Shown here: one piece after another, positions 1-64,000 of the stretch
Layout of the letters: every line of letters begins with the position of its first letter
Numbering within the stretch: position 1 is the stretch's first letter
Sequence record: ON529853.1
DNA length: 64,000 nucleotides
Strand: one strand, 5' to 3'
Program-made: the position numbers and the translations under genes
The notes under the pieces: generated by a model
Seen by the model: the letters and a program-made list of their open reading frames with translations, nothing else
Databases searched by the model: none
Told to the model about the DNA's origin: nothing

Positions 1-212
1 ATGTAACCCCCGGCGGCGCCGACGATCGAGCCAAAGGTGCCGTGGGGGACGCTGGCGCCGCCCGCCCCCCAGGCCTTGACCTCGATCAACTTGCATCCTG
101 CGGGGATTTTGCGAAGTTCGCGAGTCCGCGTGAAGTTGATGATGTTCAGGCCCAGCGTGAGCGGGACGGCCGAGGCGCTACGCGCGGCGGCGACGAAGCC
201 AGGGATCAACAT
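1..212 (-). CDS. 5' part of a glycine-rich-module virion protein (runs off the window edge)
   Basis: ATG at 212 overlaps the fibre stop (TGATG). Reads MLIPGFVAAARSASAVPLTLGLNIINFTRTRELRKIPAGCKLIEVKAWGAGGASVPHGTFGSIVGAAGGY, the same 'xWGxGG...GGY' module start seen in the 48.3-56.4 kb protein. Not in the ORF track. Confidence 0.75.
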   Translation of the reverse strand, partial: MLIPGFVAAARSASAVPLTLGLNIINFTRTRELRKIPAGCKLIEVKAWGAGGASVPHGTFGSIVGAAGGY

Positions 213-3200
213 CAGACCGGCTCCAGATCGCCGAACAGCGTCCAGACGTCGGGCGCGGTCTGCACCAGCGACGCCACGGAATGAGGCCTACGCAGACGCG
301 GCATCATGTCCGCCGGATATTCCAGCGTGACGCCCGCTCCGGCCAGGACCGTGAGGGTCCCGGCGGCGCCGCGTTTCACCGAGACCGAGGCGCCCACAGG
401 GAAGGCCACAGCCGAATGCGGAGGCACCGTGACGGTCCGGTTGAACGTCGAGGCGAAGGTGCGGAAACCGCGCCGGTCGTCCAGCGTGAGGACATAGTCC
501 CCGTCTGCTTCAGCCTGGACGCTGATCTTCAACAGGTCCTGCTCGAACGCCGGAGCGAGATCGTCGGTCGTCGTCAGACGCCGCCACCCTTGCACCGGCG
601 GAGTCGAGACCATGACGATCTGGCCCGGCGCGCCGGGCACACCGGACGCGGGCGTGTTCGTCGGCGGAACGCCAATGCCGATCCCGGTCTGATAGTGGGG
701 ATCATCCGTACCGCCAGGCACGAGCCGATCGCCCGCAACGAGGGTGCCGACAACGCCTGCGGCTGCGTTCAGGTAGCCAGACCCGCCGCCGCCCGCGCGA
801 CCATCGCCGCCGCCGCCGCCGCCGCCGTAATAGCCGCCGCCGCCGCCCGCGCCATCGTCCGCCGTCGTCACGAAGCGATCAGCGCCCGCGCCGCCGACGC
901 CGCCCATCAGGTAGCCGCCGAACTTGTCCGACGCCGCCGGTGTGGCGGCGGCATAACCGCCCGCCGTCTGCGTGCCGCCCGTGCCGCCGCTGCTGCTGGC
1001 GTTTTGACCCGCCACGCCGCCGCCGGCGCCGCCGGCCGTGACATAGCCGCTGCCGCCGCCGCCGCCGCCAGCGACCGCCATCAGGACGCCATTCTTCCAT
1101 ACACGGGCCGAACCGCCGCCGCCGCCGGGCATGACGTCGCCCATGCGGCCTTCGCCGCCGTCAGGCCAGCCGCCGAAGCCCGCGCCAACAGACCCCGGCG
1201 TGCGAATCCCTGCGCCGCCGCCCGTGGGAACGTCCAGTTCGATGACGTCACCGTCCGCGACCGGAATGGTCGCCACGGTGAACCCGCCTGCGCCTGACGT
1301 TCCCCCCTGGGAGCCGCTATAGGAGCCGCCGCCGCCGCCCGCGCCCCACATGTGGAACGTCAGGCTGGTGTAGGGTCCGACGACCGTGAAGGTCTGCCGG
1401 GCGCCGGTGGCCTGATAGGTCTGGGTCGCGGGCAGGGTGTTGGGCACCAGAGTCGCAACCCAGGCCTCGCCAATGTCGTCGCGACGCTGATAGATGGTCC
1501 CGAGCGGCGCGACGACTTCCGGCTCGCCCGTGCCGGCCACGCCGGTTTCCGGCGTTTCCGGCGTCCACTGGCCGTCCCGGTAGGTCAGCACCGTCCCTTG
1601 AGTCGCCGCCGTGTCGGCGACGTTGACCAGGTCCGTCAGCGACAGATTTCCGGTATAGCGCGACCACCCGCCCTGCGGCTCCGCCGGCCCCTTCAGGATC
1701 ACGGAGACAAAGCCCGCCTCCGTCATGCCCGTGAAGGCCGCCTTCGGGGCGATCGACGCGGAAGCCGAGACGACGGCCGAAGCCAGGACGGCGCGGCGGT
1801 TTGAAGTGCTCACCGTGCCGGAGTCCTGCGCCAGGACGGTCCAGGGCGCGGTGACCGTCAGGGTCGCCGAGGACGGTCGTACGGCATAGAGCGCCAGGGC
1901 CAGAGAATCATGGTTCTCCGGGGCCGTCAGCGGTGCGCGGTCGACCCCGGAGGCCGACGCCAGGTAGGTCGTCTGATCTTCCCAGACGATTCCCGCGACG
2001 GCGTCCTCCCACGACGACAAGCCGGCAATCTCGAAGATCGCGACGGCGCCGGCGCTCGTGATGCTGGGCGTGGAGCCCGTGACGAAAGGCGTCAGGGTGG
2101 CGGTGTCGGCTCCGGTCGCCTGTCGATAGGCCATGGCCGGGATCACGCGATCCGCGCTCGAAACCGGCGCGTCCGGCACCAGGGTCCAACCGGAACCTGC
2201 CGTCGGGACGGTCTGCTCACACAGCAGCGCCACGAGCCAGTTCCCCGCTTGGGGCGTCGCCGGCAGGACCGCCGTGACCGGCGCGGGACCGGAGGCCCCC
2301 GTCGACACCATGGCGAGAACCTGCTGGACGATCGTCGGCGCCGGTGCCAAGGTCGGGGGATGGAAGTCGCTCTGGTAGACCTGCTGGGTCAGTTCGTCGA
2401 TGTAGAACGACCCCGCCGGCTTCAGGTCGACCGGAGGGCCTTCCCCTGAACCGATTTCGGCGTTCTCCAGGAAGAGCCCGCGTACGCCTGCGCCGGGACG
2501 CCAGGCGCCGCCTTTGAACGTGAGGACGTTGTCTTCCGCAGGCGGCGTGTCAAACGTGACGTCGGTCAGTTCCGACAGGGCGGGAACGCCGCCCGACGAC
2601 GCCGGCAGATTGCGGGCGCTCCAGACGCCATCCTTGAAGGTCAGGACCTGATCCGCCGCCGGGGCGGTGCTCAGGTCGACGCCGTCAAGCTGCCCGAGAC
2701 GATCGGGCAGGCGCTGCCACTGTCCGCTCGTGCCCGGCGCATCCGTCGCGCCGTTCACCAGGCAGATGTAGAAGACGCCGTCATGGGTGACGGTGTCGCC
2801 GGCCACATAGGGCTCGGCCGAGTAGACGCCGTTGCAGCGGATGTAGCTGAGCCGCACGTCGTCGGAACCACGATCAGACGTACCGTCTTTAGCGTACCGC
2901 AGGCGGATGGTGCGGGTCCCCGTAGCCAAGGGCGTCGTGAAGGTCTTGAAAGGATTCTCGGCGCCGCTGTCGGACAGGACCTGCACGTCGTCGACGTACA
3001 CCCGGAAAAGATCGACAGACGGTTCACTCTGCACCCGATACCGCAACGTGAGGTTGGGCGTCGTGGCATCAGCCACGACGGTGAAGGTGAACTCCGTCGC
3101 CGAGTTGGCCCCGATGATCGGAGACTTCAGCACCTTGGTGTAGGGTGCGTCGTCTTGATCGACAATGGCCCAGCCGGCGGCGTAGGCGTTAGCGAAGACG

Positions 3201-6200
3201 TCGGGAGGGAATCCCTCGAAATCGTAGGTGACGTATCCCGTCGTGACCCCATACTCGCCACGATGCGTCGGAATCTTCAGCGTGCCGTCCGCGAAGGGCA
3301 GGAACTCCAGCCCTTGCCCGTCCGCACGGACCGCGACGACCTTGCCGCCCTGGCCGGCATAGCTGGCGGGGGCGTCGATCAAGCGCGTGAAGGCGATCCG
3401 GTCCCGCGACCCCGTGGGGTAGAGGGTCGGCGCGGTCCATCCGGTCGCCGTGCCGCGCGAATAGGCGGTGGTCCAGTTGGTGCCGTCATCGGAATACTGG
3501 ACATCCCAGGCGATCGCACCGGTGCGGGTTCCGGCCGTCGTCAGTGAGACGTGCCCGATCTCGACCGGAGCGGCGAAATCGTACCGCAGCCACGTCCCGG
3601 TCGAGGCGTTGAACACCGACTGCCAATAGGTCGCGGTGTCCGCGTCGAACGCCTTGTCGGCGCTGTAGGTCGCGCTGCGGGTCGAGGACGCCGAAGGCGT
3701 TCCGCCGACCGCCAGTTGCGGGCCGCCGAAGACATGGGACATCACGACGTCGCGCACGGTGATGTAATCCGACACCGCCGTGCGGAAGTAGATACGCCAG
3801 CGCGTGTGGGCGCCGAACGACAGGTGCGCTGATACCGGCGCCACGTCTGACAGCCAGGCGCCGTTGCGGTAGGTCATGACCTGGTCGGCCGAGGGCTCGA
3901 CGGACACGTCCGACAGGTCGTTCAGCTTCGTGACCGACGGCACATAGGTCAGCGCCACGCCTGCGGCGTCCACGGCGACCAGCTTGCCGCCCTGCCCGCC
4001 CAGAGGGCCGGGTCCATCACCCAGCCGCGCGAAGGCCTGCTTCGACTGGGTCGGAGCCAGTTCCAGCGTCGCTCCATTGGCCCAGGAGGCGCGGACGTCC
4101 TTCCAGGCCGTGATCCAGGTGACGCCGTCATCGGAATACTGGACGCCGAGCGACGTCGCCGTGCGGCTGCTGTCCACGGTCAAGGTGACGTGGTTCACCT
4201 CCACCGGCGTCGGGAAGGCATAGCGAATCCAGGCGCCGTCGTTGTCGCCGTTGTTCTGCCACTTCGTGAGCGGATCGCCGTCAAACGCGTTGGCCGCGAC
4301 CTGCCCAGGCCAGGCCGTGGACGACGATGCCGTCCCGCCCGTCGCCAGTTGCGGGCCTCCGGCCGCCGCGCGGAAGATCAGTTCCTTGGCCGTGACCCAA
4401 CTGGCGGTGGAGGTGTTGTGGAAGATCACGCGCCAGTAGGCGTGGGCGCCGAATTTCACTTCGGACGGGGGCGGGGTTTCATGCTGCCAGGCGCCGTCGC
4501 GGAAGGTCAGGACCTCACCCGGCTGCGGCGCGGCCGTCCAGGGGCCGACGTCAGGCAGGTCCGCCAAGGCCGGATAGGTCGAGGAGACCATCACCTGACC
4601 AGCGAAAGAGTCGAAAGCGCCGTAGTTCCAGGTGCTGGTGCGCGTCGAGTTGGCGACGAGGCGCACCGATCGCGTCAGTGGCGGCAAGGCGTGCGTTACC
4701 GTCCCCGTCTGCCACGCGGCCGTGGTGAGGTACTGAGGCGAGGCGCCGCTGTCGATCGGCACGCCGGCGGCGTCAAGGGCCTCGATCGTGACCTGAGCCC
4801 GAGTCGCCTCCGTGCTGGTATAGATGTAGCGGAACGCCACAGTCACCGTGCCGCGCCCGGCGTCGATGAAGTCCGCGAGCGCGGGATCAAGCGCAATCGT
4901 CTGCGCCATTTCACACACGCCGGTATTCTGCGTCGCGCGGAAAGCATTGGCGCCGTCCGAGCCCGGCACAGCACCGGCCGTAAAGGCGCCGGCCGTCATC
5001 GTCCAGCCGGTCACACCCAACTCGGCTCCGGGATTGACGATCTCCAGCGGCAGGGCCTGACGCGCAGGATCGAGTTCGGCGGGGGCGAGATCATCCGCCG
5101 TCCAGACTCCGTCGCGATAGACGAGGCCCTGGCCGTCAACCGGCGGGGTCGTCAGATCGACGTCGGTCAGCGCCGCCAGGCTGGTGGTCAGGGCGTCGCC
5201 GTCCAGGGCGACCTTGATCCAGGCCGGCTCCAGGTTCTCCCCGTAGCGGTGCAGGGTGTCAAAATAGATCGCCGCATAGGCCCAGAGCGGCGAACCGGCG
5301 CCCAGGGTGGCCGTCACGGTGGCGTCGGCGTCCGGGTCGAGCGACCACGTCCCCGCGACGGACATGTTGAGGGCGTCGACGCGGTCCGCAATCGGCTCGT
5401 TGCCGAATTCACCCCGCAGGGTTCCAGGCGTGGTTCCGCCCTTCTCGAACAGGGCGCCGATCGCGAACGTGTAGGGACTGGAGGTCGGGGCCGTGTAGGC
5501 GGCCGGGGCGAAGGCGCCCGACGTCGAACCCGCCGCAAAGGCGGTCTGGTAGAAGTCAGCCCAGGCGTCGCCCAGGCCTGACACCTCATAGACAGCCCAG
5601 GCGTCTTCCGGGGTCGCCGTCGCCGTGATCGGCAGGGGGCTGGCCTCGGTATCGTCGATCTTCCGATAGGCGATGGTGACGTTGATGTCGGCGCCGGGCG
5701 CGGTGTTCACCACGGTCCACAGGGCGTCAAGCGACACCGGTCCGGAGGTCCCCGACGCGTACACCAGGATCAACCAGTTGCCGGCCTGAATCGGCTGGTC
5801 GTAAGCCCAGGTCAGCGGCCCCGGATTCGGCGACACGAAGCCACGGGTCTGCTCGATCTTGGCCGCCAGGCGCGGCGTCGCGCGCGACACATAGAGGTCG
5901 CCGGGATCGTGGCGCATGTAGAGCGACCCGGACGGCATGGCCCAGTCGGGCACGCCGACACCGGATTCAATCTGGCGCCCATCGTAGATATAGATTGGAT
6001 AGTCGCCGCCGGGTCCGGAACCGTCCGGCGTCCGTGCTTCCCAGTAGCCGCTGCCCTCGACCCCGGAGTCGATCCAGGTCAGGACCTGACCATTGGTCGG
6101 GTTGGGCGGCTGGCGCACATCGCCCAACATGCTCAGGCGCATGCGGCGGGCGCGCCAGACGCCGCCGACGTCAACGACGTTGACGTAGGTCAGAACCTCG

Positions 6201-9200
6201 CCGAATTCAGGCGAGGGTTCCGTCAGGTCAACGTCGACGAGATCGTCCAGCGTGGTCGGAATCATCGGCGGGTTCAGCAGGTCCGCGTAGTCGACCTTGG
6301 CCGCGTCCTCGGCCGTCCACACGCCGTCTTTGAACGTCAGCAGTTGATCGGCCGTCGGCGCGACCGTGAGATCGACGTCCGTCAAGTCGTTCAGCGTCGC
6401 CGGGATCGACGGTTTGGGGACGAACTCCAGTCCACTCTCGTCGGCCTTGACCTGGACCAGCTTGTTCGCCTGGGCGACGTAGGTCGAAGGCGTGTCGCGA
6501 TGGTCAAGGAAGCTGGTGGTCACGCCCGGTCGCGTGAAGACGCGCTGCTGCGCGGTCGTCCATCCGGTCTGGCCCGCCACGGTCCAACCGGCGAACCAGG
6601 TCACGCCGTCGTCGGAATACTGCACGCGCAGCACTTCAGGCGAATAGTTGGTCGCCCACCCCGCCACCGCCGACGCGGTGACGGCGATTTCCTGCAACGC
6701 CACCGGGGCGGCGAAATGATAGCCGATCCAAGCGTCCGGAAGCGCGGCCGTCCAGGCGTCCCCGGTCGTGCCGTCAAAGGCGCCGTTCTGGTTCCCGCCC
6801 GTACCGATCGCCGTTCCGCCGGTCGCCTGTTGCGGCCCGCCGGGGACGGCGCGCAGCAGCAGTTCCGCGATGACGACGGTGGTCGTTCCGGGATAGGCGG
6901 CGGTGTCGTCCACGACGACGCGCCAGTAGGCGTGGCGACCGAGATCGGTCGGGCTCGTGACCGGGGTCCAAAGCCCGCCGCGACGGCCCAGGAGATCACC
7001 ATCCTGCTGACCGGCGGTGGCGGCGTCCGTGAGATCATCCAACGCGATGTCAGGCAGGACGGTCGCCGCCGGCGGCTCCGCGATCCATTCGCCGTCTTTG
7101 AAGGTCAGCACCTCGCCGTTGACCGGCGCCGGATTCAGGTTGACGTCGCCCAGGTCGGCCAGGTCGGAGATCGGCGGCGTGAACACCGCATACTCCAGCT
7201 TGGTGCCGTCCTCGCTGACCCGGACGACCTTGCCGCCATGGGCCGTCATCGGCCCCGGAGAATCCGAAAGCTGGGCGAACGACAGCTTGGCGCGCGTGGG
7301 AATCGATTCGAGCGTCTCGGCGGCGCCCCAGCCCGAAACCCGCGTCTCGCTCCAGGCGGTGATCCAGGTCAGGCCGCCGTCGTCCGAAAACTGTACGTCC
7401 CAGGCAATCGGCAACTGGCGCAGCGCCGCCGGCGTCAAGGTCAGGGCGTTGATTTCGACAGGGGCGGCGAAGGTGTAGCGCAGCCAGGACTCATCGGCCG
7501 CGTCGGACGGCGCGCGCCAATAGGTGGCGGGGTCGTCGTCGAAGGCGGCGGCGGCGGGAAAGCCCGAAGGCTCCGCGCTGGCGGCGGGCGTCCCGCCGAC
7601 GGCCGCCTGAGGCAGGCCCGCCCCCTCACGCAAGATCAGCGCGGTGATGTCGATGGCGACGGCGGCGGGCGTGCGGAAGAACAAACGCCAGTCGCGGTGT
7701 TCGCCGAAGCGCAGGCCTTCCCCGGCGATCGCCTGGGGCGGGGCGTAGACCCAGACGCCGTTGTAGAAGGTCAGCAGGTCGCCGTTCAAGGGCGTGCCCG
7801 CCGAGAAGTCGACATCCGTCAGGTCGTCGAGCGCCTGGGGGATGGCCGCCGTCGCCGAGGGTTGCGGAGTCCAGAAGCCGCTTTTGTAGGTCAGGACGTA
7901 GTCTTCGGTCGGCGGGCCGTCGGGATAGGCGACGTCCGTCAACTCGACCAGCGCGTTGGCGCCGCCGCCGGTTGCGGGCACGGGCTCGGAGCCCCAAACG
8001 CCGTCGCGGTAGGTCAGCACCTCGCCCGCCGCCGGATCGACGATCGTGACGTCCGTCAATTGGTCGAGGGTGGTCGCACCGCCGCCGCCGCCGCCCGAGG
8101 GGGCCGGCACGAAGATCAGGCCCGTGCCCGCCGGGTTGACGGCGACGAACTTGTTCTGGGCGTTCTGGTAGTTCGCGGGCGTGTCGGTTAGACCGATGAA
8201 GGCGACGTCCACCGCGTTGAGGACGTATTCGAATCCGTCCTCATTACCGTTGACGCGGACGAAGCGTCCGCCGGCGCCGACCATGGAGGCGACGCCGGCC
8301 ATTTCAGTGATCGAGGGGCGCACATATTCCAGCGCCGTGCCGTTGGCGTTGACCCGCAGATAGCGCAGCGCGTTCGCCGGGGCCATCGCGCCGGGGCCGT
8401 CGGACAGATCAGCCAGCTTCAGGCGGCCGAAGACCATGCCGCTCTGGGTCGAGTTGACCCGCAGCACCATGCCGGCGGCGTCCGTGTAGACGTTCGGCGT
8501 GTCGGACAGTTCGGTGAGACGCAGGGACCCGAAGATCAGGCGGTCTTCATCCGGGGCGACCCGCGCCATCTTGCCGGCCTGCCCCGTGAAGCTGTTCGGC
8601 GTGTCCAGGAGTTCGGTGAAGTTGACCGGACCGCCCGTTCCCGGCGCATATTCCCAGCCGGTGCCCGCCGCGTTGACGCGCAGGTAGGTGAGGGCGTCAG
8701 CGAACACCGGGGCGCCCGGACCATTCGACAGGTCGGCGACCGTCGGCATGGCGAATTGAACGCCGTTGTTGGTGGCGTTTACCTGGACGAACTTGCCCGA
8801 CTGCCCGGCATAGGAGTTCGGGAAATCCGAGTTCTCGCGCAGGTAGGGGGTGGCGTAGGTCAGGCCAGAGCCGCCGGCGTTGACGACGACGTGGCGGTTT
8901 GCGGAGCCCGCGTAGCTGTTGGGCGTGTCGTCCAGATCGACGAACGAGTTGACGTTGGCGGCCGAGGAGACGAACTCCAGCCGGGTGCCGGCGGCGTTGA
9001 CCGCCACCAGGCTGCCGGCGTTCCCGGCCAGGGAGGAGGGCGTGTCAGTCAGTTGGGCGAAAGACATCGCCAGCGTCCACGGACTCCAGGAATTGGTCGC
9101 GGCGTTGTAGCGGAGCAGTTGCCCGTCGGTCGGCATTCCCGACACGTCGGACAGGTCGCGCAGCAGTCCCATGCCCGAAATGGGGTCAGGAACGACGAAG

Positions 9201-9559
9201 CGCACGTCGGCGCCGTCCGACACCACCAGACCGATCCGATTGGCGGGAAGTTCCGCCGACAAGCCGGTTCCGGCGACCTTGACCACGACCGAGGCCGTGC
9301 CCTGGTTCTCGATGGCGAACCAGCGCGGCGTCCCCGGAACCGTCACGGTCCGCGCCGCCGTATGCCCCGCGAACTGAAGCAGGAAATACTTGGTGAACTG
9401 ATCGGTGTTGAGGGTGACGTCACCCGCTGCCAGCGACACCGTCAACGCGTCGTTCATCGCCGCTTCGAGAATGGCGATCGCGGTATTGATCGTCGCCTCC
9501 TTCTGCTCCTGGTTGGCGGCAACCTGGGGCAGGTGGAGAATCGGGGTGTAGTCGGTCAT
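212..9559 (-). CDS. Giant tail fibre/adhesin (3115 aa): DUF2793-like N-terminus, LxDLxDV/DTPxSY spacer repeats, four discoidin-like 'GxHxxWR' domains, one Gly-rich module
   Basis: N-terminus MTDYTPILHLPQVAANQEQKEATINTAIAILE resembles DUF2793; repeated FGEHRDWR, LGRHAYWR, FGAHAYWR, FGAHTRWR domains; lies downstream of the tail-tip genes. Confidence 0.85.
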   Translation of the reverse strand: MTDYTPILHLPQVAANQEQKEATINTAIAILEAAMNDALTVSLAAGDVTLNTDQFTKYFLLQFAGHTAARTVTVPGTPRWFAIENQGTASVVVKVAGTGLSAELPANRIGLVVSDGADVRFVVPDPISGMGLLRDLSDVSGMPTDGQLLRYNAATNSWSPWTLAMSFAQLTDTPSSLAGNAGSLVAVNAAGTRLEFVSSAANVNSFVDLDDTPNSYAGSANRHVVVNAGGSGLTYATPYLRENSDFPNSYAGQSGKFVQVNATNNGVQFAMPTVADLSNGPGAPVFADALTYLRVNAAGTGWEYAPGTGGPVNFTELLDTPNSFTGQAGKMARVAPDEDRLIFGSLRLTELSDTPNVYTDAAGMVLRVNSTQSGMVFGRLKLADLSDGPGAMAPANALRYLRVNANGTALEYVRPSITEMAGVASMVGAGGRFVRVNGNEDGFEYVLNAVDVAFIGLTDTPANYQNAQNKFVAVNPAGTGLIFVPAPSGGGGGGATTLDQLTDVTIVDPAAGEVLTYRDGVWGSEPVPATGGGANALVELTDVAYPDGPPTEDYVLTYKSGFWTPQPSATAAIPQALDDLTDVDFSAGTPLNGDLLTFYNGVWVYAPPQAIAGEGLRFGEHRDWRLFFRTPAAVAIDITALILREGAGLPQAAVGGTPAASAEPSGFPAAAAFDDDPATYWRAPSDAADESWLRYTFAAPVEINALTLTPAALRQLPIAWDVQFSDDGGLTWITAWSETRVSGWGAAETLESIPTRAKLSFAQLSDSPGPMTAHGGKVVRVSEDGTKLEYAVFTPPISDLADLGDVNLNPAPVNGEVLTFKDGEWIAEPPAATVLPDIALDDLTDAATAGQQDGDLLGRRGGLWTPVTSPTDLGRHAYWRVVVDDTAAYPGTTTVVIAELLLRAVPGGPQQATGGTAIGTGGNQNGAFDGTTGDAWTAALPDAWIGYHFAAPVALQEIAVTASAVAGWATNYSPEVLRVQYSDDGVTWFAGWTVAGQTGWTTAQQRVFTRPGVTTSFLDHRDTPSTYVAQANKLVQVKADESGLEFVPKPSIPATLNDLTDVDLTVAPTADQLLTFKDGVWTAEDAAKVDYADLLNPPMIPTTLDDLVDVDLTEPSPEFGEVLTYVNVVDVGGVWRARRMRLSMLGDVRQPPNPTNGQVLTWIDSGVEGSGYWEARTPDGSGPGGDYPIYIYDGRQIESGVGVPDWAMPSGSLYMRHDPGDLYVSRATPRLAAKIEQTRGFVSPNPGPLTWAYDQPIQAGNWLILVYASGTSGPVSLDALWTVVNTAPGADINVTIAYRKIDDTEASPLPITATATPEDAWAVYEVSGLGDAWADFYQTAFAAGSTSGAFAPAAYTAPTSSPYTFAIGALFEKGGTTPGTLRGEFGNEPIADRVDALNMSVAGTWSLDPDADATVTATLGAGSPLWAYAAIYFDTLHRYGENLEPAWIKVALDGDALTTSLAALTDVDLTTPPVDGQGLVYRDGVWTADDLAPAELDPARQALPLEIVNPGAELGVTGWTMTAGAFTAGAVPGSDGANAFRATQNTGVCEMAQTIALDPALADFIDAGRGTVTVAFRYIYTSTEATRAQVTIEALDAAGVPIDSGASPQYLTTAAWQTGTVTHALPPLTRSVRLVANSTRTSTWNYGAFDSFAGQVMVSSTYPALADLPDVGPWTAAPQPGEVLTFRDGAWQHETPPPSEVKFGAHAYWRVIFHNTSTASWVTAKELIFRAAAGGPQLATGGTASSSTAWPGQVAANAFDGDPLTKWQNNGDNDGAWIRYAFPTPVEVNHVTLTVDSSRTATSLGVQYSDDGVTWITAWKDVRASWANGATLELAPTQSKQAFARLGDGPGPLGGQGGKLVAVDAAGVALTYVPSVTKLNDLSDVSVEPSADQVMTYRNGAWLSDVAPVSAHLSFGAHTRWRIYFRTAVSDYITVRDVVMSHVFGGPQLAVGGTPSASSTRSATYSADKAFDADTATYWQSVFNASTGTWLRYDFAAPVEIGHVSLTTAGTRTGAIAWDVQYSDDGTNWTTAYSRGTATGWTAPTLYPTGSRDRIAFTRLIDAPASYAGQGGKVVAVRADGQGLEFLPFADGTLKIPTHRGEYGVTTGYVTYDFEGFPPDVFANAYAAGWAIVDQDDAPYTKVLKSPIIGANSATEFTFTVVADATTPNLTLRYRVQSEPSVDLFRVYVDDVQVLSDSGAENPFKTFTTPLATGTRTIRLRYAKDGTSDRGSDDVRLSYIRCNGVYSAEPYVAGDTVTHDGVFYICLVNGATDAPGTSGQWQRLPDRLGQLDGVDLSTAPAADQVLTFKDGVWSARNLPASSGGVPALSELTDVTFDTPPAEDNVLTFKGGAWRPGAGVRGLFLENAEIGSGEGPPVDLKPAGSFYIDELTQQVYQSDFHPPTLAPAPTIVQQVLAMVSTGASGPAPVTAVLPATPQAGNWLVALLCEQTVPTAGSGWTLVPDAPVSSADRVIPAMAYRQATGADTATLTPFVTGSTPSITSAGAVAIFEIAGLSSWEDAVAGIVWEDQTTYLASASGVDRAPLTAPENHDSLALALYAVRPSSATLTVTAPWTVLAQDSGTVSTSNRRAVLASAVVSASASIAPKAAFTGMTEAGFVSVILKGPAEPQGGWSRYTGNLSLTDLVNVADTAATQGTVLTYRDGQWTPETPETGVAGTGEPEVVAPLGTIYQRRDDIGEAWVATLVPNTLPATQTYQATGARQTFTVVGPYTSLTFHMWGAGGGGGSYSGSQGGTSGAGGFTVATIPVADGDVIELDVPTGGGAGIRTPGSVGAGFGGWPDGGEGRMGDVMPGGGGGSARVWKNGVLMAVAGGGGGGSGYVTAGGAGGGVAGQNASSSGGTGGTQTAGGYAAATPAASDKFGGYLMGGVGGAGADRFVTTADDGAGGGGGYYGGGGGGGDGRAGGGGSGYLNAAAGVVGTLVAGDRLVPGGTDDPHYQTGIGIGVPPTNTPASGVPGAPGQIVMVSTPPVQGWRRLTTTDDLAPAFEQDLLKISVQAEADGDYVLTLDDRRGFRTFASTFNRTVTVPPHSAVAFPVGASVSVKRGAAGTLTVLAGAGVTLEYPADMMPRLRRPHSVASLVQTAPDVWTLFGDLEPV

Positions 9560-9593
9560 TGAGGCGTCGCCGGAGAACAGGCTGGAAGAGAAG

Positions 9594-9965
9594 TCAGGCG
9601 GTCAGCAGGAAGACGTCGACGCCGTCCGAAACCACGAGTCGGCGCGCGCCGACCGCAAGAGCGGCGGTCGCGCCCGTCGGCGAGCATTGCAGGGTCAGCG
9701 CCGCCGAGCCCTCGTTGGAGGCGGCGAAGAAACGCGGCGTCGCCGGAAGGGTGACCACCAGCGGCACGGCGTGGCCGCTGAACCGCAGGTGGAAGGCCCG
9801 TGTGAACTCAGCCTTGCTCAGGGTCTTCGGAACCGTGGTCAGGGTGATGACGCGCTGGGCGTTGGCGGCCTGCTCCAGCACCGACACCGCCGTATTGATC
9901 GTCGCTTCTTTTTGGTTCTGGTTGGGGCTGACCTGGGTGATGTCCAGGATCGGGGAGTTCGCCAT
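9594..9965 (-). CDS. DUF2793-like fibre-attachment protein (123 aa)
   Basis: MANSPILDITQVSPNQNQKEATINTAVSVLEQA is paralogous to the fibre N-terminus. Confidence 0.8.
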   Translation of the reverse strand: MANSPILDITQVSPNQNQKEATINTAVSVLEQAANAQRVITLTTVPKTLSKAEFTRAFHLRFSGHAVPLVVTLPATPRFFAASNEGSAALTLQCSPTGATAALAVGARRLVVSDGVDVFLLTA

Positions 9966-10046
9966 CTATCATCCATGCCGAAACCGGCCGTCGCACAGGA
10001 CAGCGCGGGAGCGCCGGACAAGCCCGGCGCGATTACAGAGGGGGTC

Positions 10047-13000
10047 TTAAAAATCCTGCCAGGGCTCGATCGAACGAACACCGGGGAAACCACGGCCAAC
10101 CGCAGTAGATAGTTGATAGATCAGAACGTGGATCGAGTCAAGATTTACGTCAAAGGGTTCCAGGAATCCCGACACATCGAACGTCAGCGTCGCGCTGTCC
10201 GTCTCCGCCCGGTAGAGCACCTGGCTCTCGGCAGGGACCTCGTCGCTGCGCGACAGGTCGCCGGAGAACGGTGCCTTGAGGATGAAGACCTCATAGCGTT
10301 CACGGCCTTCATTCAGCGGGACCGATCCGGTCAGGTCCTGCATATTGCCGCCCATGCGCGTCCGCCGCTTCCACGTCAGGGTCACGCTGGAGCCGCTCAC
10401 GGACCGGCGGATGTCCTTGGGCGCGTAGGGCATCAGATCGCGCGGCTCGTAGCGGGTGATGGTGGCCGGCGACAACTCCGGCTTGATCCCGTCGCCGACC
10501 GCCCGGTGCCAGCGGGTCTTTGCGCGCTGATCCAGCAGTTCGGCGCCCGGTTCGATCGTGTTCGGCGAGAGGACGACGAACATCTCGCCCAGGCCGTGCG
10601 AGGCGCAGGCGTATTCAGTCCCGCGTCGTCCGCGCAGGAGATTCCAGATCGTCCAGGACCCGTCGGCGTTCTCCACGCAATCGCGGAACTGGATCAGTTC
10701 GGCGCCGAGCGCGCACAGGTTGGCGCCGTCCCACAGTTCGTCGTCGGTGATCGATTCCAGTTCGAACCAATCGATCGTCGGCCAGAGCGTGATCCGGGTC
10801 TCCCAGTCGAGCCCGTGCGCGCCGTGTCGCGGCGGCGGCACGATGCCCGACACCTGCGCCCACTCCGTATCCTGATCCGTCAGGTAGACGAGTTCATAGC
10901 TGGCCCCGTCAACGGACCGCCACATCCCGGCGCCGTCGAACGGCGTCTGTCCGCCGTGGGCCACACCGAGATAGTGCAGCGAATAGGCGCCGCCCGTATC
11001 GTCGGCGTCGCGCATCAGCGGGGTGTTCAGCACGATCGCCTTGGCGGCGCGCGGCGGGATGAACGGGAGAGGATCGATCACCCCCGACCCGCCGTCCGCC
11101 ACGGCGTCGCTTTCATAGGCCATAGAGTCCTGGCTGAAGGTCTCCAGGGCATAAGCCCAGTTGGCGCCGAACTCGGTCTGATGCAGACGTTCGCGATAGC
11201 GGCGGCCGTCGGTGAAACGCACGTCGACGATGTCGGCGGGATCGAGATCGATATAGGCCCAGGGCAGGCTGGTGGTGTGTTGCGTGCGCTCGGCCCACTG
11301 CGCCCAGAGCATGCGATTGACCTGATCCTTCGCCTCTTTCGCCGTCATGACGACGCCGATCTCCATCGACACCTGCTGATAGGAGAACATCGCCGGGATC
11401 GGATTGGAGATGCGGCGGGTCTGGGCGGTCGAGGTCTCGAAGTCCTGATCCCAGTTCATGTAGGACAGGTGAACGCGGCGCGGCATGTCGGCGTCCTGGA
11501 TGCGGCTTTCCTTCCAGTAATCGACCCCCTGGCCGTCGCCGCTCGTGCCCAGAAGTCGGGAGGTGATGCGGCGCACGGGCTGGCCCACGCGCGTTTCGTT
11601 CGATCCCGCCCCGCGCATGACGCCGACCATGACGCCGTTGCGCTCCACCAGGTCGAACATGTAGAGCATGCGAAGCTGCGCCAGCACCGAGCGCAGGTCG
11701 GACAAAGACGCCCAGCCGTATCCGCGCACAGGTTGAGTCTGCAAGGCGGTGAGGTCGTACTGCGCCGGCGTCAGGCCCGCCCGATTCAGCAAAAGCGCCA
11801 CGAGCCCCGCCAGCGTCGTGGACTCAGCCTTAACCGTCAGGCCCTTGCGGATGACCTGGACCCCCTGGGTGCCCCCGTAGGTCACGATCTGACCGTTGGC
11901 CGGATCAGCGTACTGGCTCACGACCGTCAGGAAGTTGACCGTGTTTCCGGTCGGTCCGTAGATGGGCTGGCCGCGATAGAGGAGATTGGACTGGGTCGTC
12001 TCCACGGCCGCCTGCGACATCCAGTCAGGATCGATCGCCGCGTAGGGGTCGTGAATCTCGACGATGTAGTCGCCGGAGGCTGCGTTCATCTTGTAGAGAC
12101 GCGACCCGGACACCCACCAGAACTCGCCCGTCGTCAGCACGGACGATTGCACCCCGGCGACCCCGGCGTTGAGCGCGTTTTTACGCCAGGCCCAACGGTT
12201 CTGTTCCGGCAGATACTTACCGATGAAATGACGTTGGGCGTTACGCCACACCAGCAACACGCCCTTGTCGGCGGGGTCGTAGTGGCATCCCAGCACCTGG
12301 AAGTTGCTGATCGCCCCCTCATTCTCAATGGCGACGACTTCGGTTTTCGCCCATCCACCGGCCTGGGACACGCGATACAGGCGCAGGTGCGTGACCATGC
12401 CGCCCGAGGAGTCGCCGCCCTCGAAGATGTAGAAGGTCGCGCTCGGCTCGCCAGAGACCCCCACGTAGTAGCTGGAGCCGTAGACGCCGCGACTCTGCGA
12501 CCCCAGATCGGCCAGGCCGCCCAGACCGAACGACGAGGTGCACAAGGCGCGCTGATAGCCCAGAACGCTGGCATACATACACCATTCACGGCCCTCGCGA
12601 TCGACGCTGAACGCGCCCACGCGGTTGCCGGAGGGAAACTCGGTCGTCGAGTTGGACGACTGCCCGAACCGCCCGATCACCTCATAGGTCACAGGGTCGT
12701 AGAGAATGAACGGCTCGGAGTTGGAGAACCCGCCGTCGCCCTGGGTGACCAGGGCGCCCGTGCTGGGCGAGACGCCCAACAAAGCCGCCAGACCCGGCGT
12801 GGCGCCGCGCCCTTCCTCACTCTGGCTGGAGGGACGCAAGGTGGCGATGCCGCCGTTCGTCAGGCCCACGGCGAGCATGTCCATCTCGCCGTTGTAGGCG
12901 ACCTCAGACGTCTGGTAGCTGGTGATGCGCGAGAAGGCGATCGGCGAGGCGCGGCCGATGATTTCGCCCTCTCCGTCGCCCTGGGCGAACACCTCGACGC

Positions 13001-13517
13001 TGATCTGAGGGATCGAATTACCGAAGTCTTCCAGAGGCATGTCCTGGAACAGAATATAGGCCAGGCCGCGATAGGCCGGCGTATTCCCTTCTCCCACGAT
13101 CTTCTCGATCGTCGGATCGGGCATCTGGTTTTCCCCACCGTCGTAGACCTTGAATTTGAAGGTCTTCTTGATGGCGAGTTTGCCGGTGCCGGTGGCGTCG
13201 TAGATCAGCTTATGGTTGGCCCAAATCTTACGAACGTTCGTGATCGGACCCCGGCAAATCGCCATCGCGAACGTGCCGGTGTAGAGGTAGTATTTGTAGC
13301 GCTTTAGCGCGACCGTCTTCTTCTTCTTGATCTCCTTGATCTTGTCGGTCCAGATCATGTTGCCCGCCACCCGGACGATTCCATAGGCGTTCGGGATCGC
13401 CGCTCCATAGGTGGAGGCGGAGATTTTCAGGTCCTTCAGGCGAGGTCCTTCGGCCGGGAACAGGAAACCGATCCCGATCTGGGCCACCGCCATAACGGCG
13501 AACGAAAACGGGTCCAT
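10047..13517 (-). CDS. GTA-like tail-tip/host-specificity protein, paralogue 2 (1156 aa)
   Basis: GPRLKDLKISASTYGAAIP...GNMIW, PAYRGLAYILFQDMPLEDFGNSIPQISVEV and C-terminal NLLRGRRGTE motifs of the GTA/phage tail-tip family. Confidence 0.85.
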   Translation of the reverse strand: MDPFSFAVMAVAQIGIGFLFPAEGPRLKDLKISASTYGAAIPNAYGIVRVAGNMIWTDKIKEIKKKKTVALKRYKYYLYTGTFAMAICRGPITNVRKIWANHKLIYDATGTGKLAIKKTFKFKVYDGGENQMPDPTIEKIVGEGNTPAYRGLAYILFQDMPLEDFGNSIPQISVEVFAQGDGEGEIIGRASPIAFSRITSYQTSEVAYNGEMDMLAVGLTNGGIATLRPSSQSEEGRGATPGLAALLGVSPSTGALVTQGDGGFSNSEPFILYDPVTYEVIGRFGQSSNSTTEFPSGNRVGAFSVDREGREWCMYASVLGYQRALCTSSFGLGGLADLGSQSRGVYGSSYYVGVSGEPSATFYIFEGGDSSGGMVTHLRLYRVSQAGGWAKTEVVAIENEGAISNFQVLGCHYDPADKGVLLVWRNAQRHFIGKYLPEQNRWAWRKNALNAGVAGVQSSVLTTGEFWWVSGSRLYKMNAASGDYIVEIHDPYAAIDPDWMSQAAVETTQSNLLYRGQPIYGPTGNTVNFLTVVSQYADPANGQIVTYGGTQGVQVIRKGLTVKAESTTLAGLVALLLNRAGLTPAQYDLTALQTQPVRGYGWASLSDLRSVLAQLRMLYMFDLVERNGVMVGVMRGAGSNETRVGQPVRRITSRLLGTSGDGQGVDYWKESRIQDADMPRRVHLSYMNWDQDFETSTAQTRRISNPIPAMFSYQQVSMEIGVVMTAKEAKDQVNRMLWAQWAERTQHTTSLPWAYIDLDPADIVDVRFTDGRRYRERLHQTEFGANWAYALETFSQDSMAYESDAVADGGSGVIDPLPFIPPRAAKAIVLNTPLMRDADDTGGAYSLHYLGVAHGGQTPFDGAGMWRSVDGASYELVYLTDQDTEWAQVSGIVPPPRHGAHGLDWETRITLWPTIDWFELESITDDELWDGANLCALGAELIQFRDCVENADGSWTIWNLLRGRRGTEYACASHGLGEMFVVLSPNTIEPGAELLDQRAKTRWHRAVGDGIKPELSPATITRYEPRDLMPYAPKDIRRSVSGSSVTLTWKRRTRMGGNMQDLTGSVPLNEGRERYEVFILKAPFSGDLSRSDEVPAESQVLYRAETDSATLTFDVSGFLEPFDVNLDSIHVLIYQLSTAVGRGFPGVRSIEPWQDF
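10113..10146 (-). promoter_or_regulatory. Internal sigma70-like promoter AAATC-TTGACT-N17-TATCAA upstream of the DUF2793/fibre genes
   Basis: One of five copies of AAATCTTGAC, all on the minus strand with a 17-nt spacer. Confidence 0.55.
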
Positions 13518-16500
13518 CAGAAGGTCTCGTCGGGAGCAACGGAGCGCAGCGCCGGGAAGCCCCGGCCCACGGCGTCGGAAAGCTGGTAGATCACCAGATG
13601 CAAGGTGTCGGTGAGAGGGTCGAAGCCGTCTTCGGCCTGGGCCGCCGTGTCGTAGACGAACTGAGGCGTGGCCGTCTCGTACCGGCGGCGGTAGGTTTCG
13701 GGGCCGCGCCCGCGTGACCGGTCGCCGTCAAAGGGGGCGTCCAGCACGTAGGCCTCATAGCGCTCGATCCGTTCCGCCAGGGGCACTTCGCCGGTGCCGT
13801 CCTGCATGTTGCCGCCGAAACGGGTGCAGCGGCTCCAGGTGACCGTGAAGTCGTTGGTCGTTTCAGCCTTCGCCCGCCGCAGATCGGCCGGAGGATAGGG
13901 CATGAGGTCACGCGGTTCGTAGGCCAGGCTCAGAACGCCCTGGGTCGCCAGCGATCCGCCCGAGGCGACCGCCTTGAAGAAGCGGGCCTGACCGCGCGCG
14001 CTGGTCTGATCGACGGCGAAGCCGACCGTATCCGACGACAGGAAGACAAAACGTTCGCCGGCTTTGTGGCCGTCGCAGGCGTATTCCGTGCCCCGGCGCG
14101 CGCGCAGCAGATTCCACAGACTCCAGGTGCCGTCTTCGTTCTCGACGCAGTCCCGGAACTGAATGATCTCGTCGCCGACCAGGGCGAGGTTGGCGCCGGC
14201 CCAGAGTTCGTCGTCGGTGACGGATTCCACCACGAACCAGTCCACCGCCGGCCGGATCGTCAACCGGCTGGTCCAGTCCAGGGCATAGGCCCCGAACGGC
14301 GGCGGCGGCAGAACGTCTCCGATGATGGTGCCCCACTCCAGGTCGGAGTCCGGCGACGGGATGACATCATAGTCGAGGTTGTTGACCGAACGCAGCAAGG
14401 CTCCGCCCGTCCAGGCCTGCTCCATGCCGTTGCCGAGCCCGACATAGTAGATGCTGGCCGACCCGCCCTGATCGTCCATATCGCGCATCAGGGGCGTATT
14501 GAACACGAACGGAAGCGCCAGGCCCGGCGGCAGGATGGCGGACGACCCTCCAGACCCTGCGCCGCCGTCCGCCTCCATTTCATCCCACCCGTCATAGGCG
14601 CCAGAGTCCTGGGCGTAGCATTCCGTGCCCATGATGAAGTCGGCGCCGATCTCGGTGCGGTCGATGCGATCCTCATAAAGGCGGCCGTCGTCCATCCGCA
14701 CATTGATGGTGTCGCCAGGATCGAGCATCAGGTAGGACCAGGGCAGGAAGGTGCGATGGCGCACCCGTTCCGCCCACTGCGCATACAGCATCTTGTGGAC
14801 CTGGGCCTTGGCCTCTTTCGCCGCCATGACGATGTTGATCTCCATGCTCACCTGCTGTCGCGAGAACATGGTCGGGACCGGCGAGGCGATCCGCACGGAA
14901 TGGGCCGTCGAGGTCTCAAAGTCGCGATCGACGTTCATGTAGGAGATCGTGACGCGCGCCGGCAGATCGGCTTCCTGAAGGCGCGTTTCGCTCCAGAAAT
15001 CGGTGGCTTCCGGCGATGACGACCCCAGCGCCGCTTGCGGGATGACCTCGACCGGTACGCCCATGCCGTTGGTGTCGTCCGCCCGCATGGACGCCACCAG
15101 CAGGCCTTCCCGCTCCACCAGATCGAACAGGAACAGGCGACGCAGTTCGTCGAGCACGCCCTTGATGTCGGTGGCCGACGCCCAGCCGTAGCCCCGGATC
15201 GGAATCGCATAGAGCGCCGACAGGTCGGTGCGCATCAGCGGCATGCCGCCTTCTTCGAGAAGGCGCGCCACGATGGTGCCGACGCTGACGCCGGTGGCGA
15301 TGTTCGTCGCCTTGACGACGCCGTCCACTCCGTCGAGTGCGATCAGCAACCCGCGCTGGGCGTCGATCGCCTGGAGCGTCGCCACGCCGCCGACGTAAGG
15401 CTCCTTGAGCGGAATACCCGCGCCTTGCGTGCTCTCGATCATGTTCACAGTGCGCCCTGCCGCCTGTCCGCCGGACATGTAGTCATGCTGCGCATAGGCT
15501 TCAGGGCTGTCGGCGTAGGCCCAGCCGAATTCGTAGTAGTCCGCCAGAACCTGAGGATAACGGGCCAGATAGTCCGCCCAGTCAGGCGTGCCGGTGGCTT
15601 CACCGGCGTCTTCGCCGTCGATCGGCGTGCCCGTTGCGGTGTCCAGGAGATAGACGCGCCCCTCCACGAGCCATGCAAGCTGGGACTCCAGCGTGCGGCT
15701 CTCCGGCGCGATTTGGGGCGGGTATCCGGGGATGGCGCGCGACCAGGCGACGGCGCCGGTGTCCTCGTTCCACTTGGTCAGATAGGCCTGACCGCCGCGC
15801 TTCATGAAGATCAACACGCCGGGCATGCCGGCATCCCACAGGACGGGTCCGACCTCGGTCCCCTCGATCTCGGCGAGGTCTTCAATCCCGTCGGCGGTCA
15901 CACGCGACAGGCGCAAGGACGCGCCCGTCGGGCGGACGACGTAGAAGATCGCCGAAGCGGCGATGTCGGTCGGGTCGCGACCGACCATCCGGGCGCCGGA
16001 GCCCAGAGACCCCGTCCAAAGGACGTCGAGCGTGGCGGCGTCGTGCAGGCAGGCGACTCCAGCCCCATCTACAGCCAGGACCCGCATCGCGCCGTTGCTG
16101 GCCGAGGCGGGGGCCGCGCGGACGTACTGGAGCGAGGGCGTATGGGTGGCGACCAGTTGCAGGGAGAAGGGGTCCAGGCGGCCCAGGGCGTTGGGGCCGC
16201 CCTCGGGGCCGAACAGGGTGAACAGGGAGCCGTCGACGCCGCCGCACAGGAGACGGTTGAGCCGCTCGCCCTCGGGATAGCCAAGGGTCTCGGCCGGGTA
16301 GAAGACGCGAGCCTTGCCGTCGCGCAGGCTGACGGATTTAATGGCGTCGTCGTAGCGCAGGTAGAAGATCGCGCGCGGGAAATCGAAAACCGCTTCACCC
16401 TGGTCGCGCTCGCGGTCAAGGTCCGTGACGCCGTCCTGTTCGGTCAGCGGCGTCACCACCACGGTGGTGGTTTGCTCACCCACCATCACCTCGGCGGTGA

Positions 16501-17074
16501 TCTGGGGAATGCGGTTGCCGAAATCCTCCAGAGGCATGTCGTCGAACAGGATATAGGCCAGCCCCCGGAAGGCCGGCGCGTTGCCTTCGCCCAGGTTGGT
16601 TTCGATGGCGGAATCCGGCAACTGATCCTCATCGCCGCGATAGAAGCGCATCCGGTATTTGGAAACGCCCTGCCCCGTCACACGCTGGGTGATCGCTTCC
16701 TTGACCGAGTTGGGTTGGGTCGCCTGCGTGGGGCTGACGCCGCCCGTGGCGTCGTAGATCAGCTTGTTGTCGGCCCAGATGCGACGGATTTCGCGCACCG
16801 GCCCCTGGCACAGCCCCATGGCGAAGGTGCAGAAGTAGGTATACTGGTTATAGTATCCGCCCTTGCCGGACTTCTTCTTCTTGTTCTCCCGGATCGGCAT
16901 CGACCAGATCATGTTGCCCGGCACCCGCGTCAGGCCGAACACCCAGGGAATGGCGGCGCCGTAGGTCGAGGCGCTGATCTTCAGGTCCTTCAGGCGCGGG
17001 CCTTCGGACGGGAACAGATAGCTGATCCCGACCTGGGCCACCGCCATCATCGCCATGCTGAACGGATCAGCCAT
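13517..17074 (-). CDS. GTA-like tail-tip/host-specificity protein, paralogue 1 (1185 aa)
   Basis: Same N- and C-terminal motifs as 10047-13517; its stop overlaps the next start (TGATG). Confidence 0.85.
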   Translation of the reverse strand: MADPFSMAMMAVAQVGISYLFPSEGPRLKDLKISASTYGAAIPWVFGLTRVPGNMIWSMPIRENKKKKSGKGGYYNQYTYFCTFAMGLCQGPVREIRRIWADNKLIYDATGGVSPTQATQPNSVKEAITQRVTGQGVSKYRMRFYRGDEDQLPDSAIETNLGEGNAPAFRGLAYILFDDMPLEDFGNRIPQITAEVMVGEQTTTVVVTPLTEQDGVTDLDRERDQGEAVFDFPRAIFYLRYDDAIKSVSLRDGKARVFYPAETLGYPEGERLNRLLCGGVDGSLFTLFGPEGGPNALGRLDPFSLQLVATHTPSLQYVRAAPASASNGAMRVLAVDGAGVACLHDAATLDVLWTGSLGSGARMVGRDPTDIAASAIFYVVRPTGASLRLSRVTADGIEDLAEIEGTEVGPVLWDAGMPGVLIFMKRGGQAYLTKWNEDTGAVAWSRAIPGYPPQIAPESRTLESQLAWLVEGRVYLLDTATGTPIDGEDAGEATGTPDWADYLARYPQVLADYYEFGWAYADSPEAYAQHDYMSGGQAAGRTVNMIESTQGAGIPLKEPYVGGVATLQAIDAQRGLLIALDGVDGVVKATNIATGVSVGTIVARLLEEGGMPLMRTDLSALYAIPIRGYGWASATDIKGVLDELRRLFLFDLVEREGLLVASMRADDTNGMGVPVEVIPQAALGSSSPEATDFWSETRLQEADLPARVTISYMNVDRDFETSTAHSVRIASPVPTMFSRQQVSMEINIVMAAKEAKAQVHKMLYAQWAERVRHRTFLPWSYLMLDPGDTINVRMDDGRLYEDRIDRTEIGADFIMGTECYAQDSGAYDGWDEMEADGGAGSGGSSAILPPGLALPFVFNTPLMRDMDDQGGSASIYYVGLGNGMEQAWTGGALLRSVNNLDYDVIPSPDSDLEWGTIIGDVLPPPPFGAYALDWTSRLTIRPAVDWFVVESVTDDELWAGANLALVGDEIIQFRDCVENEDGTWSLWNLLRARRGTEYACDGHKAGERFVFLSSDTVGFAVDQTSARGQARFFKAVASGGSLATQGVLSLAYEPRDLMPYPPADLRRAKAETTNDFTVTWSRCTRFGGNMQDGTGEVPLAERIERYEAYVLDAPFDGDRSRGRGPETYRRRYETATPQFVYDTAAQAEDGFDPLTDTLHLVIYQLSDAVGRGFPALRSVAPDETF

Positions 17075-17078
17075 TGTC

Positions 17079-17495
17079 TTAGTCCTCCACGCCGGGGAAA
17101 TCGAGCACGCAGCGCAGGCGGGTCGACCAGTAGCCGTCCCATTCCTCTTCGATCACGCTGCGCTTGGAGAGCGAGGCGTGCAGGAGGTAGGGTCGGTCGT
17201 ATTTTTCAGTGATGATGCCGATGTGGCAGGGTTGGTGCTGGTCGCGCAGGATCACCGCCGCGCCCGGCGCGATCACCTGGGGGTCGCGGTAGATCATGAA
17301 GCGCTTGACGTGATCGACGAAGCGGCCGTCAGGGTTTCGCGAATAGCCTTCGATGTCCTCGTAAGGCACGTCGAAAGCCGCGCCCACCACACAGACCAGG
17401 CCGATGCAGTCGACGCCGGTCGAGGTGCGCCCCCTGTGGCGCCAGGGCACGCCCAGCAGTCGGCGGGCTTCATTGATGATGTCTTGACGCAGCAT
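17079..17495 (-). CDS. NlpC/P60 family tail-associated peptidase
   Basis: LLGVPWRHRGRTSTGVDCIGLV (catalytic Cys) and PCHIGI (His); GTA-like position. Confidence 0.9.
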   Translation of the reverse strand: MLRQDIINEARRLLGVPWRHRGRTSTGVDCIGLVCVVGAAFDVPYEDIEGYSRNPDGRFVDHVKRFMIYRDPQVIAPGAAVILRDQHQPCHIGIITEKYDRPYLLHASLSKRSVIEEEWDGYWSTRLRCVLDFPGVED

Positions 17496-17499
17496 GGAG

Positions 17500-19173
17500 T
17501 TACATCGCCGGGGCGTTGGGGGTCTGGTAGTATTTGTCCTGGCCCGGCACGTCGGGTTCGCCCCGGAAGTTCAGGATGTTGGCGAACTTGTCCTTGCAGG
17601 TGGCGCGGGTCTTGTCGCAGCCGGGGTGGATGACGAAACGGTCGCCGGCGCGGGGGATGTGGTAGGGGCGCTGGAACAGCGTCACGGAGGCGGCGGCGGA
17701 CACCTTGATCTCCTGGGCGCGACCGGCGTTCAGGCCGGTCTCCCACATGATCAGGCCGCCGTCGTAATAGCCGACGGCGTCGCCCAGCGCCGAGGTCACG
17801 ACCGTGCGGCCGCCGTCCGAGGTGCCGATCACGGTCATCGACTTCTTGTAGGACTTGACCGCTTTCCAGGTGACGGCCCCGTCCTGAATAGTGTCCCCCA
17901 GGAGGTTCGACCAGGCGGGTTCATCGGCGCCAGAGACGCCCGAGGTGACGCACTGGAAGGCCACGTCGCCGTACTGGGACGACGACCCGAGCGTGCCGTT
18001 GGGGAAGTTGACCGCGAGCGTGACCGTGTCGAAAGCGGCGCCTTCGGAATAGCGGCTGCGCTTGTGCGCGAAGAGGTCGACCCGCAGGCGGCGGGTCCCC
18101 GCCGGGATCAGGACGTCGCGCACGATCTCCTGGAACCAGCGGTCTTCGGCCGTCTTTTTGAGGCCCGTGTCGTAGATGGCCGAGGCCCCGATCTGGACGC
18201 CGGCGCCGTCCAGGGCGAAAACCCGGAACCGCGCCCCCGCTTCCTTGGGGTTGACGCAGGCGTACCAGACGGTGGCGAACAGGCGGCACAGGCCGGTGTC
18301 GAGTTGTTCCGCGTCGCCGCCTTGGGCGATCAGGTCGACATCCTGATACATGCCGATGTCCGCGACCGTGTGGCCGCCGCCATCGTTGTTGGTCAGGTCC
18401 GACACGGTCCAGCCGTCGTCGGTGCCGAAGGCTGCGTAGGAATCCTTGCCGCCGAGCCCGAAGAAGGGAGTCTGGCGGACGGTCCAACGCCCGCGCGCGT
18501 CGCCGTAGCTGGTCCAGCCTTCAATATCGCGAACCGTCACGGGCAGGGTGGCCGCGTCCTGGTCGAAGGACGGGTTTTGCAGCGACAGGTTCAGGTATCC
18601 GGTCGCCACATTGATGATGCCGCGCACGACGTCGCCTCGGCGATAGAAGCCGCCGGGACGCCAGTCGGCGGGGCTGATCGCCACGCGGCAGCGGCGATCG
18701 CCCAGGTCCGCACGGCACTCGGGCGCGTAGCCCTCGCCGATGCGGTAGGTATAGACCTGGGTCAGCCCACGCAGTTCGGCGATGAAGGTCGAATCCTCGT
18801 TCATCGTCACTTCGCCGAGCCAGCCCGTGCGCAGGGTCGTGGACCCCGAATCCGGCTCCATCCAGTTGACGATGAAGACGCGGACCTCGGCGAAATCAAA
18901 CAGGCCGCTCGCCACGTCGGAGCGCGCGATGTGCTTGGAATTCAGGATGCCCCGAACCTCCATCTGGTCGACTTCCAGATCGAGGCCGGTGGTGATGGAG
19001 GTGCGGGCGAACGAGGAATAGGGGACGTATTCCGAAGAGCCGATCCGCAGGACCTGATCGTGGTCGGTGAACCGGAACGAGCGCCCGTCCTTGCGGATGA
19101 TCTCCAGGCAGGTGCACAGCGTGGTGACGCCTTGGCGGATATGGCTCTTCAGGGCGGGAGTGAGGTCTTTCAT
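17500..19173 (-). CDS. DUF2163 baseplate hub protein with central insertion
   Basis: LCTCLEIIRKDGRSFRFTDHD N-terminus; CRADLGDRRC; C-terminal GCDKTRATCKDKFANILNFRGEPDVPG. Confidence 0.9.
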   Translation of the reverse strand: MKDLTPALKSHIRQGVTTLCTCLEIIRKDGRSFRFTDHDQVLRIGSSEYVPYSSFARTSITTGLDLEVDQMEVRGILNSKHIARSDVASGLFDFAEVRVFIVNWMEPDSGSTTLRTGWLGEVTMNEDSTFIAELRGLTQVYTYRIGEGYAPECRADLGDRRCRVAISPADWRPGGFYRRGDVVRGIINVATGYLNLSLQNPSFDQDAATLPVTVRDIEGWTSYGDARGRWTVRQTPFFGLGGKDSYAAFGTDDGWTVSDLTNNDGGGHTVADIGMYQDVDLIAQGGDAEQLDTGLCRLFATVWYACVNPKEAGARFRVFALDGAGVQIGASAIYDTGLKKTAEDRWFQEIVRDVLIPAGTRRLRVDLFAHKRSRYSEGAAFDTVTLAVNFPNGTLGSSSQYGDVAFQCVTSGVSGADEPAWSNLLGDTIQDGAVTWKAVKSYKKSMTVIGTSDGGRTVVTSALGDAVGYYDGGLIMWETGLNAGRAQEIKVSAAASVTLFQRPYHIPRAGDRFVIHPGCDKTRATCKDKFANILNFRGEPDVPGQDKYYQTPNAPAM

Positions 19174-19176
19174 GGG

Positions 19177-19827
19177 TCAGCCCTGGAACAGGTCGTTCCA
19201 GTCGCGGACTTCGACCAGGGGGATCGAGGACCAGGACTGGGTCAGCCAGAACTCGTGCGTCGAATCGAGGTGGTCGGTGTCGAAGCGCACCGGAACATGG
19301 AACTCGGCCGCGCCGATCATGATCGGCGCGGTGTTGAGCGGCGGGACGGCGAAGATGATCTTGCCGGTGTCGTGATCGATCGTGTAGTCGACGCCCTGCA
19401 CTTGGACGGCCGCGCCCATCTTGACGCCGGCCACGGTGTTCCAGGCGATCTTGTAAAGCTTGCGCTGATAGACGTAGTTCTGCGCCGTCGCCGGGTTCTG
19501 GTCGTTGTAGGTCTTGATGATCTGGAACTCGGTCTGCACGCCGTCGCCCAGCGCGATGACCTGCTGCTTCAGGCGAAAATCGTTGTAGTCCTTGAAGCGG
19601 AACCCGAAGGCGCGGCCGCGCCGGGCGTAGAAGAACGCCGTCAGTTCGTCCATCTGCTCCTGGCTCTTGATGCCGTGGCTGACGTCGTACTCGGCGCGCG
19701 TCATCGACCAATCGATGTTGCGCTGCTCGTAGCCGGAGTCAGCGGTGAAGATCGTCGTCTTGAATTTCGGGCCGCCCGACGAGCCGTAGGAAATCTCCGT
19801 CGGGAAAAGCACCTCGTGAAAGGCCAT
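19177..19827 (-). CDS. DUF2460 distal tail protein (216 aa)
   Basis: MAFHEVLFPTEISYGSSGGPKFKT...FFYARRGRAFGFRFKD...EFHVPVRFDTD; start taken at ATG 19827. Confidence 0.9.
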   Translation of the reverse strand: MAFHEVLFPTEISYGSSGGPKFKTTIFTADSGYEQRNIDWSMTRAEYDVSHGIKSQEQMDELTAFFYARRGRAFGFRFKDYNDFRLKQQVIALGDGVQTEFQIIKTYNDQNPATAQNYVYQRKLYKIAWNTVAGVKMGAAVQVQGVDYTIDHDTGKIIFAVPPLNTAPIMIGAAEFHVPVRFDTDHLDSTHEFWLTQSWSSIPLVEVRDWNDLFQG

Positions 19828-19829
19828 GG

Positions 19830-21617
19830 TTAGTCCAACTCCAGTTCGGACCAATCCCGCACTTCGACGAGGGGGATGGAGTCCCAGGACCGATAGGTCC
19901 AAAAATCATGCTTCATGTTGAGGTGATCGGTGTCGAAGCGGACCCCGATGTGGAACTCGGCGCTGTCCAGGGTCAGCACTTCCGGCGCGGTGTACGCGAC
20001 GCCCTCGAAGTCCGTGGAATAGACGGAGGGCGGGTCGATGGTCGGGATGCCGCCGAACGCTGCGACGTATTTGCGGCCGGGGTCGTAGACCTGATATTCG
20101 CCGCCCGATTCTGGCGTCCGGCGCGACACCAGGACCCCGGTCTCGGTGTTGATGCTCCACAGGCGATTGCCGAACGGCGTGCCGACGCCCCGCACCCAGC
20201 AGAGTTCGCCGTTCAGGACCGTCTGGCCGTTGGTCAGGGCGCGGAACGGCGTCAGCGACGGCGGCATGCGGCGGGTCCAGGCCCATTTCCCCTCTTCCGG
20301 CAGGAACAGGCCGCACCAGTAGTCGTAGCTGAACGAGGAGTTGTTGATCCCCTCCTCGCCGTTCCAGAAAATCAGAAGCCCTTCGGTCTTCTTATCGTAA
20401 TAGACCGCGTCGGGACGCGCCGTGCTCGCGCCCCACTCGACGGCGGTCCAGACCGTGCCGCCAAACCAGATCGACAGACCGCAGCCGTTCCCCGGCGAGG
20501 TGTCCGGCCGCTCATGAACGAAGGCGAAACCGTTGGTCTTGTAGGGGCAGGCGGCGATATACCGCGCGTTGATGGACAAGCCGCCGTACTGCCCCAGGCG
20601 CGCCACCCGTTGCAGGGTTTCGGTGGTATAGACGTCCACATACCCGAAGGTGTCGCCGTTCAGCAGATACTGCTCGTTCATGGATACGGCGCCGGGCGCG
20701 ATCGGCTCCTGGATCACGGGATTCCATACGGTTCCGGGCGCGCCCTGGGCGACGAACTGCATCGTACGTCCGTCGATTTTCGCGATGGTGTTCGCCATCG
20801 TCAGGTAGACCATACCGGCCGGACTGACGGCGACGATGTGGTTGAAGGGCGCCCCGCCTGGAATCTGCATCGTCAGATGCGTCGCCTGAGCGTCTTCCTT
20901 GGCGGTGGGAAGGTGGAAGCGCCGCAGGACGAAATAGCCCAGTCCCGTCCCAGCCCAACCTCGGGCAAAGGCGTGCCCGGACTCCGAGGCGTAGAACAGG
21001 ACCGGCCGCGTCACTGACCCGCTGCCGTAGCTGTTCCCGAGGAGCGCGCCCGGATCAAGCGGCGGCTGGAAGGTCACCCGCTGGTAGGGCGCCGTCGCCG
21101 CGTAACGGCCGCCCCACATCGGCGTGTTCAAGGACAGCTTGCCGGTGTTGTAGTCCAGCTTGTAGTGACGCGACGCCGAGATCGATTTCGTCAGGGTCGA
21201 ACCGTCGATCTGAACGCCTTTCTCGGAGTTCCACTCGACCTTCTCGATCCGACGCGTGGTGAGGAACGTCTGTCCCGTCGCCGACGTGTTCCGGTATTCC
21301 TTGTGAAGCGGGTAGGTGTGCGTGGCGTAGTCGCCCTGACCCAGGGTGACGTTTTCCAGGCGGTAGTCGTTGAAATCCTTGAACCGGAACCCGAAGGCGC
21401 GGCCGCGCCGGTTCATGAAGAAGGTCGTCAGGGCCTCCGCCTGATCCTGCGACTTGACGCCGTGACTGACGTCATATTCCGCACGCGTTTCAGGCCAGTG
21501 GTCGACCCGCGCCTCGAAACCGGAGTCCGCCTCCCAGACCGAAGTCTTGAACTTCGGTCCGCCCGACGATCCATAGGAGATGTCAGGCGGGAAGAGGACG
21601 TCGTGAAAATCGGACAT
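19830..21617 (-). CDS. DUF2460 paralogue with a ~370-aa insertion (595 aa)
   Basis: Same N-terminus (MSDFHDVLFPPDISYGSSGGPKFKT) and C-terminus (EFHIGVRFDTD) around an unrelated beta-rich insert. Confidence 0.85.
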   Translation of the reverse strand: MSDFHDVLFPPDISYGSSGGPKFKTSVWEADSGFEARVDHWPETRAEYDVSHGVKSQDQAEALTTFFMNRRGRAFGFRFKDFNDYRLENVTLGQGDYATHTYPLHKEYRNTSATGQTFLTTRRIEKVEWNSEKGVQIDGSTLTKSISASRHYKLDYNTGKLSLNTPMWGGRYAATAPYQRVTFQPPLDPGALLGNSYGSGSVTRPVLFYASESGHAFARGWAGTGLGYFVLRRFHLPTAKEDAQATHLTMQIPGGAPFNHIVAVSPAGMVYLTMANTIAKIDGRTMQFVAQGAPGTVWNPVIQEPIAPGAVSMNEQYLLNGDTFGYVDVYTTETLQRVARLGQYGGLSINARYIAACPYKTNGFAFVHERPDTSPGNGCGLSIWFGGTVWTAVEWGASTARPDAVYYDKKTEGLLIFWNGEEGINNSSFSYDYWCGLFLPEEGKWAWTRRMPPSLTPFRALTNGQTVLNGELCWVRGVGTPFGNRLWSINTETGVLVSRRTPESGGEYQVYDPGRKYVAAFGGIPTIDPPSVYSTDFEGVAYTAPEVLTLDSAEFHIGVRFDTDHLNMKHDFWTYRSWDSIPLVEVRDWSELELD

Positions 21618-21647
21618 GGTGGGGGTGCGGCTCGGGAGAGAACAGCC

Positions 21648-21681
21648 TTGATGCCACGTCAGGCCCCGTTCGTCAAGATTT
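21648..21681 (-). promoter_or_regulatory. Promoter AAATC-TTGACG-N17-CATCAA upstream of the tail-tip genes
   Basis: Shared motif in the intergenic gap; preceded by an 11-bp inverted repeat at about 21691-21713. Confidence 0.6.
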
Positions 21682-21719
21682 ACGGCAGTGGGCGCCGTGA
21701 TTCACGGCGCCCTTTACGC

Positions 21720-24700
21720 TTAACTCAGGTTGCGGGTCGAAGCGCGCTTGAGGTCCCGGTTCTGCTGGCGCTGGATCGAGCCCTGCGACTTGCGGAACGC
21801 GTCCGGGTTGGGCGCAATGACCGTGATGTTCGACGTCACGTTGGCGCCGCCGCCCGTCTGGACGTTGCCCATGTCGACAGGGACCGAGCGCCCGTTCGGC
21901 AGGGGAATGATGGCTTCATTCGGGTGAACGATCGCCGGCATGCCGCCGTTCGAGGTGTTGGCGGTGCCGACGTCGTAGTGCGGCGCCTTGCCCCAGTCCA
22001 TGCCGGCGTTGGTGACGTAGCCGCCGTCGGCGAACTGCTTCATCACGCCGGACGCCATTTCCATGTAGGTCCCCACCTTACCCCAGGTGCCGCCGGTCAG
22101 CATGTTGGCCCCGAAGTTGATCACATCCGCGATCGGGTTGGAATGAGCGGCGATCGCGGTGGCGTCGACCGTCACGCCGCGATGTTCGCCGATGACGCCC
22201 TTGACGGCCTCGGGGTCCTTCTCAGGCGTCTTCTTCTTCTTGAAAAGGTCCGCCAGGGTGCTGATCAGGGCAGCCCCCTGCATGAAGCCAGCGCCCCGTT
22301 CTTCCATGGTCCGACCCTTGCCGAACATTTCACCCACGAACGACAGCGGGCTGTCCGCCTTGCCGTTCTTGCCCCGGCCGAAGACGTTCGACATGGTCGG
22401 CATGGTGAACTTGCCGCCGCCGGCGAAGCCGGGCAGGCCGTCGACCAGGCCGCCGTTGGCGTAGGCCTTGCCGTTGTTGATCGCTTCCAGGAGGGCGCGG
22501 TTCTGCGACGTCGCGGCCGCGTTGATGACGAACTCGCCGTTGGACAGGCGGGCGTTGATGTCATCCGAGCGCGGGCCGCCGCGACCCGAGACATAGCCGC
22601 CGTCAGCATAGAGACCGGTCAGGTCAGGCGCGAACGACTTACCTTCGAAAGTGAAGCCTGAGGTGGCGTCGCCGCCGCCGAGGCCTGGGATCGAAGGCAT
22701 GCCTCCGCCGGAGCCGCCGGAGCCAGCGAGCGCGGCAGCCGCCTCCGTGAGCGCGACCGTCGCCTGGTTGAATTGCTCGATCGCCATTTGGAACTGGGCG
22801 ATCACCCCGTTGAACCCACCGGACACGCTCATCAGGGCGCCCGCAGCGGACTGCAAGGCCTGGCCGGAGGCATCTGCACCCGAGCCTGCCGACAGGGCGT
22901 CCGCCGCCAGAGCGACAGGACCGGGCGCCGGCGCCGTCGCCGCCGCGCCCGCCGTGTTGAAGCGCGAGGTGCGCTCCGAAGTCGGGGAGGCTTCGCCGCC
23001 GAACAGGTTCAGCGCCTTACGGAAGATGGACGTGGTGTCGCGGTTGCGGCCGACATTGTCAGGCGCGGCAGGCAGCGTGCTCTGCACCGTGGGGGCGGTC
23101 ATCAGGCGACCCAACGACGGCAGCGGCGACAGACTGACCGACGCCATCGGGTCCATGACTTCGCCGCCGAGCGACGGCGCCTTCAGGCCGAGCGTCGTCA
23201 TCGTGCGGTCCATCAGGCCCTGGACGTAATCCAGGGGTCCGGCCGGCGCAGGCGCCGCAGCGGCCGCCGCCGGGGACTTCAGTTGACCCGGTTGGATGGT
23301 GCCGTTGCGCACGCCGGCGGCGGTCGTCAGCGTGCTCTCGCTGGTCGACTTGAGGATGCGCGAGATCGCGCCGTCGGGGTCGAAGTAGGCCGCGATGGTC
23401 GTCAGGGCGTTCGCGGCGTCGGTCAAGGCCTTGACCTCGGCGTTGACCGCTTCCTGCTGGTTCTTCTGGGCGTCGAGCAGCGCTTGCTGGGCCGCCAGGT
23501 CCGACTGTGCGTCTGCCTTGGTCTTGTCGATCATCGCCACGGCGGCGTTATACTGAGCGGTGGCCGCCTCCAGCCCGGCTTGCGCCTCCGAGCCCGGCTT
23601 CTTGACGCCCATGACGCCAAGCAAGCCGCTGAGCGCGTCATCCACCGTCGCCTTCACGATCTGACGGCGGATGTTCTTGAACATCGCCTGCCAATCGACG
23701 TCTTCGCCCATCAATTCATCGGTGATGCCGTCGGAGAGGCCTTCCATGAAGGCGCCCTTGATGCTTTCCATGCGCTGGGCGAACGGCTCCAGGCCGTCGA
23801 CCCAGGCCGCGAAGCCGGGCGGGTTCTCGATGGTGTGGCGGGCTTCAGCCAGAGTCTTCGCCAGCTTAGCCATGACCGGCTCAGCCGCTTCAAGCTGCGC
23901 CAGGGTCGCGTTCGGCATGTTCGTCAGATCGCGCAGGATGTCGCGATAGGAGGCGCGGTATCCTCGCATCGTCTTATCCGTCGCAGAATCGATGCCGTCG
24001 CTCAGACCAACGATGATCGAGCGCAGGGTCTCGGCCTGATCCGACATGGCCTGAACGTCGGCCGTGCGGGACAGGGCCGTCATCAGGGCCGGGTTGGCCT
24101 CGACCTGGGCGCGCTTCTGATCGAAGGTGCCGCCCTGAACCGACTGGTTGATCAGGTCGTTCAGATAGGTGTCGCGGTTGGACACGGCGCCGCTGACCTT
24201 GCCTACGCGCATCTGCGCTTCGTTCAAGGTGTCCATCAGGCGCACCTGGGCTTCCAGAGCCTTGGTGCGGTCCCGTTCCATTTCCCATTGCTGGCGGGCC
24301 GTGTTCAGGCTCTCGACCTGGATGTCCTTGCCGGTCAAGCGCAGGCCGTTGACGTGTTCCGCCCACTTGGCCTCGTCCTGCATCAACTCGATCGGGTAGC
24401 CTTGCTCCTTCAGTTCGTTGATGCGGTCCTGCCACTCGGCCTCCTTGCCCATGCCGCGCAGCGTCATGAGGGTCAGGTCGTTGGTTTCGCGCGCCAGCCG
24501 GTTCGCCTTGGCGACCGGGTTCATGGCGTCTTGCAGTTGCTTGGCCTGACGAGCGATGGCGTCGGCGATCTGGTCGCGGATCGGCGACGTGACCAGGGCG
24601 GCGTCTGGTCCGTTTTCCTTACGCAGGTCTTCATCGGCCTTGGCGATGTCGTTCAGCTTCTCCAACATGGCGTCGAAGGTCGCGTTCGCCTGAGACGCCG

Positions 24701-27700
24701 GGTCCGGCAAGGCGAGGATGGATTGCATCGCCTTCCAGGTGTTGAGGTGCTTGTTCTGCGCCTTCTCAATGTCGTCGGACGCCGCTGCGGCCACGCCCGT
24801 GACATCAGACGTATCGAACCCTTGGCCGCGTTGACCGACCTTGCCCTGGCCCCAGTTGTAGAGGTCCTGGAGCGTCGCGGTGCCGTTCTTGAAGACCGGA
24901 TTCTTGTTGTATTGGTCCTGGTTTCCGACGCGGGCTTGGGCCACGGTCTGCGTGGGGTCCTCAGCATACTTCGTCAGCATGTTCTTGGCGCCAGACGTGC
25001 CGAGGAAGTGGGCCAGATACTGCTCGCCGGCGTTGGCGTCGCGCTTCAGGACGTCGCGCAGCGCCGCCTGATTTTCCGCCATATAACGCGCGGTGGCTTC
25101 CATGTTCAGGTTAGCGTCGCGGCGGGGATCGGCGGCGCCCATCGTGCGGCTGGTCACTTGCGGACCATCCTTCATGACGCGGTTCCACGTCCCGAGGGTG
25201 AACTGGCCGAGGCCGACGGCGTCGCCGCCCGTGCCCGCGATGTTCTTGTCCCAAGAACTCTCAGCCTGGATCAGGCGCGCCATGACCGCCGGGTCGACGC
25301 CGTTCTTAGTTGCCGATGCGTTCATCGCCGCGCGATACTGCGTGGGCACGTTCACGCCGCCCAGGGAGGCGCGTTGCGCCGCGTATTCCTGGGTTTTGGC
25401 GACGGTTTGCGAGGCGGTGAAGGCGGCGTAATCGCGGTTCCAGGCCGCACGCGTCTCTTGATTCAGCGGCGTCGAGGACTGCGGCGCGATCATGTTGGTC
25501 GCCAGGCCCAGAGCCGGGTTCAGAGCACCCGCGACGCGAAGGCCTCCACGCACCAGCGGGTTCTGCAACAGGGCGTTGGCCGAACCCGGTCGAGCGGGCG
25601 CGGGCACACCAGGCGCCTGGGTGCGAGTGCCGAAAGTCGGCGCCAGGGCGTTCGGTCCGGCCGCCTGGTAGTGATCGAAGATCGCCTTGGCGAGGTCTTC
25701 TTGCGAACCCGCCGTCAGGCGCTTGCCGCCGATAACCTGCGTATAGGTTTGGCGCGAGCCGGCGGCGGCCGCCGTCGGTGCTGCGGCCGGGGCCGTCGAA
25801 GCCGTTGCGGCGCGCGCCGTTTCAATGTTGCGGGCGGTGCGTTGTTCAGCCGTCAGCGACGGGTTGGCCTTGTCGAAAGAGCCGTCCGCCAGGGCGTTGA
25901 TGCGCTCCATGACCGAGTTCACGGTCGGGACCTTGAAGTTGTCCTTAAGCTTGTTGGCGGCTTCCAGTTGCATGTTGGCCGCGCGCAGTTGGTCGTCCGC
26001 CGCCTTCTGGGCCTGAAGTTGGCGCGTGGCTTCGCGCAGGCGCTCCTCAGCCGCCTCATTGCCGCGCTCGCTTTCGCGGCGCTTGTTCGCAGCGGTCAGG
26101 GTCGCGGTGATGCCGTCCGTCATCCGCTTCTGGATCGAATCCGGACCGTTGTCCGCCCAGTCCTTGGACATGGCGCCCATTTCGGCCTTGGCGCCGGCGA
26201 CGTCGCCCGTGGCGACCTTGTAGGCCGCCACGCCCAGGTGGACGAGCACGCCGATGGTGTCGCCGAGGACTTCTCCCAGATAGGAGAGCAGAACGGTCGT
26301 GGTCTGGAACGCCATGCCCATGGCGTCCAGGGATTCTTGCGGCCCCTTCGTGCCCAGCATCCGGCCGAACAGGTCCTGGAACCAGGTGCCGATCTTATCG
26401 CTGACGCCCGACAACCAGCCCATCATGATGTCGCCGAACTTGACGGTGTTGTTGCCCAGCTTGGTCGTCTTGTCCGACAGGATCGTCAGGGCGGCACCCA
26501 CGCCGACGGCGGCGATGCCGAGCGCGCCGAACGTGACGCCCAGAGCCATCGCCCCCGACTTGAGCGCGCCCATGGCGACCGAAGGCGCGGCGCGGGCGGC
26601 GGTCATCGCGCCGGCGCCCAGGGTGGACATGAGCGGCGTGCGCGCGGTCTGGGTCGCCAGACCGGCGTTGCGCATCGACAGCACTTCAGCGGTCGCGCCC
26701 ATAGGACGCTGGATGTTGGAGAAACGGGCGCGGCGGCCGAAGCCGCTCATCGGCGGTACAGGGGGAGCCGCGTTCATCTGCGCCAGGCGACCCGCACCCG
26801 GTGCGTGGCCGCGCGCGTTGCGCCAGTTCTGGATGTCGACCATGGTGGCGCCGCTCAGGGCCGCGTCGGCGGCGAGTGCGGGTCCGTTGACCTTGATCCG
26901 GCCGCGCGCAGCCGGAATCAGGTCCCCGGCGATGTCGGAACCCTCGACCGCCTTCTTGGCGATCGCAAGACCGGTGATCGCCTTGGTCAGTTGCGTGATC
27001 GAGCCCACCGCCGTCATGGCGGACTGGCCCCAGGACAGGAAGGTCTTGGCGACGAACATGGTCGCCAGCGCCTTGCCGGCGAACAGGACCTTGTCGAAGT
27101 TCTCGGCCAGCCAGGCTGCGGCGTCGGCCGCCTTGCGAACCATCGCCGCCAGGTTCTGACCCAGTTGCTGGGCGAGGGCCTGGAACTTCGGCTTCAGTTT
27201 GAAGATGCCGTTCTCGGTGGTGCCGAACATCTCGGCCAGACGGCTGAACTGGACGCCGAGTTCAGCAATGAAGCCGGACTTGCCGATCTCTTGCTGGAAG
27301 ACCGTGAAGGCCGTCTTCAGTCGGTTCAGTGCAACGTCGGGACGATCTTTGACCAGTCCCATCAGGCCGCCGAACATGGTGTTCAGTTCTTCAGCCCAAA
27401 GCTTAGTGAACTCGGGCGACATGATCTTGCCCAGGCTCATTTCCTTGAAGAACTGAGCAGTCGACACTGCTTCACCCTTCATGCGCTGCAACGCGCGTCG
27501 ACCTGCTTCAGCGTTACCGGGGATTTGCTCGCCGATCTGGCGCGAAAACTCTTCGGAGGAGACTTTTCCTTTTTGAATCATCTGCGTAAGCCCGTACATG
27601 GCATACCCAGTTTGCTCAGCGGAGGCGCCGACAACTTGCAGAGTTTGAGTGACCGAGCGGAAGATCGCGGACGATTCCTTGGCGCTCATGCCCGCCGCAC

Positions 27701-29018
27701 CCGACGAGATCGTGAAGCGGCCGAACGGCTCGGCGACCTGGTTCAGCGCCAGGCCCATGTCGAAGACGGTGCCGATGAACTCCTGCGTCGCCTGCTTGGA
27801 GCCTTCCGCCGACTTGGTGGAGAAGAGCATCGCCTTCTCCAGCTTCTGGAGTTCGATGCTGGCGTCGTAGACGCCCTTGATCATCCCGCCGATGGTGAAG
27901 GCGCCGAAGGCGTGGGTGAACAGGGTGGAGGCCTGGTAGGCGAGGTCGAACCGGTGGTTCAGGCCGCGCAGGCGCTCTCCCAGGGTGTAGGAGGATTTGC
28001 CGGCCTTCTCGGCCTGGGCCGAATAGGCGTCGAGCGAGCCGCCGGCCTTGCCGGCGCCCGAGGCGGTGCTGTTCAGTCCCGGACCATGGTCTCCGCCGCC
28101 GCCGCCCGCAGCCGCACCGGCCCCGCGACGCCGTCCGCCGCCGCCCAGGTTGAACCGACCGCCAGGCATGGCGGACAACGCCGACGCCGCGCGCGTCGCG
28201 GACGCCGCGATCAGGTCGAGGTCGTGCGCCACCGCGCGTGCGTTGGGGATGGGCTTGGCCGAGGCCAGCACCCGGAACATCTTGTCGAGACGGTCGATCG
28301 AGCCCTTGCCCGGCGCCTTGAAGCCTTCCATGGCGCGACCGAACTCCATCAGGGAGCGGGCGGTGGCGGGATCGAACTTCAGGCGCTGCGAGCGCGCGGC
28401 GACCTCAATGAAGTCGACCCAGGACTTCAGCTTGGACTGGCTGATGGCGCGGGTCTTGGCCGCGTTGTCCATCGCCTGGGCGAACATGTTGAAGCCCACC
28501 ATAGCAGCGGCGCCGCCGCCGCGCAGTTGCGCAGCGCGGGCGCCGACTTCGATGAACTTGACCCAGGAGGCCAGCTTGGAAGAGGAGATGTCGCGGGTCT
28601 TGGCGGCGCGATCCATCACGCCGATGAAGGAGTTCATGGCGGCGACCGCGCCGCCGTCCATCTTCAGGCGCGAGGTCTGGGCGCCGATCTGGATGAACTT
28701 GGACCAGGAATCGATCTTGGTCTTTTCGATTTCCTTGGTGCGCGCCACAGCGTTCATCACGCGCGCGAACTCGGCGACGGCCTTGGTGCCGTCGGAGTTG
28801 ATCTTGATCTTGTTGATCGCCGCAGCGACCTGGGCGAACCGCTCCATGTTCGCCATGGAGCCCTTGATCGCCCGGTCGGCGCCGGCCATGCCTTGCGACA
28901 GGCCGGTCGCCATCCGGTTTGCAGCCGCTCCCGTTTCGTCGAGCGCACGCGCCAGGGCGTGCAGGTCGGCCTGAGCCGAACCCGAATCGATTTTTACGTT
29001 AAGCGGTTGAGTATCCAT
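21720..29018 (-). CDS. Tape measure protein (2432 aa) with an internal lytic-transglycosylase-like domain
   Basis: Ala-rich helical protein; LTQMIQKGKVSSEEFSRQIGEQIPG tape-measure motif; LIQAESSW...GLGQFT SLT motif; follows the tail chaperones. Confidence 0.92.
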   Translation of the reverse strand: MDTQPLNVKIDSGSAQADLHALARALDETGAAANRMATGLSQGMAGADRAIKGSMANMERFAQVAAAINKIKINSDGTKAVAEFARVMNAVARTKEIEKTKIDSWSKFIQIGAQTSRLKMDGGAVAAMNSFIGVMDRAAKTRDISSSKLASWVKFIEVGARAAQLRGGGAAAMVGFNMFAQAMDNAAKTRAISQSKLKSWVDFIEVAARSQRLKFDPATARSLMEFGRAMEGFKAPGKGSIDRLDKMFRVLASAKPIPNARAVAHDLDLIAASATRAASALSAMPGGRFNLGGGGRRRGAGAAAGGGGGDHGPGLNSTASGAGKAGGSLDAYSAQAEKAGKSSYTLGERLRGLNHRFDLAYQASTLFTHAFGAFTIGGMIKGVYDASIELQKLEKAMLFSTKSAEGSKQATQEFIGTVFDMGLALNQVAEPFGRFTISSGAAGMSAKESSAIFRSVTQTLQVVGASAEQTGYAMYGLTQMIQKGKVSSEEFSRQIGEQIPGNAEAGRRALQRMKGEAVSTAQFFKEMSLGKIMSPEFTKLWAEELNTMFGGLMGLVKDRPDVALNRLKTAFTVFQQEIGKSGFIAELGVQFSRLAEMFGTTENGIFKLKPKFQALAQQLGQNLAAMVRKAADAAAWLAENFDKVLFAGKALATMFVAKTFLSWGQSAMTAVGSITQLTKAITGLAIAKKAVEGSDIAGDLIPAARGRIKVNGPALAADAALSGATMVDIQNWRNARGHAPGAGRLAQMNAAPPVPPMSGFGRRARFSNIQRPMGATAEVLSMRNAGLATQTARTPLMSTLGAGAMTAARAAPSVAMGALKSGAMALGVTFGALGIAAVGVGAALTILSDKTTKLGNNTVKFGDIMMGWLSGVSDKIGTWFQDLFGRMLGTKGPQESLDAMGMAFQTTTVLLSYLGEVLGDTIGVLVHLGVAAYKVATGDVAGAKAEMGAMSKDWADNGPDSIQKRMTDGITATLTAANKRRESERGNEAAEERLREATRQLQAQKAADDQLRAANMQLEAANKLKDNFKVPTVNSVMERINALADGSFDKANPSLTAEQRTARNIETARAATASTAPAAAPTAAAAGSRQTYTQVIGGKRLTAGSQEDLAKAIFDHYQAAGPNALAPTFGTRTQAPGVPAPARPGSANALLQNPLVRGGLRVAGALNPALGLATNMIAPQSSTPLNQETRAAWNRDYAAFTASQTVAKTQEYAAQRASLGGVNVPTQYRAAMNASATKNGVDPAVMARLIQAESSWDKNIAGTGGDAVGLGQFTLGTWNRVMKDGPQVTSRTMGAADPRRDANLNMEATARYMAENQAALRDVLKRDANAGEQYLAHFLGTSGAKNMLTKYAEDPTQTVAQARVGNQDQYNKNPVFKNGTATLQDLYNWGQGKVGQRGQGFDTSDVTGVAAAASDDIEKAQNKHLNTWKAMQSILALPDPASQANATFDAMLEKLNDIAKADEDLRKENGPDAALVTSPIRDQIADAIARQAKQLQDAMNPVAKANRLARETNDLTLMTLRGMGKEAEWQDRINELKEQGYPIELMQDEAKWAEHVNGLRLTGKDIQVESLNTARQQWEMERDRTKALEAQVRLMDTLNEAQMRVGKVSGAVSNRDTYLNDLINQSVQGGTFDQKRAQVEANPALMTALSRTADVQAMSDQAETLRSIIVGLSDGIDSATDKTMRGYRASYRDILRDLTNMPNATLAQLEAAEPVMAKLAKTLAEARHTIENPPGFAAWVDGLEPFAQRMESIKGAFMEGLSDGITDELMGEDVDWQAMFKNIRRQIVKATVDDALSGLLGVMGVKKPGSEAQAGLEAATAQYNAAVAMIDKTKADAQSDLAAQQALLDAQKNQQEAVNAEVKALTDAANALTTIAAYFDPDGAISRILKSTSESTLTTAAGVRNGTIQPGQLKSPAAAAAAPAPAGPLDYVQGLMDRTMTTLGLKAPSLGGEVMDPMASVSLSPLPSLGRLMTAPTVQSTLPAAPDNVGRNRDTTSIFRKALNLFGGEASPTSERTSRFNTAGAAATAPAPGPVALAADALSAGSGADASGQALQSAAGALMSVSGGFNGVIAQFQMAIEQFNQATVALTEAAAALAGSGGSGGGMPSIPGLGGGDATSGFTFEGKSFAPDLTGLYADGGYVSGRGGPRSDDINARLSNGEFVINAAATSQNRALLEAINNGKAYANGGLVDGLPGFAGGGKFTMPTMSNVFGRGKNGKADSPLSFVGEMFGKGRTMEERGAGFMQGAALISTLADLFKKKKTPEKDPEAVKGVIGEHRGVTVDATAIAAHSNPIADVINFGANMLTGGTWGKVGTYMEMASGVMKQFADGGYVTNAGMDWGKAPHYDVGTANTSNGGMPAIVHPNEAIIPLPNGRSVPVDMGNVQTGGGANVTSNITVIAPNPDAFRKSQGSIQRQQNRDLKRASTRNLS

Positions 29019-29039
29019 TGGCCCTAAGGGGGATCACCC

Positions 29040-29462
29040 CTAGTGAGGGTTACCCAAAGCGTTGGTGCGCTGTTTAGAAGGAGGGGGCTTGTTGCCGTGT
29101 TTCTGCGCTTCCTTTTCTTGGGAATCCTTGACGAAGCCCATATACTTCTCGTCGAGACGTTCGACGTAGAAGAGGAAATCTTGAGACTGCTCGTAGCTGA
29201 ACCGCCGCAGACGGCAGTAGGCTTCGACTTCAGTGATCGGGATGCGCTGTGGGCCGGAGAAGCCAATGGGACGCACGTTCGAGAGCCGCCAGAAGCCGTC
29301 CATTGCCCAGCGAAGGTCGTCGTAGACCGGAACCGGGGGAGGACCCTCGGGCTCAAGGGGAGGGAGCCCCTTGAGCGCGCGAGCCTCGTTTTTGAACGCC
29401 AGGGCCTTGAGGTCCTGGGGGGTGGACTTCAGCGTGCTTTCGAGCGCGCTTAGGAGTTTCCC
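29040..29462 (-). CDS. Tail assembly chaperone GT extension, reached by a -1 frameshift
   Basis: The -1 frame is open from the slippery G-GGA-AAC (29462-29456) through GKLLSALESTLK...LRWAMDGFWRLSNVRPIGF to the stop at 29040. Confidence 0.8.
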   Translation of the reverse strand, partial: GKLLSALESTLKSTPQDLKALAFKNEARALKGLPPLEPEGPPPVPVYDDLRWAMDGFWRLSNVRPIGFSGPQRIPITEVEAYCRLRRFSYEQSQDFLFYVERLDEKYMGFVKDSQEKEAQKHGNKPPPSKQRTNALGNPH

Positions 29463-29866
29463 ACCCCGCCCTCGCGGGCCTCGTCCTTGAAGTTCTGCGC
29501 TTCGAGCGAGAACTGGATGACGAAGTTCGCCATCTTGGGCAGGGCCTTCAGGATGGCGTAGGCTTCGTCGGCGGTGTACGGAACGATGTCGCCAGCGGCG
29601 TTTTTCACGTTCTTCCAGTCGGCGATGACAGCGCCGGCCAGGACCCGCAGGCCGATTTCTTCGTTCTTGTCTTCGGGAATCTTGGAGCCGACGCGCACCA
29701 GTTGCGCGTAGGGCTTCATCAGGTCGTCGCGCAGGTCCGAAACGACCTTGGCGCCGAAGGCCCGAATCTTGAAGGCGGTGCCGGAGCCGAGTTCGACCCA
29801 GCGGCCGTGCTCTTCGCTTTCCTTGTTGGAGGCGAAGATGTCGAAGAGGTTCAGAGCGTCGCTCAT
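29450..29866 (-). CDS. Tail assembly chaperone G (138 aa)
   Basis: MSDALNLFDIFASNKESEEHGRWVELG; SD AAGGA; lies between the major tail and tape measure genes; ends GTG GGA AAC TCC TAA. Confidence 0.85.
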   Translation of the reverse strand: MSDALNLFDIFASNKESEEHGRWVELGSGTAFKIRAFGAKVVSDLRDDLMKPYAQLVRVGSKIPEDKNEEIGLRVLAGAVIADWKNVKNAAGDIVPYTADEAYAILKALPKMANFVIQFSLEAQNFKDEAREGGVGNS

Positions 29867-30112
29867 GAGGTTTTCCTTAAAGTCAGGGAGAGGAAAAAGA
29901 GGGGGGGCGCGTCCCTGGGGTACAGCGGGCAGCCGGGACGCGAAGCTGGCCGTGATCTTGTTCGAGCACCCTCGGGGAAGGGTGGGCGGTGCTGGCCCCG
30001 ACTCCTGCACCGCCCTGCTCACGCGTGAGACTTTCGATGCCCGAAGGCGATCTCTGGTCTGTCGGGGAAAGAGGGGAGAGTCACGTTAGACCGGCTAACG
30101 TGACTCCAAAGT

Positions 30113-31948
30113 TTAAGCCGTGGTCGCCAGGATCGACGAGTAGCGGTCGATCTGGATTTCGCAGCCCGTGACGGCGTCGCGCTTGGCGCCGAACTCCATG
30201 TTCTCCATGACGTCCTGGTTGCCGCCGGGCGGGTTCACGGTGTCGGTGGTGAAGTTCGCCGCCGGGACCGTGTATTCGTAGTGGTTGCCCAGAACGTCTT
30301 CGATCGAGAACTCGATCGACACGGTGCGGTGTTCGATGAACTTGTCCCACAGCGAGCCGTCGGCGAAGTAGGCCACCAGGTTGCCGGTGATTTCCATGCG
30401 GCCCGCGCCGATGCCGGCGGGGAACTTGTAGGAAACCGCGTTCTGGTCACGCAGGTTGTTGTTGCCGTTCATCGTGATCGACTGGATCGCGGTGGACAGT
30501 TCTTCACCGTTGATGATGATGGCGCCGACGTTGACGGTCGCGTTGGCGACCGGGGTCGAGGTCGTCTCCAGGACGGTGTAGGGCGCCGCGCCCAGCTTGG
30601 TGGTGCCCTGACGCTTGGTCTGGCGGCCGTTGAAGCCGAACGATCCGGTCAGGATCGAGTTCGAGGCGATGTTGTAGCTGAAGGTGCCGACGCGCAGGCC
30701 GTCGGTGATCCAGTATTGGTCGACGTCTTCGAAGCCGGTCTCGATGGTGAACGACTGCGGCGTGATCTCGTCGGCGTCCGACGGGTTACGCAGCATCGAG
30801 CCCTTGATCGTGACCTTCAGTTCGCCGGCGTTGTCGAAGGTGTCAGGCGACGGCGTGACCGTGATCTTGTCGTCGGTCATGGTGTCGACCTTGAACACGC
30901 CGTGCAGGGTGGCGTTGCCGCCCGCGAAGTCGACGACCGCGATGGCGTTGCCCGAGTCCAGGGTCTCCAGCATCTGACCGCCGGTGCGCAGCAGGTTCTT
31001 GACGGTCACGACGCCCAGGGCGGCCGTGGCCGAGACTTGCAGTTCGCCGCGCACGCGCTTGGCGTTCAGTTCGGCCGCGAACTTGGCGGCCTGTTCGGTG
31101 ACGTCAGCGCCGAGGTCGACGCCTTCAGCCGAAGGCGGAACCGAACCGCCGAACTGGAAGACCAGGGTCTTGTCGCCGTCCGAGACGGTGACGCGCGAAC
31201 CCACGGCGGGAACCGCCGAGAAGGTGATGGTGCCGGTCTCGATGCCCAGGCCGTCGATGAACAGCTTCTGGCCGACGTGCAGTTGGCCCGCCGCAATGGC
31301 GCCGGCGAAGGCGTTGGTGCCGTTCGAATCAAAGGCCGATTCGCCGGCGGTGCCCGCACGAATGTCGGTGTTGTTCAGCACGATGACGTCGTTGGCGTCG
31401 ATCATCGCGGTGTAGGCGGAGCCGTTTTCGGCTTCGCCGGTCGTTTCAGCGACCGTGATCTCGGTGCGGTTGGCGCCGGCGTTCCAGGTGATCGAATCGA
31501 TCTGCCAGTAGGCGTTGTTCGCCGACTTCAGGAAGCCCGAAGTCTTGATGCGGCGGCCCGTGAAGAAGTAGTTGGTGACGTCCACGCCCTTGACGTGCAG
31601 GACCGAGGCCGAGGCCCAGGCCAGGGCGGTGCCCTTGACCGAGTCGAAGGTCATCGGACGCGTCCAGGCGCCGTAGACGAACGCTTCCATCAGGTCGTCA
31701 TGCGAGCCGGCCGAATATTCGATGTTGATTTCACCGGCCGAGCGGGCGCCCGTTTCGATGTAGTCAGCCACCATGCGGTCAGCCCGGATTTCTTCCGAGG
31801 TCGCGGTTTCTTTGTTGGCGTTGATGGTCGAGCCGGTGTAGCGCACTTCACGAGTGCGGCCGGCAGCGGGAGTGGTGCCCCAGGCGTTGTCGTCTTCCTT
31901 CAGCATGCGAAGACGGGCGCGGTTGGAGTCAGCGAAGATTTGGACCAT
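30113..31948 (-). CDS. Major tail tube protein (611 aa)
   Basis: MVQIFADSNRARLR...ATSEEIRADR...SAGEINIEYS tube-type N-terminus; upstream of chaperone and tape measure; start taken at ATG 31948. Confidence 0.85.
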   Translation of the reverse strand: MVQIFADSNRARLRMLKEDDNAWGTTPAAGRTREVRYTGSTINANKETATSEEIRADRMVADYIETGARSAGEINIEYSAGSHDDLMEAFVYGAWTRPMTFDSVKGTALAWASASVLHVKGVDVTNYFFTGRRIKTSGFLKSANNAYWQIDSITWNAGANRTEITVAETTGEAENGSAYTAMIDANDVIVLNNTDIRAGTAGESAFDSNGTNAFAGAIAAGQLHVGQKLFIDGLGIETGTITFSAVPAVGSRVTVSDGDKTLVFQFGGSVPPSAEGVDLGADVTEQAAKFAAELNAKRVRGELQVSATAALGVVTVKNLLRTGGQMLETLDSGNAIAVVDFAGGNATLHGVFKVDTMTDDKITVTPSPDTFDNAGELKVTIKGSMLRNPSDADEITPQSFTIETGFEDVDQYWITDGLRVGTFSYNIASNSILTGSFGFNGRQTKRQGTTKLGAAPYTVLETTSTPVANATVNVGAIIINGEELSTAIQSITMNGNNNLRDQNAVSYKFPAGIGAGRMEITGNLVAYFADGSLWDKFIEHRTVSIEFSIEDVLGNHYEYTVPAANFTTDTVNPPGGNQDVMENMEFGAKRDAVTGCEIQIDRYSSILATTA

Positions 31949-32019
31949 AGGTCGAACGGTTCCACGAGGTTGGAGACAGGCGGGCAGCGACCGCCCCGGT
32001 CTACGCCTCGAATGCACGG

Positions 32020-32053
32020 ACCCTACTCGAAAAGACCCTCAATGTCAAGATTT
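32020..32053 (-). promoter_or_regulatory. Promoter AAATC-TTGACA-N17-TAGGGT upstream of the major tail gene
   Basis: Shared motif, intergenic. Confidence 0.65.
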
Positions 32054-32087
32054 CAGGCATTGACTGCCGCGTTTCGCGGCAGTAGGC

Positions 32088-32567
32088 TTAGTCGCGGAAG
32101 TCGCTCGCCTTCGGATCGCGGTGGTAGAAGTGGAACGTCCCGTCGCAGATGATCTGGAAGTAGCCGTTCTTGGCCCCCGTGAACGGGGTCTTCACGTTCG
32201 ACACCAGCAGCTTCAGATGCCCGTCCGGCGCCACTTCCTTTTCGCGCCGGTTCATCTCGCGTCGGATGGCGTCAGCGACCGTGATTCCGGGGCCGGACCC
32301 GATCGCCTCGGGCACCATGATGTCGAACTGATAGATGCCCACGGTCATTTCGAAACCGCGTCGGCCGCCGAGTTCCGCCTGGCGAGACCCGCCGGTGCGG
32401 AACCAGAAGGAGGCGTAGATCGCCGCCTTCTCGCTGCCCTTCTTCACCGCCGGCTTGGTGAAAGGCTCGTTCATCAACTCCACGCGCGTGCCGTCGAGGC
32501 CGCCTTTGAGGGCGGCCTGGAGGGCGGCTTTATCGAGCACGCGGCGCAGGCTGTTGAAGACGTCCAT
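32088..32567 (-). CDS. Putative tail terminator protein
   Basis: Size and position before the major tail gene; TVGIYQFDIMVPEAIGSG motif. Confidence 0.6.
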   Translation of the reverse strand: MDVFNSLRRVLDKAALQAALKGGLDGTRVELMNEPFTKPAVKKGSEKAAIYASFWFRTGGSRQAELGGRRGFEMTVGIYQFDIMVPEAIGSGPGITVADAIRREMNRREKEVAPDGHLKLLVSNVKTPFTGAKNGYFQIICDGTFHFYHRDPKASDFRD

Positions 32568-32596
32568 GAAGAGTTCCTTGGCTGCAAGTTCCGGGC

Positions 32597-33088
32597 CTAG
32601 AAGACCCCGGCTTGCACCTCCGCGATCGCCAGTCGCACAATGCCCTTCTTCGAGCGGGACAGTTCCGGGGTCGGCAGTTGGCCGTACTCCAGCCCGACGG
32701 CGCTGTCGGAGGTGTTGGTGAGATAGATGTCGACCGGGGTCTTGGCCTTCAACGCCGCCGCCAGCGAGCGCCGGGGGCGCTGTTCGTTGACCTTACGGCG
32801 GGGCTCGTCGCCCAGAGCCATGGAGTTGGTCGGCCCCGGATCAATGCCGGCGCCGCGCGGCGCTTCATGGGCGGTGTCCGGGCGCAGGGTCGACCAGCGC
32901 CAGTTCAGGATCGTGTCGCCTTCCCAGACCGGGGTGTTCGCCAGGATGCGCTCATTCAGCGCCACCAGGATGGCGTCCGCCTTGCGATCGTAGGTGGTCT
33001 CGACGTGGTCGAAGAACTTCTCGAACGTGTGGGCGAAGGGATTGTTGACCTGGACCCCGACCTTGGTCCCGCTACGGGAAAAGGCCAC
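32597..33088 (-). CDS. Putative tail completion/neck protein (HK97 gp10-like position)
   Basis: TPVWEGDTILNWRWS and IYLTNTSDSAVGLEYG motifs; synteny. Confidence 0.6.
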   Translation of the reverse strand: MAFSRSGTKVGVQVNNPFAHTFEKFFDHVETTYDRKADAILVALNERILANTPVWEGDTILNWRWSTLRPDTAHEAPRGAGIDPGPTNSMALGDEPRRKVNEQRPRRSLAAALKAKTPVDIYLTNTSDSAVGLEYGQLPTPELSRSKKGIVRLAIAEVQAGVF

Positions 33089-33463
33089 CTAGCTGGCCCG
33101 GCATTGCAGCTTCGCCAGCAGCGAAGCCGGATCGGTCAAAACCCGAATGATCTGCCACTTCAGGCCTTCGTCATCGGTCAGGATGTCGGTGTCCTTGGGG
33201 AAGACGCCCAGTTCGTCCATGGGGAAGAGGACCTTGGTGTCGGTCACCACGATCAGAGGGTCGGCCTCTTTCTCCTTCGACGAGAAGGAGGTGAAGACGA
33301 CCAGGTTCAGGGTCTTGTCGGCATAGCCCTGGGTCACCTCTCCGGTGTCCAGGTCGCGCGTGGGCGCGGCGCCGGCGATGTGATAGGTCGCCTTGCGCGG
33401 GACGTCGTCCAGCGCCAGGAAAGCTTGCCGCACGGCGCGGCGAAGGGTCGCCTTCAACGCCAT
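33089..33463 (-). CDS. Putative head-closure protein
   Basis: 124 aa, synteny within the head-tail joining cluster. Confidence 0.55.
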   Translation of the reverse strand: MALKATLRRAVRQAFLALDDVPRKATYHIAGAAPTRDLDTGEVTQGYADKTLNLVVFTSFSSKEKEADPLIVVTDTKVLFPMDELGVFPKDTDILTDDEGLKWQIIRVLTDPASLLAKLQCRAS

Positions 33464-33468
33464 GGCGG

Positions 33469-33999
33469 TTAGGTCCGGACGATGCGCTTGAAGCCGGGAC
33501 GACGGCCGGTCTTGGCGCCGCCCAGGTCCTCCAGCATCGCCAGCAGGAACTCCGGCATGACGCCCTCGCGTTCACCGCTGTCCTTGAACTTGACCTGGAT
33601 GACGTCGACCTTGATCTCGCTGAACTCGCCCGAACCGCCGTCGGCGTTGGCGCGGGTCCAGTCGGACGTCATCAGATAGGCGGCGAACTCCGCCGTCGCC
33701 TCTTTCAGAAGGCGGGGGATCACGTTGTCCGGGATCATCACGCCGTCCAGGGTGACGCCGGCGCGCGGCCAGGCCAGACCGGAGTCCGGCTCGACGCGCG
33801 TGCCGTGCCATTTGAAACGGATGTCCAGCACCTTGGAGGCGCGGACGAGGAGGCGCTGCTTGTCCTCCTCCTCCTGATCGAGCCAATCGGCCGAGATGTG
33901 ACCGTTCGCCTCGATATAGTCGTCGGCGAATTCAACCGTGCAGTAGGAGTTGGCCTGGGGGTCGCCGAGACCGTCCTCGACCACAAAGTTGAATGCCAT
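33469..33999 (-). CDS. DnaT-like head-tail adaptor protein
   Basis: VEDGLGDPQANSYCTVEFADDY...LAWPR...IP..LKEATAEFA motif typical of this adaptor family. Confidence 0.75.
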   Translation of the reverse strand: MAFNFVVEDGLGDPQANSYCTVEFADDYIEANGHISADWLDQEEEDKQRLLVRASKVLDIRFKWHGTRVEPDSGLAWPRAGVTLDGVMIPDNVIPRLLKEATAEFAAYLMTSDWTRANADGGSGEFSEIKVDVIQVKFKDSGEREGVMPEFLLAMLEDLGGAKTGRRPGFKRIVRT

Positions 34000-34050
34000 T
34001 CTGGGAAAGTGCTCCGAACAGAGTCACGCTTCGTAGGGAAACGTGACTCC

Positions 34051-34875
34051 TTAACGCGGCGCAGAGTGCACGAAATCGGGCAAACTGTCAAGGTTTCCGT
34101 GGCCCGCCTGGGCCGCCTGAGCGGCCTTGCGCACGCGGTTGCGATGCGAGATGGCCTTGACCCACTTCTTCGCCATCTCCGAGCGGACGACGTCGTCCTC
34201 GGTGAACTCGACGATGTCCATGATCTCCCAGTCGTCGGAGATGTTGACGATCTCTTCCAGGCCGGAGTTGTGGATGTCGATCTGCGAGTGGTCGCCGGCG
34301 ACAACGACCTGGGTGCCGTTGCCCGTGCGGGTCAGCAGCAGGTAGAGGTCGTCGAACTCGGCGTTCTGGGCTTCGTCCAGGATGACGCAGGCGTTGTCGA
34401 AGGTGCGGCCGCGCATGTATTCGAACGGCACGATCTCGAACTTGCCCTCCGACTTCCACATCTCCAGTTGGGTCTTGGAGACCTCGGCGCGGATGCCTTC
34501 GATGACCGGCGTCAGCCAGGGGGCCATCTTGGCTTCGATGTTGCCGGGCAGGAACCCGATCTGGTGACCCTTCTTGGAGGCGGTCACCCGGCTGATGATG
34601 ATCTTCTCGATGTCGCCTTTGAGCATGCGCTGGGCGGCGATCCGGGCGGCCAGGTAGGTCTTGCCGGTGCCCGCCGGCCCGATGGCGAAGACCGAATCGC
34701 CCTCCTTCAGCACTTCCAGGTAGTCCGCCTGGTTCTCGGTCTTGGCGACCAACGGCTTGGCCGTGTGCTTGGTCTGCTTGGCGGAGCGTTCGGCGCGGCG
34801 GGCCGCGCGTGCTTGAGCCTTGGTGAGGGGCCGTTCGTGCATCGGTTCGAACGGGGAGTAGGCGGGTTCAGTCAA
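34051..34875 (-). CDS. phoH: PhoH family ATPase
   Basis: GPAGTGKT, IGFLPG, YMRGRTF, ILDEAQN, LTRTG, GDHSQID, DVVRS motifs. Confidence 0.95.
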   Translation of the reverse strand: MTEPAYSPFEPMHERPLTKAQARAARRAERSAKQTKHTAKPLVAKTENQADYLEVLKEGDSVFAIGPAGTGKTYLAARIAAQRMLKGDIEKIIISRVTASKKGHQIGFLPGNIEAKMAPWLTPVIEGIRAEVSKTQLEMWKSEGKFEIVPFEYMRGRTFDNACVILDEAQNAEFDDLYLLLTRTGNGTQVVVAGDHSQIDIHNSGLEEIVNISDDWEIMDIVEFTEDDVVRSEMAKKWVKAISHRNRVRKAAQAAQAGHGNLDSLPDFVHSAPR

Positions 34876-34902
34876 GCAACTGTCCTGGGCTATGGCTGGT
34901 GA

Positions 34903-35154
34903 TCAGCCGGGTGTGGCCTCCAGACGGATCGCGCTGGCGGCCTGACAGTGGAGGAGGTTGGAGCGGAAATGCTCCACCAGGTCTCCGAGGATCGCCATGC
35001 TTTCAGGAGTGAGGTCCTCCAGGAGCATGTCGTTCATCGCGGCGGCGCCGCGAATCATGTCCATGTGTCGAGACGCGATGTCCACGCTGGGCGACTCCAC
35101 CGTCTGAACGAATGCCGCCACGGGCGGGAACGAAGGAGCGAGTGCGGCGTTCAT
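34903..35154 (-). CDS. Hypothetical protein (83 aa)
   Basis: SD GAGG before ATG; fills the gap in the operon. Confidence 0.55.
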   Translation of the reverse strand: MNAALAPSFPPVAAFVQTVESPSVDIASRHMDMIRGAAAMNDMLLEDLTPESMAILGDLVEHFRSNLLHCQAASAIRLEATPG

Positions 35155-35256
35155 CGGGGTTCCCTCAGAGGAAGTGCTTAACTGAGAGGAACCTAACCCG
35201 ACCTTAGGGGAAGGCGCAAGGACGGTCTGGGAACATTCCCCTACCGCGTGAGTGGT

Positions 35257-35697
35257 TTAGCCTGCTCCCGTAACCATGGTTACAATGGCGCCGACGACCG
35301 CCGCCAGCAGGGCCGAGCCCCCGGCGGTCAGCGGACCGATGATGATTTCCATTCGCGTCAGGCGCTTTTCCAACGCCAGCTTGTCGGCGGTGAACTCGCG
35401 CTCAAGCCGATCCAGTTCATCGGCCGCCTCTTTTTCGACGCGGGCGGTTTCCTGGGCGGCGGCCTTGAGGTCGCGTTCCAGGCTGGCGATCTTCTGCGGC
35501 TGATCCTGGGCTTCGATGCGCGTCAGGCGGTCGCGCACATCCTTCATGTCTTCCCGGAAGCCGTCGAAACGGGTGTCGACCTTGTCGACAAGCCGATCCA
35601 TCTTGTCGTTCAGCGTCGTGAAGAGACGATCAACGGCGTCGCGGAAGCGATCCTCGGGGGTCATGCCCACCGCCGGAATGGGACTGTTACCGGCCAT
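35257..35697 (-). CDS. Coiled-coil protein with a C-terminal hydrophobic helix
   Basis: Heptad-rich body; C-terminus IIIGPLTAGGSALLAAVVGAIVTMVTG. Confidence 0.7.
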   Translation of the reverse strand: MAGNSPIPAVGMTPEDRFRDAVDRLFTTLNDKMDRLVDKVDTRFDGFREDMKDVRDRLTRIEAQDQPQKIASLERDLKAAAQETARVEKEAADELDRLEREFTADKLALEKRLTRMEIIIGPLTAGGSALLAAVVGAIVTMVTGAG

Positions 35698-36187
35698 CGA
35701 CAGAGACCTCCTCGATCTGAGCGATGCCGCACACTGCGACCACGTCTCCGTTCACCATGATGGGCCACTTCCAGCCCGCGAAGCGCAGCAGGGCGCCGCT
35801 GGTCGCGTGGGGCACCACGCCGTCCACCAGGATCGTGCGGCGCTCAATGACGCACTGAAGGTCTTCATCTTCAAATTCACTGGCGTCGCCGTGGTCCCAG
35901 ATGGCGTGGTCAGGCTGCGCCAGGTAGTCGAGCGCGGTCACGCCGGTCATGGCGGTGTAGGGGCGATTGACGTGCACCATGACGAACGATCCGTCCGCTT
36001 GCAGCGCCTTGATCCAGGCCGGCAGGGGCATGTGCTCGAAGAAGCCCGTCATCAGCAGACAGGGGTCCTCCGACCGGCACTCTTCGGCGGCGTCGCGCAA
36101 AATGTTAAGCAGGGCTTCCACGTCTTGACGCGGTTTCTGCGGGATACCCGTCGGGTGGGCCGAAGGGCTGTTGTCGTTGTTCGACAC
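35687..36187 (-). CDS. Stand-alone PAS-domain protein (166 aa)
   Basis: FFEHMPLPAWIK...FVMVHVNRPYTAMTG...DHAIW...EFEDEDLQCVIE...WKWPI...VVAVCGIA follows the PAS_4 pattern. Confidence 0.75.
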   Translation of the reverse strand: MSNNDNSPSAHPTGIPQKPRQDVEALLNILRDAAEECRSEDPCLLMTGFFEHMPLPAWIKALQADGSFVMVHVNRPYTAMTGVTALDYLAQPDHAIWDHGDASEFEDEDLQCVIERRTILVDGVVPHATSGALLRFAGWKWPIMVNGDVVAVCGIAQIEEVSVDGR

Positions 36188-36228
36188 GGCCTTCGTCCCC
36201 GACGGTTAGCACGTTGATAATGACGCGG

Positions 36229-36262
36229 AGGCTACGCGGAAACCCCTTGAAAGTCAAGATTT
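36229..36262 (-). promoter_or_regulatory. Promoter AAATC-TTGACT-N17-TAGCCT upstream of the PAS gene
   Basis: Shared motif, intergenic. Confidence 0.6.
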
Positions 36263-36316
36263 TTGGCAACGATTGCCAGCCAATAAATTCCTTGACGAAG
36301 CACAGCGCCGGAATCA

Positions 36317-36411
36317 CAACACCCCGCACCGGACGGGGGCCAGTGCGGGGTGTTGCTTGACGACGGAGGACAGGGTCAGCCGGACTAGGCCCCGTGGCTG
36401 ACGACGTGCCT
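36317..36411 (-). ncRNA. Candidate ~95-nt small RNA
   Basis: TTGACA-N17-TACAGA promoter (36446-36418); GTCAGCC/GGCTGAC hairpin; 16-bp terminal hairpin 36317-36355; no ORF. Confidence 0.4.
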
Positions 36412-36463
36412 GATGCTTCTGTACGTGGAGGTGCGCCGCGTGTCAACCCTCTCGGTCAGATAA

Positions 36464-36544
36464 TGGCGGGGGCGGAGGGAATCGAACCCCCTGGTTGACG
36501 CCTTCGGAGGGCGTTGCCTACATTCCGGTCGGCACTTCGCCCCC
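36464..36544 (-). tRNA. tRNA-Arg(CCG)
   Basis: GGGGGCG/CGCCCCC-G-CCA; anticodon loop CTCCGAA; enlarged D-loop. Confidence 0.85.
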
Positions 36545-36582
36545 GAGGCGGTGGGCCGGGCGGACCCGGCGTTAAGTAAGAG

Positions 36583-36664
36583 TGGCGCCCAAGGCAGGAT
36601 TTGAACCTGCGTTTGCAACTCCGCTACGGATAAGGCCTTCGTAGGACCCCTCGGTTACTTGGGC
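36583..36664 (-). tRNA. Atypical tRNA-Arg(ACG): D-arm absent, long variable region
   Basis: GCCCAAG/CTTGGGC-G-CCA; only 8 nt between acceptor and anticodon stem; loop CTACGAA; T-arm GCAGG-TTCAAAT-CCTGC. Confidence 0.65.
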
Positions 36665-36667
36665 ATT

Positions 36668-36751
36668 TGGCTCCTATGAGAGGACTCGAACCTCTAAGTC
36701 TTGCGACGGTCGATTAACAGTCGACTGCGTTTACCATTCCGCCACATAGGA
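36668..36751 (-). tRNA. tRNA-Asn(GTT) with long variable arm
   Basis: TCCTATG/CATAGGA-G-CCA; loop CTGTTAA. Confidence 0.9.
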
Positions 36752-36776
36752 ACAAACTGAATACTGATGTTTTACC

Positions 36777-36850
36777 TGGTTCTGGCTCTAGGAATCGAAC
36801 CTAAATCTCGGAGACCAAAACTCCGCGTGATACCGTTACACTAAGCCAGA
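36777..36850 (-). tRNA. tRNA-Gln(TTG)
   Basis: TCTGGCT/AGCCAGA-A-CCA; loop TTTTGGT. Confidence 0.9.
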
Positions 36851-36861
36851 TCAGGAAAACT

Positions 36862-36939
36862 TGGTAGGAGGTACTGGATTCGAACCAGTGAAATGTCGGT
36901 ATGTAACACCGATGCCTTGGGCCGCTTGGCGAACCTCCC
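36862..36939 (-). tRNA. tRNA-Val(TAC)
   Basis: GGGAGGT/ACCTCCT-A-CCA; loop GTTACAT. Confidence 0.85.
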
Positions 36940-36984
36940 ATGAAAGAGTAGCGTATCTCCACTACTCAGTGACAAAAGTAAAGT

Positions 36985-37061
36985 TGGTCCTAGCACCAGG
37001 ATTTGAACCTGGGACCGAGCGGTTATCGACCGCGCGCTCTACCAAACTGAGCTATGCTAGG
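36985..37061 (-). tRNA. tRNA-Ile(GAT)
   Basis: CCTAGCA/TGCTAGG-A-CCA; loop TCGATAA (C33). Confidence 0.85.
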
Positions 37062-37065
37062 GCTG

Positions 37066-37140
37066 TGGTAGCGGATACAGGAATCGCACCTGTGCTTGTC
37101 GGCGTGTCATACCGATGCCTTTCTACTTGGCTAATCCGCC
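37066..37140 (-). tRNA. tRNA-Val(GAC)
   Basis: GGCGGAT/ATCCGCT-A-CCA; loop ATGACAC; T-loop TGCGATT. Confidence 0.85.
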
Positions 37141-37153
37141 ACACAGGAAAAGG

Positions 37154-37228
37154 TGGCCCACCCAGGAGCGCTCGCATCTCCGTCTCGGGGATTTCACTCC
37201 CGTGCTAATCTGTCTCAGCTATGAGTGG
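37154..37228 (-). tRNA. Atypical tRNA-Phe(GAA)
   Basis: CCACTCA/TGGGTGG-G-CCA; loop GTGAAAT; aberrant T-arm. Confidence 0.65.
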
Positions 37229-37229
37229 A

Positions 37230-37313
37230 TGGTGGGAAGGGAGAGAATTCGCACTCTCACAGCTTGCGCGGGGGATTTACAGTCCCTTGGGCTCACTCGT
37301 GCCCAGCCTGCCC
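37230..37313 (-). tRNA. tRNA-Tyr(GTA)
   Basis: GGGCAGG/CCTTCCC-A-CCA; loop CTGTAAA; long variable arm. Confidence 0.85.
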
Positions 37314-37379
37314 AAAATGTTACGGCTCAGTCGCCGCCGGTCATGGTGATCTCCTGGATCAGATGAAGGTGTTGAAACG

Positions 37380-37414
37380 GAAAAGGCCCGCCTGGTGGAA
37401 ACCAGGCGGGCCTT
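37380..37414 (-). terminator. Intrinsic terminator (attenuator A) ahead of the 9-tRNA operon
   Basis: GGCCCGCCTGGT-TTCC-ACCAGGCGGGCC followed by TTTTCCGTTT. Confidence 0.85.
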
Positions 37415-37445
37415 CGAAACTTGGGTGTTCTAAGTGGGTATCAGA

Positions 37446-37541
37446 TTAAATCTGCGTCCCACCATCGCCCATGCACGAATGGCCCGCCCGGTTAAACCGG
37501 ACGACCTGAATCTGCTGCACGTTGTTGCGATAGGTGAACAT
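37446..37541 (-). CDS. Leader peptide A (31 aa, leaderless): MFTYRNNVQQIQVVRFNRAGHSCMGDGGTQI
   Basis: ATG lies 7 nt after the -10 box; 16 of codons 2-18 are read by the nine downstream tRNAs. Confidence 0.8.
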   Translation of the reverse strand: MFTYRNNVQQIQVVRFNRAGHSCMGDGGTQI

Positions 37542-37548
37542 GAGGAGA

Positions 37549-37577
37549 CATTTACTACAGGTGGCGGGCAGTGTCAA
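37549..37577 (-). promoter_or_regulatory. Promoter A: TTGACA-N17-TAAATG
   Basis: Perfect -35 and 17-nt spacer; predicted start falls at the leader ATG. Confidence 0.7.
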
Positions 37578-37788
37578 CATTATTGTCGACGATGGACCCA
37601 AGTTTTTTCGATCTCGCGATCCCAGACGCCCCAATTGCCGTCCGTCGGATAGTCGCGGTAGCGCCAGCCGCCGCAGTAACGGCACATGGCTTCGGTCTGG
37701 TCAGCCTCAGCGGGATGCGGCTCGCAGTCCCCCGAGACGTCGCACAAAGGCCACCCGTCCGGCCCCAGGGTGGGGTCGTCCGGGTCCG

Positions 37789-38085
37789 TCACAGCGTGTA
37801 GTCGACAGCGGGGTCGGGAAGCCAGACCTCTTCCAGCAGACGTTCCTGCCACTGGGCCTCGTGGTCCCAGGACAGGATCACGCCGGACCGCGTTTCGCTG
37901 CCGTCGGTCAGCGTCGCGCAGCCGTAGACGTCAAAGGGAGGCGCGCCATCATAGGAATGATGGCGCAAGGTATAGTGATGGGGACCGTTGCCGCCGCACC
38001 AGCGCACCAGAACTTTCGCTCCGTCGGGGAGAGCGCGGATTTCGGCCGGGGTCAGCCTGGGGGTATCGGGGACGGCGTGGGTCAT
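37789..38085 (-). CDS. Hypothetical protein (98 aa)
   Basis: TGATG overlap with the upstream gene. Confidence 0.7.
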   Translation of the reverse strand: MTHAVPDTPRLTPAEIRALPDGAKVLVRWCGGNGPHHYTLRHHSYDGAPPFDVYGCATLTDGSETRSGVILSWDHEAQWQERLLEEVWLPDPAVDYTL

Positions 38086-38348
38086 CAGGCGGGGTTCGGC
38101 GGCGTATACGGCATGGGGCGCAGACGGGGCTCGGTGCGCGGATGACTGATTCCGGTCGGCATGATGTTCAGTTGCAACCCGGCGCCCCGGCGCAGCAGCA
38201 TCATGAAGTCATGGGCACGCACAGCCTCGGCCGGCGAGGCGAATGCCAGTTCGATCAGCACGCGATTGCTGTCGGTGCTGCACGCGGTCGCGATCTCGTC
38301 AGGCTCCAGGTCCAGAGCCTGCGTGGGACTGATGTTGAGCCGGCTCAT
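38085..38348 (-). CDS. Hypothetical protein (87 aa)
   Basis: MSRLNISPTQ; ATG overlaps the def stop (ATGA). Confidence 0.65.
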   Translation of the reverse strand: MSRLNISPTQALDLEPDEIATACSTDSNRVLIELAFASPAEAVRAHDFMMLLRRGAGLQLNIMPTGISHPRTEPRLRPMPYTPPNPA

Positions 38349-38887
38349 GCGCGTTTCATCCGACGCACGTTGTCCTGGTGCTTCTTCAGCAGCATCGCCC
38401 GCTTCAGCGGCGAGACCCGGTCGATGTTGCGCACCCCGTCCAGGTGGTCCATCTCGTGCTGAAGGCAAATGGCCTTGTAGCCCTTGCCGGAGAGGCTCTG
38501 CATACGGCCGTGAATGTCCTGGTATTCGACCGTCACTTCCCGATGCCGTCGCACGGGGAAAAAGACGCCCGGCATGGACAGGCATCCCTCCGGCATCTCG
38601 ATCATGTCCTCGGACTTGTCGACGAACGTCGGGTTGATCAGGATCAGTTTGGGACGATCGACCATGGCGTCCTGCACCGGCAGGCCAACATCCGGCAGGT
38701 CGATCATGGTGAAGATGCGCAAGGGCACGCCGACCTGAACGGCGGCGAGCCCCGCGCCTTCCGCCAGCAACATGGTGTCGACCATGTCGAAGCAGAGCGC
38801 CCGCACCTCGTCGGTGATCTCGAAGACCGTATCAGAGGGCTTCGTCATCCGGGCGTCGGTGCAGGGGATGATCTGGCGCAGCGCCAT
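38345..38887 (-). CDS. def: Peptide deformylase
   Basis: GAGLAAVQVG, EGCLS and HEMDHLDG motifs. Confidence 0.97.
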   Translation of the reverse strand: MALRQIIPCTDARMTKPSDTVFEITDEVRALCFDMVDTMLLAEGAGLAAVQVGVPLRIFTMIDLPDVGLPVQDAMVDRPKLILINPTFVDKSEDMIEMPEGCLSMPGVFFPVRRHREVTVEYQDIHGRMQSLSGKGYKAICLQHEMDHLDGVRNIDRVSPLKRAMLLKKHQDNVRRMKRA

Positions 38888-39114
38888 TAGGGCAGGCTCC
38901 CCAGGCCGCCGGCGGCGGAAGCCCGCCCATCACGCCAGCGGCCGACGGCGCTGACCATCCGATCGGCCTGGCCCTCGACGACTTCCAAGACGTCGATCGC
39001 CTGCATCAGCGCCATGCGCGCGTCTTCCAGGTCAAGGTCCTGGAGTTTGACAATGCGGCCCCGCACCACGACCTGATAGTCGTGGTACGGCGCCCGTTCG
39101 GCCACTTCGGACAT
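38887..39114 (-). CDS. Hypothetical protein (75 aa)
   Basis: Coupled to def (TAATG). Confidence 0.65.
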   Translation of the reverse strand: MSEVAERAPYHDYQVVVRGRIVKLQDLDLEDARMALMQAIDVLEVVEGQADRMVSAVGRWRDGRASAAGGLGSLP

Positions 39115-39117
39115 GGC

Positions 39118-39411
39118 TCAGATTTCGCCGAGCGCGCTCAGGTACAGGTCCAGGATGGCGTCTTCTTCCTGGCGCTTGGCCTTGTCCTGCTTGCGCAGGC
39201 GCAGCACCTTGCGCAGAATCTTCACGTCGTATCCCTCGCCCTTGGCTTCGGCGAAGACTTCCTTCATGTCGACCATGACGGCCTGCTTGTCCTCTTCGAG
39301 GCGCTCCAGCCGCTCGATGATCGAGCGCAGGCGGCCCTGGGCGGAGGCGGTCAGGGCGTCGTCGGCCGACATGGCGTTGGCGGGCTCGACGCCGGTGGTG
39401 GTCTCGGTCAT
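39118..39411 (-). CDS. gapR: GapR/DUF2312 nucleoid-associated protein homologue
   Basis: LRSIIERLERLEEDKQAVMVDMKEVFAEAKGEGYDVKILRKVLRLRKQD...EEDAILDLYLSALG. Confidence 0.9.
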   Translation of the reverse strand: MTETTTGVEPANAMSADDALTASAQGRLRSIIERLERLEEDKQAVMVDMKEVFAEAKGEGYDVKILRKVLRLRKQDKAKRQEEDAILDLYLSALGEI

Positions 39412-39435
39412 AGGTCTCTCGGGGTTGGTCGCCGG

Positions 39436-39681
39436 TTATCCGGTGATGAGGAAACGGAGGACGGCGAGAAGTTCGCGGTCCGCATCAGGCTGTAGGGCCT
39501 TCTGGTCGATGAGGCGCAGGGCGGCGTTCTTGCGCGCCTGCTTCTTGGCGGCGTGGACGCCGAGAGTTTGCGCCAAGGCGCGCATCTCGGTCTCGTCCAC
39601 ATAGGCGCCGAGCGCATCCCCATACCGCCGGTTGGCGGGATAGGTGGCGTAGTCGGGGGCGAGCGGCGGTAGGCCGTCCAT
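39436..39681 (-). CDS. Hypothetical protein (81 aa)
   Basis: MDGLPPLAPDY; SD GGAG. Confidence 0.6.
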   Translation of the reverse strand: MDGLPPLAPDYATYPANRRYGDALGAYVDETEMRALAQTLGVHAAKKQARKNAALRLIDQKALQPDADRELLAVLRFLITG

Positions 39682-39857
39682 CACATGTCTCCACAAGGAT
39701 CGTGCAGGGTGTCGCCCTGGTCGAGGTCCTCGACGAAACGGCCGTCCCGGAAACGACCGGTGGTGGTCTGGCCGTTGAGCCGGCGCACGACCCGCAACTG
39801 ATGGTCCAGCCAGTAGTAGGGCACGCCCCACGCCTCGCGGTAGACCGGCTCGGTCAC
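39681..39857 (-). CDS. Hypothetical protein (58 aa)
   Basis: GTG start overlaps the DUF4170 stop. Confidence 0.55.
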   Translation of the reverse strand: MTEPVYREAWGVPYYWLDHQLRVVRRLNGQTTTGRFRDGRFVEDLDQGDTLHDPCGDM

Positions 39858-40114
39858 GAGTAGGTCGCGCCTGAAGCGCGAACCACCAGATCGGCGACAG
39901 GTTTGCCGTGGGCGACGATCATCTCGTCGTAGGTGTTGATGTGGAAACGCATCAGGGCGTTGTCGACCGTCTGCCAGGCGTAGGCCTTCCACGCGTCGCG
40001 GGCGTCTTCGCGGCGCGTGAAAGACCCCACGAAGATGATCTTGCGCGGATCGCGGAAGGCTTCGTCGCGGGGATGGGGGTGCTCGCCCCCATAGACGTAA
40101 TAGGTGTCAGGCAT
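39854..40114 (-). CDS. DUF4170 family protein
   Basis: YVYGGE...F.D...IFVGSF...EDARDAWKAYAWQTVDNALMRF pattern. Confidence 0.75.
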   Translation of the reverse strand: MPDTYYVYGGEHPHPRDEAFRDPRKIIFVGSFTRREDARDAWKAYAWQTVDNALMRFHINTYDEMIVAHGKPVADLVVRASGATYS

Positions 40115-40116
40115 GC

Positions 40117-41004
40117 TTACAAAGTCACGATCAATCGGGGATTGAAGTTCGGGTTCAGTTCATGCCCGACATAGCCGCGCGGATTGCAGATCACGCGGGT
40201 CTCGCCGATCTGGTAGTCGCTGCTGTCATGCATATGACCATGGACCCACAGGGCGGGCTCCCATTCCAGCATCAGCGGCTCCAGCCGCGAGGCGTAGGCC
40301 GGGTTCAGCGGCGATCCCCGATAGCGATGGTGGCTCGACTGCTCCGACGGCGCATGGTGAGTAATCACCACGGTCGGGCCGTCATGCGGAACCCGTAGCG
40401 TTTCGGCCAGGAAGAACCGGCTCTCCAGGTGAAGGCGCCGCGTGTCTTCCGCCGTCAGGCGCTGCTGCTGCTTCAGTTCGATCTGCTGATAGTCGTTCAT
40501 ATCGGACTGGGCGTGCCGGATCGACAAGGGCCAGGTCCCGTAGAGATCGAAGTCGGTCCACAGGGTGGCGCCGAGGAACCGGACGTCGCCCATATGGACC
40601 TGCTCGTTATCCATGACGAAGACGCGGGCGGGCGCCAGTTCGTCCGCCTTGGCCTTCATCTTCTCGATGTGGCGGTGGTAGCGCCGCTTGCCGTAGAACT
40701 CGTGGTTGCCCGGCACATAGAGGCAAGGGACGTCAGGGAAATGACGCGCCAGCCAGATCACGCCGACGACGCCCGTCGCCAGGTCGCCGGCGGCGATGAC
40801 CAAATCGATCTCGTCCGCCGTCGGCGCCGTCCAGGTGCGCCGGTCCATGCCGCCGAACTCCAGATGGAGGTCCGACAGGATCAGGGCGCGCAAGGGCCGT
40901 CGTCCGGACCGGCGCTGCGCCAGGCCGGCTTCGATGTCGGCCTGCATGTCGGCCGCAGCCGCCACGGTGAACTCCATCTCAGCCTTGCTCCACTCGGTCT
41001 CCAT
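40117..41004 (-). CDS. Calcineurin-like metallophosphoesterase
   Basis: LSDLHLE, AAGDL, VPGNHEFY, VITHHAP, WVHGHMH motifs. Confidence 0.93.
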   Translation of the reverse strand: METEWSKAEMEFTVAAAADMQADIEAGLAQRRSGRRPLRALILSDLHLEFGGMDRRTWTAPTADEIDLVIAAGDLATGVVGVIWLARHFPDVPCLYVPGNHEFYGKRRYHRHIEKMKAKADELAPARVFVMDNEQVHMGDVRFLGATLWTDFDLYGTWPLSIRHAQSDMNDYQQIELKQQQRLTAEDTRRLHLESRFFLAETLRVPHDGPTVVITHHAPSEQSSHHRYRGSPLNPAYASRLEPLMLEWEPALWVHGHMHDSSDYQIGETRVICNPRGYVGHELNPNFNPRLIVTL

Positions 41005-41024
41005 CGTGGAGCATCCTTGAAATC

Positions 41025-41143
41025 TGGAGCGGGTGGACAGACTCGAACTGCCGCCTCCGGGTTAGCCACCCGGCGCTCCTGGGTCCACGCGAACCCCCGA
41101 CGATGATTCGCGTGATCATCGTCGGCCCTAGAGCCTCACCCGC
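41025..41143 (-). ncRNA. 119-nt tRNA-like RNA: Gly-type acceptor, GCT anticodon, two-hairpin D-loop insertion
   Basis: GCGGGTG/CACCCGC-T-CCA; D-stem GCTC/GAGC around 52 nt; CCGGG-TGGCTAA-CCCGG; GGCAG-TTCGAGT-CTGTC. Confidence 0.7.
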
Positions 41144-41255
41144 ATAAGTTGGCAGGAGTTTTCAGATATGGCGAGCCATACCCAGGGCGACCCTCCTGCC
41201 AGGAACCCCCGTCTCGGTTTCTTTCACCGGCCCCGACACGAGCACCTGTCAAAGC

Positions 41256-41336
41256 CTATTTAGCCGTCAGGCTTGTGAGAACAAGAGAGGCGATTAGGCG
41301 CCTCTCGATGAACCACGTTGCGGACGGACGTAACAT
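41256..41336 (-). CDS. Possible leader peptide MLRPSATWFIERRLIASLVLTSLTAK
   Basis: Lies after TTGACA (41378-41373) and before a structured stretch and the tRNA-like RNA. Confidence 0.35.
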   Translation of the reverse strand: MLRPSATWFIERRLIASLVLTSLTAK

Positions 41337-41383
41337 CGGCTTGCCGTGATTACTGGCAGACGGCGCCGTAGCTGTCAACAATG

Positions 41384-41414
41384 AAAAACGCCCCGACCTT
41401 TCGATCGGGGCGTT
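41384..41414 (-). terminator. Intrinsic terminator closing tRNA operon B
   Basis: AACGCCCCGA-N8-TCGGGGCGTT followed by TTT. Confidence 0.8.
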
Positions 41415-41416
41415 CT

Positions 41417-41728
41417 TCAGAGATTCGCCATCCACTGCTTGCGGCAGCGGGTGTGGTCCTTCCAGGACTTGCCGCCGGGACGCGACGCCATGAGGTCGTC
41501 GTAGGACGACGGCAGGACCATCCGGCGGCCACGGGCGCGGTAGAGGCGGTCGTGGGCTTCGCCGGTGTTGCGACGCCGCTCCTGCATGGTGCGGGGGCAG
41601 CGATGCATGTAGCGCCAGCGATGGCGGAAACGCCGGCAGCGGTAGGGCTCGCCGGGCTCCAGGTAGAGGACGCGCCAGCCCACGAAGTAGAAGCCGGTGT
41701 GGGTGACGCGTTCAAATTGGGGCTTCAT
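41417..41728 (-). CDS. Basic hypothetical protein (103 aa)
   Basis: SD AGGAGG; followed by the terminator. Confidence 0.75.
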   Translation of the reverse strand: MKPQFERVTHTGFYFVGWRVLYLEPGEPYRCRRFRHRWRYMHRCPRTMQERRRNTGEAHDRLYRARGRRMVLPSSYDDLMASRPGGKSWKDHTRCRKQWMANL

Positions 41729-41828
41729 GACAGCCTCCTGCTAGGTTGAGTACCTAGCGGGTGCTGTATTCCAGGTAGAATTTGATCATGGCCGCATCCT
41801 ATCTCAAGCGGGGCGGTTCGTCGAGGAA

Positions 41829-41917
41829 TGGCGGATGGGGCAGGGATCGAACCCGCGTAACCCTCTCGGGTGTCGACCGCTTAGCAAGCGGCTGCCTTAC
41901 CTCTCGGCCACCCATCC
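41829..41917 (-). tRNA. tRNA-Ser(GCT)
   Basis: GGATGGG/CCCATCC-G-CCA; loop TTGCTAA; long variable arm. Confidence 0.95.
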
Positions 41918-41924
41918 GGGGTGA

Positions 41925-42009
41925 TGGCGGTGCGCCAGGGAATCGAACCCTCAACCTTGCGGTCGGCGACGGTTTTCAAGGCCGCTTGTCCCCATGGACG
42001 CTGCACACC
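41925..42009 (-). tRNA. tRNA-Ser(TGA) with a compact 4-bp/4-nt D-arm
   Basis: GGTGTGC/GCGCACC-G-CCA; D-arm GTCC-ATGG-GGAC; loop CTTGAAA. Confidence 0.8.
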
Positions 42010-42014
42010 AAAGA

Positions 42015-42105
42015 TGGCGGACGGCACGCGATTCGAACGCGTGGGACCCAGGGGGTCCGCCTGCTTTCCAAGCAGGTGCCTTAAGCCGGGCTCAGCCAGC
42101 CGTCC
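42015..42105 (-). tRNA. tRNA-Ser(GGA)
   Basis: GGACGGC/GCCGTCC-G-CCA; loop TTGGAAA. Confidence 0.95.
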
Positions 42106-42110
42106 GGTCT

Positions 42111-42328
42111 TGGTGGAGGCGAGGGGATTCGAACCCCCGTAGACGCCGAACCCCCGCATTACCGAGGGCCGATCTCAGGTTTAGAACGCGTGTGCCGTCC
42201 TGACCATCTTCCGCAGGCCAGGAGGTCTATCGTAACGACCCCGTCGATCGGTTGCCTCTGCGTCCCGGATTTACCCGGACCGTTGTTCTGTTCCACGGTG
42301 CTCATGCCGAAACCCGAGCGACGCCCCC
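42111..42328 (-). ncRNA. ssrA: One-piece compact tmRNA (218 nt)
   Basis: 5' GGGGGCG...GGTTTCGGC; 3' GGGGG-TTCGAAT-CCCCT-CGCCTCC-A-CCA; G3:U70 and A73 Ala identity; no anticodon arm. Confidence 0.8.
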
Positions 42329-42338
42329 GTGAAGGAAA

Positions 42339-42426
42339 TGGAGGATGGTGTGGGATTCGAACCCACGGAACCTTGCGGTCCTCCGGCTTTCGAAACCGGC
42401 GCGATCGGCCACTCCGCCAACCATCC
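42339..42426 (-). tRNA. tRNA-Ser(CGA)
   Basis: GGATGGT/ACCATCC-T-CCA; loop TTCGAAA. Confidence 0.92.
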
Positions 42427-42433
42427 AGAACAG

Positions 42434-42622
42434 TCAGGCCGAGGCCGGACTGTAGTTGTCGATGTCGTCGACCCGGATCGCCGTGCCCGCCGCAATCTGG
42501 CGGTCGGCGCTCAACAGGTCGGCGACCAGGTCGTCGGCCGAGACGGCGGTGCCGAGGGTGGCGAACTTCACGTTCACCAGGCGGCCGTCCGCAAACATCT
42601 CGTCGATCGCGGCGCGATCCAT
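42434..42622 (-). CDS. Hypothetical protein (62 aa) inside the tRNA operon
   Basis: MDRAAIDEMFADGRLVNVKF; SD-like AAAGG. Confidence 0.65.
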   Translation of the reverse strand: MDRAAIDEMFADGRLVNVKFATLGTAVSADDLVADLLSADRQIAAGTAIRVDDIDNYSPASA

Positions 42623-42655
42623 GATAGACCTTTCTGCCGGACGCGCCGGCGGTGA

Positions 42656-42726
42656 TGGTGGAGACAGTGGGGCTCGAACCCACCAAGGCGTCCTTGCAAA
42701 GGATGCCTGCGCCCTGCGCTGTCCCC
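42656..42726 (-). tRNA. Compact tRNA-Ala(TGC)
   Basis: GGGGACA/TGTCTCC-A-CCA (G3:U70); loop TTTGCAA; tiny D-arm. Confidence 0.8.
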
Positions 42727-42763
42727 GTAGGGGTTGATCGTCAGCCATGCTGACAACCATTGT

Positions 42764-42839
42764 TGGTCCTGGCACTCAGATTCGAACTGAGCCATCGTGC
42801 TCCACAAACACGCGCCTCCACCGCAGAGGCTTTACCAGG
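42764..42839 (-). tRNA. tRNA-His(GTG), no G-1, A73
   Basis: CCTGGTA/TGCCAGG-A-CCA; loop TTGTGGA. Confidence 0.88.
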
Positions 42840-42841
42840 GT

Positions 42842-42929
42842 TGGTCGCGACGACAGGGATCGAACCTGCCCGGCCTCTCGGCCACTACCACCTCAAGGTA
42901 GCGCGTCTACCAGACTCCGCCACGTCGCG
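42842..42929 (-). tRNA. tRNA-Leu(GAG)
   Basis: CGCGACG/CGTCGCG-A-CCA; loop TTGAGGT. Confidence 0.95.
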
Positions 42930-42938
42930 ATCGAATGT

Positions 42939-43024
42939 TGGTGCCCGACCCCGGACTCGAACCGGGACGCCACGAGGGCCACGCCTTTTGAGGGCGCTGT
43001 GTCTACCGTTCCAGCCAGACGGGC
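42939..43024 (-). tRNA. tRNA-Leu(CAA)
   Basis: Loop CTCAAAA; long variable arm; CCA end. Confidence 0.92.
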
Positions 43025-43033
43025 AGTGAAAGA

Positions 43034-43120
43034 TGGTGCGGGTGAGAGGATTCGAACCTCCCCGGCACAAAGGCCACGAGTACCTGAGACTCGCGCGGCT
43101 ACCAACTTCGCCACACCCGC
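43034..43120 (-). tRNA. tRNA-Leu(CAG)
   Basis: GCGGGTG/CACCCGC-A-CCA; loop CTCAGGT. Confidence 0.95.
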
Positions 43121-43125
43121 ATTTT

Positions 43126-43207
43126 TGGAGAACCCTGGTGGAGTCGAACCACTTGCGCCTGGATTAAAAGCCCAATCCCGGCCACCCGGATTTAACGCTC
43201 AAGGTCC
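43126..43207 (-). tRNA. Atypical tRNA-Lys(TTT)
   Basis: Loop CTTTTAA; ~10-nt linker before the D hairpin; U73. Confidence 0.65.
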
Positions 43208-43220
43208 CCTAAAATGATGT

Positions 43221-43311
43221 TGGTGAACGTGGTCGGACTCGCACCGACGATGAAGGTTGTAACCTAACGGGATTAAGAGCCCCGGCCTCTCGCTACTGAG
43301 GTGACACGTCC
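43221..43311 (-). tRNA. tRNA-Lys(CTT) with long variable arm
   Basis: GGACGTG/CACGTTC-A-CCA; loop CTCTTAA; T-loop TGCGAGT. Confidence 0.8.
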
Positions 43312-43349
43312 AAAACTGTTGTTCTTCTCCTGAAGACTTGATATGTGCA

Positions 43350-43420
43350 TGGAGCCGGCGGACGGTGTCGAACCGTCCCATGTCCACTACGAAAGGTCAG
43401 CCCTGCCACCAGGCGCCGGC
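43350..43420 (-). tRNA. Compact, degenerate tRNA-Thr(CGT)
   Basis: GCCGGCG/CGCCGGC-T-CCA; loop TTCGTAG; weak anticodon stem. Confidence 0.6.
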
Positions 43421-43428
43421 GTTGTTGT

Positions 43429-43499
43429 TGGTGCCAAGGGAGGGAGTCAAACCCTCGCTGAACCCATACCAAGGGCTCGACCGATCACCCGGCCTTGGC
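43429..43499 (-). tRNA. Compact tRNA-Thr(GGT)
   Basis: GCCAAGG/CCTTGGC-A-CCA; loop TTGGTAT. Confidence 0.75.
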
Positions 43500-43507
43500 G
43501 TTGAAGA

Positions 43508-43582
43508 TGGTCGGAACACCGGGATTCGAACCTGGGACCCCTAGCTTCCCGAGCCAGTGCGCTACCGCTGCGCTACATTCCG
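43508..43582 (-). tRNA. tRNA-Pro(GGG)
   Basis: CGGAATG/TGTTCCG-A-CCA; loop TCGGGAA (C33, A37). Confidence 0.85.
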
Positions 43583-43591
43583 ATTTGAAGA

Positions 43592-43668
43592 TGGTCGGCG
43601 AGGGAGGATTCGAACCTCCGATCCCTCCGACCCGAACGGAGTGACTTACCAGACTTGCCCACACGCCG
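43592..43668 (-). tRNA. tRNA-Pro(CGG)
   Basis: CGGCG.../...CGCCG-A-CCA; loop TTCGGGT. Confidence 0.92.
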
Positions 43669-43677
43669 ATGGAAACG

Positions 43678-43711
43678 AAAAAAGGCCCCGGAGGCTATGC
43701 GCCTGGGGCCT
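43678..43711 (-). terminator. Intrinsic terminator (attenuator B) just before the 15-tRNA + tmRNA operon
   Basis: GGCCCC-AGGC-GCATA-GCCT-CC-GGGGCC followed by TTTTTT. Confidence 0.8.
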
Positions 43712-43782
43712 GAAACAACTGCTGTTTTGGGATTCAGCAGGTGATCGGCCCCTTAAGGGCGCCTCACCTGCGAGGACTGGAC

Positions 43783-43917
43783 TTAGGGCCAGCCTTCCAA
43801 GGAGACGCCACCGGTGGTGGGGGACTTCGGCGACAGTTTCGTCGGCGCATGCGCGAGCGTCGACAGCGCCGTGGCGGCGGTCGAAAGATGGCTCAGCTTG
43901 TGCGACAAGGTAGTCAC
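43783..43917 (-). CDS. Leader peptide B (44 aa): MTTLSHKLSHLSTAATALSTLAHAPTKLSPKSPTTGGVSLEGWP
   Basis: GTG start downstream of promoter B; codons 2-35 encode only T, L, S, H, K, A, P, the amino acids of the downstream tRNAs. Confidence 0.8.
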   Translation of the reverse strand: MTTLSHKLSHLSTAATALSTLAHAPTKLSPKSPTTGGVSLEGWP

Positions 43918-43969
43918 GATGAAGGTCCAGTCCGAAGAAGGAGCGCGAATGCGCTGTGATGAAGTCTGA

Positions 43970-43998
43970 TCTCTACAGGAAGCTTGAGCGTATGTCAA
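43970..43998 (-). promoter_or_regulatory. Promoter B: TTGACA-N17-TAGAGA
   Basis: Perfect -35 and 17-nt spacer. Confidence 0.7.
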
Positions 43999-44195
43999 GA
44001 ACTTCAGCAGAAAAAGTTGGTAGAGGGGCTGATCGCGCTTGTCGAGCGACCCTCTCGAAACGCCTTGTGCCAGGATCGGCGGCGATCGTCAACAGGGAAA
44101 ATGCACGCGCGCGGCCGAGGGGGAGCGGAAGACCGCGCGCGTGCCCGGCAGACCGTCGGGGGACGGGGCCTGGGTCGTCGGGGGACGGGGAGGGG

Positions 44196-44432
44196 TCAGC
44201 CGGCGCGGCGCTTGAGCGTCTCGTGCAGCGGCGGATAGGGGACCGGGCCGTAGATCACCTCGACGAGGCGAGGGCGGCGGCCGGTGCGGATTTTGGAAGG
44301 CAGGGGCACGTTGCGGCGCCGCAGTTCGGCGGCGGCGGCGGCGCTCGCCAGGGAGCCTGACAGGTAGACGCCGATCAGTTCGGCGACCGTCAGGGTCATC
44401 ATGCGCTGGGCGCGGGTGGTGTTGTGAGCCAC
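44196..44432 (-). CDS. Hypothetical protein (78 aa)
   Basis: GTG start with SD GGAGA. Confidence 0.6.
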   Translation of the reverse strand: MAHNTTRAQRMMTLTVAELIGVYLSGSLASAAAAAELRRRNVPLPSKIRTGRRPRLVEVIYGPVPYPPLHETLKRRAG

Positions 44433-44530
44433 GAGGGTCTCTCCATCTGGATGTGATCCAGGCGGGAGACGCGGTTTCGCGCTGGGTGACCGGTGTGGTC
44501 CCCGTCCTGGAAATTACCAGATGCGAGAGT

Positions 44531-44722
44531 TTAGTCGGAGGGCTTGGCCCCGAAGACCGAGGCGATCGCCGTCAAAGCCTTCTTGACCCGGTTGGGTCGC
44601 TGGGTCAGCGCCGAGGCGCAGACCTTCTTGATTTCGTCGAGGGTGAGCGAGGCCGGGTCACGCAGGCCGCGCGCGGCGATCGAGCCGACGCTGGCGGAGG
44701 TGACTTCGGGGGTGGTGCTCAT
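44531..44722 (-). CDS. Hypothetical protein (63 aa)
   Basis: MSTTPEVTSASVGSIAARGL; SD GAGG; directly after tRNA-Asp. Confidence 0.65.
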   Translation of the reverse strand: MSTTPEVTSASVGSIAARGLRDPASLTLDEIKKVCASALTQRPNRVKKALTAIASVFGAKPSD

Positions 44723-44733
44723 GGAAAAACCTC

Positions 44734-44808
44734 TGGCGAGTCCAAGGGGAGTTGAACCCCTCTCTCCACCGTGACAGGGTGGTGTCCTAACCGATAGACG
44801 ATGGACCC
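44734..44808 (-). tRNA. tRNA-Asp(GTC)
   Basis: GGGTCCA/TGGACTC-G-CCA; loop CTGTCAC. Confidence 0.95.
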
Positions 44809-44839
44809 GTATCAGAGGGTCGATCCGCAGGAAGATGCT

Positions 44840-44917
44840 TGGAAGGGCGCCGGAGACTCGAACTCCGCTCACTTGGTTGAAAGCCAAGTATCCTGCAAAC
44901 CGCTAGACGAGCGCCCC
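44840..44917 (-). tRNA. tRNA-Glu(TTC)
   Basis: GGGGCGC/GCGCCCT-T-CCA; loop CTTTCAA. Confidence 0.93.
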
Positions 44918-44951
44918 ATAAAGCACAGGGCGTCGAACACGAGAGCCGCGA

Positions 44952-45017
44952 TTAGGCGGCGGTCGTATCTCGGCCCTGGAAGGCCTCTCGTTCGTAGCTG
45001 GTCAGACGGTAGGTCAT
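44952..45017 (-). CDS. Leaderless short ORF MTYRLTSYEREAFQGRDTTAA
   Basis: ATG lies 6 nt after the -10 of TTGACA-N17-TACAAG (45052-45024). Confidence 0.5.
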   Translation of the reverse strand: MTYRLTSYEREAFQGRDTTAA

Positions 45018-45229
45018 TTGGTGCTTGTAACAGAACTGTCGGTGGGTGTCAAGAAGGACGGCGAATCTTTTTTGGCCTTTCGGGCGGGACGATCTTCCTC
45101 GCCCTCAGGCTCGGCCGCGTCCCAGCCCATCCACAGGGCCGCGAGAAAGGCAGGCGGACCCATCAGGGCTTCCAACCGCTTCAAGGCCCGGTCGTTGGCC
45201 GCCAGGAAGGCGTCGCCGTATTCAAGCAT
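45014..45229 (-). CDS. Possible hypothetical protein (71 aa)
   Basis: SD GAGG before ATG 45229; overlaps a promoter. Confidence 0.4.
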   Translation of the reverse strand: MLEYGDAFLAANDRALKRLEALMGPPAFLAALWMGWDAAEPEGEEDRPARKAKKDSPSFLTPTDSSVTSTK

Positions 45230-45247
45230 GGAACCTCGGAGGATACA

Positions 45248-45669
45248 GGGACAGGCTTCAATGGGCGGCGTTTGACCGCGCCCATCTCGGCGGTAGCAGC
45301 GCACCAGCCCTGCTCGGCTGGCCCCGCCCCTCGTTCCGGCATGTGCCAGGATCGACGGCAAAGGTCAAGGGGGGAATTGCGGTGGGTACAGCTTCAACCG
45401 GCCTTGCGGCCTGCGGGTCTTTCGGGCGTCCTGCCCACCGCGCCTACTACGACGCCTTTTTCGGCCCCGGCGCGCCGGAGAAGAAAAATCGACGGGTGAC
45501 CGCTACCGGCCTCGCCTGCTGGCCCGTCCCAGCGCCTGACCTTCTCGACGCGACGCCCTTGTGGGCGTTATGGCCTTCCCGTCCGAAGACAGACGCCGCG
45601 AAGGGTCAGCGGGACCGCATGATCGTCAGCCGCACGGCCAGCGCAGCGAGAGGTTCAGAGGCCTGTCCC
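45248..45669 (-). ncRNA. Candidate ~420-nt multi-domain structured RNA
   Basis: Terminal 9-bp helix GGGACAGGC/GCCTGTCCC; several nested helices; UUCG and GCAA tetraloops; starts 8 nt after the tRNA-Gly CCA. Confidence 0.6.
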
Positions 45670-45677
45670 GGAAAGAG

Positions 45678-45752
45678 TGGAGCGACTGGTCGGAATCGAA
45701 CCGACGTCCCCAGGTTGGAAGCCTGGTGCTAAGGCCCCTCAGCTACAGTCGC
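45678..45752 (-). tRNA. tRNA-Gly(TCC)
   Basis: GCGACTG/CAGTCGC-T-CCA; loop CTTCCAA. Confidence 0.95.
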
Positions 45753-45766
45753 AGTATAAAACAAGG

Positions 45767-45842
45767 TGGAGCGACTCTCGGGACTCGAACCCGACCCTGC
45801 GCGTTGGCAACGCGTTGTACCCACCCATAATACGTGAGTCGC
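45767..45842 (-). tRNA. tRNA-Gly(GCC)
   Basis: GCGACTC/GAGTCGC-T-CCA; loop TTGCCAA. Confidence 0.92.
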
Positions 45843-45854
45843 ATGGTTAATAAA

Positions 45855-45936
45855 TGGCACGGGTGGAGGGATTCGAACCCCCGACATATGCTGGTTTTGG
45901 AGACCAGTGCCTTGAGCCAGACTTGGCGACACCCGT
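45855..45936 (-). tRNA. tRNA-Trp(CCA)
   Basis: ACGGGTG/CACCCGT-G-CCA; loop CTCCAAA. Confidence 0.92.
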
Positions 45937-45949
45937 GTAAACTTGAAGG

Positions 45950-46474
45950 CTACTTGTAGCGCTCTTGGAGGAACTTGACAACCCGCTGCGGCGTACTTTC
46001 GTCTGCGGTGGTCCGGAAATCGATCCGGTCCCCCAACAGCGCCAGCAGTTTCTTGTCCACCTCCAGGGCCTCCCTCTCGTTGTGGTGGCGGCCGTAGGTC
46101 TGATAGGCGGACGCCGGTCGATCGAGCCAGACGTTGACGTTCTCGTAGGAATCAAAGAGGTCGAAGACCTCCTGGTGGAACTCCGGCTGGGCGTAGTCGC
46201 CCTGGCCGTAGATGCAGCCCAGCAGCAAGGGGCTGTCGGTCAGAATCCAGTCGACGTGCCCGAGAAACCGTTTCAGCCGCGACGCCTGCTTCCAGGTGAC
46301 GCGCCGTTGATCCGCCAGGGTCGCCCAGTCCTTAGAGACAGAACGCTCAGTGGCGTATTCCTCGACCTGGGCGGCGCGGTAGCCGCCGATCTTCATGTGA
46401 AAGAAGGTGCCGGCCTTGACCGTCGACTTTCCGCCGCACGGGCCGGACCAGAAGTTCAGGACACGCGTCGTCAT
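45950..46474 (-). CDS. P-loop NTPase, NadR/AAA_28-like
   Basis: LNFWSGPCGGKST Walker A; QVEEYA; WILTDSPLLL. Confidence 0.8.
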   Translation of the reverse strand: MTTRVLNFWSGPCGGKSTVKAGTFFHMKIGGYRAAQVEEYATERSVSKDWATLADQRRVTWKQASRLKRFLGHVDWILTDSPLLLGCIYGQGDYAQPEFHQEVFDLFDSYENVNVWLDRPASAYQTYGRHHNEREALEVDKKLLALLGDRIDFRTTADESTPQRVVKFLQERYK

Positions 46475-46545
46475 TCAGCAAACGGACTTTCAACCGGCTG
46501 GCAGGATTCAGGTTTTGCGGGGGTGGCGCAGTGCGCCGGCAGGTC

Positions 46546-46845
46546 TTAGCTGCGCCAGCTTCCGTCGGCGTCGTCAACGACGTCCGTGGAATCCAGGTCG
46601 GCTTCGACCGTCCGGCGCTGTCGACCTCGGCCGCGTCCGCGCGGCGCCTCTTCAGCATCCTCGGGCTCGGCCAAGACGATGAGGGCCTCGACATCGTCGA
46701 CGACGATCTCAACCGGAGCGACGACTTCGACGCGAGTCCAGGGCGTGCGCGACCAGCCGTGCTCAAGCACGAGGTTGCTCGCCTTCGCCGTGGGAACGTC
46801 GAAGGGCTCGCAAGTTTCCGGATGATAAACGCGCTCGGTAGCCAT
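46546..46845 (-). CDS. Acidic hypothetical protein (99 aa)
   Basis: Preceded by TTGACA-N17-TAAGGT (46882-46854). Confidence 0.7.
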   Translation of the reverse strand: MATERVYHPETCEPFDVPTAKASNLVLEHGWSRTPWTRVEVVAPVEIVVDDVEALIVLAEPEDAEEAPRGRGRGRQRRTVEADLDSTDVVDDADGSWRS

Positions 46846-46890
46846 AGTGAGGGACCTTATACGAACTGCACGCGATTGTCAATTATTACG

Positions 46891-47676
46891 TCAATCGAGC
46901 GCCCATCGGAACCATACGGCCTTCTTCTCTCCCGGCGTTTCCGCGTATTCAGCCTCCACGGGCGTGACGAAGTCGTTGAGGAAGGCGCCGTTCAGAAAAT
47001 CGCCCGTCGCCCGATGGCCGAGGATGAAGCGCGGGGGTCCGCCAGGTCCGTAGGTGTCGAACCCTTGACCGATGCGTCCGCCCGCAAGGCGTCGAACCGT
47101 ACACGCGGCCTGGGTCCAGAGGTAGGCGCGGTAGCGGCCGCGCCGCAGGCGCGTGTTGAGCGCCAGGCGCAACATGGACCCGACAGGCGGGGCTGCCTCA
47201 ATGTGGGAGAAGACGAGTTGATCGGCGGCGTCATACAGGCCGATCCGCACCGCGCCGGCGCCGGCAGTCACCCAGACGCCGGCTTCGACCAGGCGAATCG
47301 TATCCGAGGCGACGTAGAAATCTTCAAACAGAATGGTTTCGGGCGGCAGGTCGACATCTTCCGGAGCCCCGTCCAAGGCCAGGCCAGGAACGGCGAACCC
47401 GCCCGGCGGCAAGTCTACCGCCACGACCCCGTCGACGACCGCCAGCGGCGCGAGGTCCGGGTCCCAAACCAGGACGCCGGCCTTGCGCGTCAGGGGCGCG
47501 CCTTGCGGTCCTGCCGCCGGGGCGACGCCGGAGACGGCGGCCGGCAGGTGGATGGATTCAGGGCGTCCCTCGACGCGAATGTGCAGCGTCCGGTCAGCCG
47601 TGTTGTGCCCGACCTGACCCGGCAGCAGATGCGGGCGCGCCTTCGGCGTGGAGGAGTGTTTGTTCTGGACCGCCAT
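46891..47676 (-). CDS. Virion accessory protein (261 aa)
   Basis: TGATG coupling; beta-sandwich-like C-terminus similar in style to the end of the giant Gly-rich protein. Confidence 0.7.
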   Translation of the reverse strand: MAVQNKHSSTPKARPHLLPGQVGHNTADRTLHIRVEGRPESIHLPAAVSGVAPAAGPQGAPLTRKAGVLVWDPDLAPLAVVDGVVAVDLPPGGFAVPGLALDGAPEDVDLPPETILFEDFYVASDTIRLVEAGVWVTAGAGAVRIGLYDAADQLVFSHIEAAPPVGSMLRLALNTRLRRGRYRAYLWTQAACTVRRLAGGRIGQGFDTYGPGGPPRFILGHRATGDFLNGAFLNDFVTPVEAEYAETPGEKKAVWFRWALD

Positions 47677-48287
47677 CAGAGGAACCGCAGGGAAACGACA
47701 TGGTGTTGAGGGGTAGGGGACCAGGGAGACACCGTCCGCACCTGCTCCACGATCATGTTCGACGTCGTCGGCGTGGTCTCGATCGTGTAATGCCCCGGCG
47801 CCAACGAGAGATCAAAACCAGGCTCCAACGTGAGGACGCCATTGATGGCGAAGGCGTGCGTTACGATCATGACGCCTTTTGCATCGAGAAGGCGGGCCGT
47901 CAGCGTGCCCGTCCCGCCTGCGCCGCGCACCCGCATCGCGATCAACTGGGCCGGCTCCAGCAGAGTGATCGAAGCGGTCCGCACCACGGAGCCGAACGGG
48001 AGCAGGCTCACTTCCAGGGGCGCACATCCGGGCAGAACCCACAGCTTGCGATCCATGGGTCGGCCGCCGCCGCCGGCCTGTAGCGGCCCGTGCACGACGC
48101 CGCCCTCCGTCATCAGGCGGACGTCGTCGCCGCCGAGCGTGCGTTCGGGCAGCAGGGGCACGTCCATATCGAACGCATCCGTCCCGACGCCCAGGATGCG
48201 GGCCGCCGGATCGAGCGTCAGTTCGCCCGGCGCGCGCGGCTGGGGCGGGTTGGCCTCATAGGGCGTCAGGTAAATGGTGTCAGGCAT
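47676..48287 (-). CDS. Virion accessory protein (203 aa)
   Basis: MPDTIYLTPYE; ATG overlaps the stop of the giant protein. Confidence 0.7.
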   Translation of the reverse strand: MPDTIYLTPYEANPPQPRAPGELTLDPAARILGVGTDAFDMDVPLLPERTLGGDDVRLMTEGGVVHGPLQAGGGGRPMDRKLWVLPGCAPLEVSLLPFGSVVRTASITLLEPAQLIAMRVRGAGGTGTLTARLLDAKGVMIVTHAFAINGVLTLEPGFDLSLAPGHYTIETTPTTSNMIVEQVRTVSPWSPTPQHHVVSLRFL

Positions 48288-51200
48288 CAGGCGGTCGCCC
48301 ATACATAGGCCACGGCCAACGCCTCTCGGGCGCTTGGCGCGGGCGCGTCCAGCAGGTTGCCCGTATCGGGCGCGGAAAGGTCACCCACCAACGCCATATC
48401 CGAGGCGCGGGATTGCGGGACGCGGCGCGTCGTCAGGACGGGCGCGACGCCCGTGACGGCGATCATCGCCGCGTGCCAGCCGGCCGAGAGCGTCACAGCC
48501 TGTTCGACCGGCTTAGGTCCGACCGCTCCGGCGGCGGATACCTGGACGCTCAGGGCGACATCACCCGGCGTCTGGGTCGCCGGGTCCCATTGACAGACGC
48601 CGAACCGGATCGTTCCGGCGGACGCCACGGCGGTGGTGACGCCGAAGCGACTGAAGCGGGTCTGACGCGGCAGGAAGAACGGTCGGTAGACCACCTTGCC
48701 GACCGGCGGCTGGTCCGCCGAAGCGTCCAGGCCGCAGTCCGTCAGGTAATGATCCCCGGCGCGGGCCGGCAACAGAACAGGCGCGTCGTACACCGGCGCT
48801 GGTGAGCGCCACGTTCCATCCGCGTAAAGGATGTCCCCCGGCGCGCCGCCTTCGGGAGCCACGCCGCCACGCGCGATCCGCCCGAGCGGGCGCGACTGCA
48901 TCGTACCGCTCTGGTCGGTGGCGAAGAGGAGACCGTCGGTTTCGTTCAGGGCGATTTCCAGGGGCTCAAGCGCGACGGGCACATTGCCCTGCACCAGAGT
49001 GCGTTTATAGCGGATCACCACGCCGCCCGATCCCGAAACGAGCACGCCGTCTCCGTCTTCGACGTAGCCTTCCGGCGGCTGGAGGTAGAGCGTCGGCAAG
49101 GCGCCGGTGGCCGAGGTGCCGCCGGAGCCTTCCGATTCAGGCGGCGACACCAGGATGACGGAATCGCTCAGGTCGCCGTCCACGACCGCCGCCGTCAGTT
49201 CGGCGGCGAAGCCGCGCGGCGGGTTCACATAGATGCGGTCGAAGTAGTTGATGCGGACCAAAGCATTCCGGCTAAACGCCGCCTGGGGCGTGCCGACCAG
49301 AATGAGACCCAGATCACGCGAAACGCTCGCCGTCACCTCGATCAGCGGATCGCCGCTCATGCCGACACGGATCGTTGCGAAAGGCCCGCCCGCCTGCCCG
49401 TTACTGACGATGGCGTTCGCCGCGCCCGTCGCGTCACCCACGGCGAACGCGATCGAGATGTCGTTGTCGAACGGCGCCGTCGTATAGGTGACCGGCAGTT
49501 CGCCCAGACCATCGAGCGTGGTGATCTGAATCGGTCCGCCGAAATCAACGGAGGCCGTTTCATTCGGTCCGCGCAGTTCGCCTTGCGGCGCTTCGGTCCG
49601 CACGATCCAGATGAATTGTTGTCCCGGCGTCGGTTTCCAGCCGGCGCTGCCCTCGGCGAACCCGTCCGGCGGGGTCAGGGAGACCACGCTGTCGACCTCG
49701 CCCACCCACATGTCAGCGACACCCATCTCGCCTTCGATCGGCGAGAGGCTGATTTCCAGCGGGTCGAACATCTCGAACCCGGCGCCAAGGATGTAGTTCA
49801 TCGGCTGGAGCGTGACCGCCAGGGTCTCCTCCAACTTGATATTGGCCCCGGCCTCCAGGTCCACGGTCGGCGGGAAGGGGTAGTAGAGGTCCTCGCCCAA
49901 GCCCGTCACGACGACGGCGTCCGTCTGCGGCTGGCCGCCCAGGTCGCCGGAGACGTAGATGGTGGGCAGGTAGGCGCCGATGCCGCCCTGAGCGGTGGCC
50001 TGCGGGTCCATCATGAGGATGGTTTCGCCCAGGTCCCCCGAGCCTTGAGCGCCCATGGAGATGGCGCCCACAGGGGGAACCACAGTGACTACAGGCAGAG
50101 AACCTGAGGCGTTCGCAGCTTTCGAGCCCTCGCCGGCGCCGACCGTCGAGGTCACCTGGACCGTGCCGATGGACGTGATATTGACCAGCGCCGGAATCGA
50201 CAGGCCGCCCTCGAAGACCGACAGGGCCGCCAGGCCAGGTCCGCCCGCAAACGCCGGTTCCACGAAGAAGTTGGGCGTGCCGCCCACGGCGGTGCCCGGC
50301 AGATAGGAAGGATGGTCGGCCCCCGCCGGCGTGCCCGTCGTCGACGTCTGCGTGACGCCGTCCGTCAGCAGTTCCCCGAGGAAGGCCGAGCCGCCGCCGG
50401 CCGCTCCGGACGCCGTGCCATTGTTGCCTGCCGCGCCGCCGCCGCCATAATAGCCGCCGCCGCCGCCCGCCCCGGAGGCGACGCCGCCTGAGCCGCCCGC
50501 ACCGCCTTCGCTGGCTTCCAGCGGGAAACCGTCGCCGCCGCGCAGATAGGCGCCGTTGCCGTTGCCGCCGGTGTTGGTCGCGCCGACGCCGCCTGCGGTC
50601 TGGCTGCCCCCGGCGCCCGCGTACACGGTGCCGCCGAGGCCGGCGCCGCCGCTCAGGCCGCCGCCGAAGCCGCCGGGACGGGCCGCTACGCCCGCGCCGC
50701 CGCCGCCGCCGCCCGCAATCGCCACCAGCACGCCGTTGCGCCAGACACGGGTCGAGCCGCCGCCGGCCCCCATGGCGTAGCTGCCCGCCCCGCCGCCGCC
50801 GCCGTCAGGCCAGCCGCCGTAAGCGCCCATGAAGTCCCTGGGCGTTGCGCCGCCCTGGCCCACTTCGAACCGCAGGTGGTCGCCAGACTGGAACAGGACG
50901 ACACCGGACAGCAGGCCGCCAGCGCCGCCCAGCGAGGTGCGGGCGATCGTATTGTTGACGAGTTGCGAGGCCGAACCGCCGCCGCCCCACAAGGTGAGAT
51001 TGACGCCCCCCTCGAAGGTCGTGATGTAGTCACGAGAGCCTTGGCGGTCTCCCGGCAGGAGGGTCTCGCCGAGCGTCAGCGGGGCCAGAGCCGCGCCGGG
51101 CGCGAACTCCATAACTGCGCGGCCGTCACCGCCTGGAAGGATGGTGGCCTTCAGCGCCTGCGCGCCGCCAACGCCCACACCGGCGACGTAGTCGACGTCG

Positions 51201-54200
51201 TTTTGACGCGGGGGGTTGCGCCCCGCGCCGCTTTCAAGGCGGTGATTGTAAGCCTGCGGACCGCCGTAGCTGGACCCGCCGCCGGCGCCGCCGGCGGTGG
51301 CCGCCGCCAGATTGAGCCCAGCCGCGCCGCCGTAGTAGCCGCCGCCGCCGCCGGGGCCAGCGGCCGCCGCCGCCGCCGTATCAGCGGTCGACCCGTCCGG
51401 GTAGCCGTGGCCGCCGTAAAGGTAGGCTCCGGTCGAGATCGAGGTCGGCAGCCGCGTGCGCACCAATCCGCCGCGATAATCCCGTCCGCCGCCGCCGATC
51501 GTGTTCGACGGGCCAACGCCGGTCACACCAATGCGGGCGCCGCCTGCACCGCCATCGCCGGGGACGGCGGCCGAATACCAGCTATTGCCGCCGCCGCCGC
51601 CGGCCGCCACCAATTGCAGGACGCCGTTGACCCAGACGCGCGAGGAACCGCCGCCCGACCCCGCCAGGTTGGTCCCGGCCGCCTCGTACTTGCCGCCGCG
51701 ACCGCCATCAGGCCAGCCGCCCAGGCCTGCGGCCATGTCCGTCGGCGCCGGCGCGCCGCCGCCCGAGGCGACATCGACTTGAACGATGTCGCCGGGCTTG
51801 ACCAGGAACTCCGCCTGGCTGAAGGCGCCGGCGCCCGCGACCCCAGGCGTCGTGACCGTCCCGCGCACTGCTCCCGAGCCGCCGCCGCCCCACAACTTGA
51901 CCGTCAGGAGGCCGGCGGTGGTGACTTTGAACAACCGTTCGGAACGGATGCAGTCGAGCGCGGTCTTGCCCGTGGGCAGATCGAGCGGGATCAGATAGTT
52001 GAGAACGGCGAGGCCGTCGCCGCCTGGCGCGGGATTCTGGGCCAGGGTGGTGGTGCCGCCGGACCCGAGCGAGGTGCCCGCGACAAATCCAGGGACGCCG
52101 GTCCCGCCCAGCCCGACGACGCCTGACCCGTTCGCGGGGATCAGGTGGGAGCCGCCGCCGGCCGATCCCGCGATGCCTGCGGTGTTCGCCGTGCCGGAAC
52201 CGCCGCCATAGTAGCCGCCGCCGCCGCCCGGTCCGGTCGTCAGGCCGTTGCCCAAGGAGCCCGTGCTGTAGCGGGCGTTGTTGACCCGGAAGCCGTTGCC
52301 GCCCCGGAGATAGCCGCCGCTGTAGGAGGCGTCGGCTGGGGCGGCGGTGTTGACGCCGCCTGCGGACTGCGTGCCGCCGGTGCCGTATTTCAGGTTGAGG
52401 TTGTTGGTGGGGCCGCCGTTGGCGCCGCCGCCCGCGCCGCCGGCCTCGGCCACAGAGGACCCGCCGCCGCCGCCACCGCCACCGCCGGCGACCATAATGA
52501 GGACGTCGTTTTTGTAGAGACGCGTCGAGCCGCCGCCACCGCCCCAGCCGACCGCGCCGGAGAGGCGCGCGCCGTCGCCGCCGTCAGGCCAGCCGCCCCG
52601 GCCGCCGCCGGTCGGGGAGAAGGCTTGACCCCCTTGGCCGACCTCGACCCGCAGGCTGTCGCCAGGGTCGACATCCACGGCCGCACTGACGTACCCGCCA
52701 GCGCCGCCAGCGCGGAACGTGCCGACCGTGGGTCCGGCGCCGCCGCCGCCCCACAGATTGACGTTGATCGTGCCCTTCTGGGTGATCGTGATCGTGCGCG
52801 CCGTCGCCGTATGGCTGAAGACGTTGGTGCCCTGGACCAGAGTGGTCGGCTCAAGCGGGGTCGCCGGAGGGGTCTCATCGAACCGGATGAAGACCTGGCC
52901 GTCTCCGCCCATGGTGACCCAGGGCTGCGTGAGGACGGCGGACGCACTGGCGGGGCGCGCGACGCCCGTGACGTATTCAGGCAGGTCCGCGCCGGGCGGC
53001 GTGACCGTGAGGCTGGCCGTCGCATTGGTGCTGTTCTCAGGCGCCAGCGAGGAACCGCCGCCGCCGCCGCCGGCGACCGTGACAGCGCCAGCGAGCGTAT
53101 CGCAGCCGCCGCCGCCGCCGTAGTAGCCGCCGCCGCCGCCAGGCCCCATCCCTTCGCCGACGGACTCCGGCGACCCGCCGGTCGGATAGCCGTTGCCGCC
53201 CTGGAGGTAGCCGCCGGTGTAGGAAGTGTCGGCCGGGTAGGCCTTGTTGGTGCCGCCCGCCGTCTGCGTTCCGCCCCGCCCATTGGCGAGGTTGCCGTTG
53301 TTGTTCGGGCTGCCCTCTCCGCCCGTCTCGCCGCCGCCGCCGCCGCCCGTCGCCGTATTGAGACCGGCGCCGGCCGCGCCCGCGCCGCCGGCGACCGCCA
53401 GCAGACTGCTGTTGAAGTAAATCCGCGTCGAGCCGCCGCCGCCGCCCCAACCGATCGCCGTGGAGCCCATGGCGCCGTTGCCGCCGTCGGGCCAGCCGCC
53501 CAGACCGCCCGCCGTGGGGGTCGGACCTCGCCCGCCTTGCGCAACCTGGAAGCTGAAGGTGTCGCCCGGCACGACGTTGCGGGTGAACGAAACCATGCCG
53601 CCCGCGCCGCCGTTGGCGAGCGTACCCGTGCCCGCCACGCCGCCCGCACCCGCGCCCCAGGCGCGGATCGTCACCTTACCAGGCTTGGTGGCGGTCCAGG
53701 TCTGAACCTCGGCCCCCGTGTAGAGGCGCGTCCGTTCAGGCGCAACGGTCTGCTTGGCGACAAGCGCCAACACCGCCAGACCGTCGCCGCCATTCGTCGT
53801 GGTGGCGAGGTTCGTGGTGCCGTAACCGCTGGATGCAACGCCCGCAATGTAGTCAGGGTCCGTGGCGTTGGGGGCGCCGTTCGAGCCGGTGGTGGAGGCG
53901 GCGCCGGTCTCCGTGCCGCCCACCTTGCCATTGTTCCAGCGCAGCGTGTAGCCGTCGTATCCGGGATGGACGTAGCTGGAGCCGCCGGCGGACCCCGCGC
54001 CGGAGCCGCCGGAGCCGCCGCCGTAATAACCGCCGCCGCCGCCGCCGCCATTGCGGGTGTCAGCGGTGGTCCGATCCTGCCCCTCGCCGTAGCCGTGCCC
54101 GCCGCGCAGCAGCCCGCCCGTGGCGACCGCGTCGCCGTAGCGGCCGACCGCGAAACCGCCCGCCGCCTGGGAGCCGCCTGCGCCGTAGTTGGCGCCGCCG

Positions 54201-56431
54201 CCGTACTCGCCGTAGTAGTAGCCGCCGGAGCCGCTGTAAGATGCGCCGCCGACGCCGCCGCCCGCGCCCGCGACCGCCACAAGCACGTCGTTGATGTAGA
54301 TGCGCGTCGAGCCGCCGCCGCCGCCGCCGCAATAGGACGTCGAGGCGTAACCGCCGTGGCCGCCGTCGGGCCAGCCGCCGAGGCCGCCTTCAGTGATCGC
54401 CGAGGGCTTGCGCCCGCCTTGGCCCACTTCGACCTTGACGGTGTCGCCGGCCTTGACCGGGATCGCGACGTGCGTGAAGCCGCCCGCGCCGGCGTAGCGG
54501 GTGCCCGAGGTGCTGTATCCGCCCGCGCCGCCCGCGCCCCAAAGCTTGGCTTCCAGGAGAGAATCCTGAGCGACCGTGTATTCCTTGGCGGCCCCCTGGA
54601 AAGCGAGGGAGGTCTTGCCGGACGGCAACTCAGGCGTGGGCGGCGGCGGTTCGACGCTCAGGATCGCGAGGCCGTTGCCGCCGGGAGCCGCCTGGTTCGT
54701 GGGCGCGCTCTGCGGAGAGCCGACCGCCACGCCAGCGACGTAATCCGGGTCCGACGTCGACGGCGGGGTGGGTCCCGTGCCTTTGGTCAGTACCGCAAGA
54801 TCAACGGTGGGATGCGTGTAGGACGAGCCGCCGCCAGCGCCGGAAGAGTTGGTGGACGCCAGGCCCGACGACCCGCCGCCGCCATAATAGCCGCCGCCGC
54901 CGCCCGCGCCCACGTTGCCGCTGGAGTTGGAGGTCGTGACCGGATAGGAGACGCCGCCGCCCGAACCGCCTTTCAGGTAGCCGCCCGAGGACTGGACGTC
55001 GGTCGTGCGTTGCAGGTTGACGCCGCCCGCGCTCTGCGAGCCGCCGGTGCCGCGCCAGGCGCCGTTCGTCTCGCCGTCCGAGGCGACCAAACCGCCGCCC
55101 GCGCCGCCGTAGCCGCGCGACGACGTCGAATTTTCATTGACGCTGCCGCCGCCGCCGCCGCCCGCCACGGCGATCAGGGCACCGTTGCGATACAGGCGCG
55201 TAGAACCGCCGCCGGAGCCTGCGGAGCGGGTGTCCTGCTGGAAGCCGCCGCGCCCGCCGTCGGGCCAGCCGCCGTTGCCTGCGCCCGAGCCGATGGCGCC
55301 GTTATTGGAGCCGCCTGAAGCGACTTCCAGGGTCAGGATGTCGCCGGCGCTGAAGCGCGCTACGCCCGAGACGAAGCCGCCGGGACCGCCGTAAGAGGCT
55401 TCGCGCGAAACGATGACGGAGCCGCCCGACCCGCCGCCGCCCCACAGCTTGAAGGCGATCTGACAATCCTGCGGGATTTCGTAGGTCTTGGCCGAGCCCG
55501 TGTAGGGCATGGCGTGCTTGTTGCCCGGCTCGAAGCTGGGCGGAGCAGGCGGCGCGCCCAGTTCCAGGACCGCCAGGCCGTGGCCGGCGGGGAGCGCCAT
55601 GACGCCCGTGGAGCCGTTGTTGGCCCCGACCGCGACGCCGGCGACGTAGTCAGCGTCGTCTTGCTTCGGCGGCGTTTTACCGACGCCGCCGATGTTGGCG
55701 GGGGATTCGACCGTGGGGGCGAGATACGATGAACCGCCGCCAGCGCCCGACGACAGGTTGGTGGTCCATTGGCCGGAGCCGCCGCCACCGCCATAATAGC
55801 CGCCGCCGCCGCCACCGCCGTTCTTGTTGTCGCCGTTACCGAAGAAGCCGGAGCCGCCCTTGCGCGCCGCGCCCTGCTTGGCGGCGTTGTTGGACGGGTT
55901 GGAGAACCCGCCCGCTGACTGCGTGCCGCCCAGGCCTGCCCAACCCGCCGTCCCGAAGCCGTCTTGTCCCACGAGACCGCCGCCGGCGCCGGAGTAACCC
56001 AGGGCCACCGTGGTGCCGGTTTCATTGTGGTTGGCGCCGCCGCCGCCGCCCGCGATCGCCACCAGGACGTCGTTGATGTAGAGGCGCGTCGAGCCGCCGC
56101 CGCCGCCTGCGGCGCGAATGGTGAAGGCGTAACCCCCTTCGCCGCCGTCAGGCCAGCCGCCCGGCGAGGTTTTGGTGCCGGTGAGGGGATCGGTGGTTCC
56201 GCCGCCCCCGACCTCGACCTTGACGACGTCGCCGGCCGCCACCAGAATCAGACCCGAGACCCAGCCGCCGGCGCCGCCGTAGCCGACGCGGGGCGCAACG
56301 TTCGAGGCGTTCGAACCGCCGCCGCCGCCGCCCCACAGCTTGAAGGTCAGCGCGCCGGCCGAAGCGGCGGTGAAGGTCTGGGCGGCGCCGGTGAAGCTGA
56401 CCTTGGTTTTGCCGGTGGTAAGATCAGCCAT
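48287..56431 (-). CDS. Giant glycine-rich repeat protein (~2714 aa, 7 modules); putative fibre or filament
   Basis: Seven ~295-aa modules starting xLWGGGG, with GGWPDGG, GGGGSTR, GGGGGYYGGG and DYVAGV; SD GAGG before ATG 56431. Confidence 0.85.
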   Translation of the reverse strand: MADLTTGKTKVSFTGAAQTFTAASAGALTFKLWGGGGGGSNASNVAPRVGYGGAGGWVSGLILVAAGDVVKVEVGGGGTTDPLTGTKTSPGGWPDGGEGGYAFTIRAAGGGGGSTRLYINDVLVAIAGGGGGANHNETGTTVALGYSGAGGGLVGQDGFGTAGWAGLGGTQSAGGFSNPSNNAAKQGAARKGGSGFFGNGDNKNGGGGGGGYYGGGGGSGQWTTNLSSGAGGGSSYLAPTVESPANIGGVGKTPPKQDDADYVAGVAVGANNGSTGVMALPAGHGLAVLELGAPPAPPSFEPGNKHAMPYTGSAKTYEIPQDCQIAFKLWGGGGSGGSVIVSREASYGGPGGFVSGVARFSAGDILTLEVASGGSNNGAIGSGAGNGGWPDGGRGGFQQDTRSAGSGGGSTRLYRNGALIAVAGGGGGGSVNENSTSSRGYGGAGGGLVASDGETNGAWRGTGGSQSAGGVNLQRTTDVQSSGGYLKGGSGGGVSYPVTTSNSSGNVGAGGGGGYYGGGGSSGLASTNSSGAGGGSSYTHPTVDLAVLTKGTGPTPPSTSDPDYVAGVAVGSPQSAPTNQAAPGGNGLAILSVEPPPPTPELPSGKTSLAFQGAAKEYTVAQDSLLEAKLWGAGGAGGYSTSGTRYAGAGGFTHVAIPVKAGDTVKVEVGQGGRKPSAITEGGLGGWPDGGHGGYASTSYCGGGGGGSTRIYINDVLVAVAGAGGGVGGASYSGSGGYYYGEYGGGANYGAGGSQAAGGFAVGRYGDAVATGGLLRGGHGYGEGQDRTTADTRNGGGGGGGYYGGGSGGSGAGSAGGSSYVHPGYDGYTLRWNNGKVGGTETGAASTTGSNGAPNATDPDYIAGVASSGYGTTNLATTTNGGDGLAVLALVAKQTVAPERTRLYTGAEVQTWTATKPGKVTIRAWGAGAGGVAGTGTLANGGAGGMVSFTRNVVPGDTFSFQVAQGGRGPTPTAGGLGGWPDGGNGAMGSTAIGWGGGGGSTRIYFNSSLLAVAGGAGAAGAGLNTATGGGGGGETGGEGSPNNNGNLANGRGGTQTAGGTNKAYPADTSYTGGYLQGGNGYPTGGSPESVGEGMGPGGGGGYYGGGGGCDTLAGAVTVAGGGGGGSSLAPENSTNATASLTVTPPGADLPEYVTGVARPASASAVLTQPWVTMGGDGQVFIRFDETPPATPLEPTTLVQGTNVFSHTATARTITITQKGTINVNLWGGGGAGPTVGTFRAGGAGGYVSAAVDVDPGDSLRVEVGQGGQAFSPTGGGRGGWPDGGDGARLSGAVGWGGGGGSTRLYKNDVLIMVAGGGGGGGGGSSVAEAGGAGGGANGGPTNNLNLKYGTGGTQSAGGVNTAAPADASYSGGYLRGGNGFRVNNARYSTGSLGNGLTTGPGGGGGYYGGGSGTANTAGIAGSAGGGSHLIPANGSGVVGLGGTGVPGFVAGTSLGSGGTTTLAQNPAPGGDGLAVLNYLIPLDLPTGKTALDCIRSERLFKVTTAGLLTVKLWGGGGSGAVRGTVTTPGVAGAGAFSQAEFLVKPGDIVQVDVASGGGAPAPTDMAAGLGGWPDGGRGGKYEAAGTNLAGSGGGSSRVWVNGVLQLVAAGGGGGNSWYSAAVPGDGGAGGARIGVTGVGPSNTIGGGGRDYRGGLVRTRLPTSISTGAYLYGGHGYPDGSTADTAAAAAAGPGGGGGYYGGAAGLNLAAATAGGAGGGSSYGGPQAYNHRLESGAGRNPPRQNDVDYVAGVGVGGAQALKATILPGGDGRAVMEFAPGAALAPLTLGETLLPGDRQGSRDYITTFEGGVNLTLWGGGGSASQLVNNTIARTSLGGAGGLLSGVVLFQSGDHLRFEVGQGGATPRDFMGAYGGWPDGGGGGAGSYAMGAGGGSTRVWRNGVLVAIAGGGGGGAGVAARPGGFGGGLSGGAGLGGTVYAGAGGSQTAGGVGATNTGGNGNGAYLRGGDGFPLEASEGGAGGSGGVASGAGGGGGYYGGGGAAGNNGTASGAAGGGSAFLGELLTDGVTQTSTTGTPAGADHPSYLPGTAVGGTPNFFVEPAFAGGPGLAALSVFEGGLSIPALVNITSIGTVQVTSTVGAGEGSKAANASGSLPVVTVVPPVGAISMGAQGSGDLGETILMMDPQATAQGGIGAYLPTIYVSGDLGGQPQTDAVVVTGLGEDLYYPFPPTVDLEAGANIKLEETLAVTLQPMNYILGAGFEMFDPLEISLSPIEGEMGVADMWVGEVDSVVSLTPPDGFAEGSAGWKPTPGQQFIWIVRTEAPQGELRGPNETASVDFGGPIQITTLDGLGELPVTYTTAPFDNDISIAFAVGDATGAANAIVSNGQAGGPFATIRVGMSGDPLIEVTASVSRDLGLILVGTPQAAFSRNALVRINYFDRIYVNPPRGFAAELTAAVVDGDLSDSVILVSPPESEGSGGTSATGALPTLYLQPPEGYVEDGDGVLVSGSGGVVIRYKRTLVQGNVPVALEPLEIALNETDGLLFATDQSGTMQSRPLGRIARGGVAPEGGAPGDILYADGTWRSPAPVYDAPVLLPARAGDHYLTDCGLDASADQPPVGKVVYRPFFLPRQTRFSRFGVTTAVASAGTIRFGVCQWDPATQTPGDVALSVQVSAAGAVGPKPVEQAVTLSAGWHAAMIAVTGVAPVLTTRRVPQSRASDMALVGDLSAPDTGNLLDAPAPSAREALAVAYVWATA

Positions 56432-56454
56432 CAGCAAGCCTCAGACGCAGAAAG

Positions 56455-56565
56455 GCGCCCGGCGACGAACGCCGGGCGCGAAAAGGTTTGGAAAGAGCGG
56501 GGGAGACGCGCCGTCACAGCAGACCAAAGGTGAACCGAAGCCCGTCTTGTAGCACAAGACGGGCT
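56455..56565 (-). terminator. Two GC-rich hairpins between the structural genes and the giant protein
   Basis: 10-bp stem 56455-56479 followed by CTTTCT on the minus strand; 11-bp stem 56539-56565. Confidence 0.5.
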
Positions 56566-56596
56566 CGATTGCCAGGAATTACGGCAGCGACTGCTG

Positions 56597-57010
56597 TTAG
56601 TTCTGGAAGCGCAGGGGCGCCGAGAAGGTCACAGCGAACGAGGCGTTCGTCGACGAGATTTCCTGGTTGAAATCGACGTAGGCGACCAGCGGGTTGGCTG
56701 CGGCGGCGCCGGCGGCGAAGTAGATCACCGCGCCGCGCGCCGTCACCGTGGCGTTGGACCAGGCGACGTTGGAGAAGGACAGGTCGACGCGGTTGCTGAC
56801 GTTGTCCTTGGAGACCGTCACGGTGGTGCCCTGTCCGCCGGCGGTGTAGCCGGTGCCGGTCACCTCATTGGTGACGTCCGTCATGCGCGTGTGCGACTTC
56901 ACGGCGTTGTATCCGGCGCCGACCAGCGCGACTTTGAAGCCGGTGACGTCGAATTCAAGGTCCCCTTTGCAGAGGTCCTCGATCATGGAGTTGTAAACGA
57001 GAGAGGCCAT
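56597..57010 (-). CDS. Conserved phage virion protein (137 aa)
   Basis: FKVALV...NEVTGTGYTAGG...VAWSNATVTARGAVIY...LVAYVDF motif common in virion proteins. Confidence 0.75.
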   Translation of the reverse strand: MASLVYNSMIEDLCKGDLEFDVTGFKVALVGAGYNAVKSHTRMTDVTNEVTGTGYTAGGQGTTVTVSKDNVSNRVDLSFSNVAWSNATVTARGAVIYFAAGAAAANPLVAYVDFNQEISSTNASFAVTFSAPLRFQN

Positions 57011-57062
57011 GGGGTTTCTGTCTCCTAGAGGCCGTTAAAGTTGAGTTCCGACCGGCCCCCGG

Positions 57063-57752
57063 TCAGAAAGTTCCGCCGTCAATCTTGACGTTGGTGAGGG
57101 TCACGCCATCCAGGATTCCACCGGTGACGTTGATGCTGTCGGCGTCCTGGAGCGCCATGGTGCCGAGGTCGCCAGGGGTGCCCGAGCCGGACCCGACGCC
57201 GGTTGCGCCGATGTAGCGGTAGGCCTCGAAGTAGACGCCGTGGCTGGCGACCGAGACCGCGCCGGTCCCGATCGTGGCGGTCTTGCCTGCCGGGATCGTG
57301 CCCGTGAAAATCAGAACCCCGGCGGCGTAGTCGAACACCCACTCTTCATCGGTGGTGTCCGGGAAGATGCGGGCCGCCGGGCCGACGTTGGGGTCGCCGA
57401 TGAAGACCTTGACCGCGTAGCCGGAGCCGAAGGTCGGGGCGATGAAGTTGTTCGCCCGCGAAGCGATGTCGCCGTGGGCGGTGGTCGCCAGCCAGGCCAC
57501 GTTCGCCGGCGAGGTCGGATCAGCCGTGGCGCGGATGCGCTGGGCGCCGGCGTAGGCCTGGATGAAGGCGTTCGCGACCGGCGTGGCCGGGATGTCATCC
57601 CCCTGCTGCCACACCGTCGACGGCAGCACCGGGGACGGCGAGGCGATCGTCTCGTTCGAGCCGAACTTGAGCGCCGCGCCGGCCGTCTTGGTGACGCCGA
57701 AGATGATCTTCTTCCAGAGGAAGTCGATCTTTTCGCTGTCGAGAATCGCCAT
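57063..57752 (-). CDS. Virion accessory protein, domain A only (229 aa)
   Basis: MAILDSEKIDFLWKK; paralogous to the N-terminus of 57765-59936. Confidence 0.8.
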   Translation of the reverse strand: MAILDSEKIDFLWKKIIFGVTKTAGAALKFGSNETIASPSPVLPSTVWQQGDDIPATPVANAFIQAYAGAQRIRATADPTSPANVAWLATTAHGDIASRANNFIAPTFGSGYAVKVFIGDPNVGPAARIFPDTTDEEWVFDYAAGVLIFTGTIPAGKTATIGTGAVSVASHGVYFEAYRYIGATGVGSGSGTPGDLGTMALQDADSINVTGGILDGVTLTNVKIDGGTF

Positions 57753-57764
57753 CGTCCGCGCGCC

Positions 57765-59936
57765 TTAGTTCGTGAACGACAGCGCGGTGATGGACTGCCC
57801 CGCGTTCAGGCGGAAGCGGACGAGGATTTCGTTGCCCGTGGCGTTCGTCGACGACTGCGTGCCGAAGGTGATCTGGAACGCGCCCGTCCCGCCGGTCATG
57901 ACCGAACCCAGGGCGCAGCCCGCGTCCGTATCGCCGGCTTCGCCGGGGACGCCGGCGCCGTCGTAGGGCTTGAAGGCGTTCCACCAGCCGTTCGGTGCGT
58001 TGGGCGCACTGTCCGAAGCGCCGGGCAGTTTGATGCGGCAGTCGGCGTAGGTGCCGGTGACGTTGATCTTGAAGGCCGACAGGGCCGCGCGGTTGAAGCT
58101 GAAGGTGGCGTACTGCTCGCCCGAGCGGCCGACCGACATGTTGGGGCCGGCGGGCAGGTAGGCGCTGTAATCGGTCTGGTCGTGCTTCAGCACGCCGCCG
58201 ACCACCAGGGCCTCATGGGTCGCCGGGGTGGGCGTGGAATCCCAGGTCGCGGCGGCGCCGGCGGGGGTCGGGCCGGCGGCAAGCGACTTGCGCACGGCGG
58301 CGTTGCTGTTGGGTGCAGAGCCCAGGCCGCTGACCGGGACGGACATCTCGTTGATGCGGCTTCCGGCAGCGCCGCGCTTGACCAGGATGTTCTTGGCCTG
58401 GATCGTCGTGGCGGCGGTCGCCCCGTTGACGTTGCGGGCCGTGGCCTGGAGAACGCCGACGTTGTGGACGTTCGTCCCGTCGATCGCCACGGTCGCCGGG
58501 GTGATGGCGACCGCCGCGACGTCGCCGCGCGCCATGGGCGTCGTGATGCCCAGGGCGGCGTAGCCCAGGGTGTCCGCCGAGATGATCCCGTTGGTGCCCG
58601 AGATCACCAGCGGGTCCGCGCCGCCGTAGTAGGTCTCGCCCGGAACCAGGTTGGCGAGCGTCAGACCGACCGTCAGGGTCGCGTTGTCGCCGTAGTGCGG
58701 CACGCCCGAGGAATAGGCCAGCGTACCGGCGGCGGCCTGGACGACCGTGCCGGCCGAGATGGTCGGGTTGCCGGCGCCGGCGTCGCGTACGAAGAAGACC
58801 TCATTGGTCTGGCCCGCGCCGGAGTGGGCGATGCGCGCCTTGTTGACGCCGATCAGCGCCGCGAAGCCGGTCAGGCTGACGTCGATGGATTTCCAGAAGC
58901 CCGGCGTGGCGGCGGGGAAGTCTTTCTGATCGGCGATCGTCAGACCGTCGGTCGTGCCGTTGTCGGCCGTCCCCGTGAGGACCTTGGTGGCGACCACGAC
59001 GCCGTTGAGCGAGGCCGTGATGGAGCCCGCGTCGCCGGGACCGACGTCGCCGAACACGTTCGAGTTCACCCCGGCGGCGGTGATGCGCGTGACGGTGTCG
59101 CCCGCGACCAGGGTCGAGGCGGCGTGATCGGTCACGCCGGTCGCCAGGCGCGGAGAGTTTCCAGCGGCGTTCGCCACCGACAGGGCGCCGTTCGGGAACA
59201 TCGGCGGCTGGCTCGGGACCAGCTTGCCCAGAACCTCGTTGAGGCGATCCACGGCTTCCGACACCGGCGTGGCGTCGTCCAGCGGCACAGCGCCCGGCGT
59301 CCAGGACCCGTCTCCATGGGCGACGATGTCGCCCAGGGGCAGTTCAAAGCCGTCCGAGGCGCCCGACTTGGGGATGCCGCGCAGGCCTTGATACTGGTAG
59401 GCCTCCAGGTAGATGCCCGAGGTGGCGATGTCGACGGTGCCCGTACCGATCGAGGCCGGCTTGGAGGTCGGAATCGTCGAGGCGAACAACAGGACGCCGG
59501 CGGCGTAGTCGAACACCCACTCTTCATTGGTGGTGTCAGGGAACAGACGGGCGGCCGGTCCCACGGCGGGATCGCCGATGTAGACGCGGGCGGCGTAGCT
59601 GGAGCCGAAGGTCGGCGGGATGAAGTCGGTCAGGCGCGTGTCGATGTCGCCCTGCGTCTCCGTCGCCAGCCAGGTCAGGTTCGGCGTCGAGGTCGGGTCG
59701 GTGGTGGCGGCGATGCGGGCCGCGCCCGAGCGCACCTTGACTTCGGTCGTGTCATCGGTCGGCGCGAAGGCCGGGATCAGGTCGGTCGCGCCCCAGATCG
59801 ATTCCGGATAAACTGGCGACGGCGACGGGATGGTTTCGTTGGAGCCGGCCTTGTCGGCCGCCTTGGCCGACTTGGTCGTGCCAAAGCCGATCTTCTTCCA
59901 CAGAAGGTCCAGCTTCTCAGAGTCTACAATTGCCAT
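57765..59936 (-). CDS. Virion accessory protein, domains A+B (723 aa)
   Basis: MAIVDSEKLDLLWKK...GDGSWTPGAVPL...QITFGTQSSTNATGNEILVRF. Confidence 0.8.
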   Translation of the reverse strand: MAIVDSEKLDLLWKKIGFGTTKSAKAADKAGSNETIPSPSPVYPESIWGATDLIPAFAPTDDTTEVKVRSGAARIAATTDPTSTPNLTWLATETQGDIDTRLTDFIPPTFGSSYAARVYIGDPAVGPAARLFPDTTNEEWVFDYAAGVLLFASTIPTSKPASIGTGTVDIATSGIYLEAYQYQGLRGIPKSGASDGFELPLGDIVAHGDGSWTPGAVPLDDATPVSEAVDRLNEVLGKLVPSQPPMFPNGALSVANAAGNSPRLATGVTDHAASTLVAGDTVTRITAAGVNSNVFGDVGPGDAGSITASLNGVVVATKVLTGTADNGTTDGLTIADQKDFPAATPGFWKSIDVSLTGFAALIGVNKARIAHSGAGQTNEVFFVRDAGAGNPTISAGTVVQAAAGTLAYSSGVPHYGDNATLTVGLTLANLVPGETYYGGADPLVISGTNGIISADTLGYAALGITTPMARGDVAAVAITPATVAIDGTNVHNVGVLQATARNVNGATAATTIQAKNILVKRGAAGSRINEMSVPVSGLGSAPNSNAAVRKSLAAGPTPAGAAATWDSTPTPATHEALVVGGVLKHDQTDYSAYLPAGPNMSVGRSGEQYATFSFNRAALSAFKINVTGTYADCRIKLPGASDSAPNAPNGWWNAFKPYDGAGVPGEAGDTDAGCALGSVMTGGTGAFQITFGTQSSTNATGNEILVRFRLNAGQSITALSFTN

Positions 59937-59948
59937 GCCAGGGCCGCC

Positions 59949-61991
59949 TTAATTCGTGAAGGAGAGCGCGGAGATCGCCTGGCCCTGGACCAGCTTGAAC
60001 CGCACGAGGATGAGATTGTCGGTCGCGTTCGTGGACGACTGCGTGCCGAAGGTAAGGGTGAAGGCGCCCGAGGCGCCCGTCATGACGCTGCCGGAGGCGC
60101 AGCCCGCGAGCGGGTCGCCGGCTTCGCCGGGAACGCCCGCGCCGTCGTAGGGCTTGAAGCCGTCCCACCAGCCGCCCGGCGCGTTGGGCTGCTGATCGGA
60201 GACGCCAGGCAGTTTGACCCAGCAGCCGGCGTAGGCTCCGGTGACGTTGATCTTGAAGGCCGAACGGGCGGCGCGGCGGAAGGCGAAGGTGGCGTATTGC
60301 GCGCCGTCGCGGCCGACCGACAGGTCCGGACCGACGGGCAGGTGGCCTTGAGCGTAGTTCGAGCGGTTGTGCGCCAGCACGCCGGCGACGACCGCCGCCT
60401 CGTGCGCGGGCAGGGCCGTCGCGGCGTCCCAGGAGCCGTGAGGAGCGGCAGGCGTGTCGCCGGCGGCCGTGGACACCCGCACCGCGTTGAGGCCGTTGGG
60501 CAGCGCCCCCAGGCCCGTCACGGGCACGTTCATTTCGTCGAGGCGCGCGCCTGCGGCGCCGCGCTTGATCAGGATGGTCGGTCCGCCCAGGTCGACCGTG
60601 GTCGCGCCGTTGACGTTGCGGGCCACGCCGCTGATCTTGCCGGACAGATGGCCCGAGCCATCGACCGTGATGGTCTGCGGGGTCACGGCCTGGGCCGTCA
60701 GGGTGTTGCGCGGCAGCGGCGCGTCGATCCCGATCGCGGGGACGTAGCTGAAGGTCTTGGTCGCGATCACCGGGCCGGTGAACTGGATCGGGTCGCCGCC
60801 GCCGTAGTAGGTCTCGCCCGCCAGATTGGCGATCGACATGGAGACCGTGAGGGTGGCGCCGTCGCCGTAATGGGGGACGCCCGAGGAATAGACCAGGGTT
60901 CCGGCCGACGCCTGCGTCACCGCGCCCGCGCTGATGGTCGGGCTGGCGGTCAGATCATCACGCATGAAGGTGACGATGTTCGTGGGGCCGGCTTCGGTGT
61001 GGTCGATCTGCGCCGCGTTCAGACCCTGCGGAACGGGGACGCCCGTCAGACGCACGTCGAACGACTTCCAGAAGCCCGGCGTCTCTACCGGGAAATCCTT
61101 CTGATCCGAGATCGTCAGGCCGCCGTAGGTGCCGTTGTCCGACACGCCGTCAAGCAAGCGCGAGGCGACCAGGGCGCCGTTCAGGTAGACTTCGAGTTGG
61201 CCGACATCGCCCGGACCGACATCGTTCAGGGCCGTCGTCTGGACGGCGGAGGCGGTGATGCGCGTGACCGCCGTGCCCGGCGTCAGGGTGGCGGTGGTGT
61301 TGTTGGTGTAGCCTTGGACCAGGCGCGCCTGGTTCCCCGCCGTGTTCGAAACGGCGATGGCCCCGTTCGGGAACATCGGCGGCTGCGACGGGATCAGCTT
61401 GCCCAGGACTTCGTTGAGGCGGTCGACGGCCTCGGAGACCGGGGTTTCGTTGACCAGGGGCACGGCGCCCGGCGTCCAGGAGCCGTCGCCGAACTCGACG
61501 ATGTCACCCAGGACGACATGGAAACCGTCCAGGTTGTCGATCTTGTCGGCGGCGTCTTGCAGGCGGACGTTGACCTTAGAGATCGCCGTGGCGACATCGG
61601 TGGTTTCGTCCAGATCGACGGCGCCGCTTCCCCACAGGCCTTCGCCGGTGTCGGGATCGACGCGATCGCCCAGCGGGATGTTGGTCCCGATGGGCGAGAA
61701 GTTCGCGAGGGCCAGGTTCAGGCGCTGGAGCGCCTCGGCCATGTTGTCGGTCGGTTCCAGCACCACCAGACCGCCGGTCCAGTCGGTGCGGTCGCCCAGG
61801 TAGATTTGATCCGCGTCGCGCGCCTCGGCGACGACGACGCTGACCGAACCGTCAGCCCCATACTCGCCCGCGAACAGAAGGCCGCAGGTGTAACCCTCGT
61901 CTTCCGGCGGGGTCTTGGCGAAGAGGGGGAACGCCCGGTGGGTTTCGACGTCGACTGCGACATCGCCCGTGACGTCGACGAGCAGAGCCAT
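59949..61991 (-). CDS. Virion accessory protein, different N-terminus + domain B (680 aa)
   Basis: MALLVDVTG...GDGSWTPGAVPL...TLTFGTQSSTNATDNLILVRF. Confidence 0.8.
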   Translation of the reverse strand: MALLVDVTGDVAVDVETHRAFPLFAKTPPEDEGYTCGLLFAGEYGADGSVSVVVAEARDADQIYLGDRTDWTGGLVVLEPTDNMAEALQRLNLALANFSPIGTNIPLGDRVDPDTGEGLWGSGAVDLDETTDVATAISKVNVRLQDAADKIDNLDGFHVVLGDIVEFGDGSWTPGAVPLVNETPVSEAVDRLNEVLGKLIPSQPPMFPNGAIAVSNTAGNQARLVQGYTNNTTATLTPGTAVTRITASAVQTTALNDVGPGDVGQLEVYLNGALVASRLLDGVSDNGTYGGLTISDQKDFPVETPGFWKSFDVRLTGVPVPQGLNAAQIDHTEAGPTNIVTFMRDDLTASPTISAGAVTQASAGTLVYSSGVPHYGDGATLTVSMSIANLAGETYYGGGDPIQFTGPVIATKTFSYVPAIGIDAPLPRNTLTAQAVTPQTITVDGSGHLSGKISGVARNVNGATTVDLGGPTILIKRGAAGARLDEMNVPVTGLGALPNGLNAVRVSTAAGDTPAAPHGSWDAATALPAHEAAVVAGVLAHNRSNYAQGHLPVGPDLSVGRDGAQYATFAFRRAARSAFKINVTGAYAGCWVKLPGVSDQQPNAPGGWWDGFKPYDGAGVPGEAGDPLAGCASGSVMTGASGAFTLTFGTQSSTNATDNLILVRFKLVQGQAISALSFTN

Positions 61992-61992
61992 A

Positions 61993-62364
61993 TTAGCGGA
62001 GACGGACCTGGATGTGGTCCTGCGGGATGATGATCCCTTGACCGGATTCGGTGGCCCGCGAAGTGCGCAGGCGGCCGTAGAGGACCATGTCCCCTTCGGC
62101 GTCGAAGATAGCGAAGTAGTTGACCTGGACCCAGTCGTTGATCGCCGGACCGAAGGCCAGCGGTCCAACCGAAGTCAGGTTGGTGATGCCGGCGGCGACG
62201 GTCTTGGCGAGCGTGATCGGCTGGCGAGCGTAACCGAGGTCCGCCGCCGGTTCGACGATCAGCGTGCCGTCAGGCTCGGGTGCAGACGCGAGCAGGCCCA
62301 GGGTGAGATCATCACCCCAGGCCGCGATGATCGCGTCGTGAGTCTTATACGACAGGTTGGGCAC
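61993..62364 (-). CDS. Phage tail/virion protein (123 aa)
   Basis: LGLLASAP...GYARQPI...AFGPA..DWVQVNYFAIFDAEGDM motif. Confidence 0.7.
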   Translation of the reverse strand: MPNLSYKTHDAIIAAWGDDLTLGLLASAPEPDGTLIVEPAADLGYARQPITLAKTVAAGITNLTSVGPLAFGPAINDWVQVNYFAIFDAEGDMVLYGRLRTSRATESGQGIIIPQDHIQVRLR

Positions 62365-62375
62365 GGTGGAGGGCC

Positions 62376-62924
62376 TTACTTGACCTTGCGACCGCGACGG
62401 GGGGTCTTGGCGACGGTGGTCGTGTCGGCGGCGTCTTCGACAGCCGGGACGTCGATGGCGTCTTCATCGTCCAGGTCGGAGGCGTCTTCCGCCGGGGCGG
62501 CGGAGAAGTCCTTGACGGCGGGCTCCGGCAGATGCGCGGCGGCGGCGGCCGCTGCGGCGGCCTTGGCCTGCACCTCAGCCTGAGCGACCAGCGCGGCTTG
62601 AGCGGCGGCGGCTTCCAGGGCTTGTTGCTGGGCGATCGCTGCGGCCATGGCGGCTTGCTGCTGTTGCAGGGCCTGGGCGGCCTGGGACGCGGCCGGCGAC
62701 TGACCATTCTCGTCCTTGCCGGTGGCGCGGTCGAGCACGCGCTGCGAGGGCGCGGGGCCTTCCGGCGGGGTCACGGTGGCGAAGGGGGCGTAGGCGGCGG
62801 GGTTCGCCGGCACGAAGCGCGACCAGGTGTAACCGGCGCCCACGACGAGGTCACGCGCGTTGGGGCGGGTGTGCTTCTCGGGGTTGCCGTTGGGGTCGTA
62901 GATGATGACGGTGTTGTCGGCCAT
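62376..62924 (-). CDS. Ala/Gln-rich hypothetical protein (182 aa)
   Basis: MADNTVIIYDPNGNPE; first gene after the promoter at 62993-63026. Confidence 0.7.
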   Translation of the reverse strand: MADNTVIIYDPNGNPEKHTRPNARDLVVGAGYTWSRFVPANPAAYAPFATVTPPEGPAPSQRVLDRATGKDENGQSPAASQAAQALQQQQAAMAAAIAQQQALEAAAAQAALVAQAEVQAKAAAAAAAAAHLPEPAVKDFSAAPAEDASDLDDEDAIDVPAVEDAADTTTVAKTPRRGRKVK

Positions 62925-62992
62925 GTGCGGCGTAAATCCTGCGTATCGGGTAGATGCGAAAAAGGGCGCAGTCGAGCCGCGCGAGACTAGGC

Positions 62993-63026
62993 TTTCTGGC
63001 ATGAATCCTGCTCAAAGTCAAGATTT
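62993..63026 (-). promoter_or_regulatory. Promoter AAATC-TTGACT-N17-CAGAAA
   Basis: Shared motif, intergenic. Confidence 0.55.
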
Positions 63027-63074
63027 CCAGCACTGAGCGCCAGGAATCACGGCAATGGGAGTCCCCTTCGTCGC

Positions 63075-63123
63075 GACGCCGGCTCGATCCACATATCCAC
63101 AACAGCGACGCTTCTGTGGATAA
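63075..63123. promoter_or_regulatory. Cluster of DnaA-box-like sites
   Basis: CGATCCACA (63075), ATATCCACA (63083) and perfect TGTGGATAA (63115) between divergent promoters. Confidence 0.55.
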
Positions 63124-63137
63124 GTCAGGATTCCTGA

Positions 63138-63166
63138 TTGACGGCTCAGGGCGACCCCGCTAAATC
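63138..63166 (+). promoter_or_regulatory. Plus-strand sigma70 promoter TTGACG-N15-GCTAAATC
   Basis: Matches the Caulobacter housekeeping consensus TTGACG...GCTANAWC. Confidence 0.75.
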
Positions 63167-63171
63167 CCTAA

Positions 63172-63690
63172 TCGTCGCTTCGGAAACGGAGCGGCCGGCA
63201 ACCGGGCCTCGGCCCGACTAGCCGGGCTCTGAAGGGTATGCAGTCCTGGACTGATCCTGACAGAGTTGAAGCCGGACGCCGGGGTGACCCGGTCCATCCG
63301 CCGAGACATGGTATCTCAAGGCTGCCGCAGCCCAAGAGACCGATCCTCGGGCCGCCAAAGGTCGTAAGACTGATGGTCAGGCGCATCAGCCGGTCGGCGC
63401 AGCGATGTGACGATGGGTCCTAAGGCGCCACGGACTTCGCACCCTCGGGTGCGGGAGCCAAGGCGTAGAGATGCAGTTCAGGGCCTTCGGGCTGTGGTTC
63501 TGTAGGTCAAGTCCAGCCACGGCGACGTGGGCGGCCCGCTGACCCCACCTTCTTCGGGGAAACCTGATGCCCTGGTGGACTCTCCCGCCCCTCGCTGTAA
63601 TGGCGCAGGACGGGCGCGACGTCGAACCAGAACCAGATTGTCGGGAAGGCCCGCCTCGTATCTCCGGATGCAGGCGGGCCTTTTGCGTTT
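63172..63690 (+). ncRNA. Candidate ~510-nt structured non-coding RNA
   Basis: Bounded by a promoter and a terminator; no credible ORF; GAAA and UUCG tetraloop hairpins; opposite strand to all genes. Confidence 0.65.
63646..63690 (+). terminator. Intrinsic terminator
   Basis: AAGGCCCGCCT...AGGCGGGCC followed by TTTTGCGTTT. Confidence 0.85.
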
Positions 63691-63998
63691 CAGCCCTCAG
63701 GCGCCGCAGCGATCACCAGGGTGTAGGGGTACTGGACGGTGGTCACCCCGATCTGCACGCCCACCATGATAGTGATGGCGGTCTCGGCGAGTTCGACCAT
63801 AAACCCCGTCCCCACAATATAGGCGAAGCCTTCCTCATCCACGATGATGCGGCCGTCCTCGGTGAGGAACATGAAGCGTCCGCCGGCGTCGTCGATCAGG
63901 CTATAGTTGGCCCAGGGCTGATCCACCTTGACCATGGCGACGCCGTGCGCGGCGGACGTCTTGTCGACCAGGGGATGCAGGGGGTGAATCTCATAGCC
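63690..63998 (-). CDS. 3' part of a hypothetical protein entering from the window edge
   Basis: Frame is open to the window edge (GYEIHPLHPLVDKTSAAHGVAMVKV...); convergent with the ncRNA terminator. Confidence 0.65.
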   Translation of the reverse strand, partial: GYEIHPLHPLVDKTSAAHGVAMVKVDQPWANYSLIDDAGGRFMFLTEDGRIIVDEEGFAYIVGTGFMVELAETAITIMVGVQIGVTTVQYPYTLVIAAAPEG

Positions 63999-64000
63999 GG

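Follow-up and report, generated by a model that had tools for sequence, protein, structure and literature searches.

A putative ribosome-mediated transcription attenuator ahead of a tRNA operon in Brevundimonas phage vB_BpoS-Bambus

Why should a block of phage tRNA genes be preceded by its own promoter, a short open reading frame (ORF) and a terminator, and why should most of this ORF be built from codons for those amino acids that the tRNAs behind it serve? This question is raised by a locus, here called unit B, in the window analysed, i.e. 64,000 nt of the jumbo phage Brevundimonas phage vB_BpoS-Bambus (ON529853.1). In our view, unit B probably serves a phage tRNA operon as a ribosome-mediated transcription attenuator, in which slow decoding of the leader leads to read-through into the tRNA genes. 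All evidence is computational (comparative and thermodynamic, with no experimental support) and comprises the parts of the unit, their conservation, the match in composition between leader and array, and a set of predicted alternative helices. To our knowledge, the leader-peptide attenuation described to date concerns genes of amino-acid biosynthesis and not tRNA genes, and our literature searches, which left most subscription-journal papers out of scope, returned no account of attenuators before phage tRNA arrays. Neither transcript-end nor ribosome-profiling data for the locus were found in the literature, and the phiCbK RNA-seq paper that was searched does not cover it.

The genes to be controlled form a compact array:

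41829..43668, minus strand: array B, 15 tRNAs for Pro, Thr, Lys, Leu, His, Ala and Ser only

The array begins with Pro(CGG), Pro(GGG), Thr(GGT), Thr(CGT), Lys(CTT), Lys(TTT) and Leu(CAG/CAA/GAG), and continues with His(GTG), Ala(TGC), a CDS of 61 aa, Ser(CGA), a tmRNA-like element and Ser(GGA/TGA/GCT). The original prediction of 15 tRNAs plus a tmRNA stands for the tRNAs: ARAGORN recovers ten at default settings and a further four, namely Thr(CGT), Lys(CTT), Lys(TTT) and Ser(TGA), only at relaxed thresholds, while Thr(GGT) (~43498-43427) was read by eye in Bambus and is called by ARAGORN at the same place in relatives. The tmRNA, however, is weak and unsupported, as the element at 42111-42242 reaches 31.9 bits against an Rfam gathering score of 47 and no tmRNA is called by ARAGORN at its defaults. 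A scan of seven phages at relaxed thresholds found an array of nearly identical make-up, for these seven amino acids, behind the leader in each, among them Gurke, Bajun, phiCbK, Rogue, BL10, and CcrPW. Array composition is thus uniform among the phages examined and offers no variation with which a co-variation of leader and array could be followed.

Unit B is bounded by strong terminators on both sides, as judged by folding, and its upstream part is laid out as follows:

44098..44144, minus strand: intrinsic terminator of the upstream operon (14-bp GC-rich stem, -30.7 kcal/mol, z = -4.5, then UUUU)
43970..43998, minus strand: sigma-70-like promoter (TTGACA 43998-43993, 17-nt spacer, TAGAGA 43975-43970)
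43918..43963, minus strand: 5' UTR, with an SD-like GGA (43928-43926) 8 nt ahead of the start codon
43783..43917, minus strand: leader ORF B, 44 codons, (M)TTLSHKLSHLSTAATALSTLAHAPTKLSPKSPTTGGVSLEGWP, with GTG start at 43917 and TAA stop at 43785-43783
41383..41418, minus strand: terminator at the end of unit B (16-bp perfect stem, -30.1 kcal/mol, z = -8.0, U run)

The first of these terminators, which is kept in Brevundimonas phages, shields unit B from upstream transcription. Both the promoter (TTGACA-N17-TAGAGA on the minus strand) and the 44-codon ORF, with its start, stop and exact codon list, lie where they had originally been read. The -35 box TTGACA is invariant in 7/7 aligned Brevundimonas phages and also occurs at the equivalent position in phiCbK and two metagenomic variants; promoters of the same type precede the two related leaders, A and C, described below. 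The transcription start itself is inferred. The SD-like motif is weak in Bambus (GGA), and the other variants inspected carry (A)GGA or GAGAG upstream of the start codon at similar spacing.

Translation of the leader ORF is likewise an inference, for which the pattern of conservation is most informative. The ORF is unannotated in Bambus and appears as a CDS for a hypothetical protein in Bajun and phiCbK (gp335, phrog_12742). A Pfam search with the 44-aa product gave no family, the sole match in PHROGs was phrog_12742 (unknown function) and was obtained only for the phiCbK orthologue, and no Rfam or Pfam family accounts for the leader region. The leader is known in 14 variants across the Dolichocephalovirinae, i.e. 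from Brevundimonas phages, Caulobacter phages, and metagenomes, all of which have start, frame, and stop in common and differ in alignment length only by multiples of three. The sense frame is the only one kept open in all 14; an antisense CDS of 50 aa, annotated in Papperlapapp and Kabachok, was rejected because the antisense frames of other lineages contain stops. In Bambus, the open frame already begins at a TTG (43998); this TTG falls inside the -35 box, and the start codon conserved in relatives is the GTG/ATG at the 43917 position. From the stop codon to the tRNA, 112-116 nt were measured in the 13 isolate loci. Peptide identity between variants falls to 27%, with fairly conserved N-terminal LSH and central LAHAP motifs, and nucleotide conservation across the locus is high, synonymous sites included.

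Within this ORF, one stretch carries the link to the array:

43813..43914, minus strand: proposed sensing stretch, codons 2-35, with 34/34 residues in T/L/S/H/K/A/P

The restriction of these codons to the seven amino acids of the array, on which the original prediction was built, was confirmed for every position, and the run is the longest of its set in the six frames of the window; the runner-up is an Ala-rich run of 27 residues. The frequency of about 45% that had been assumed for the seven residues agrees with the measured values, 0.45 across the six frames and 0.41 for long ORFs. Among the 14 variants, 92-100% of the sensing residues belong to the set, and 16 of the 18 replacements in the stretch remain in it (vs 0.47 expected, p = 2e-4), so that the compositional bias, whose absence from orthologous loci would have counted against the proposal, is conserved across several Caulobacter and Brevundimonas phage lineages and metagenomic relatives. 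The additional claim that nearly every isoacceptor is sampled holds as a count (14/15 covered) but does not rise above chance, given 12.2 expected from peptide composition and normal phage codon usage (P = 0.094). Synonymous codon choice in the leader is ordinary for Bambus (P = 0.44). The idea of selection on the leader for coverage of every isoacceptor or for rare codons was accordingly dropped, as nothing beyond expectation was observed.

Four mutually exclusive helices are predicted to connect the last nine codons of the leader to the terminator:

43756..43812, minus strand: P1, a long imperfect hairpin whose 5' strand is the last ~9 codons, with the stop codon in the loop
43737..43771, minus strand: H1, anti-antiterminator hairpin (GCAGGUGA...UCACCUGC), -22.8 kcal/mol, z = -4.6
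43705..43752, minus strand: P2, antiterminator, GGGGCCGAUCACCUGCUG (43752-43735) paired with CAGCAGUUGUUUCAGGCCCC (43724-43705)
43678..43711, minus strand: T, attenuator terminator (hairpin 43711-43683, -20.9 kcal/mol, z = -4.0; U6 at 43683-43678)

The 3' strand of P1 is at the same time the 5' arm of H1, and H1 is incompatible with both P1 and P2. As the 3' end of the leader ORF sits in P1, the competitor of H1, the position of the ribosome is coupled to the terminator. The P1 window has a predicted minimum free energy (MFE) of -30.5 kcal/mol in Bambus and of -28.6 to -33.4 in 12 lineages, and none of the 133 control stop-codon windows reaches this stability (mean -17.1, minimum -28.0). This comparison with real stop-codon windows replaced a random-window duplex test, in which the duplex between the ORF end and the H1 5' arm was set against random 45-nt windows and was not significant for the Brevundimonas type (p = 0.02-0.41) because strong background duplexes abound in GC-rich sequence; the phiCbK type gave 0.006. 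The apical helix of P1 is realised by at least six different sequence solutions among the variants, and the last leader codons co-vary with the downstream RNA rather than preserve the peptide sequence. Little formal covariation can be counted (MAFFT, RNAalifold, Brevundimonas group), since the helices hardly vary and the alignment misplaces the stop-codon hairpin.

P2 comprises 16 bp in the MFE structure of transcripts lacking the 3' arm of the terminator (13/13 variants folded) and is found in the RNAalifold consensus too, with p = 0.003-0.08 per lineage for its core pairing against random windows. The GGGGCC (43752-43747) that had been proposed to pair with GGCCCC was located as described, the pairing is predicted in all Brevundimonas-type variants, and in the phiCbK group it is swapped for another complementary pair, GGAGCCGC:GCGGCUCC. 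The U6 terminator was also recovered by folding. It lies 9 nt ahead of tRNA-Pro (which starts at 43668), leaving no space for a further promoter, and is kept in every variant examined except CcrPW, which retains the ORF and its composition without P1 and without a U-run terminator. That transcription really ends at U6 is inferred.

From these parts, the following mechanism may be proposed. Host RNA polymerase would initiate at TTGACA-N17-TAGAGA and a ribosome would start on the 44-codon leader, the RNA beyond codon 35 having two mutually exclusive folds. If the last nine codons are free of ribosomes, they would join with the segment beyond the stop codon to give P1, which would leave the following segment free to form P2 with the 5' arm of the terminator; no terminator would then arise, and polymerase would continue into the 15 tRNA genes. 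Conversely, a ribosome that keeps pace and stands on the last codons or the stop codon would melt P1, whereupon the freed segment would fold into H1, T would form, and transcription would end at U6. Since codons 2-35 lie upstream of P1, slow decoding at any of them, summed over all 34, would delay the ribosome, such that tRNA synthesis would be switched on by delay and off by ample tRNA. The sign of this switch is inferred, and so is the response itself, i.e. that read-through rises in vivo when cognate charged tRNA is limiting. It is equally an inference that the physiological signal is tRNA supply rather than amino-acid supply or translation in general.

How far do folding calculations reproduce such a switch? 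Before the 3' arm of the terminator exists, the MFE structure is P1 + P2 in 13/13 variants, and masking the ORF end turns it into H1 + T for Bambus, Papperlapapp, mgL014, and all of the phiCbK group. In Gurke, Kikimora, mgL018, mgL016, and Bajun, the equilibrium MFE is still that of the antiterminator when a ribosome occupies the stop codon. In a partition function with a ribosome mask, taken as illustrative only, P(terminator) rises from 0.01-0.4 to 0.95-0.99 after the A site passes codon 35-38 (phiCbK, Rogue, BL57, Papperlapapp); this switch is weak in Gurke, absent in Bajun, and altered when the 5' UTR is omitted. Codon-shuffled ORFs equal the observed switch in 5-28% of trials, and this control is itself unstable and dependent on the 5' UTR. 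These equilibrium predictions are hence fragile. By sequence and folding, unit B meets the structural criteria of an attenuator, i.e. a promoter-proximal ORF enriched in cognate codons and preceded by an SD-like, if weak, motif, a terminator before the first gene, an antiterminator that occupies the terminator 5' arm, and an ORF segment engaged in alternative pairing, and the masking switch is seen in most variants, though not in Gurke or Bajun.

Two further units in the window follow a similar plan:

37381..37577, minus strand: unit C (TTGACA 37577-37572; leader ORF 37541-37446, encoding MFTYRNNVQQIQVVRFNRAGHSCMGDGGTQI up to its stop; terminator 37415-37381)
44918..45050, minus strand: unit A (promoter; leader ORF 45017-44952, encoding MTYRLTSYEREAFQGRDTTAA up to its stop; 34 nt before tRNA-Glu and tRNA-Asp)

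Leader C is followed by tRNAs for Tyr, Phe, Val, Ile, Val, Gln, Asn, Arg, and Arg, and YRNNVQQIQVVRFNR within it exceeds in length every other Y/F/V/I/Q/N/R run of the window, all six frames considered. When the sensing stretches of B and C are cross-classified by leader and array set, Fisher's test gives p = 2.4e-12, and the same test on whole ORFs gives 4e-10 for Bambus, 9e-10 for phiCbK, and 2e-10 for Rogue. Judged from its sequence, unit C appears to be an independent replicate of the rule seen in unit B with a disjoint amino-acid set, which supports the attenuator reading. It is moreover predicted to fold as a classical four-segment attenuator, with P(terminator) at 0.75 without a ribosome, ~0 with the A site at codons 10-13, 0.98 at codons 16-27, and 0.94-0.98 through codon 30. 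In unit A, the stop codon of the leader is located in the loop of a terminator-like hairpin. Taken together, it seems somewhat better than an even bet that CbK-like phages (Dolichocephalovirinae) run a demand-driven tRNA homeostat with three leader-peptide attenuators, A for Glu/Asp, B for Pro/Thr/Lys/Leu/His/Ala/Ser, and C for Tyr/Phe/Val/Ile/Gln/Asn/Arg. Each leader would time the ribosome over codons for exactly the amino acids of its array, and each tRNA block would be made only when decoding of its codons slows, for example, where phage mRNAs demand more than the host's tRNAs can serve or where certain tRNAs are destroyed by anticodon nucleases of the host.

The original interpretation of unit B as an attenuator is thus backed, on comparative and thermodynamic grounds alone, by conserved composition, antiterminator pairing, the hairpin at the ORF end, and the independent unit C, and has to be weighed against other readings of the same parts. 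A real translation-coupled attenuator might, for instance, respond to translation as a whole (availability of ribosomes, coupling, or shut-off of the host), its leader composition having some other cause. Indeed, the structural cascade itself is indifferent to which codons lie upstream, and codon and isoacceptor choice are ordinary; yet leaders B and C use disjoint sets that each match their own array and each form the longest such run in the window, and substitutions in the sensing stretch remain within the set, which makes this reading unlikely in our view. An attenuator of opposite sign, in which efficient leader translation brings about read-through or protection from Rho and thus positive feedback or a licence for tRNA synthesis, could draw on the five variants (Gurke, Kikimora, mgL018, mgL016, and Bajun) that retain the antiterminator MFE with a ribosome at the stop, as well as on unit A, where the terminator 5' arm lies inside the ORF so that a ribosome there would block termination. 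In unit B, by contrast, H1 has P1 as its sole competitor, so that a ribosome which covers the last codons and thereby displaces P1 allows H1 to favour T, and in unit C antitermination is predicted only with the ribosome held at codons 10-13; we hold the opposite sign to be quite improbable.

Slow decoding as the trigger also fares better than explanations that dispense with attenuation by the leader. The ORF might encode a small functional low-complexity peptide that merely has its own terminator, the tRNAs being made by leaky read-through and the match of sets being coincidence or codon adaptation. Such a peptide would fit the hypothetical-protein annotation in Bajun and phiCbK (phrog_12742) and the fairly conserved LSH and LAHAP motifs, but we give it very little credence, as composition and geometry are retained at identities down to 27%, the last codons follow the downstream RNA instead of keeping a peptide sequence, units A and C repeat the design with different residue sets, and Pfam has no match. 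Hardest to sustain is a structured non-coding 5' leader, e.g. an element for RNase III/RNase E processing or for stability of the tRNA precursor, with an ORF that is incidental to GC-rich sequence: while P1, as an imperfect duplex of ~20 bp, has the size of an RNase III substrate and nucleotide conservation extends to synonymous sites, this is the sole open frame, its start and stop are conserved in 14/14 variants with length differences in multiples of three, and a constraint on the residue set would be meaningless for non-coding RNA.

Leader-peptide attenuation is the textbook means by which bacteria match amino-acid synthesis to need, and a slow-decoding sensor before tRNA genes would both resemble and depart from its known forms. 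The his operon leader (hisL) of E. coli and Salmonella combines a short ORF rich in regulatory codons with a cascade of exclusive hairpins and an intrinsic terminator. The general attenuator class of hisL has been described (PMC1183508). Unit B shares with it the promoter-proximal ORF, the exclusive hairpins leading to a terminator, and the selection of the fold by ribosome position; unlike hisL, it would regulate tRNAs instead of biosynthetic enzymes, sense seven amino acids instead of one, spread its regulatory codons over 34 codons upstream of the first helix where those of hisL are clustered inside it, and, without translation, is predicted to be read through where hisL undergoes super-attenuation. 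Closer in one respect are the multivalent attenuators of ilvGMEDA, ilvBN, and thr, in which limitation for any listed amino acid relieves termination. They likewise mix codons of several amino acids in one leader peptide, but these are only two or three and are products of the regulated pathway, whereas the seven of unit B are set by the downstream tRNA genes and units A and C add further sets. The pheST attenuator of E. coli, with its pheM leader, controls a synthetase. It is similar in that leader-peptide attenuation acts on a component of the translation apparatus for the amino acid of the leader codons, and different in that this component is a synthetase, the amino acid a single one, and the system cellular, not viral; a pheL-type leader has been described (PMC3082878). 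The trpL attenuator of Sinorhizobium meliloti demonstrates that ribosome-mediated attenuation operates in alphaproteobacteria, there with two or three Trp codons and biosynthesis genes (PMC6614838). This is the class of the Bambus host, and unit C has the same four-segment logic. T-box riboswitches, finally, bind tRNA directly and have no ORF. They also match the expression of translation-related genes to how a given tRNA is charged or otherwise placed, by a choice between terminator and antiterminator, yet differ from unit B in precisely this direct binding and missing ORF. An Rfam E-value search of 36000-47000 found neither a T-box (RF00230, a model of the conserved specifier-loop and T-box elements) nor another family in 43670-44000.

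If confirmed, unit B would be, as far as our searches reach, the first case in which tRNA genes are governed by how fast their own codons are decoded, and this in a virus. Such control would explain the fixed tRNA gene blocks of large phages, the terminators immediately before them, and the conserved small "hypothetical proteins" located there, such as phiCbK gp335, and would tie phage tRNAs to codon demand and to host defences that target tRNAs in a way open to direct testing. As phiCbK infects the model bacterium Caulobacter crescentus, the system is tractable. For other tRNA-rich phages, a search rule follows, namely to look for short ORFs whose residues make up exactly the amino-acid set of the tRNAs behind them. 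An IMG/VR search with the leader peptide profile produced pattern matches, none of them confirmed, and one with the motif TGTCGCAYAAGCTGAGC gave 7 chance matches without tRNA context; the one metagenome scan yielded at least 120 chance matches, with no leader-like ORF among the matches listed. In Roseobacter phage DSS3P8, the tRNA layout differs and no obvious homologous unit was seen. The short leader of unit A carries an E-x-E...D motif that is invariant in 13 variants.

The window matches the 348 kb genome of Brevundimonas phage vB_BpoS-Bambus (Dolichocephalovirinae) at 100% identity. There, the leader of unit B, that is, the promoter, leader ORF B and terminator preceding a 15-tRNA array, lies within the 527 nt that separate tRNA-Pro (43668) from a 78-aa hypothetical CDS (44432-44196), a stretch for which the Bambus record has no annotation (window coordinates are those of ON529853.1 minus 248000). 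The promoter, the ORF with an identical codon list and a U6 terminator, whose hairpin is predicted and whose action is inferred, could be read from the minus strand as originally predicted; the parts are as follows:

43998-43993 and 43975-43970, minus strand: promoter, TTGACA / 17-nt spacer / TAGAGA (sequence reading)
8 nt 5' of GTG 43917, minus strand: SD-like GGA (sequence reading)
43917-43783, minus strand: leader ORF B, 44 codons, GTG 43917, TAA 43785-43783 (sequence reading)
43771-43737, minus strand: H1 hairpin, GCAGGUGA...UCACCUGC, -22.8 kcal/mol
43711-43683, minus strand: hairpin of terminator T, -20.9 kcal/mol, with U6 at 43683-43678 and tRNA-Pro 9 nt on
44144-44098, minus strand: strong terminator ending the upstream operon, -30.7 kcal/mol
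41418-41383, minus strand: terminator ending the unit B array, -30.1 kcal/mol

Strong terminators thus insulate unit B on both sides. Functionally, it is rather likely to represent ribosome-mediated attenuation, a class already described (PMC1183508) and known in alphaproteobacteria (PMC6614838). The parts, their conservation and the match of amino acid sets derive from sequence analysis and the mutually exclusive helices from predicted folds; that the ORF is translated, that transcription ends at the U6 tract, which way the switch works and what physiological signal drives it are inferences.

Codons 2-35 (the sensing stretch) encode exclusively T/L/S/H/K/A/P (34/34), the amino acids of the array, as had been noted before. 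No other run of its kind in any of the six frames of the 64 kb is as long, the second comprising 27 residues; across the window, the seven residues have a frequency of 0.45 when six frames are counted and of 0.41 in long ORFs. The further claim that the leader samples nearly every isoacceptor holds numerically (14 of 15 covered) but does not exceed chance (12.2 expected, P = 0.094). Synonymous codon choice is ordinary for the phage (P = 0.44), and leaders of the phiCbK group mostly use GCC for Ala, as opposed to the sole phage tRNA-Ala, UGC. The match between leader and array holds for amino acids, and an anticodon-level match is not demonstrable. Single out-of-set residues are F2 and N7 (phiCbK type) and Y23 (Gurke).

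A second leader in the same window, unit C, is by its sequence an independent replicate of the unit B design:

37381-37577, minus strand: unit C (phiCbK counterpart, L009 5010-5215)
37577-37572, minus strand: promoter TTGACA
37541-37446, minus strand: leader ORF C, MFTYRNNVQQIQVVRFNRAGHSCMGDGGTQI, stop
37415-37381, minus strand: very strong terminator, -31 kcal/mol

It precedes tRNAs for Tyr GTA, Phe GAA, Val GAC, Ile GAT, Val TAC, Gln TTG, Asn GTT, Arg CCT and Arg CCG, and leader C (MFTYRNNVQQIQVVRFNRAG...) contains Tyr/Phe/Val/Ile/Gln/Asn/Arg codons, exactly the amino acids of the tRNAs behind it; no other Y/F/V/I/Q/N/R run in the window's six frames is as long as its codons 4-18 (YRNNVQQIQVVRFNR). 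Leaders B and C have residue sets without overlap, each equalling the amino acid set of its own array. Cross-classification of the sensing stretches by leader and array set (34, 0; 1, 16) gave a Fisher p of 2.4e-12, and that of whole ORFs gave 4e-10 (Bambus), 9e-10 (phiCbK) and 2e-10 (Rogue). An orthologous leader C (MSKTYRQFVRQIQVVRNIRAG...) stands before a Tyr/Phe/Val/Ile/Gln/Arg array in phiCbK and Rogue. The predicted fold of unit C is that of a classical four-segment attenuator, made up of GUCGUCCGG (codons 13-15), CCGGGCGGGCC (codons 17-20), which is complementary to the terminator 5' arm, and the two terminator arms. The computed terminator probability is 0.75 without a ribosome, approximately 0 when one of codons 10-13 occupies the A site, 0.98 at codons 16-27 and 0.94-0.98 through codon 30.

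Unit A (44918-45050, minus strand) has counterparts in 13 related loci. Its ORF has 20-21 codons, an E-x-E...D motif that does not vary (13/13 variants) and a position 32-40 nt 5' of tRNA-Glu and tRNA-Asp in all 13; the 3' third of the ORF supplies the 5' arm of a terminator-like hairpin, the loop of which carries the stop codon. This geometry suggests a different logic, namely a ribosome occluding the terminator. The Trp-Gly-Gly array has no leader unit, a CDS lying directly 5' of it.

Unit B precedes the equivalent array in every relative examined, i.e., the Brevundimonas phages Marchewka, Papperlapapp, Domovoi, Kabachok, Gurke, Kikimora and Bajun, the Caulobacter phages phiCbK, Rogue, BL10, BL57 and CcrPW, and four metagenomic variants recovered by peptide-profile search. 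Start codon, frame and stop of leader B are kept, alignment length differences being multiples of three, and the stop-to-tRNA spacing is 112-116 nt in 13/13 isolate loci, including CcrPW with its unrelated downstream sequence; there, ORF and composition are retained and both P1 (the ORF-end hairpin) and the U-run are absent. Despite peptide identities to Bambus down to 27%, residues 5' of the last nine codons remain 92-100% in-set, so that a lack of conserved bias in orthologous loci, which would have refuted the original prediction, is not found. Of the 18 minority residues in the alignment of Brevundimonas-type leaders, 16 are in-set, compared with 0.47 expected from single-base neighbours (p = 2e-4, uncorrected for phylogeny). 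Seven phages scanned at relaxed thresholds, phiCbK and Rogue among them, carry essentially one array for the same seven amino acids 3' of the leader, and among these no lineage has a differing unit B array.

Folding of the transcript up to just before the terminator 3' arm predicted P1 and P2 (the antiterminator) in 13/13 variants with a U-run. In P1, an imperfect hairpin of 19-22 bp, the last ~9 codons provide the 5' strand, the loop contains the stop codon and the 5' arm of H1 (the anti-antiterminator) serves as the 3' strand. P2 pairs the H1 3' arm with the terminator 5' arm (GGGGCCGAUCACCUGCUG with CAGCAGUUGUUUCAGGCCCC in the Bambus fold, as had been guessed; GGAGCCGC with GCGGCUCC in the phiCbK group, enclosing two nested helices). 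Owing to these shared strands, P1, H1, P2 and T are linked in series, and no helix can coexist with the one next to it. Across 12 lineages, the folding energy of the 57-nt P1 window is -28.6 to -33.4 kcal/mol, stronger than that of 133/133 control windows at other ORF stops of the phage (mean -17.1, minimum -28.0); as far as folding energies can tell, P1 is no chance hairpin. Its apical helix is built from unrelated sequences (GGCUGG/CCAGUC, CCUGU/ACAGG, GAGACC/GGUCUC, GGAGACCcUGU/ACAGGUCUCC, AGGGAC/GUCCCU and further variants in phiCbK, Rogue and BL10). The last leader codons vary as peptide (GGVSLEGWP, GGVTSATETI, VASTSETFS and others) and escape the residue rule because they are constrained as RNA.

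The P2 core pairing reached p = 0.003-0.08 per lineage against random windows, and the RNAalifold consensus of the Brevundimonas-type alignment is the P2 conformer. When the ORF end was masked to mimic a ribosome at the stop, the MFE structure changed to H1 plus T in Bambus, Papperlapapp, the metagenomic variant mgL014 and the phiCbK group. In partition-function scans, the terminator probability rose from 0.01-0.4 to 0.95-0.99 once the A site had passed codon 35-38 (phiCbK, Rogue, BL57, Papperlapapp); Gurke showed this switch weakly and Bajun not at all. These equilibrium figures are fragile: codon-shuffled ORFs equalled the observed switch in 5-28% of cases, and the numbers also depend on inclusion of the 5' UTR. 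The decision between folds would have to be kinetic.

In the mechanism we propose, a ribosome pacing the polymerase would sit on the 5' strand of P1 during synthesis of H1, with the result that T forms and the polymerase terminates. If delayed at any of codons 2-35, the ribosome would leave P1 free, allowing P2 to form and the polymerase to read into the tRNA genes. Since all 34 sensing codons lie 5' of P1, delays would be summed, and the leader might thus act as an integrating timer of decoding speed for seven amino acids.

Structurally, the known systems nearest to unit B are the his leader, with its multiple hairpins, and the multivalent leaders of ilv and thr, with pheST/pheM as the nearest precedent for attenuation of a translation-apparatus target. 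New are the tRNAs as regulated genes, the (inferred) sensing of seven amino acids by one leader, and a set of leaders with complementary residue sets in one virus. No known RNA or protein family covering the element was found, nor was any description of such attenuators before phage tRNA arrays in the full texts searched; the phiCbK genome paper (PMC3556154) mentions neither leaders nor attenuation.

The tRNA list of the original prediction proved essentially right. ARAGORN at default called Pro CGG/GGG, Leu CAG/CAA/GAG, His, Ala and Ser CGA/GGA/GCT, and 85% thresholds added Thr CGT, Lys CTT, Lys TTT and Ser TGA; Thr GGT was read by eye in Bambus and is called at the equivalent position in relatives. 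Both Thr, Lys TTT and Ser TGA fall below ARAGORN default and Rfam thresholds. The phage tRNA-Lys genes (43221-43311, minus strand; phiCbK, L009 3851-4035) measure 87-91 nt, which implies a long extra arm. Long-arm tRNAs of bacteria are those for Leu, Ser and Tyr, and such an arm is unusual for Lys.

The deposited annotation of the phiCbK and Rogue arrays omits candidate Thr, His, Ala or Ser genes found at relaxed thresholds; according to the 2012 genome paper, Thr is absent from all these phages, His occurs in Colossus only and Rogue lacks Ser (PMC3556154). Candidates lie in annotation gaps of phiCbK (L009 3667-3739, 4314-4465, 4654-4740) and Rogue (L010 4045-4194, 4793-5222).

The tmRNA that had been assigned to the array was not upheld, the Rfam match being sub-threshold only (31.9 bits vs 47). 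This match covers part of a ~219-nt element (42108-42326, minus strand) with a tRNA-like acceptor stem bearing G3:U70, a canonical T arm and a CCA end. The element, in which a tag ORF was not identified, might represent a miniature gene of tmRNA-like or tRNA-Ala-like type. Between tRNA-Ala and tRNA-Ser, all Brevundimonas relatives share a conserved 61-aa CDS of no known function (MDRAAIDEMFADGRL..., 42436-42620, minus strand). Papperlapapp has a ~110-nt insertion between upstream terminator and leader promoter (L002, about 3460-3570) that the other phages lack. Finally, 3' of the terminator ending the array, the region 41025-41380 (minus strand) holds a further TTGACA promoter, a 26-codon ORF (MLRPSATWFIERRLIASLVLTSLTAK, stop) containing a terminator-like hairpin (41306-41285) and, further 3', a 76-nt tRNA-like gene with anticodon GCT, and may constitute a fourth leader unit.

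Follow-up and report, generated by a model that had tools for sequence, protein, structure and literature searches.

The tRNA gene array of Brevundimonas phage vB_BpoS-Bambus very probably includes a conserved structured RNA gene, which occupies positions 45670 to 45491 on the minus strand, is ~180 nt long, and folds into three arms. The window analyzed here, a stretch of 64,000 nt, is 100% identical to the record of this phage (ON529853.1), a 348-kb jumbo phage of the Dolichocephalovirinae, and its coordinates, which are used throughout, become record coordinates on the addition of 248000. The RNA locus lies within an array of 20 tRNA genes detected by ARAGORN, and the final tRNA gene ahead of it, tRNA-Gly(TCC) with an encoded CCA (45678-45752, minus strand; Rfam tRNA model, 64 bits), ends 8 nt before the RNA unit starts. 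Because this gap leaves no space for a promoter, the RNA unit is predicted to be on one transcript with tRNA-Trp, tRNA-Gly, and tRNA-Gly. On its other side, the interval is bounded by the ATG (45229) of the small ORF BAMBUS_04780 (45014-45229, minus strand), which is annotated in the record, encodes 71 amino acids (59 in relatives), and has no family match in Pfam or PHROGs. The neighboring proteins match just a weak thymidylate kinase-like PHROG and families without assigned function in these databases, and a protein-anchored locus search using the upstream gene gave no matches.

The interval between tRNA-Gly and BAMBUS_04780 had originally been predicted to encode a single ornate RNA of ~420 nt. 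A conserved, structured, and noncoding RNA of no known class directly behind tRNA-Gly is borne out, but its size is less than half of that proposed. Comparison with relatives divides the interval into three units, namely, the RNA unit, an optional 113-nt module, and a promoter-like box followed by a probable 5′ untranslated region (UTR) of BAMBUS_04780, and the long-range helices of the single large RNA fail this comparison. No Rfam family matched the RNA at the gathering threshold in the whole window or at an E value of ≤10 in the region, and its homologs in the relatives likewise had no match. RNase P RNA, tmRNA, 6S RNA, and SRP RNA were not detected by the Rfam models or by ARAGORN tmRNA detection, which agrees with the earlier remark that the hallmarks of RNase P RNA are absent. 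By these comparisons, the RNA unit is an undescribed family without an Rfam match but of a kind that is already known, the structured RNAs of phage tRNA arrays.

Secondary structure of the RNA unit

Folding energy does not separate the region from shuffled sequence of 68% G+C (MFE z-scores: 430-nt stretch, -2.68; 189-nt unit, -1.84; middle module, +0.82; Rogue homolog, -0.71), and comparison with relatives is therefore needed. The covariance model R1, built from Brevundimonas phage, CcrColossus/CcrPW, and metagenome contig (L012) sequences, matches Bambus at 45485-45673. In the model-fitted alignment of nine distinct sequences, 90.5% of the cells are paired, and 26 of the 48 pairs are changed on both sides; the sequences represent only about six lineages. 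The three-arm fold has a covariation score of 0.422 and pairs ~90% of the cells, whereas controls with the partners slid by 1 to 3 columns score no higher than 0.121 and pair 37 to 48%. A structure-blind MAFFT alignment of seven sequences gives a similar picture (89% paired, 12 pairs changed on both sides, and a score of 0.290 versus at most 0.081 when slid), and the MFE folds of Rogue and Bambus, run independently, agree on the three arms. Indels of 1 nt separate the lineages and no frame is open in all of the phages; protein coding is therefore excluded. In CcrColossus, where the conserved RNA lies at L005:1770-1962, the annotated hypothetical coding sequence gp095 (L005:1873-2175) runs over its 3′ half and has probably been misannotated.

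Arm 1 (45610-45670, minus strand) consists of the helices P1, P2, and P3, all of which covary. P1, CGGGAC/GUCCCG (45670-45665 with 45615-45610), changes on both sides in five of its six pairs and reads CCCAGG/UCUGGG in Poindextervirus. P2, UGAAC/GAUCA (45657-45653 with 45624-45620), does so in two of five pairs, and P3, GCUGC/GCGGC (45647-45643 with 45633-45629), in three of five, its outer pair varying among G-C, C-G, and U-A in the different lineages. P3 is capped by a 9-nt loop (45642-45634) with an invariant GGCCG.

Arm 2 (45536-45609, minus strand) is a long interrupted helix that begins right after P1 and is defined by covariation and by folds of each lineage. It corresponds to the originally predicted helix CTGACC..CTTC/GAAG..GTCAG, which compensatory changes now substantiate. 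All six pairs of its outer helix, CUGACC (45609-45604) with GGUCAG (45541-45536), change on both sides, as do five of the six pairs of the inner helix, and the sequence of the outer part differs in each lineage. At the tip, a 23-nt stretch (45592-45570) composed of a cUUCGg hairpin and GAAGGCCAU is identical in 10 sequences, representing all lineages but Poindextervirus, where GAAGGCCAU alone is kept. The tip also has a GCCC-ACAA-GGGC hairpin in Bambus (GCCC-ACAR-GGGC in the main group). The Poindextervirus version of arm 2 forms one long hairpin with AAGGCCAUAUG as its loop, closed by CGGCG/CGCCG, and a compensatory G-C to U-A change distinguishes Rogue and BL10 lower in the stem. An alternative GGG/CCC stem around AAGGCCAUAU, which costs 3 to 8 kcal/mol relative to P5 plus P6 in the main group, is replaced by GCG/CGC in Poindextervirus, and this hints that the GGG/CCC stem may also form in the main group. 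The two pairings are inseparable there because the tip of arm 2 is invariant.

The linker and arm 3 occupy 45491-45535 (minus strand), and arm 3 is likewise supported by covariation. The linker is GCGCUGG (45535-45529) in Bambus and GCGYUGG across the lineages. P7 pairs GACGGG (45528-45523) with CCCGUC (45496-45491); its second pair varies among A-U, C-G, and U-A, and its innermost pair is G-C or C-G. P7 encloses the internal loop CCAGCAGGCGA (45522-45512), with the conserved CCRGCAGG, and P8, GGCCG-GUAG-CGGUC (45511-45498).

Two tertiary pairings between these elements are possible on the basis of complementarity. The loop sequence UGGCC of arm 1 is complementary to GGCCA of arm 2, with four invariant G-C pairs and thus no covariation, and GCUGG of the linker can pair with CCAGC of arm 3 in all nine distinct sequences, the changes being one-sided and wobble compatible.

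Distribution in jumbo phages

R1 identifies a single copy per genome in Bambus, Kabachok, Gurke, Colossus, and PW, with scores of 179 to 215 bits, and a distant homolog in the Poindextervirus phages CcrBL10, CcrRogue, RBC63, and BL64 (61 bits; E value of ~2e-11). The RNA unit is thus present in five further lineages, drawn from the Brevundimonas phages, CcrColossus/CcrPW, Poindextervirus Rogue/BL10, and a metagenome contig, with a common length of ~180 to 190 nt. It is always downstream of tRNA-Gly, between tRNA-Gly and tRNA-Glu/Asp, and the Poindextervirus homolog lies between tRNA-Gly(TCC) and tRNA-Glu; the distance from the tRNA to the RNA unit ranges from 8 to ~108 nt across the phages. 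In BLAST searches, the interval was found in six other Brevundimonas phages, with identities of 98% in Marchewka, but with a deletion, 92% in Kabachok, Domovoi, and Papperlapapp, and 73 to 74% in Gurke and Kikimora, and CcrPW and CcrColossus matched just its first ~185 nt. A pattern scan of metagenomes added one lineage, contig L012, in which the RNA is behind tRNA-Gly(GCC).

No R1 match was found in phiCbK, CcrBL9, CcrSC, or BL57, in 151 genomes of the host order Caulobacterales, or in the alphaproteobacterial jumbo phages Phosso, RpAliso, and Atu_ph07. An exact-pattern scan of viral contigs returned known Caulobacter phages alone, and the same scan of genome contigs gave 23 matches, all of them due to chance and none with the flanking motifs. 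Within the genomes searched, the family is confined to some Caulobacter and Brevundimonas jumbo phages of the Dolichocephalovirinae.

A cassette slot behind tRNA-Gly

Alignment of Rogue, BL10, BL57, and phiCbK reveals three states of one slot behind tRNA-Gly. In phiCbK, the CCA of tRNA-Gly is followed by an A/U-rich block, a TTGACA box, a micro-ORF, and tRNA-Glu. In BL57, an added element of ~105 nt follows the tRNA, and this element is the skipping-rope RNA (RF02924; 46 bits, with a gathering score of 36.7). In Rogue and BL10, the slot is filled by the skipping-rope RNA and then by the new RNA, with clean junctions. As judged from this alignment, the RNA unit is a self-contained cassette that appears to have been precisely gained or lost by phage lineages.

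The skipping-rope RNA is unannotated in the records and lies directly after tRNA-Gly(TCC) at L064:1345-1441 in CcrRogue, at L071:704-808 in BL57, and at approximately L052:2647-2743 in CcrBL10. Its closing helix shows a compensatory change in BL57, from UCGUGGUG/CACCACGA to UCGCGGUG/CACCGCGA. The skipping-rope model, with UGAGG, GCACC, AAGAGAUGCGGG, and the closing helix, has no match in the Bambus window; the search itself works, as the model matches the neighboring element in Rogue and BL57 at 46 bits.

The block downstream of the slot, with the promoter, the micro-ORF, and tRNA-Glu, shows 92% identity whether or not the RNA precedes it and is present in phiCbK and BL57, and a self-contained gene is therefore favored over a leader. 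As a cis-acting leader, that is, a riboswitch-like sensor or attenuator, the RNA unit would decide by its fold between a stop at P7 plus the U-run and read-through into the small ORFs and tRNA-Glu/Asp. Its compact fold with long invariant unpaired segments is indeed aptamer-like, and both the Brevundimonas phages and Poindextervirus have UUUUU after the G+C-rich P7 (45484-45488, minus strand, in Bambus, two bases past P7). However, besides the retention of the downstream block in two phages without the RNA, a promoter-like box separates the RNA from the downstream genes, CcrColossus, CcrPW, and L012 lack the U-run and have other downstream genes, and P7 and P8 bear conserved loops, unlike a typical expression platform. 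The arrangement that defines a riboswitch or leader, in which the RNA is in the 5′ UTR of a regulated gene with no intervening promoter and a constant gene association, was not found for the unit, and we regard a leader function as unlikely. The U-run could be the tail of a terminator, or it could be an A/T-rich element that precedes the next promoter; the same A/U-rich block is found directly after the tRNA in phiCbK, which has no RNA there, and the U-run may be part of the next promoter instead of a terminator.

A 21-codon micro-ORF is found at window positions 44952-45017 on the minus strand (M T.. L T. Y E R E A.. G. D T T. A stop). It overlaps the stop codon of BAMBUS_04780 (ATGA), ends ~35 nt ahead of tRNA-Glu, and is kept in Rogue, BL10, BL57, phiCbK, and Colossus. 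The stretch also forms conserved hairpins, and a terminator is annotated there in phiCbK, so that it could be either a peptide gene or an RNA element.

The remainder of the interval

The 113-nt module (45372-45484, minus strand) is optional, being absent in Marchewka and in a virome contig. It has the hairpins CUCCGG-CGCG-CCGGGG and GGCC-GCAA-GGCC and a possible pseudoknot in which GGCGUC/GACGCC would cross GCGGUGGG/CCCACCGC. The module is found at one place per genome and is the best-conserved part of the interval among the Brevundimonas phages (87 to 98% identity), with a single compensatory pair, an MFE z-score of +0.82, and no Rfam match. In the virome contig that lacks it, 45371 is joined to 45485, and another contig of the same run has the module; both forms thus occur within one wastewater virome run, and the presence or absence of the module is polymorphic in nature. 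Such sequencing-run matches are metagenomic contigs, possibly of DNA, and show presence alone.

The module is followed by a promoter-like box of 27 nt, TTGACC-N4-GCCGNCGATCCTGGCACA (45342-45368, minus strand), which was recognized by pattern recurrence. A second exact match of the pattern is found at 44092-44066 on the minus strand, with none expected by chance, and Poindextervirus and phiCbK have a TTGACA box at the corresponding position. Half of the minus-strand TTGAC boxes (12 of 24) fall within intergenic DNA, which makes up 15% of the sequence. A simple promoter and terminator scan gave nothing relevant. The second promoter-like box is downstream of BAMBUS_04740, and another TTGACA box occurs 70 nt further on.

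Because the promoter-like box precedes the small ORF, the stretch at 45341-45230 (minus strand) is probably the 5′ UTR of BAMBUS_04780. It contains two hairpins, CCAGCC/GGCUGG (45321-45304) and AUGGGCG/CGCCCAU (45285-45261), both of which covary through compensatory changes; the latter is among the originally predicted helices and is upheld by three covarying pairs. The same stretch includes the 3′ strand (45256-45248) of the 9-bp helix that was thought to close the ~420-nt RNA.

A single RNA of ~420 nt closed by this end helix is highly improbable in light of these comparisons. Each of its helices, together with both of its tetraloop hairpins, is present in the Bambus sequence, the MFE fold of the 430-nt stretch (z = -2.68) uses the end helix, and Gurke retains eight of the nine end-helix pairs, two of them changed on both sides. 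The end helix, GGGACAGGC (45669-45661) with GCCTGTCCC (45256-45248), is perfectly complementary in Bambus alone; it is not conserved, with seven unpaired cells in the six other Brevundimonas phages, including two mismatches in the Kabachok group and one in Marchewka. The long-range helices CTCGCTGCGCTGGCC/GGCCAGCAGGCGAG, GTCCC/GGGAC, and CGGTAGC/GCTACCG break in relatives without compensation. The first of these does not covary, three of its positions fail to pair in Gurke and Kikimora, and its variation fits the local hairpin P3. The strands of the failed helices are better explained by the local helices P1, P3, and P7/P8, and the fold described here pairs 95.7% of the cells of the same Brevundimonas phage alignment. 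In addition, 113 nt of the interval can be deleted, a repeated promoter-like box lies inside it, and Colossus, PW, L012, and Poindextervirus keep just its first ~185 nt. Homolog comparison, which had been suggested along with the Rfam scan as a check on the large RNA, therefore yields covariation for a noncoding unit of ~180 nt and no support for the end helix and the three other long-range helices, while the predicted helix GCGGTGGG/CCCACCGC holds through one U-A to C-G change.

Possible functions and relationship to known RNAs

As a whole, the mechanism that we consider probable is that of a trans-acting stable RNA of the tRNA operon. The RNA unit would be transcribed with the tRNA operon, and tRNA-processing nucleases would free its 5′ end. 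Such a release by tRNA 3′ processing, which was part of the original prediction, is made possible by the 8-nt gap and the predicted cotranscription, and the release itself could occur in this way. The 3′ end would be set by P7 and the U-run or by further processing. Arms 1 and 2, which are equally long, would dock via their invariant complementary loops (UGGCC with GGCCA), and GCUGG of the linker would pair with CCAGC of arm 3. The resulting compact RNA would work in trans during infection by binding a host component or a core phage component. In a phyletic-profile screen, no ORF of at least 40 amino acids in Rogue was present in Bambus and Colossus and absent in BL57, phiCbK, and BL9; one 484-amino-acid ORF without a Pfam domain was absent just from phiCbK and BL9 and was judged uninformative.

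The invariant unpaired blocks (the GGCCG loop, GAAGGCCAU, GCGYUGG, and CCRGCAGG) and three GGCC palindromes may point to a sophisticated biochemical function rather than a mere scaffold, such as a ribozyme or sensor acting on tRNAs or their CCA ends or self-assembly through GGCC kissing loops like a miniature ROOL or GOLLD RNA, a proposal to which we assign only a small probability.

HDV-like ribozymes occur behind phage tRNAs, and the position of the RNA unit directly behind a tRNA, its invariant internal loops, and its possible pseudoknot would suit a new self-cleaving or tRNA-processing ribozyme that cuts the transcript of the tRNA operon. This is nevertheless very unlikely: no Rfam ribozyme family (HDV-like, hammerhead, twister, and others) matches, the RNA unit begins anywhere from 8 to ~108 nt behind the tRNA and is separated from it in Poindextervirus by an entire skipping-rope RNA, and the same tRNAs are processed in phiCbK and BL57, which lack the RNA unit. 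A T-box-like reading of UGGN, made by eye only, was rejected, as it has no support from Rfam and the base after UGG does not match the discriminator of the neighboring tRNA.

Ro60 and Y-like RNAs have been reported in CcrColossus (PMC12135203, PMC4201824), and Ro60 (TROVE) is encoded by Bambus, Kabachok, Gurke, Colossus, and PW, so that the RNA unit might be a noncanonical Y RNA or another partner of the phage-encoded Ro60. Y RNAs and YrlA are defined by a GNCGAAN0-1G Ro-binding motif, a tRNA-like T-arm, a 5′/3′ stem, and a position within 4 kb of rsr (PMC4201824). YrlA (RF02553) and the new RNA are alike in that both are structured phage RNAs in genomes that also encode Ro60, but the new RNA has none of the GNCGAAN0-1G motif, T-loop, and 5′/3′ closing stem and is not adjacent to rsr. 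The YrlA-like RNAs adjoin the Ro60 gene itself, ~77 kb from the RNA unit in Bambus, and Rogue and BL10 have the RNA unit but no TROVE gene; on these two grounds, the link to Ro60 was rejected and is extremely improbable. Ro60/TROVE was found in all of the Brevundimonas and Colossus-type phages tested (Bambus, record positions 215650-216330, L016/L020; Colossus, L013/L019; Gurke, L015), accompanied on the same strand by one to three YrlA-like RNAs with scores of 30 to 42 bits, which are below the gathering score of 69. No TROVE gene was found in Poindextervirus, phiCbK, BL9, or SC.

The trans-acting RNA that we favor resembles several known RNAs by description. Phage T4 encodes small stable RNAs, species 1 and 2 (rnaC/rnaD), in its tRNA cluster, which are cut from the same precursor as the tRNAs. 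The new RNA is likewise a small RNA encoded within a phage tRNA cluster, in a different phage group and host, so that the likeness is one of description and homology is not expected. As a kind rather than a homologous family, the stable RNAs of phage tRNA clusters are noncoding, conserved in structure, and located in a tRNA transcription unit, and the RNA unit shares these features.

The GOLLD and ROOL RNAs are often beside tRNA genes, occur in phages, and are possibly cotranscribed with tRNAs (PMC5737381). The original prediction had drawn a comparison with GOLLD, and this comparison stands for the position among tRNA genes, since the RNA unit is 8 nt from tRNA-Gly in a 20-tRNA array of a phage, as GOLLD and ROOL are tRNA adjacent in phages and prophages. 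It does not extend to size or homology: ROOL (~580 nt) and GOLLD (>800 nt) have many junctions and pseudoknots, whereas the new RNA is ~180 nt, and the GOLLD and ROOL covariance models have no match in the region at the gathering threshold or at an E value of ≤10.

The skipping-rope RNA (RF02924), together with drum and FuFi-1, belongs to a set of highly conserved small structured RNAs for which a riboswitch function is unlikely and a 3′ terminator has been reported (Weinberg et al. 2017, PMC5737381). The new RNA is similarly a conserved small structured RNA, and in Rogue, BL10, and BL57 the skipping-rope RNA occupies the slot directly after tRNA-Gly. The two have no match in sequence or structure, however: the new RNA exceeds the skipping-rope RNA more than twofold in length, folds into three arms rather than one closed multiloop, and is far more narrowly distributed. 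Because it shares a cassette slot with the skipping-rope RNA, the RNA unit is grouped with the tRNA-linked phage RNAs (Weinberg et al. 2017, PMC5737381), a small set that the new family enlarges.

The tRNA arrays of jumbo phages are usually annotated as tRNAs and gaps, and the findings presented here suggest that these gaps are slots for exchangeable structured RNA cassettes, such as the skipping-rope RNA, the new RNA, and the 113-nt module. Natural plus/minus pairs are available in cultivable systems for the RNA unit (Rogue/BL10 versus BL57 on Caulobacter CB15) and for the 113-nt module (Bambus versus Marchewka on Brevundimonas pondensis LVF1), which makes RNA function experimentally tractable.

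Other elements of the tRNA array

An intrinsic terminator of textbook form, GGCCCC...GGGGCC followed by U6, is present just upstream of tRNA-Pro (window positions ~43690-43740, minus strand), so that canonical terminators do exist in the tRNA array. In addition, several unannotated gaps of the array, in which ARAGORN calls no gene, gave Rfam matches on the minus strand (43224-43311, 36467-36544, 36586-36664, 41928-42010, and 42111-42242). They comprise matches to the tRNA model above its gathering score (38.6, 35.3, and 32.1 bits), a tRNA-Sec-like match, and a partial match to the tmRNA model (31.9 bits; E value of 6e-10), and these gaps may hold degenerate or unusual tRNA-like genes.
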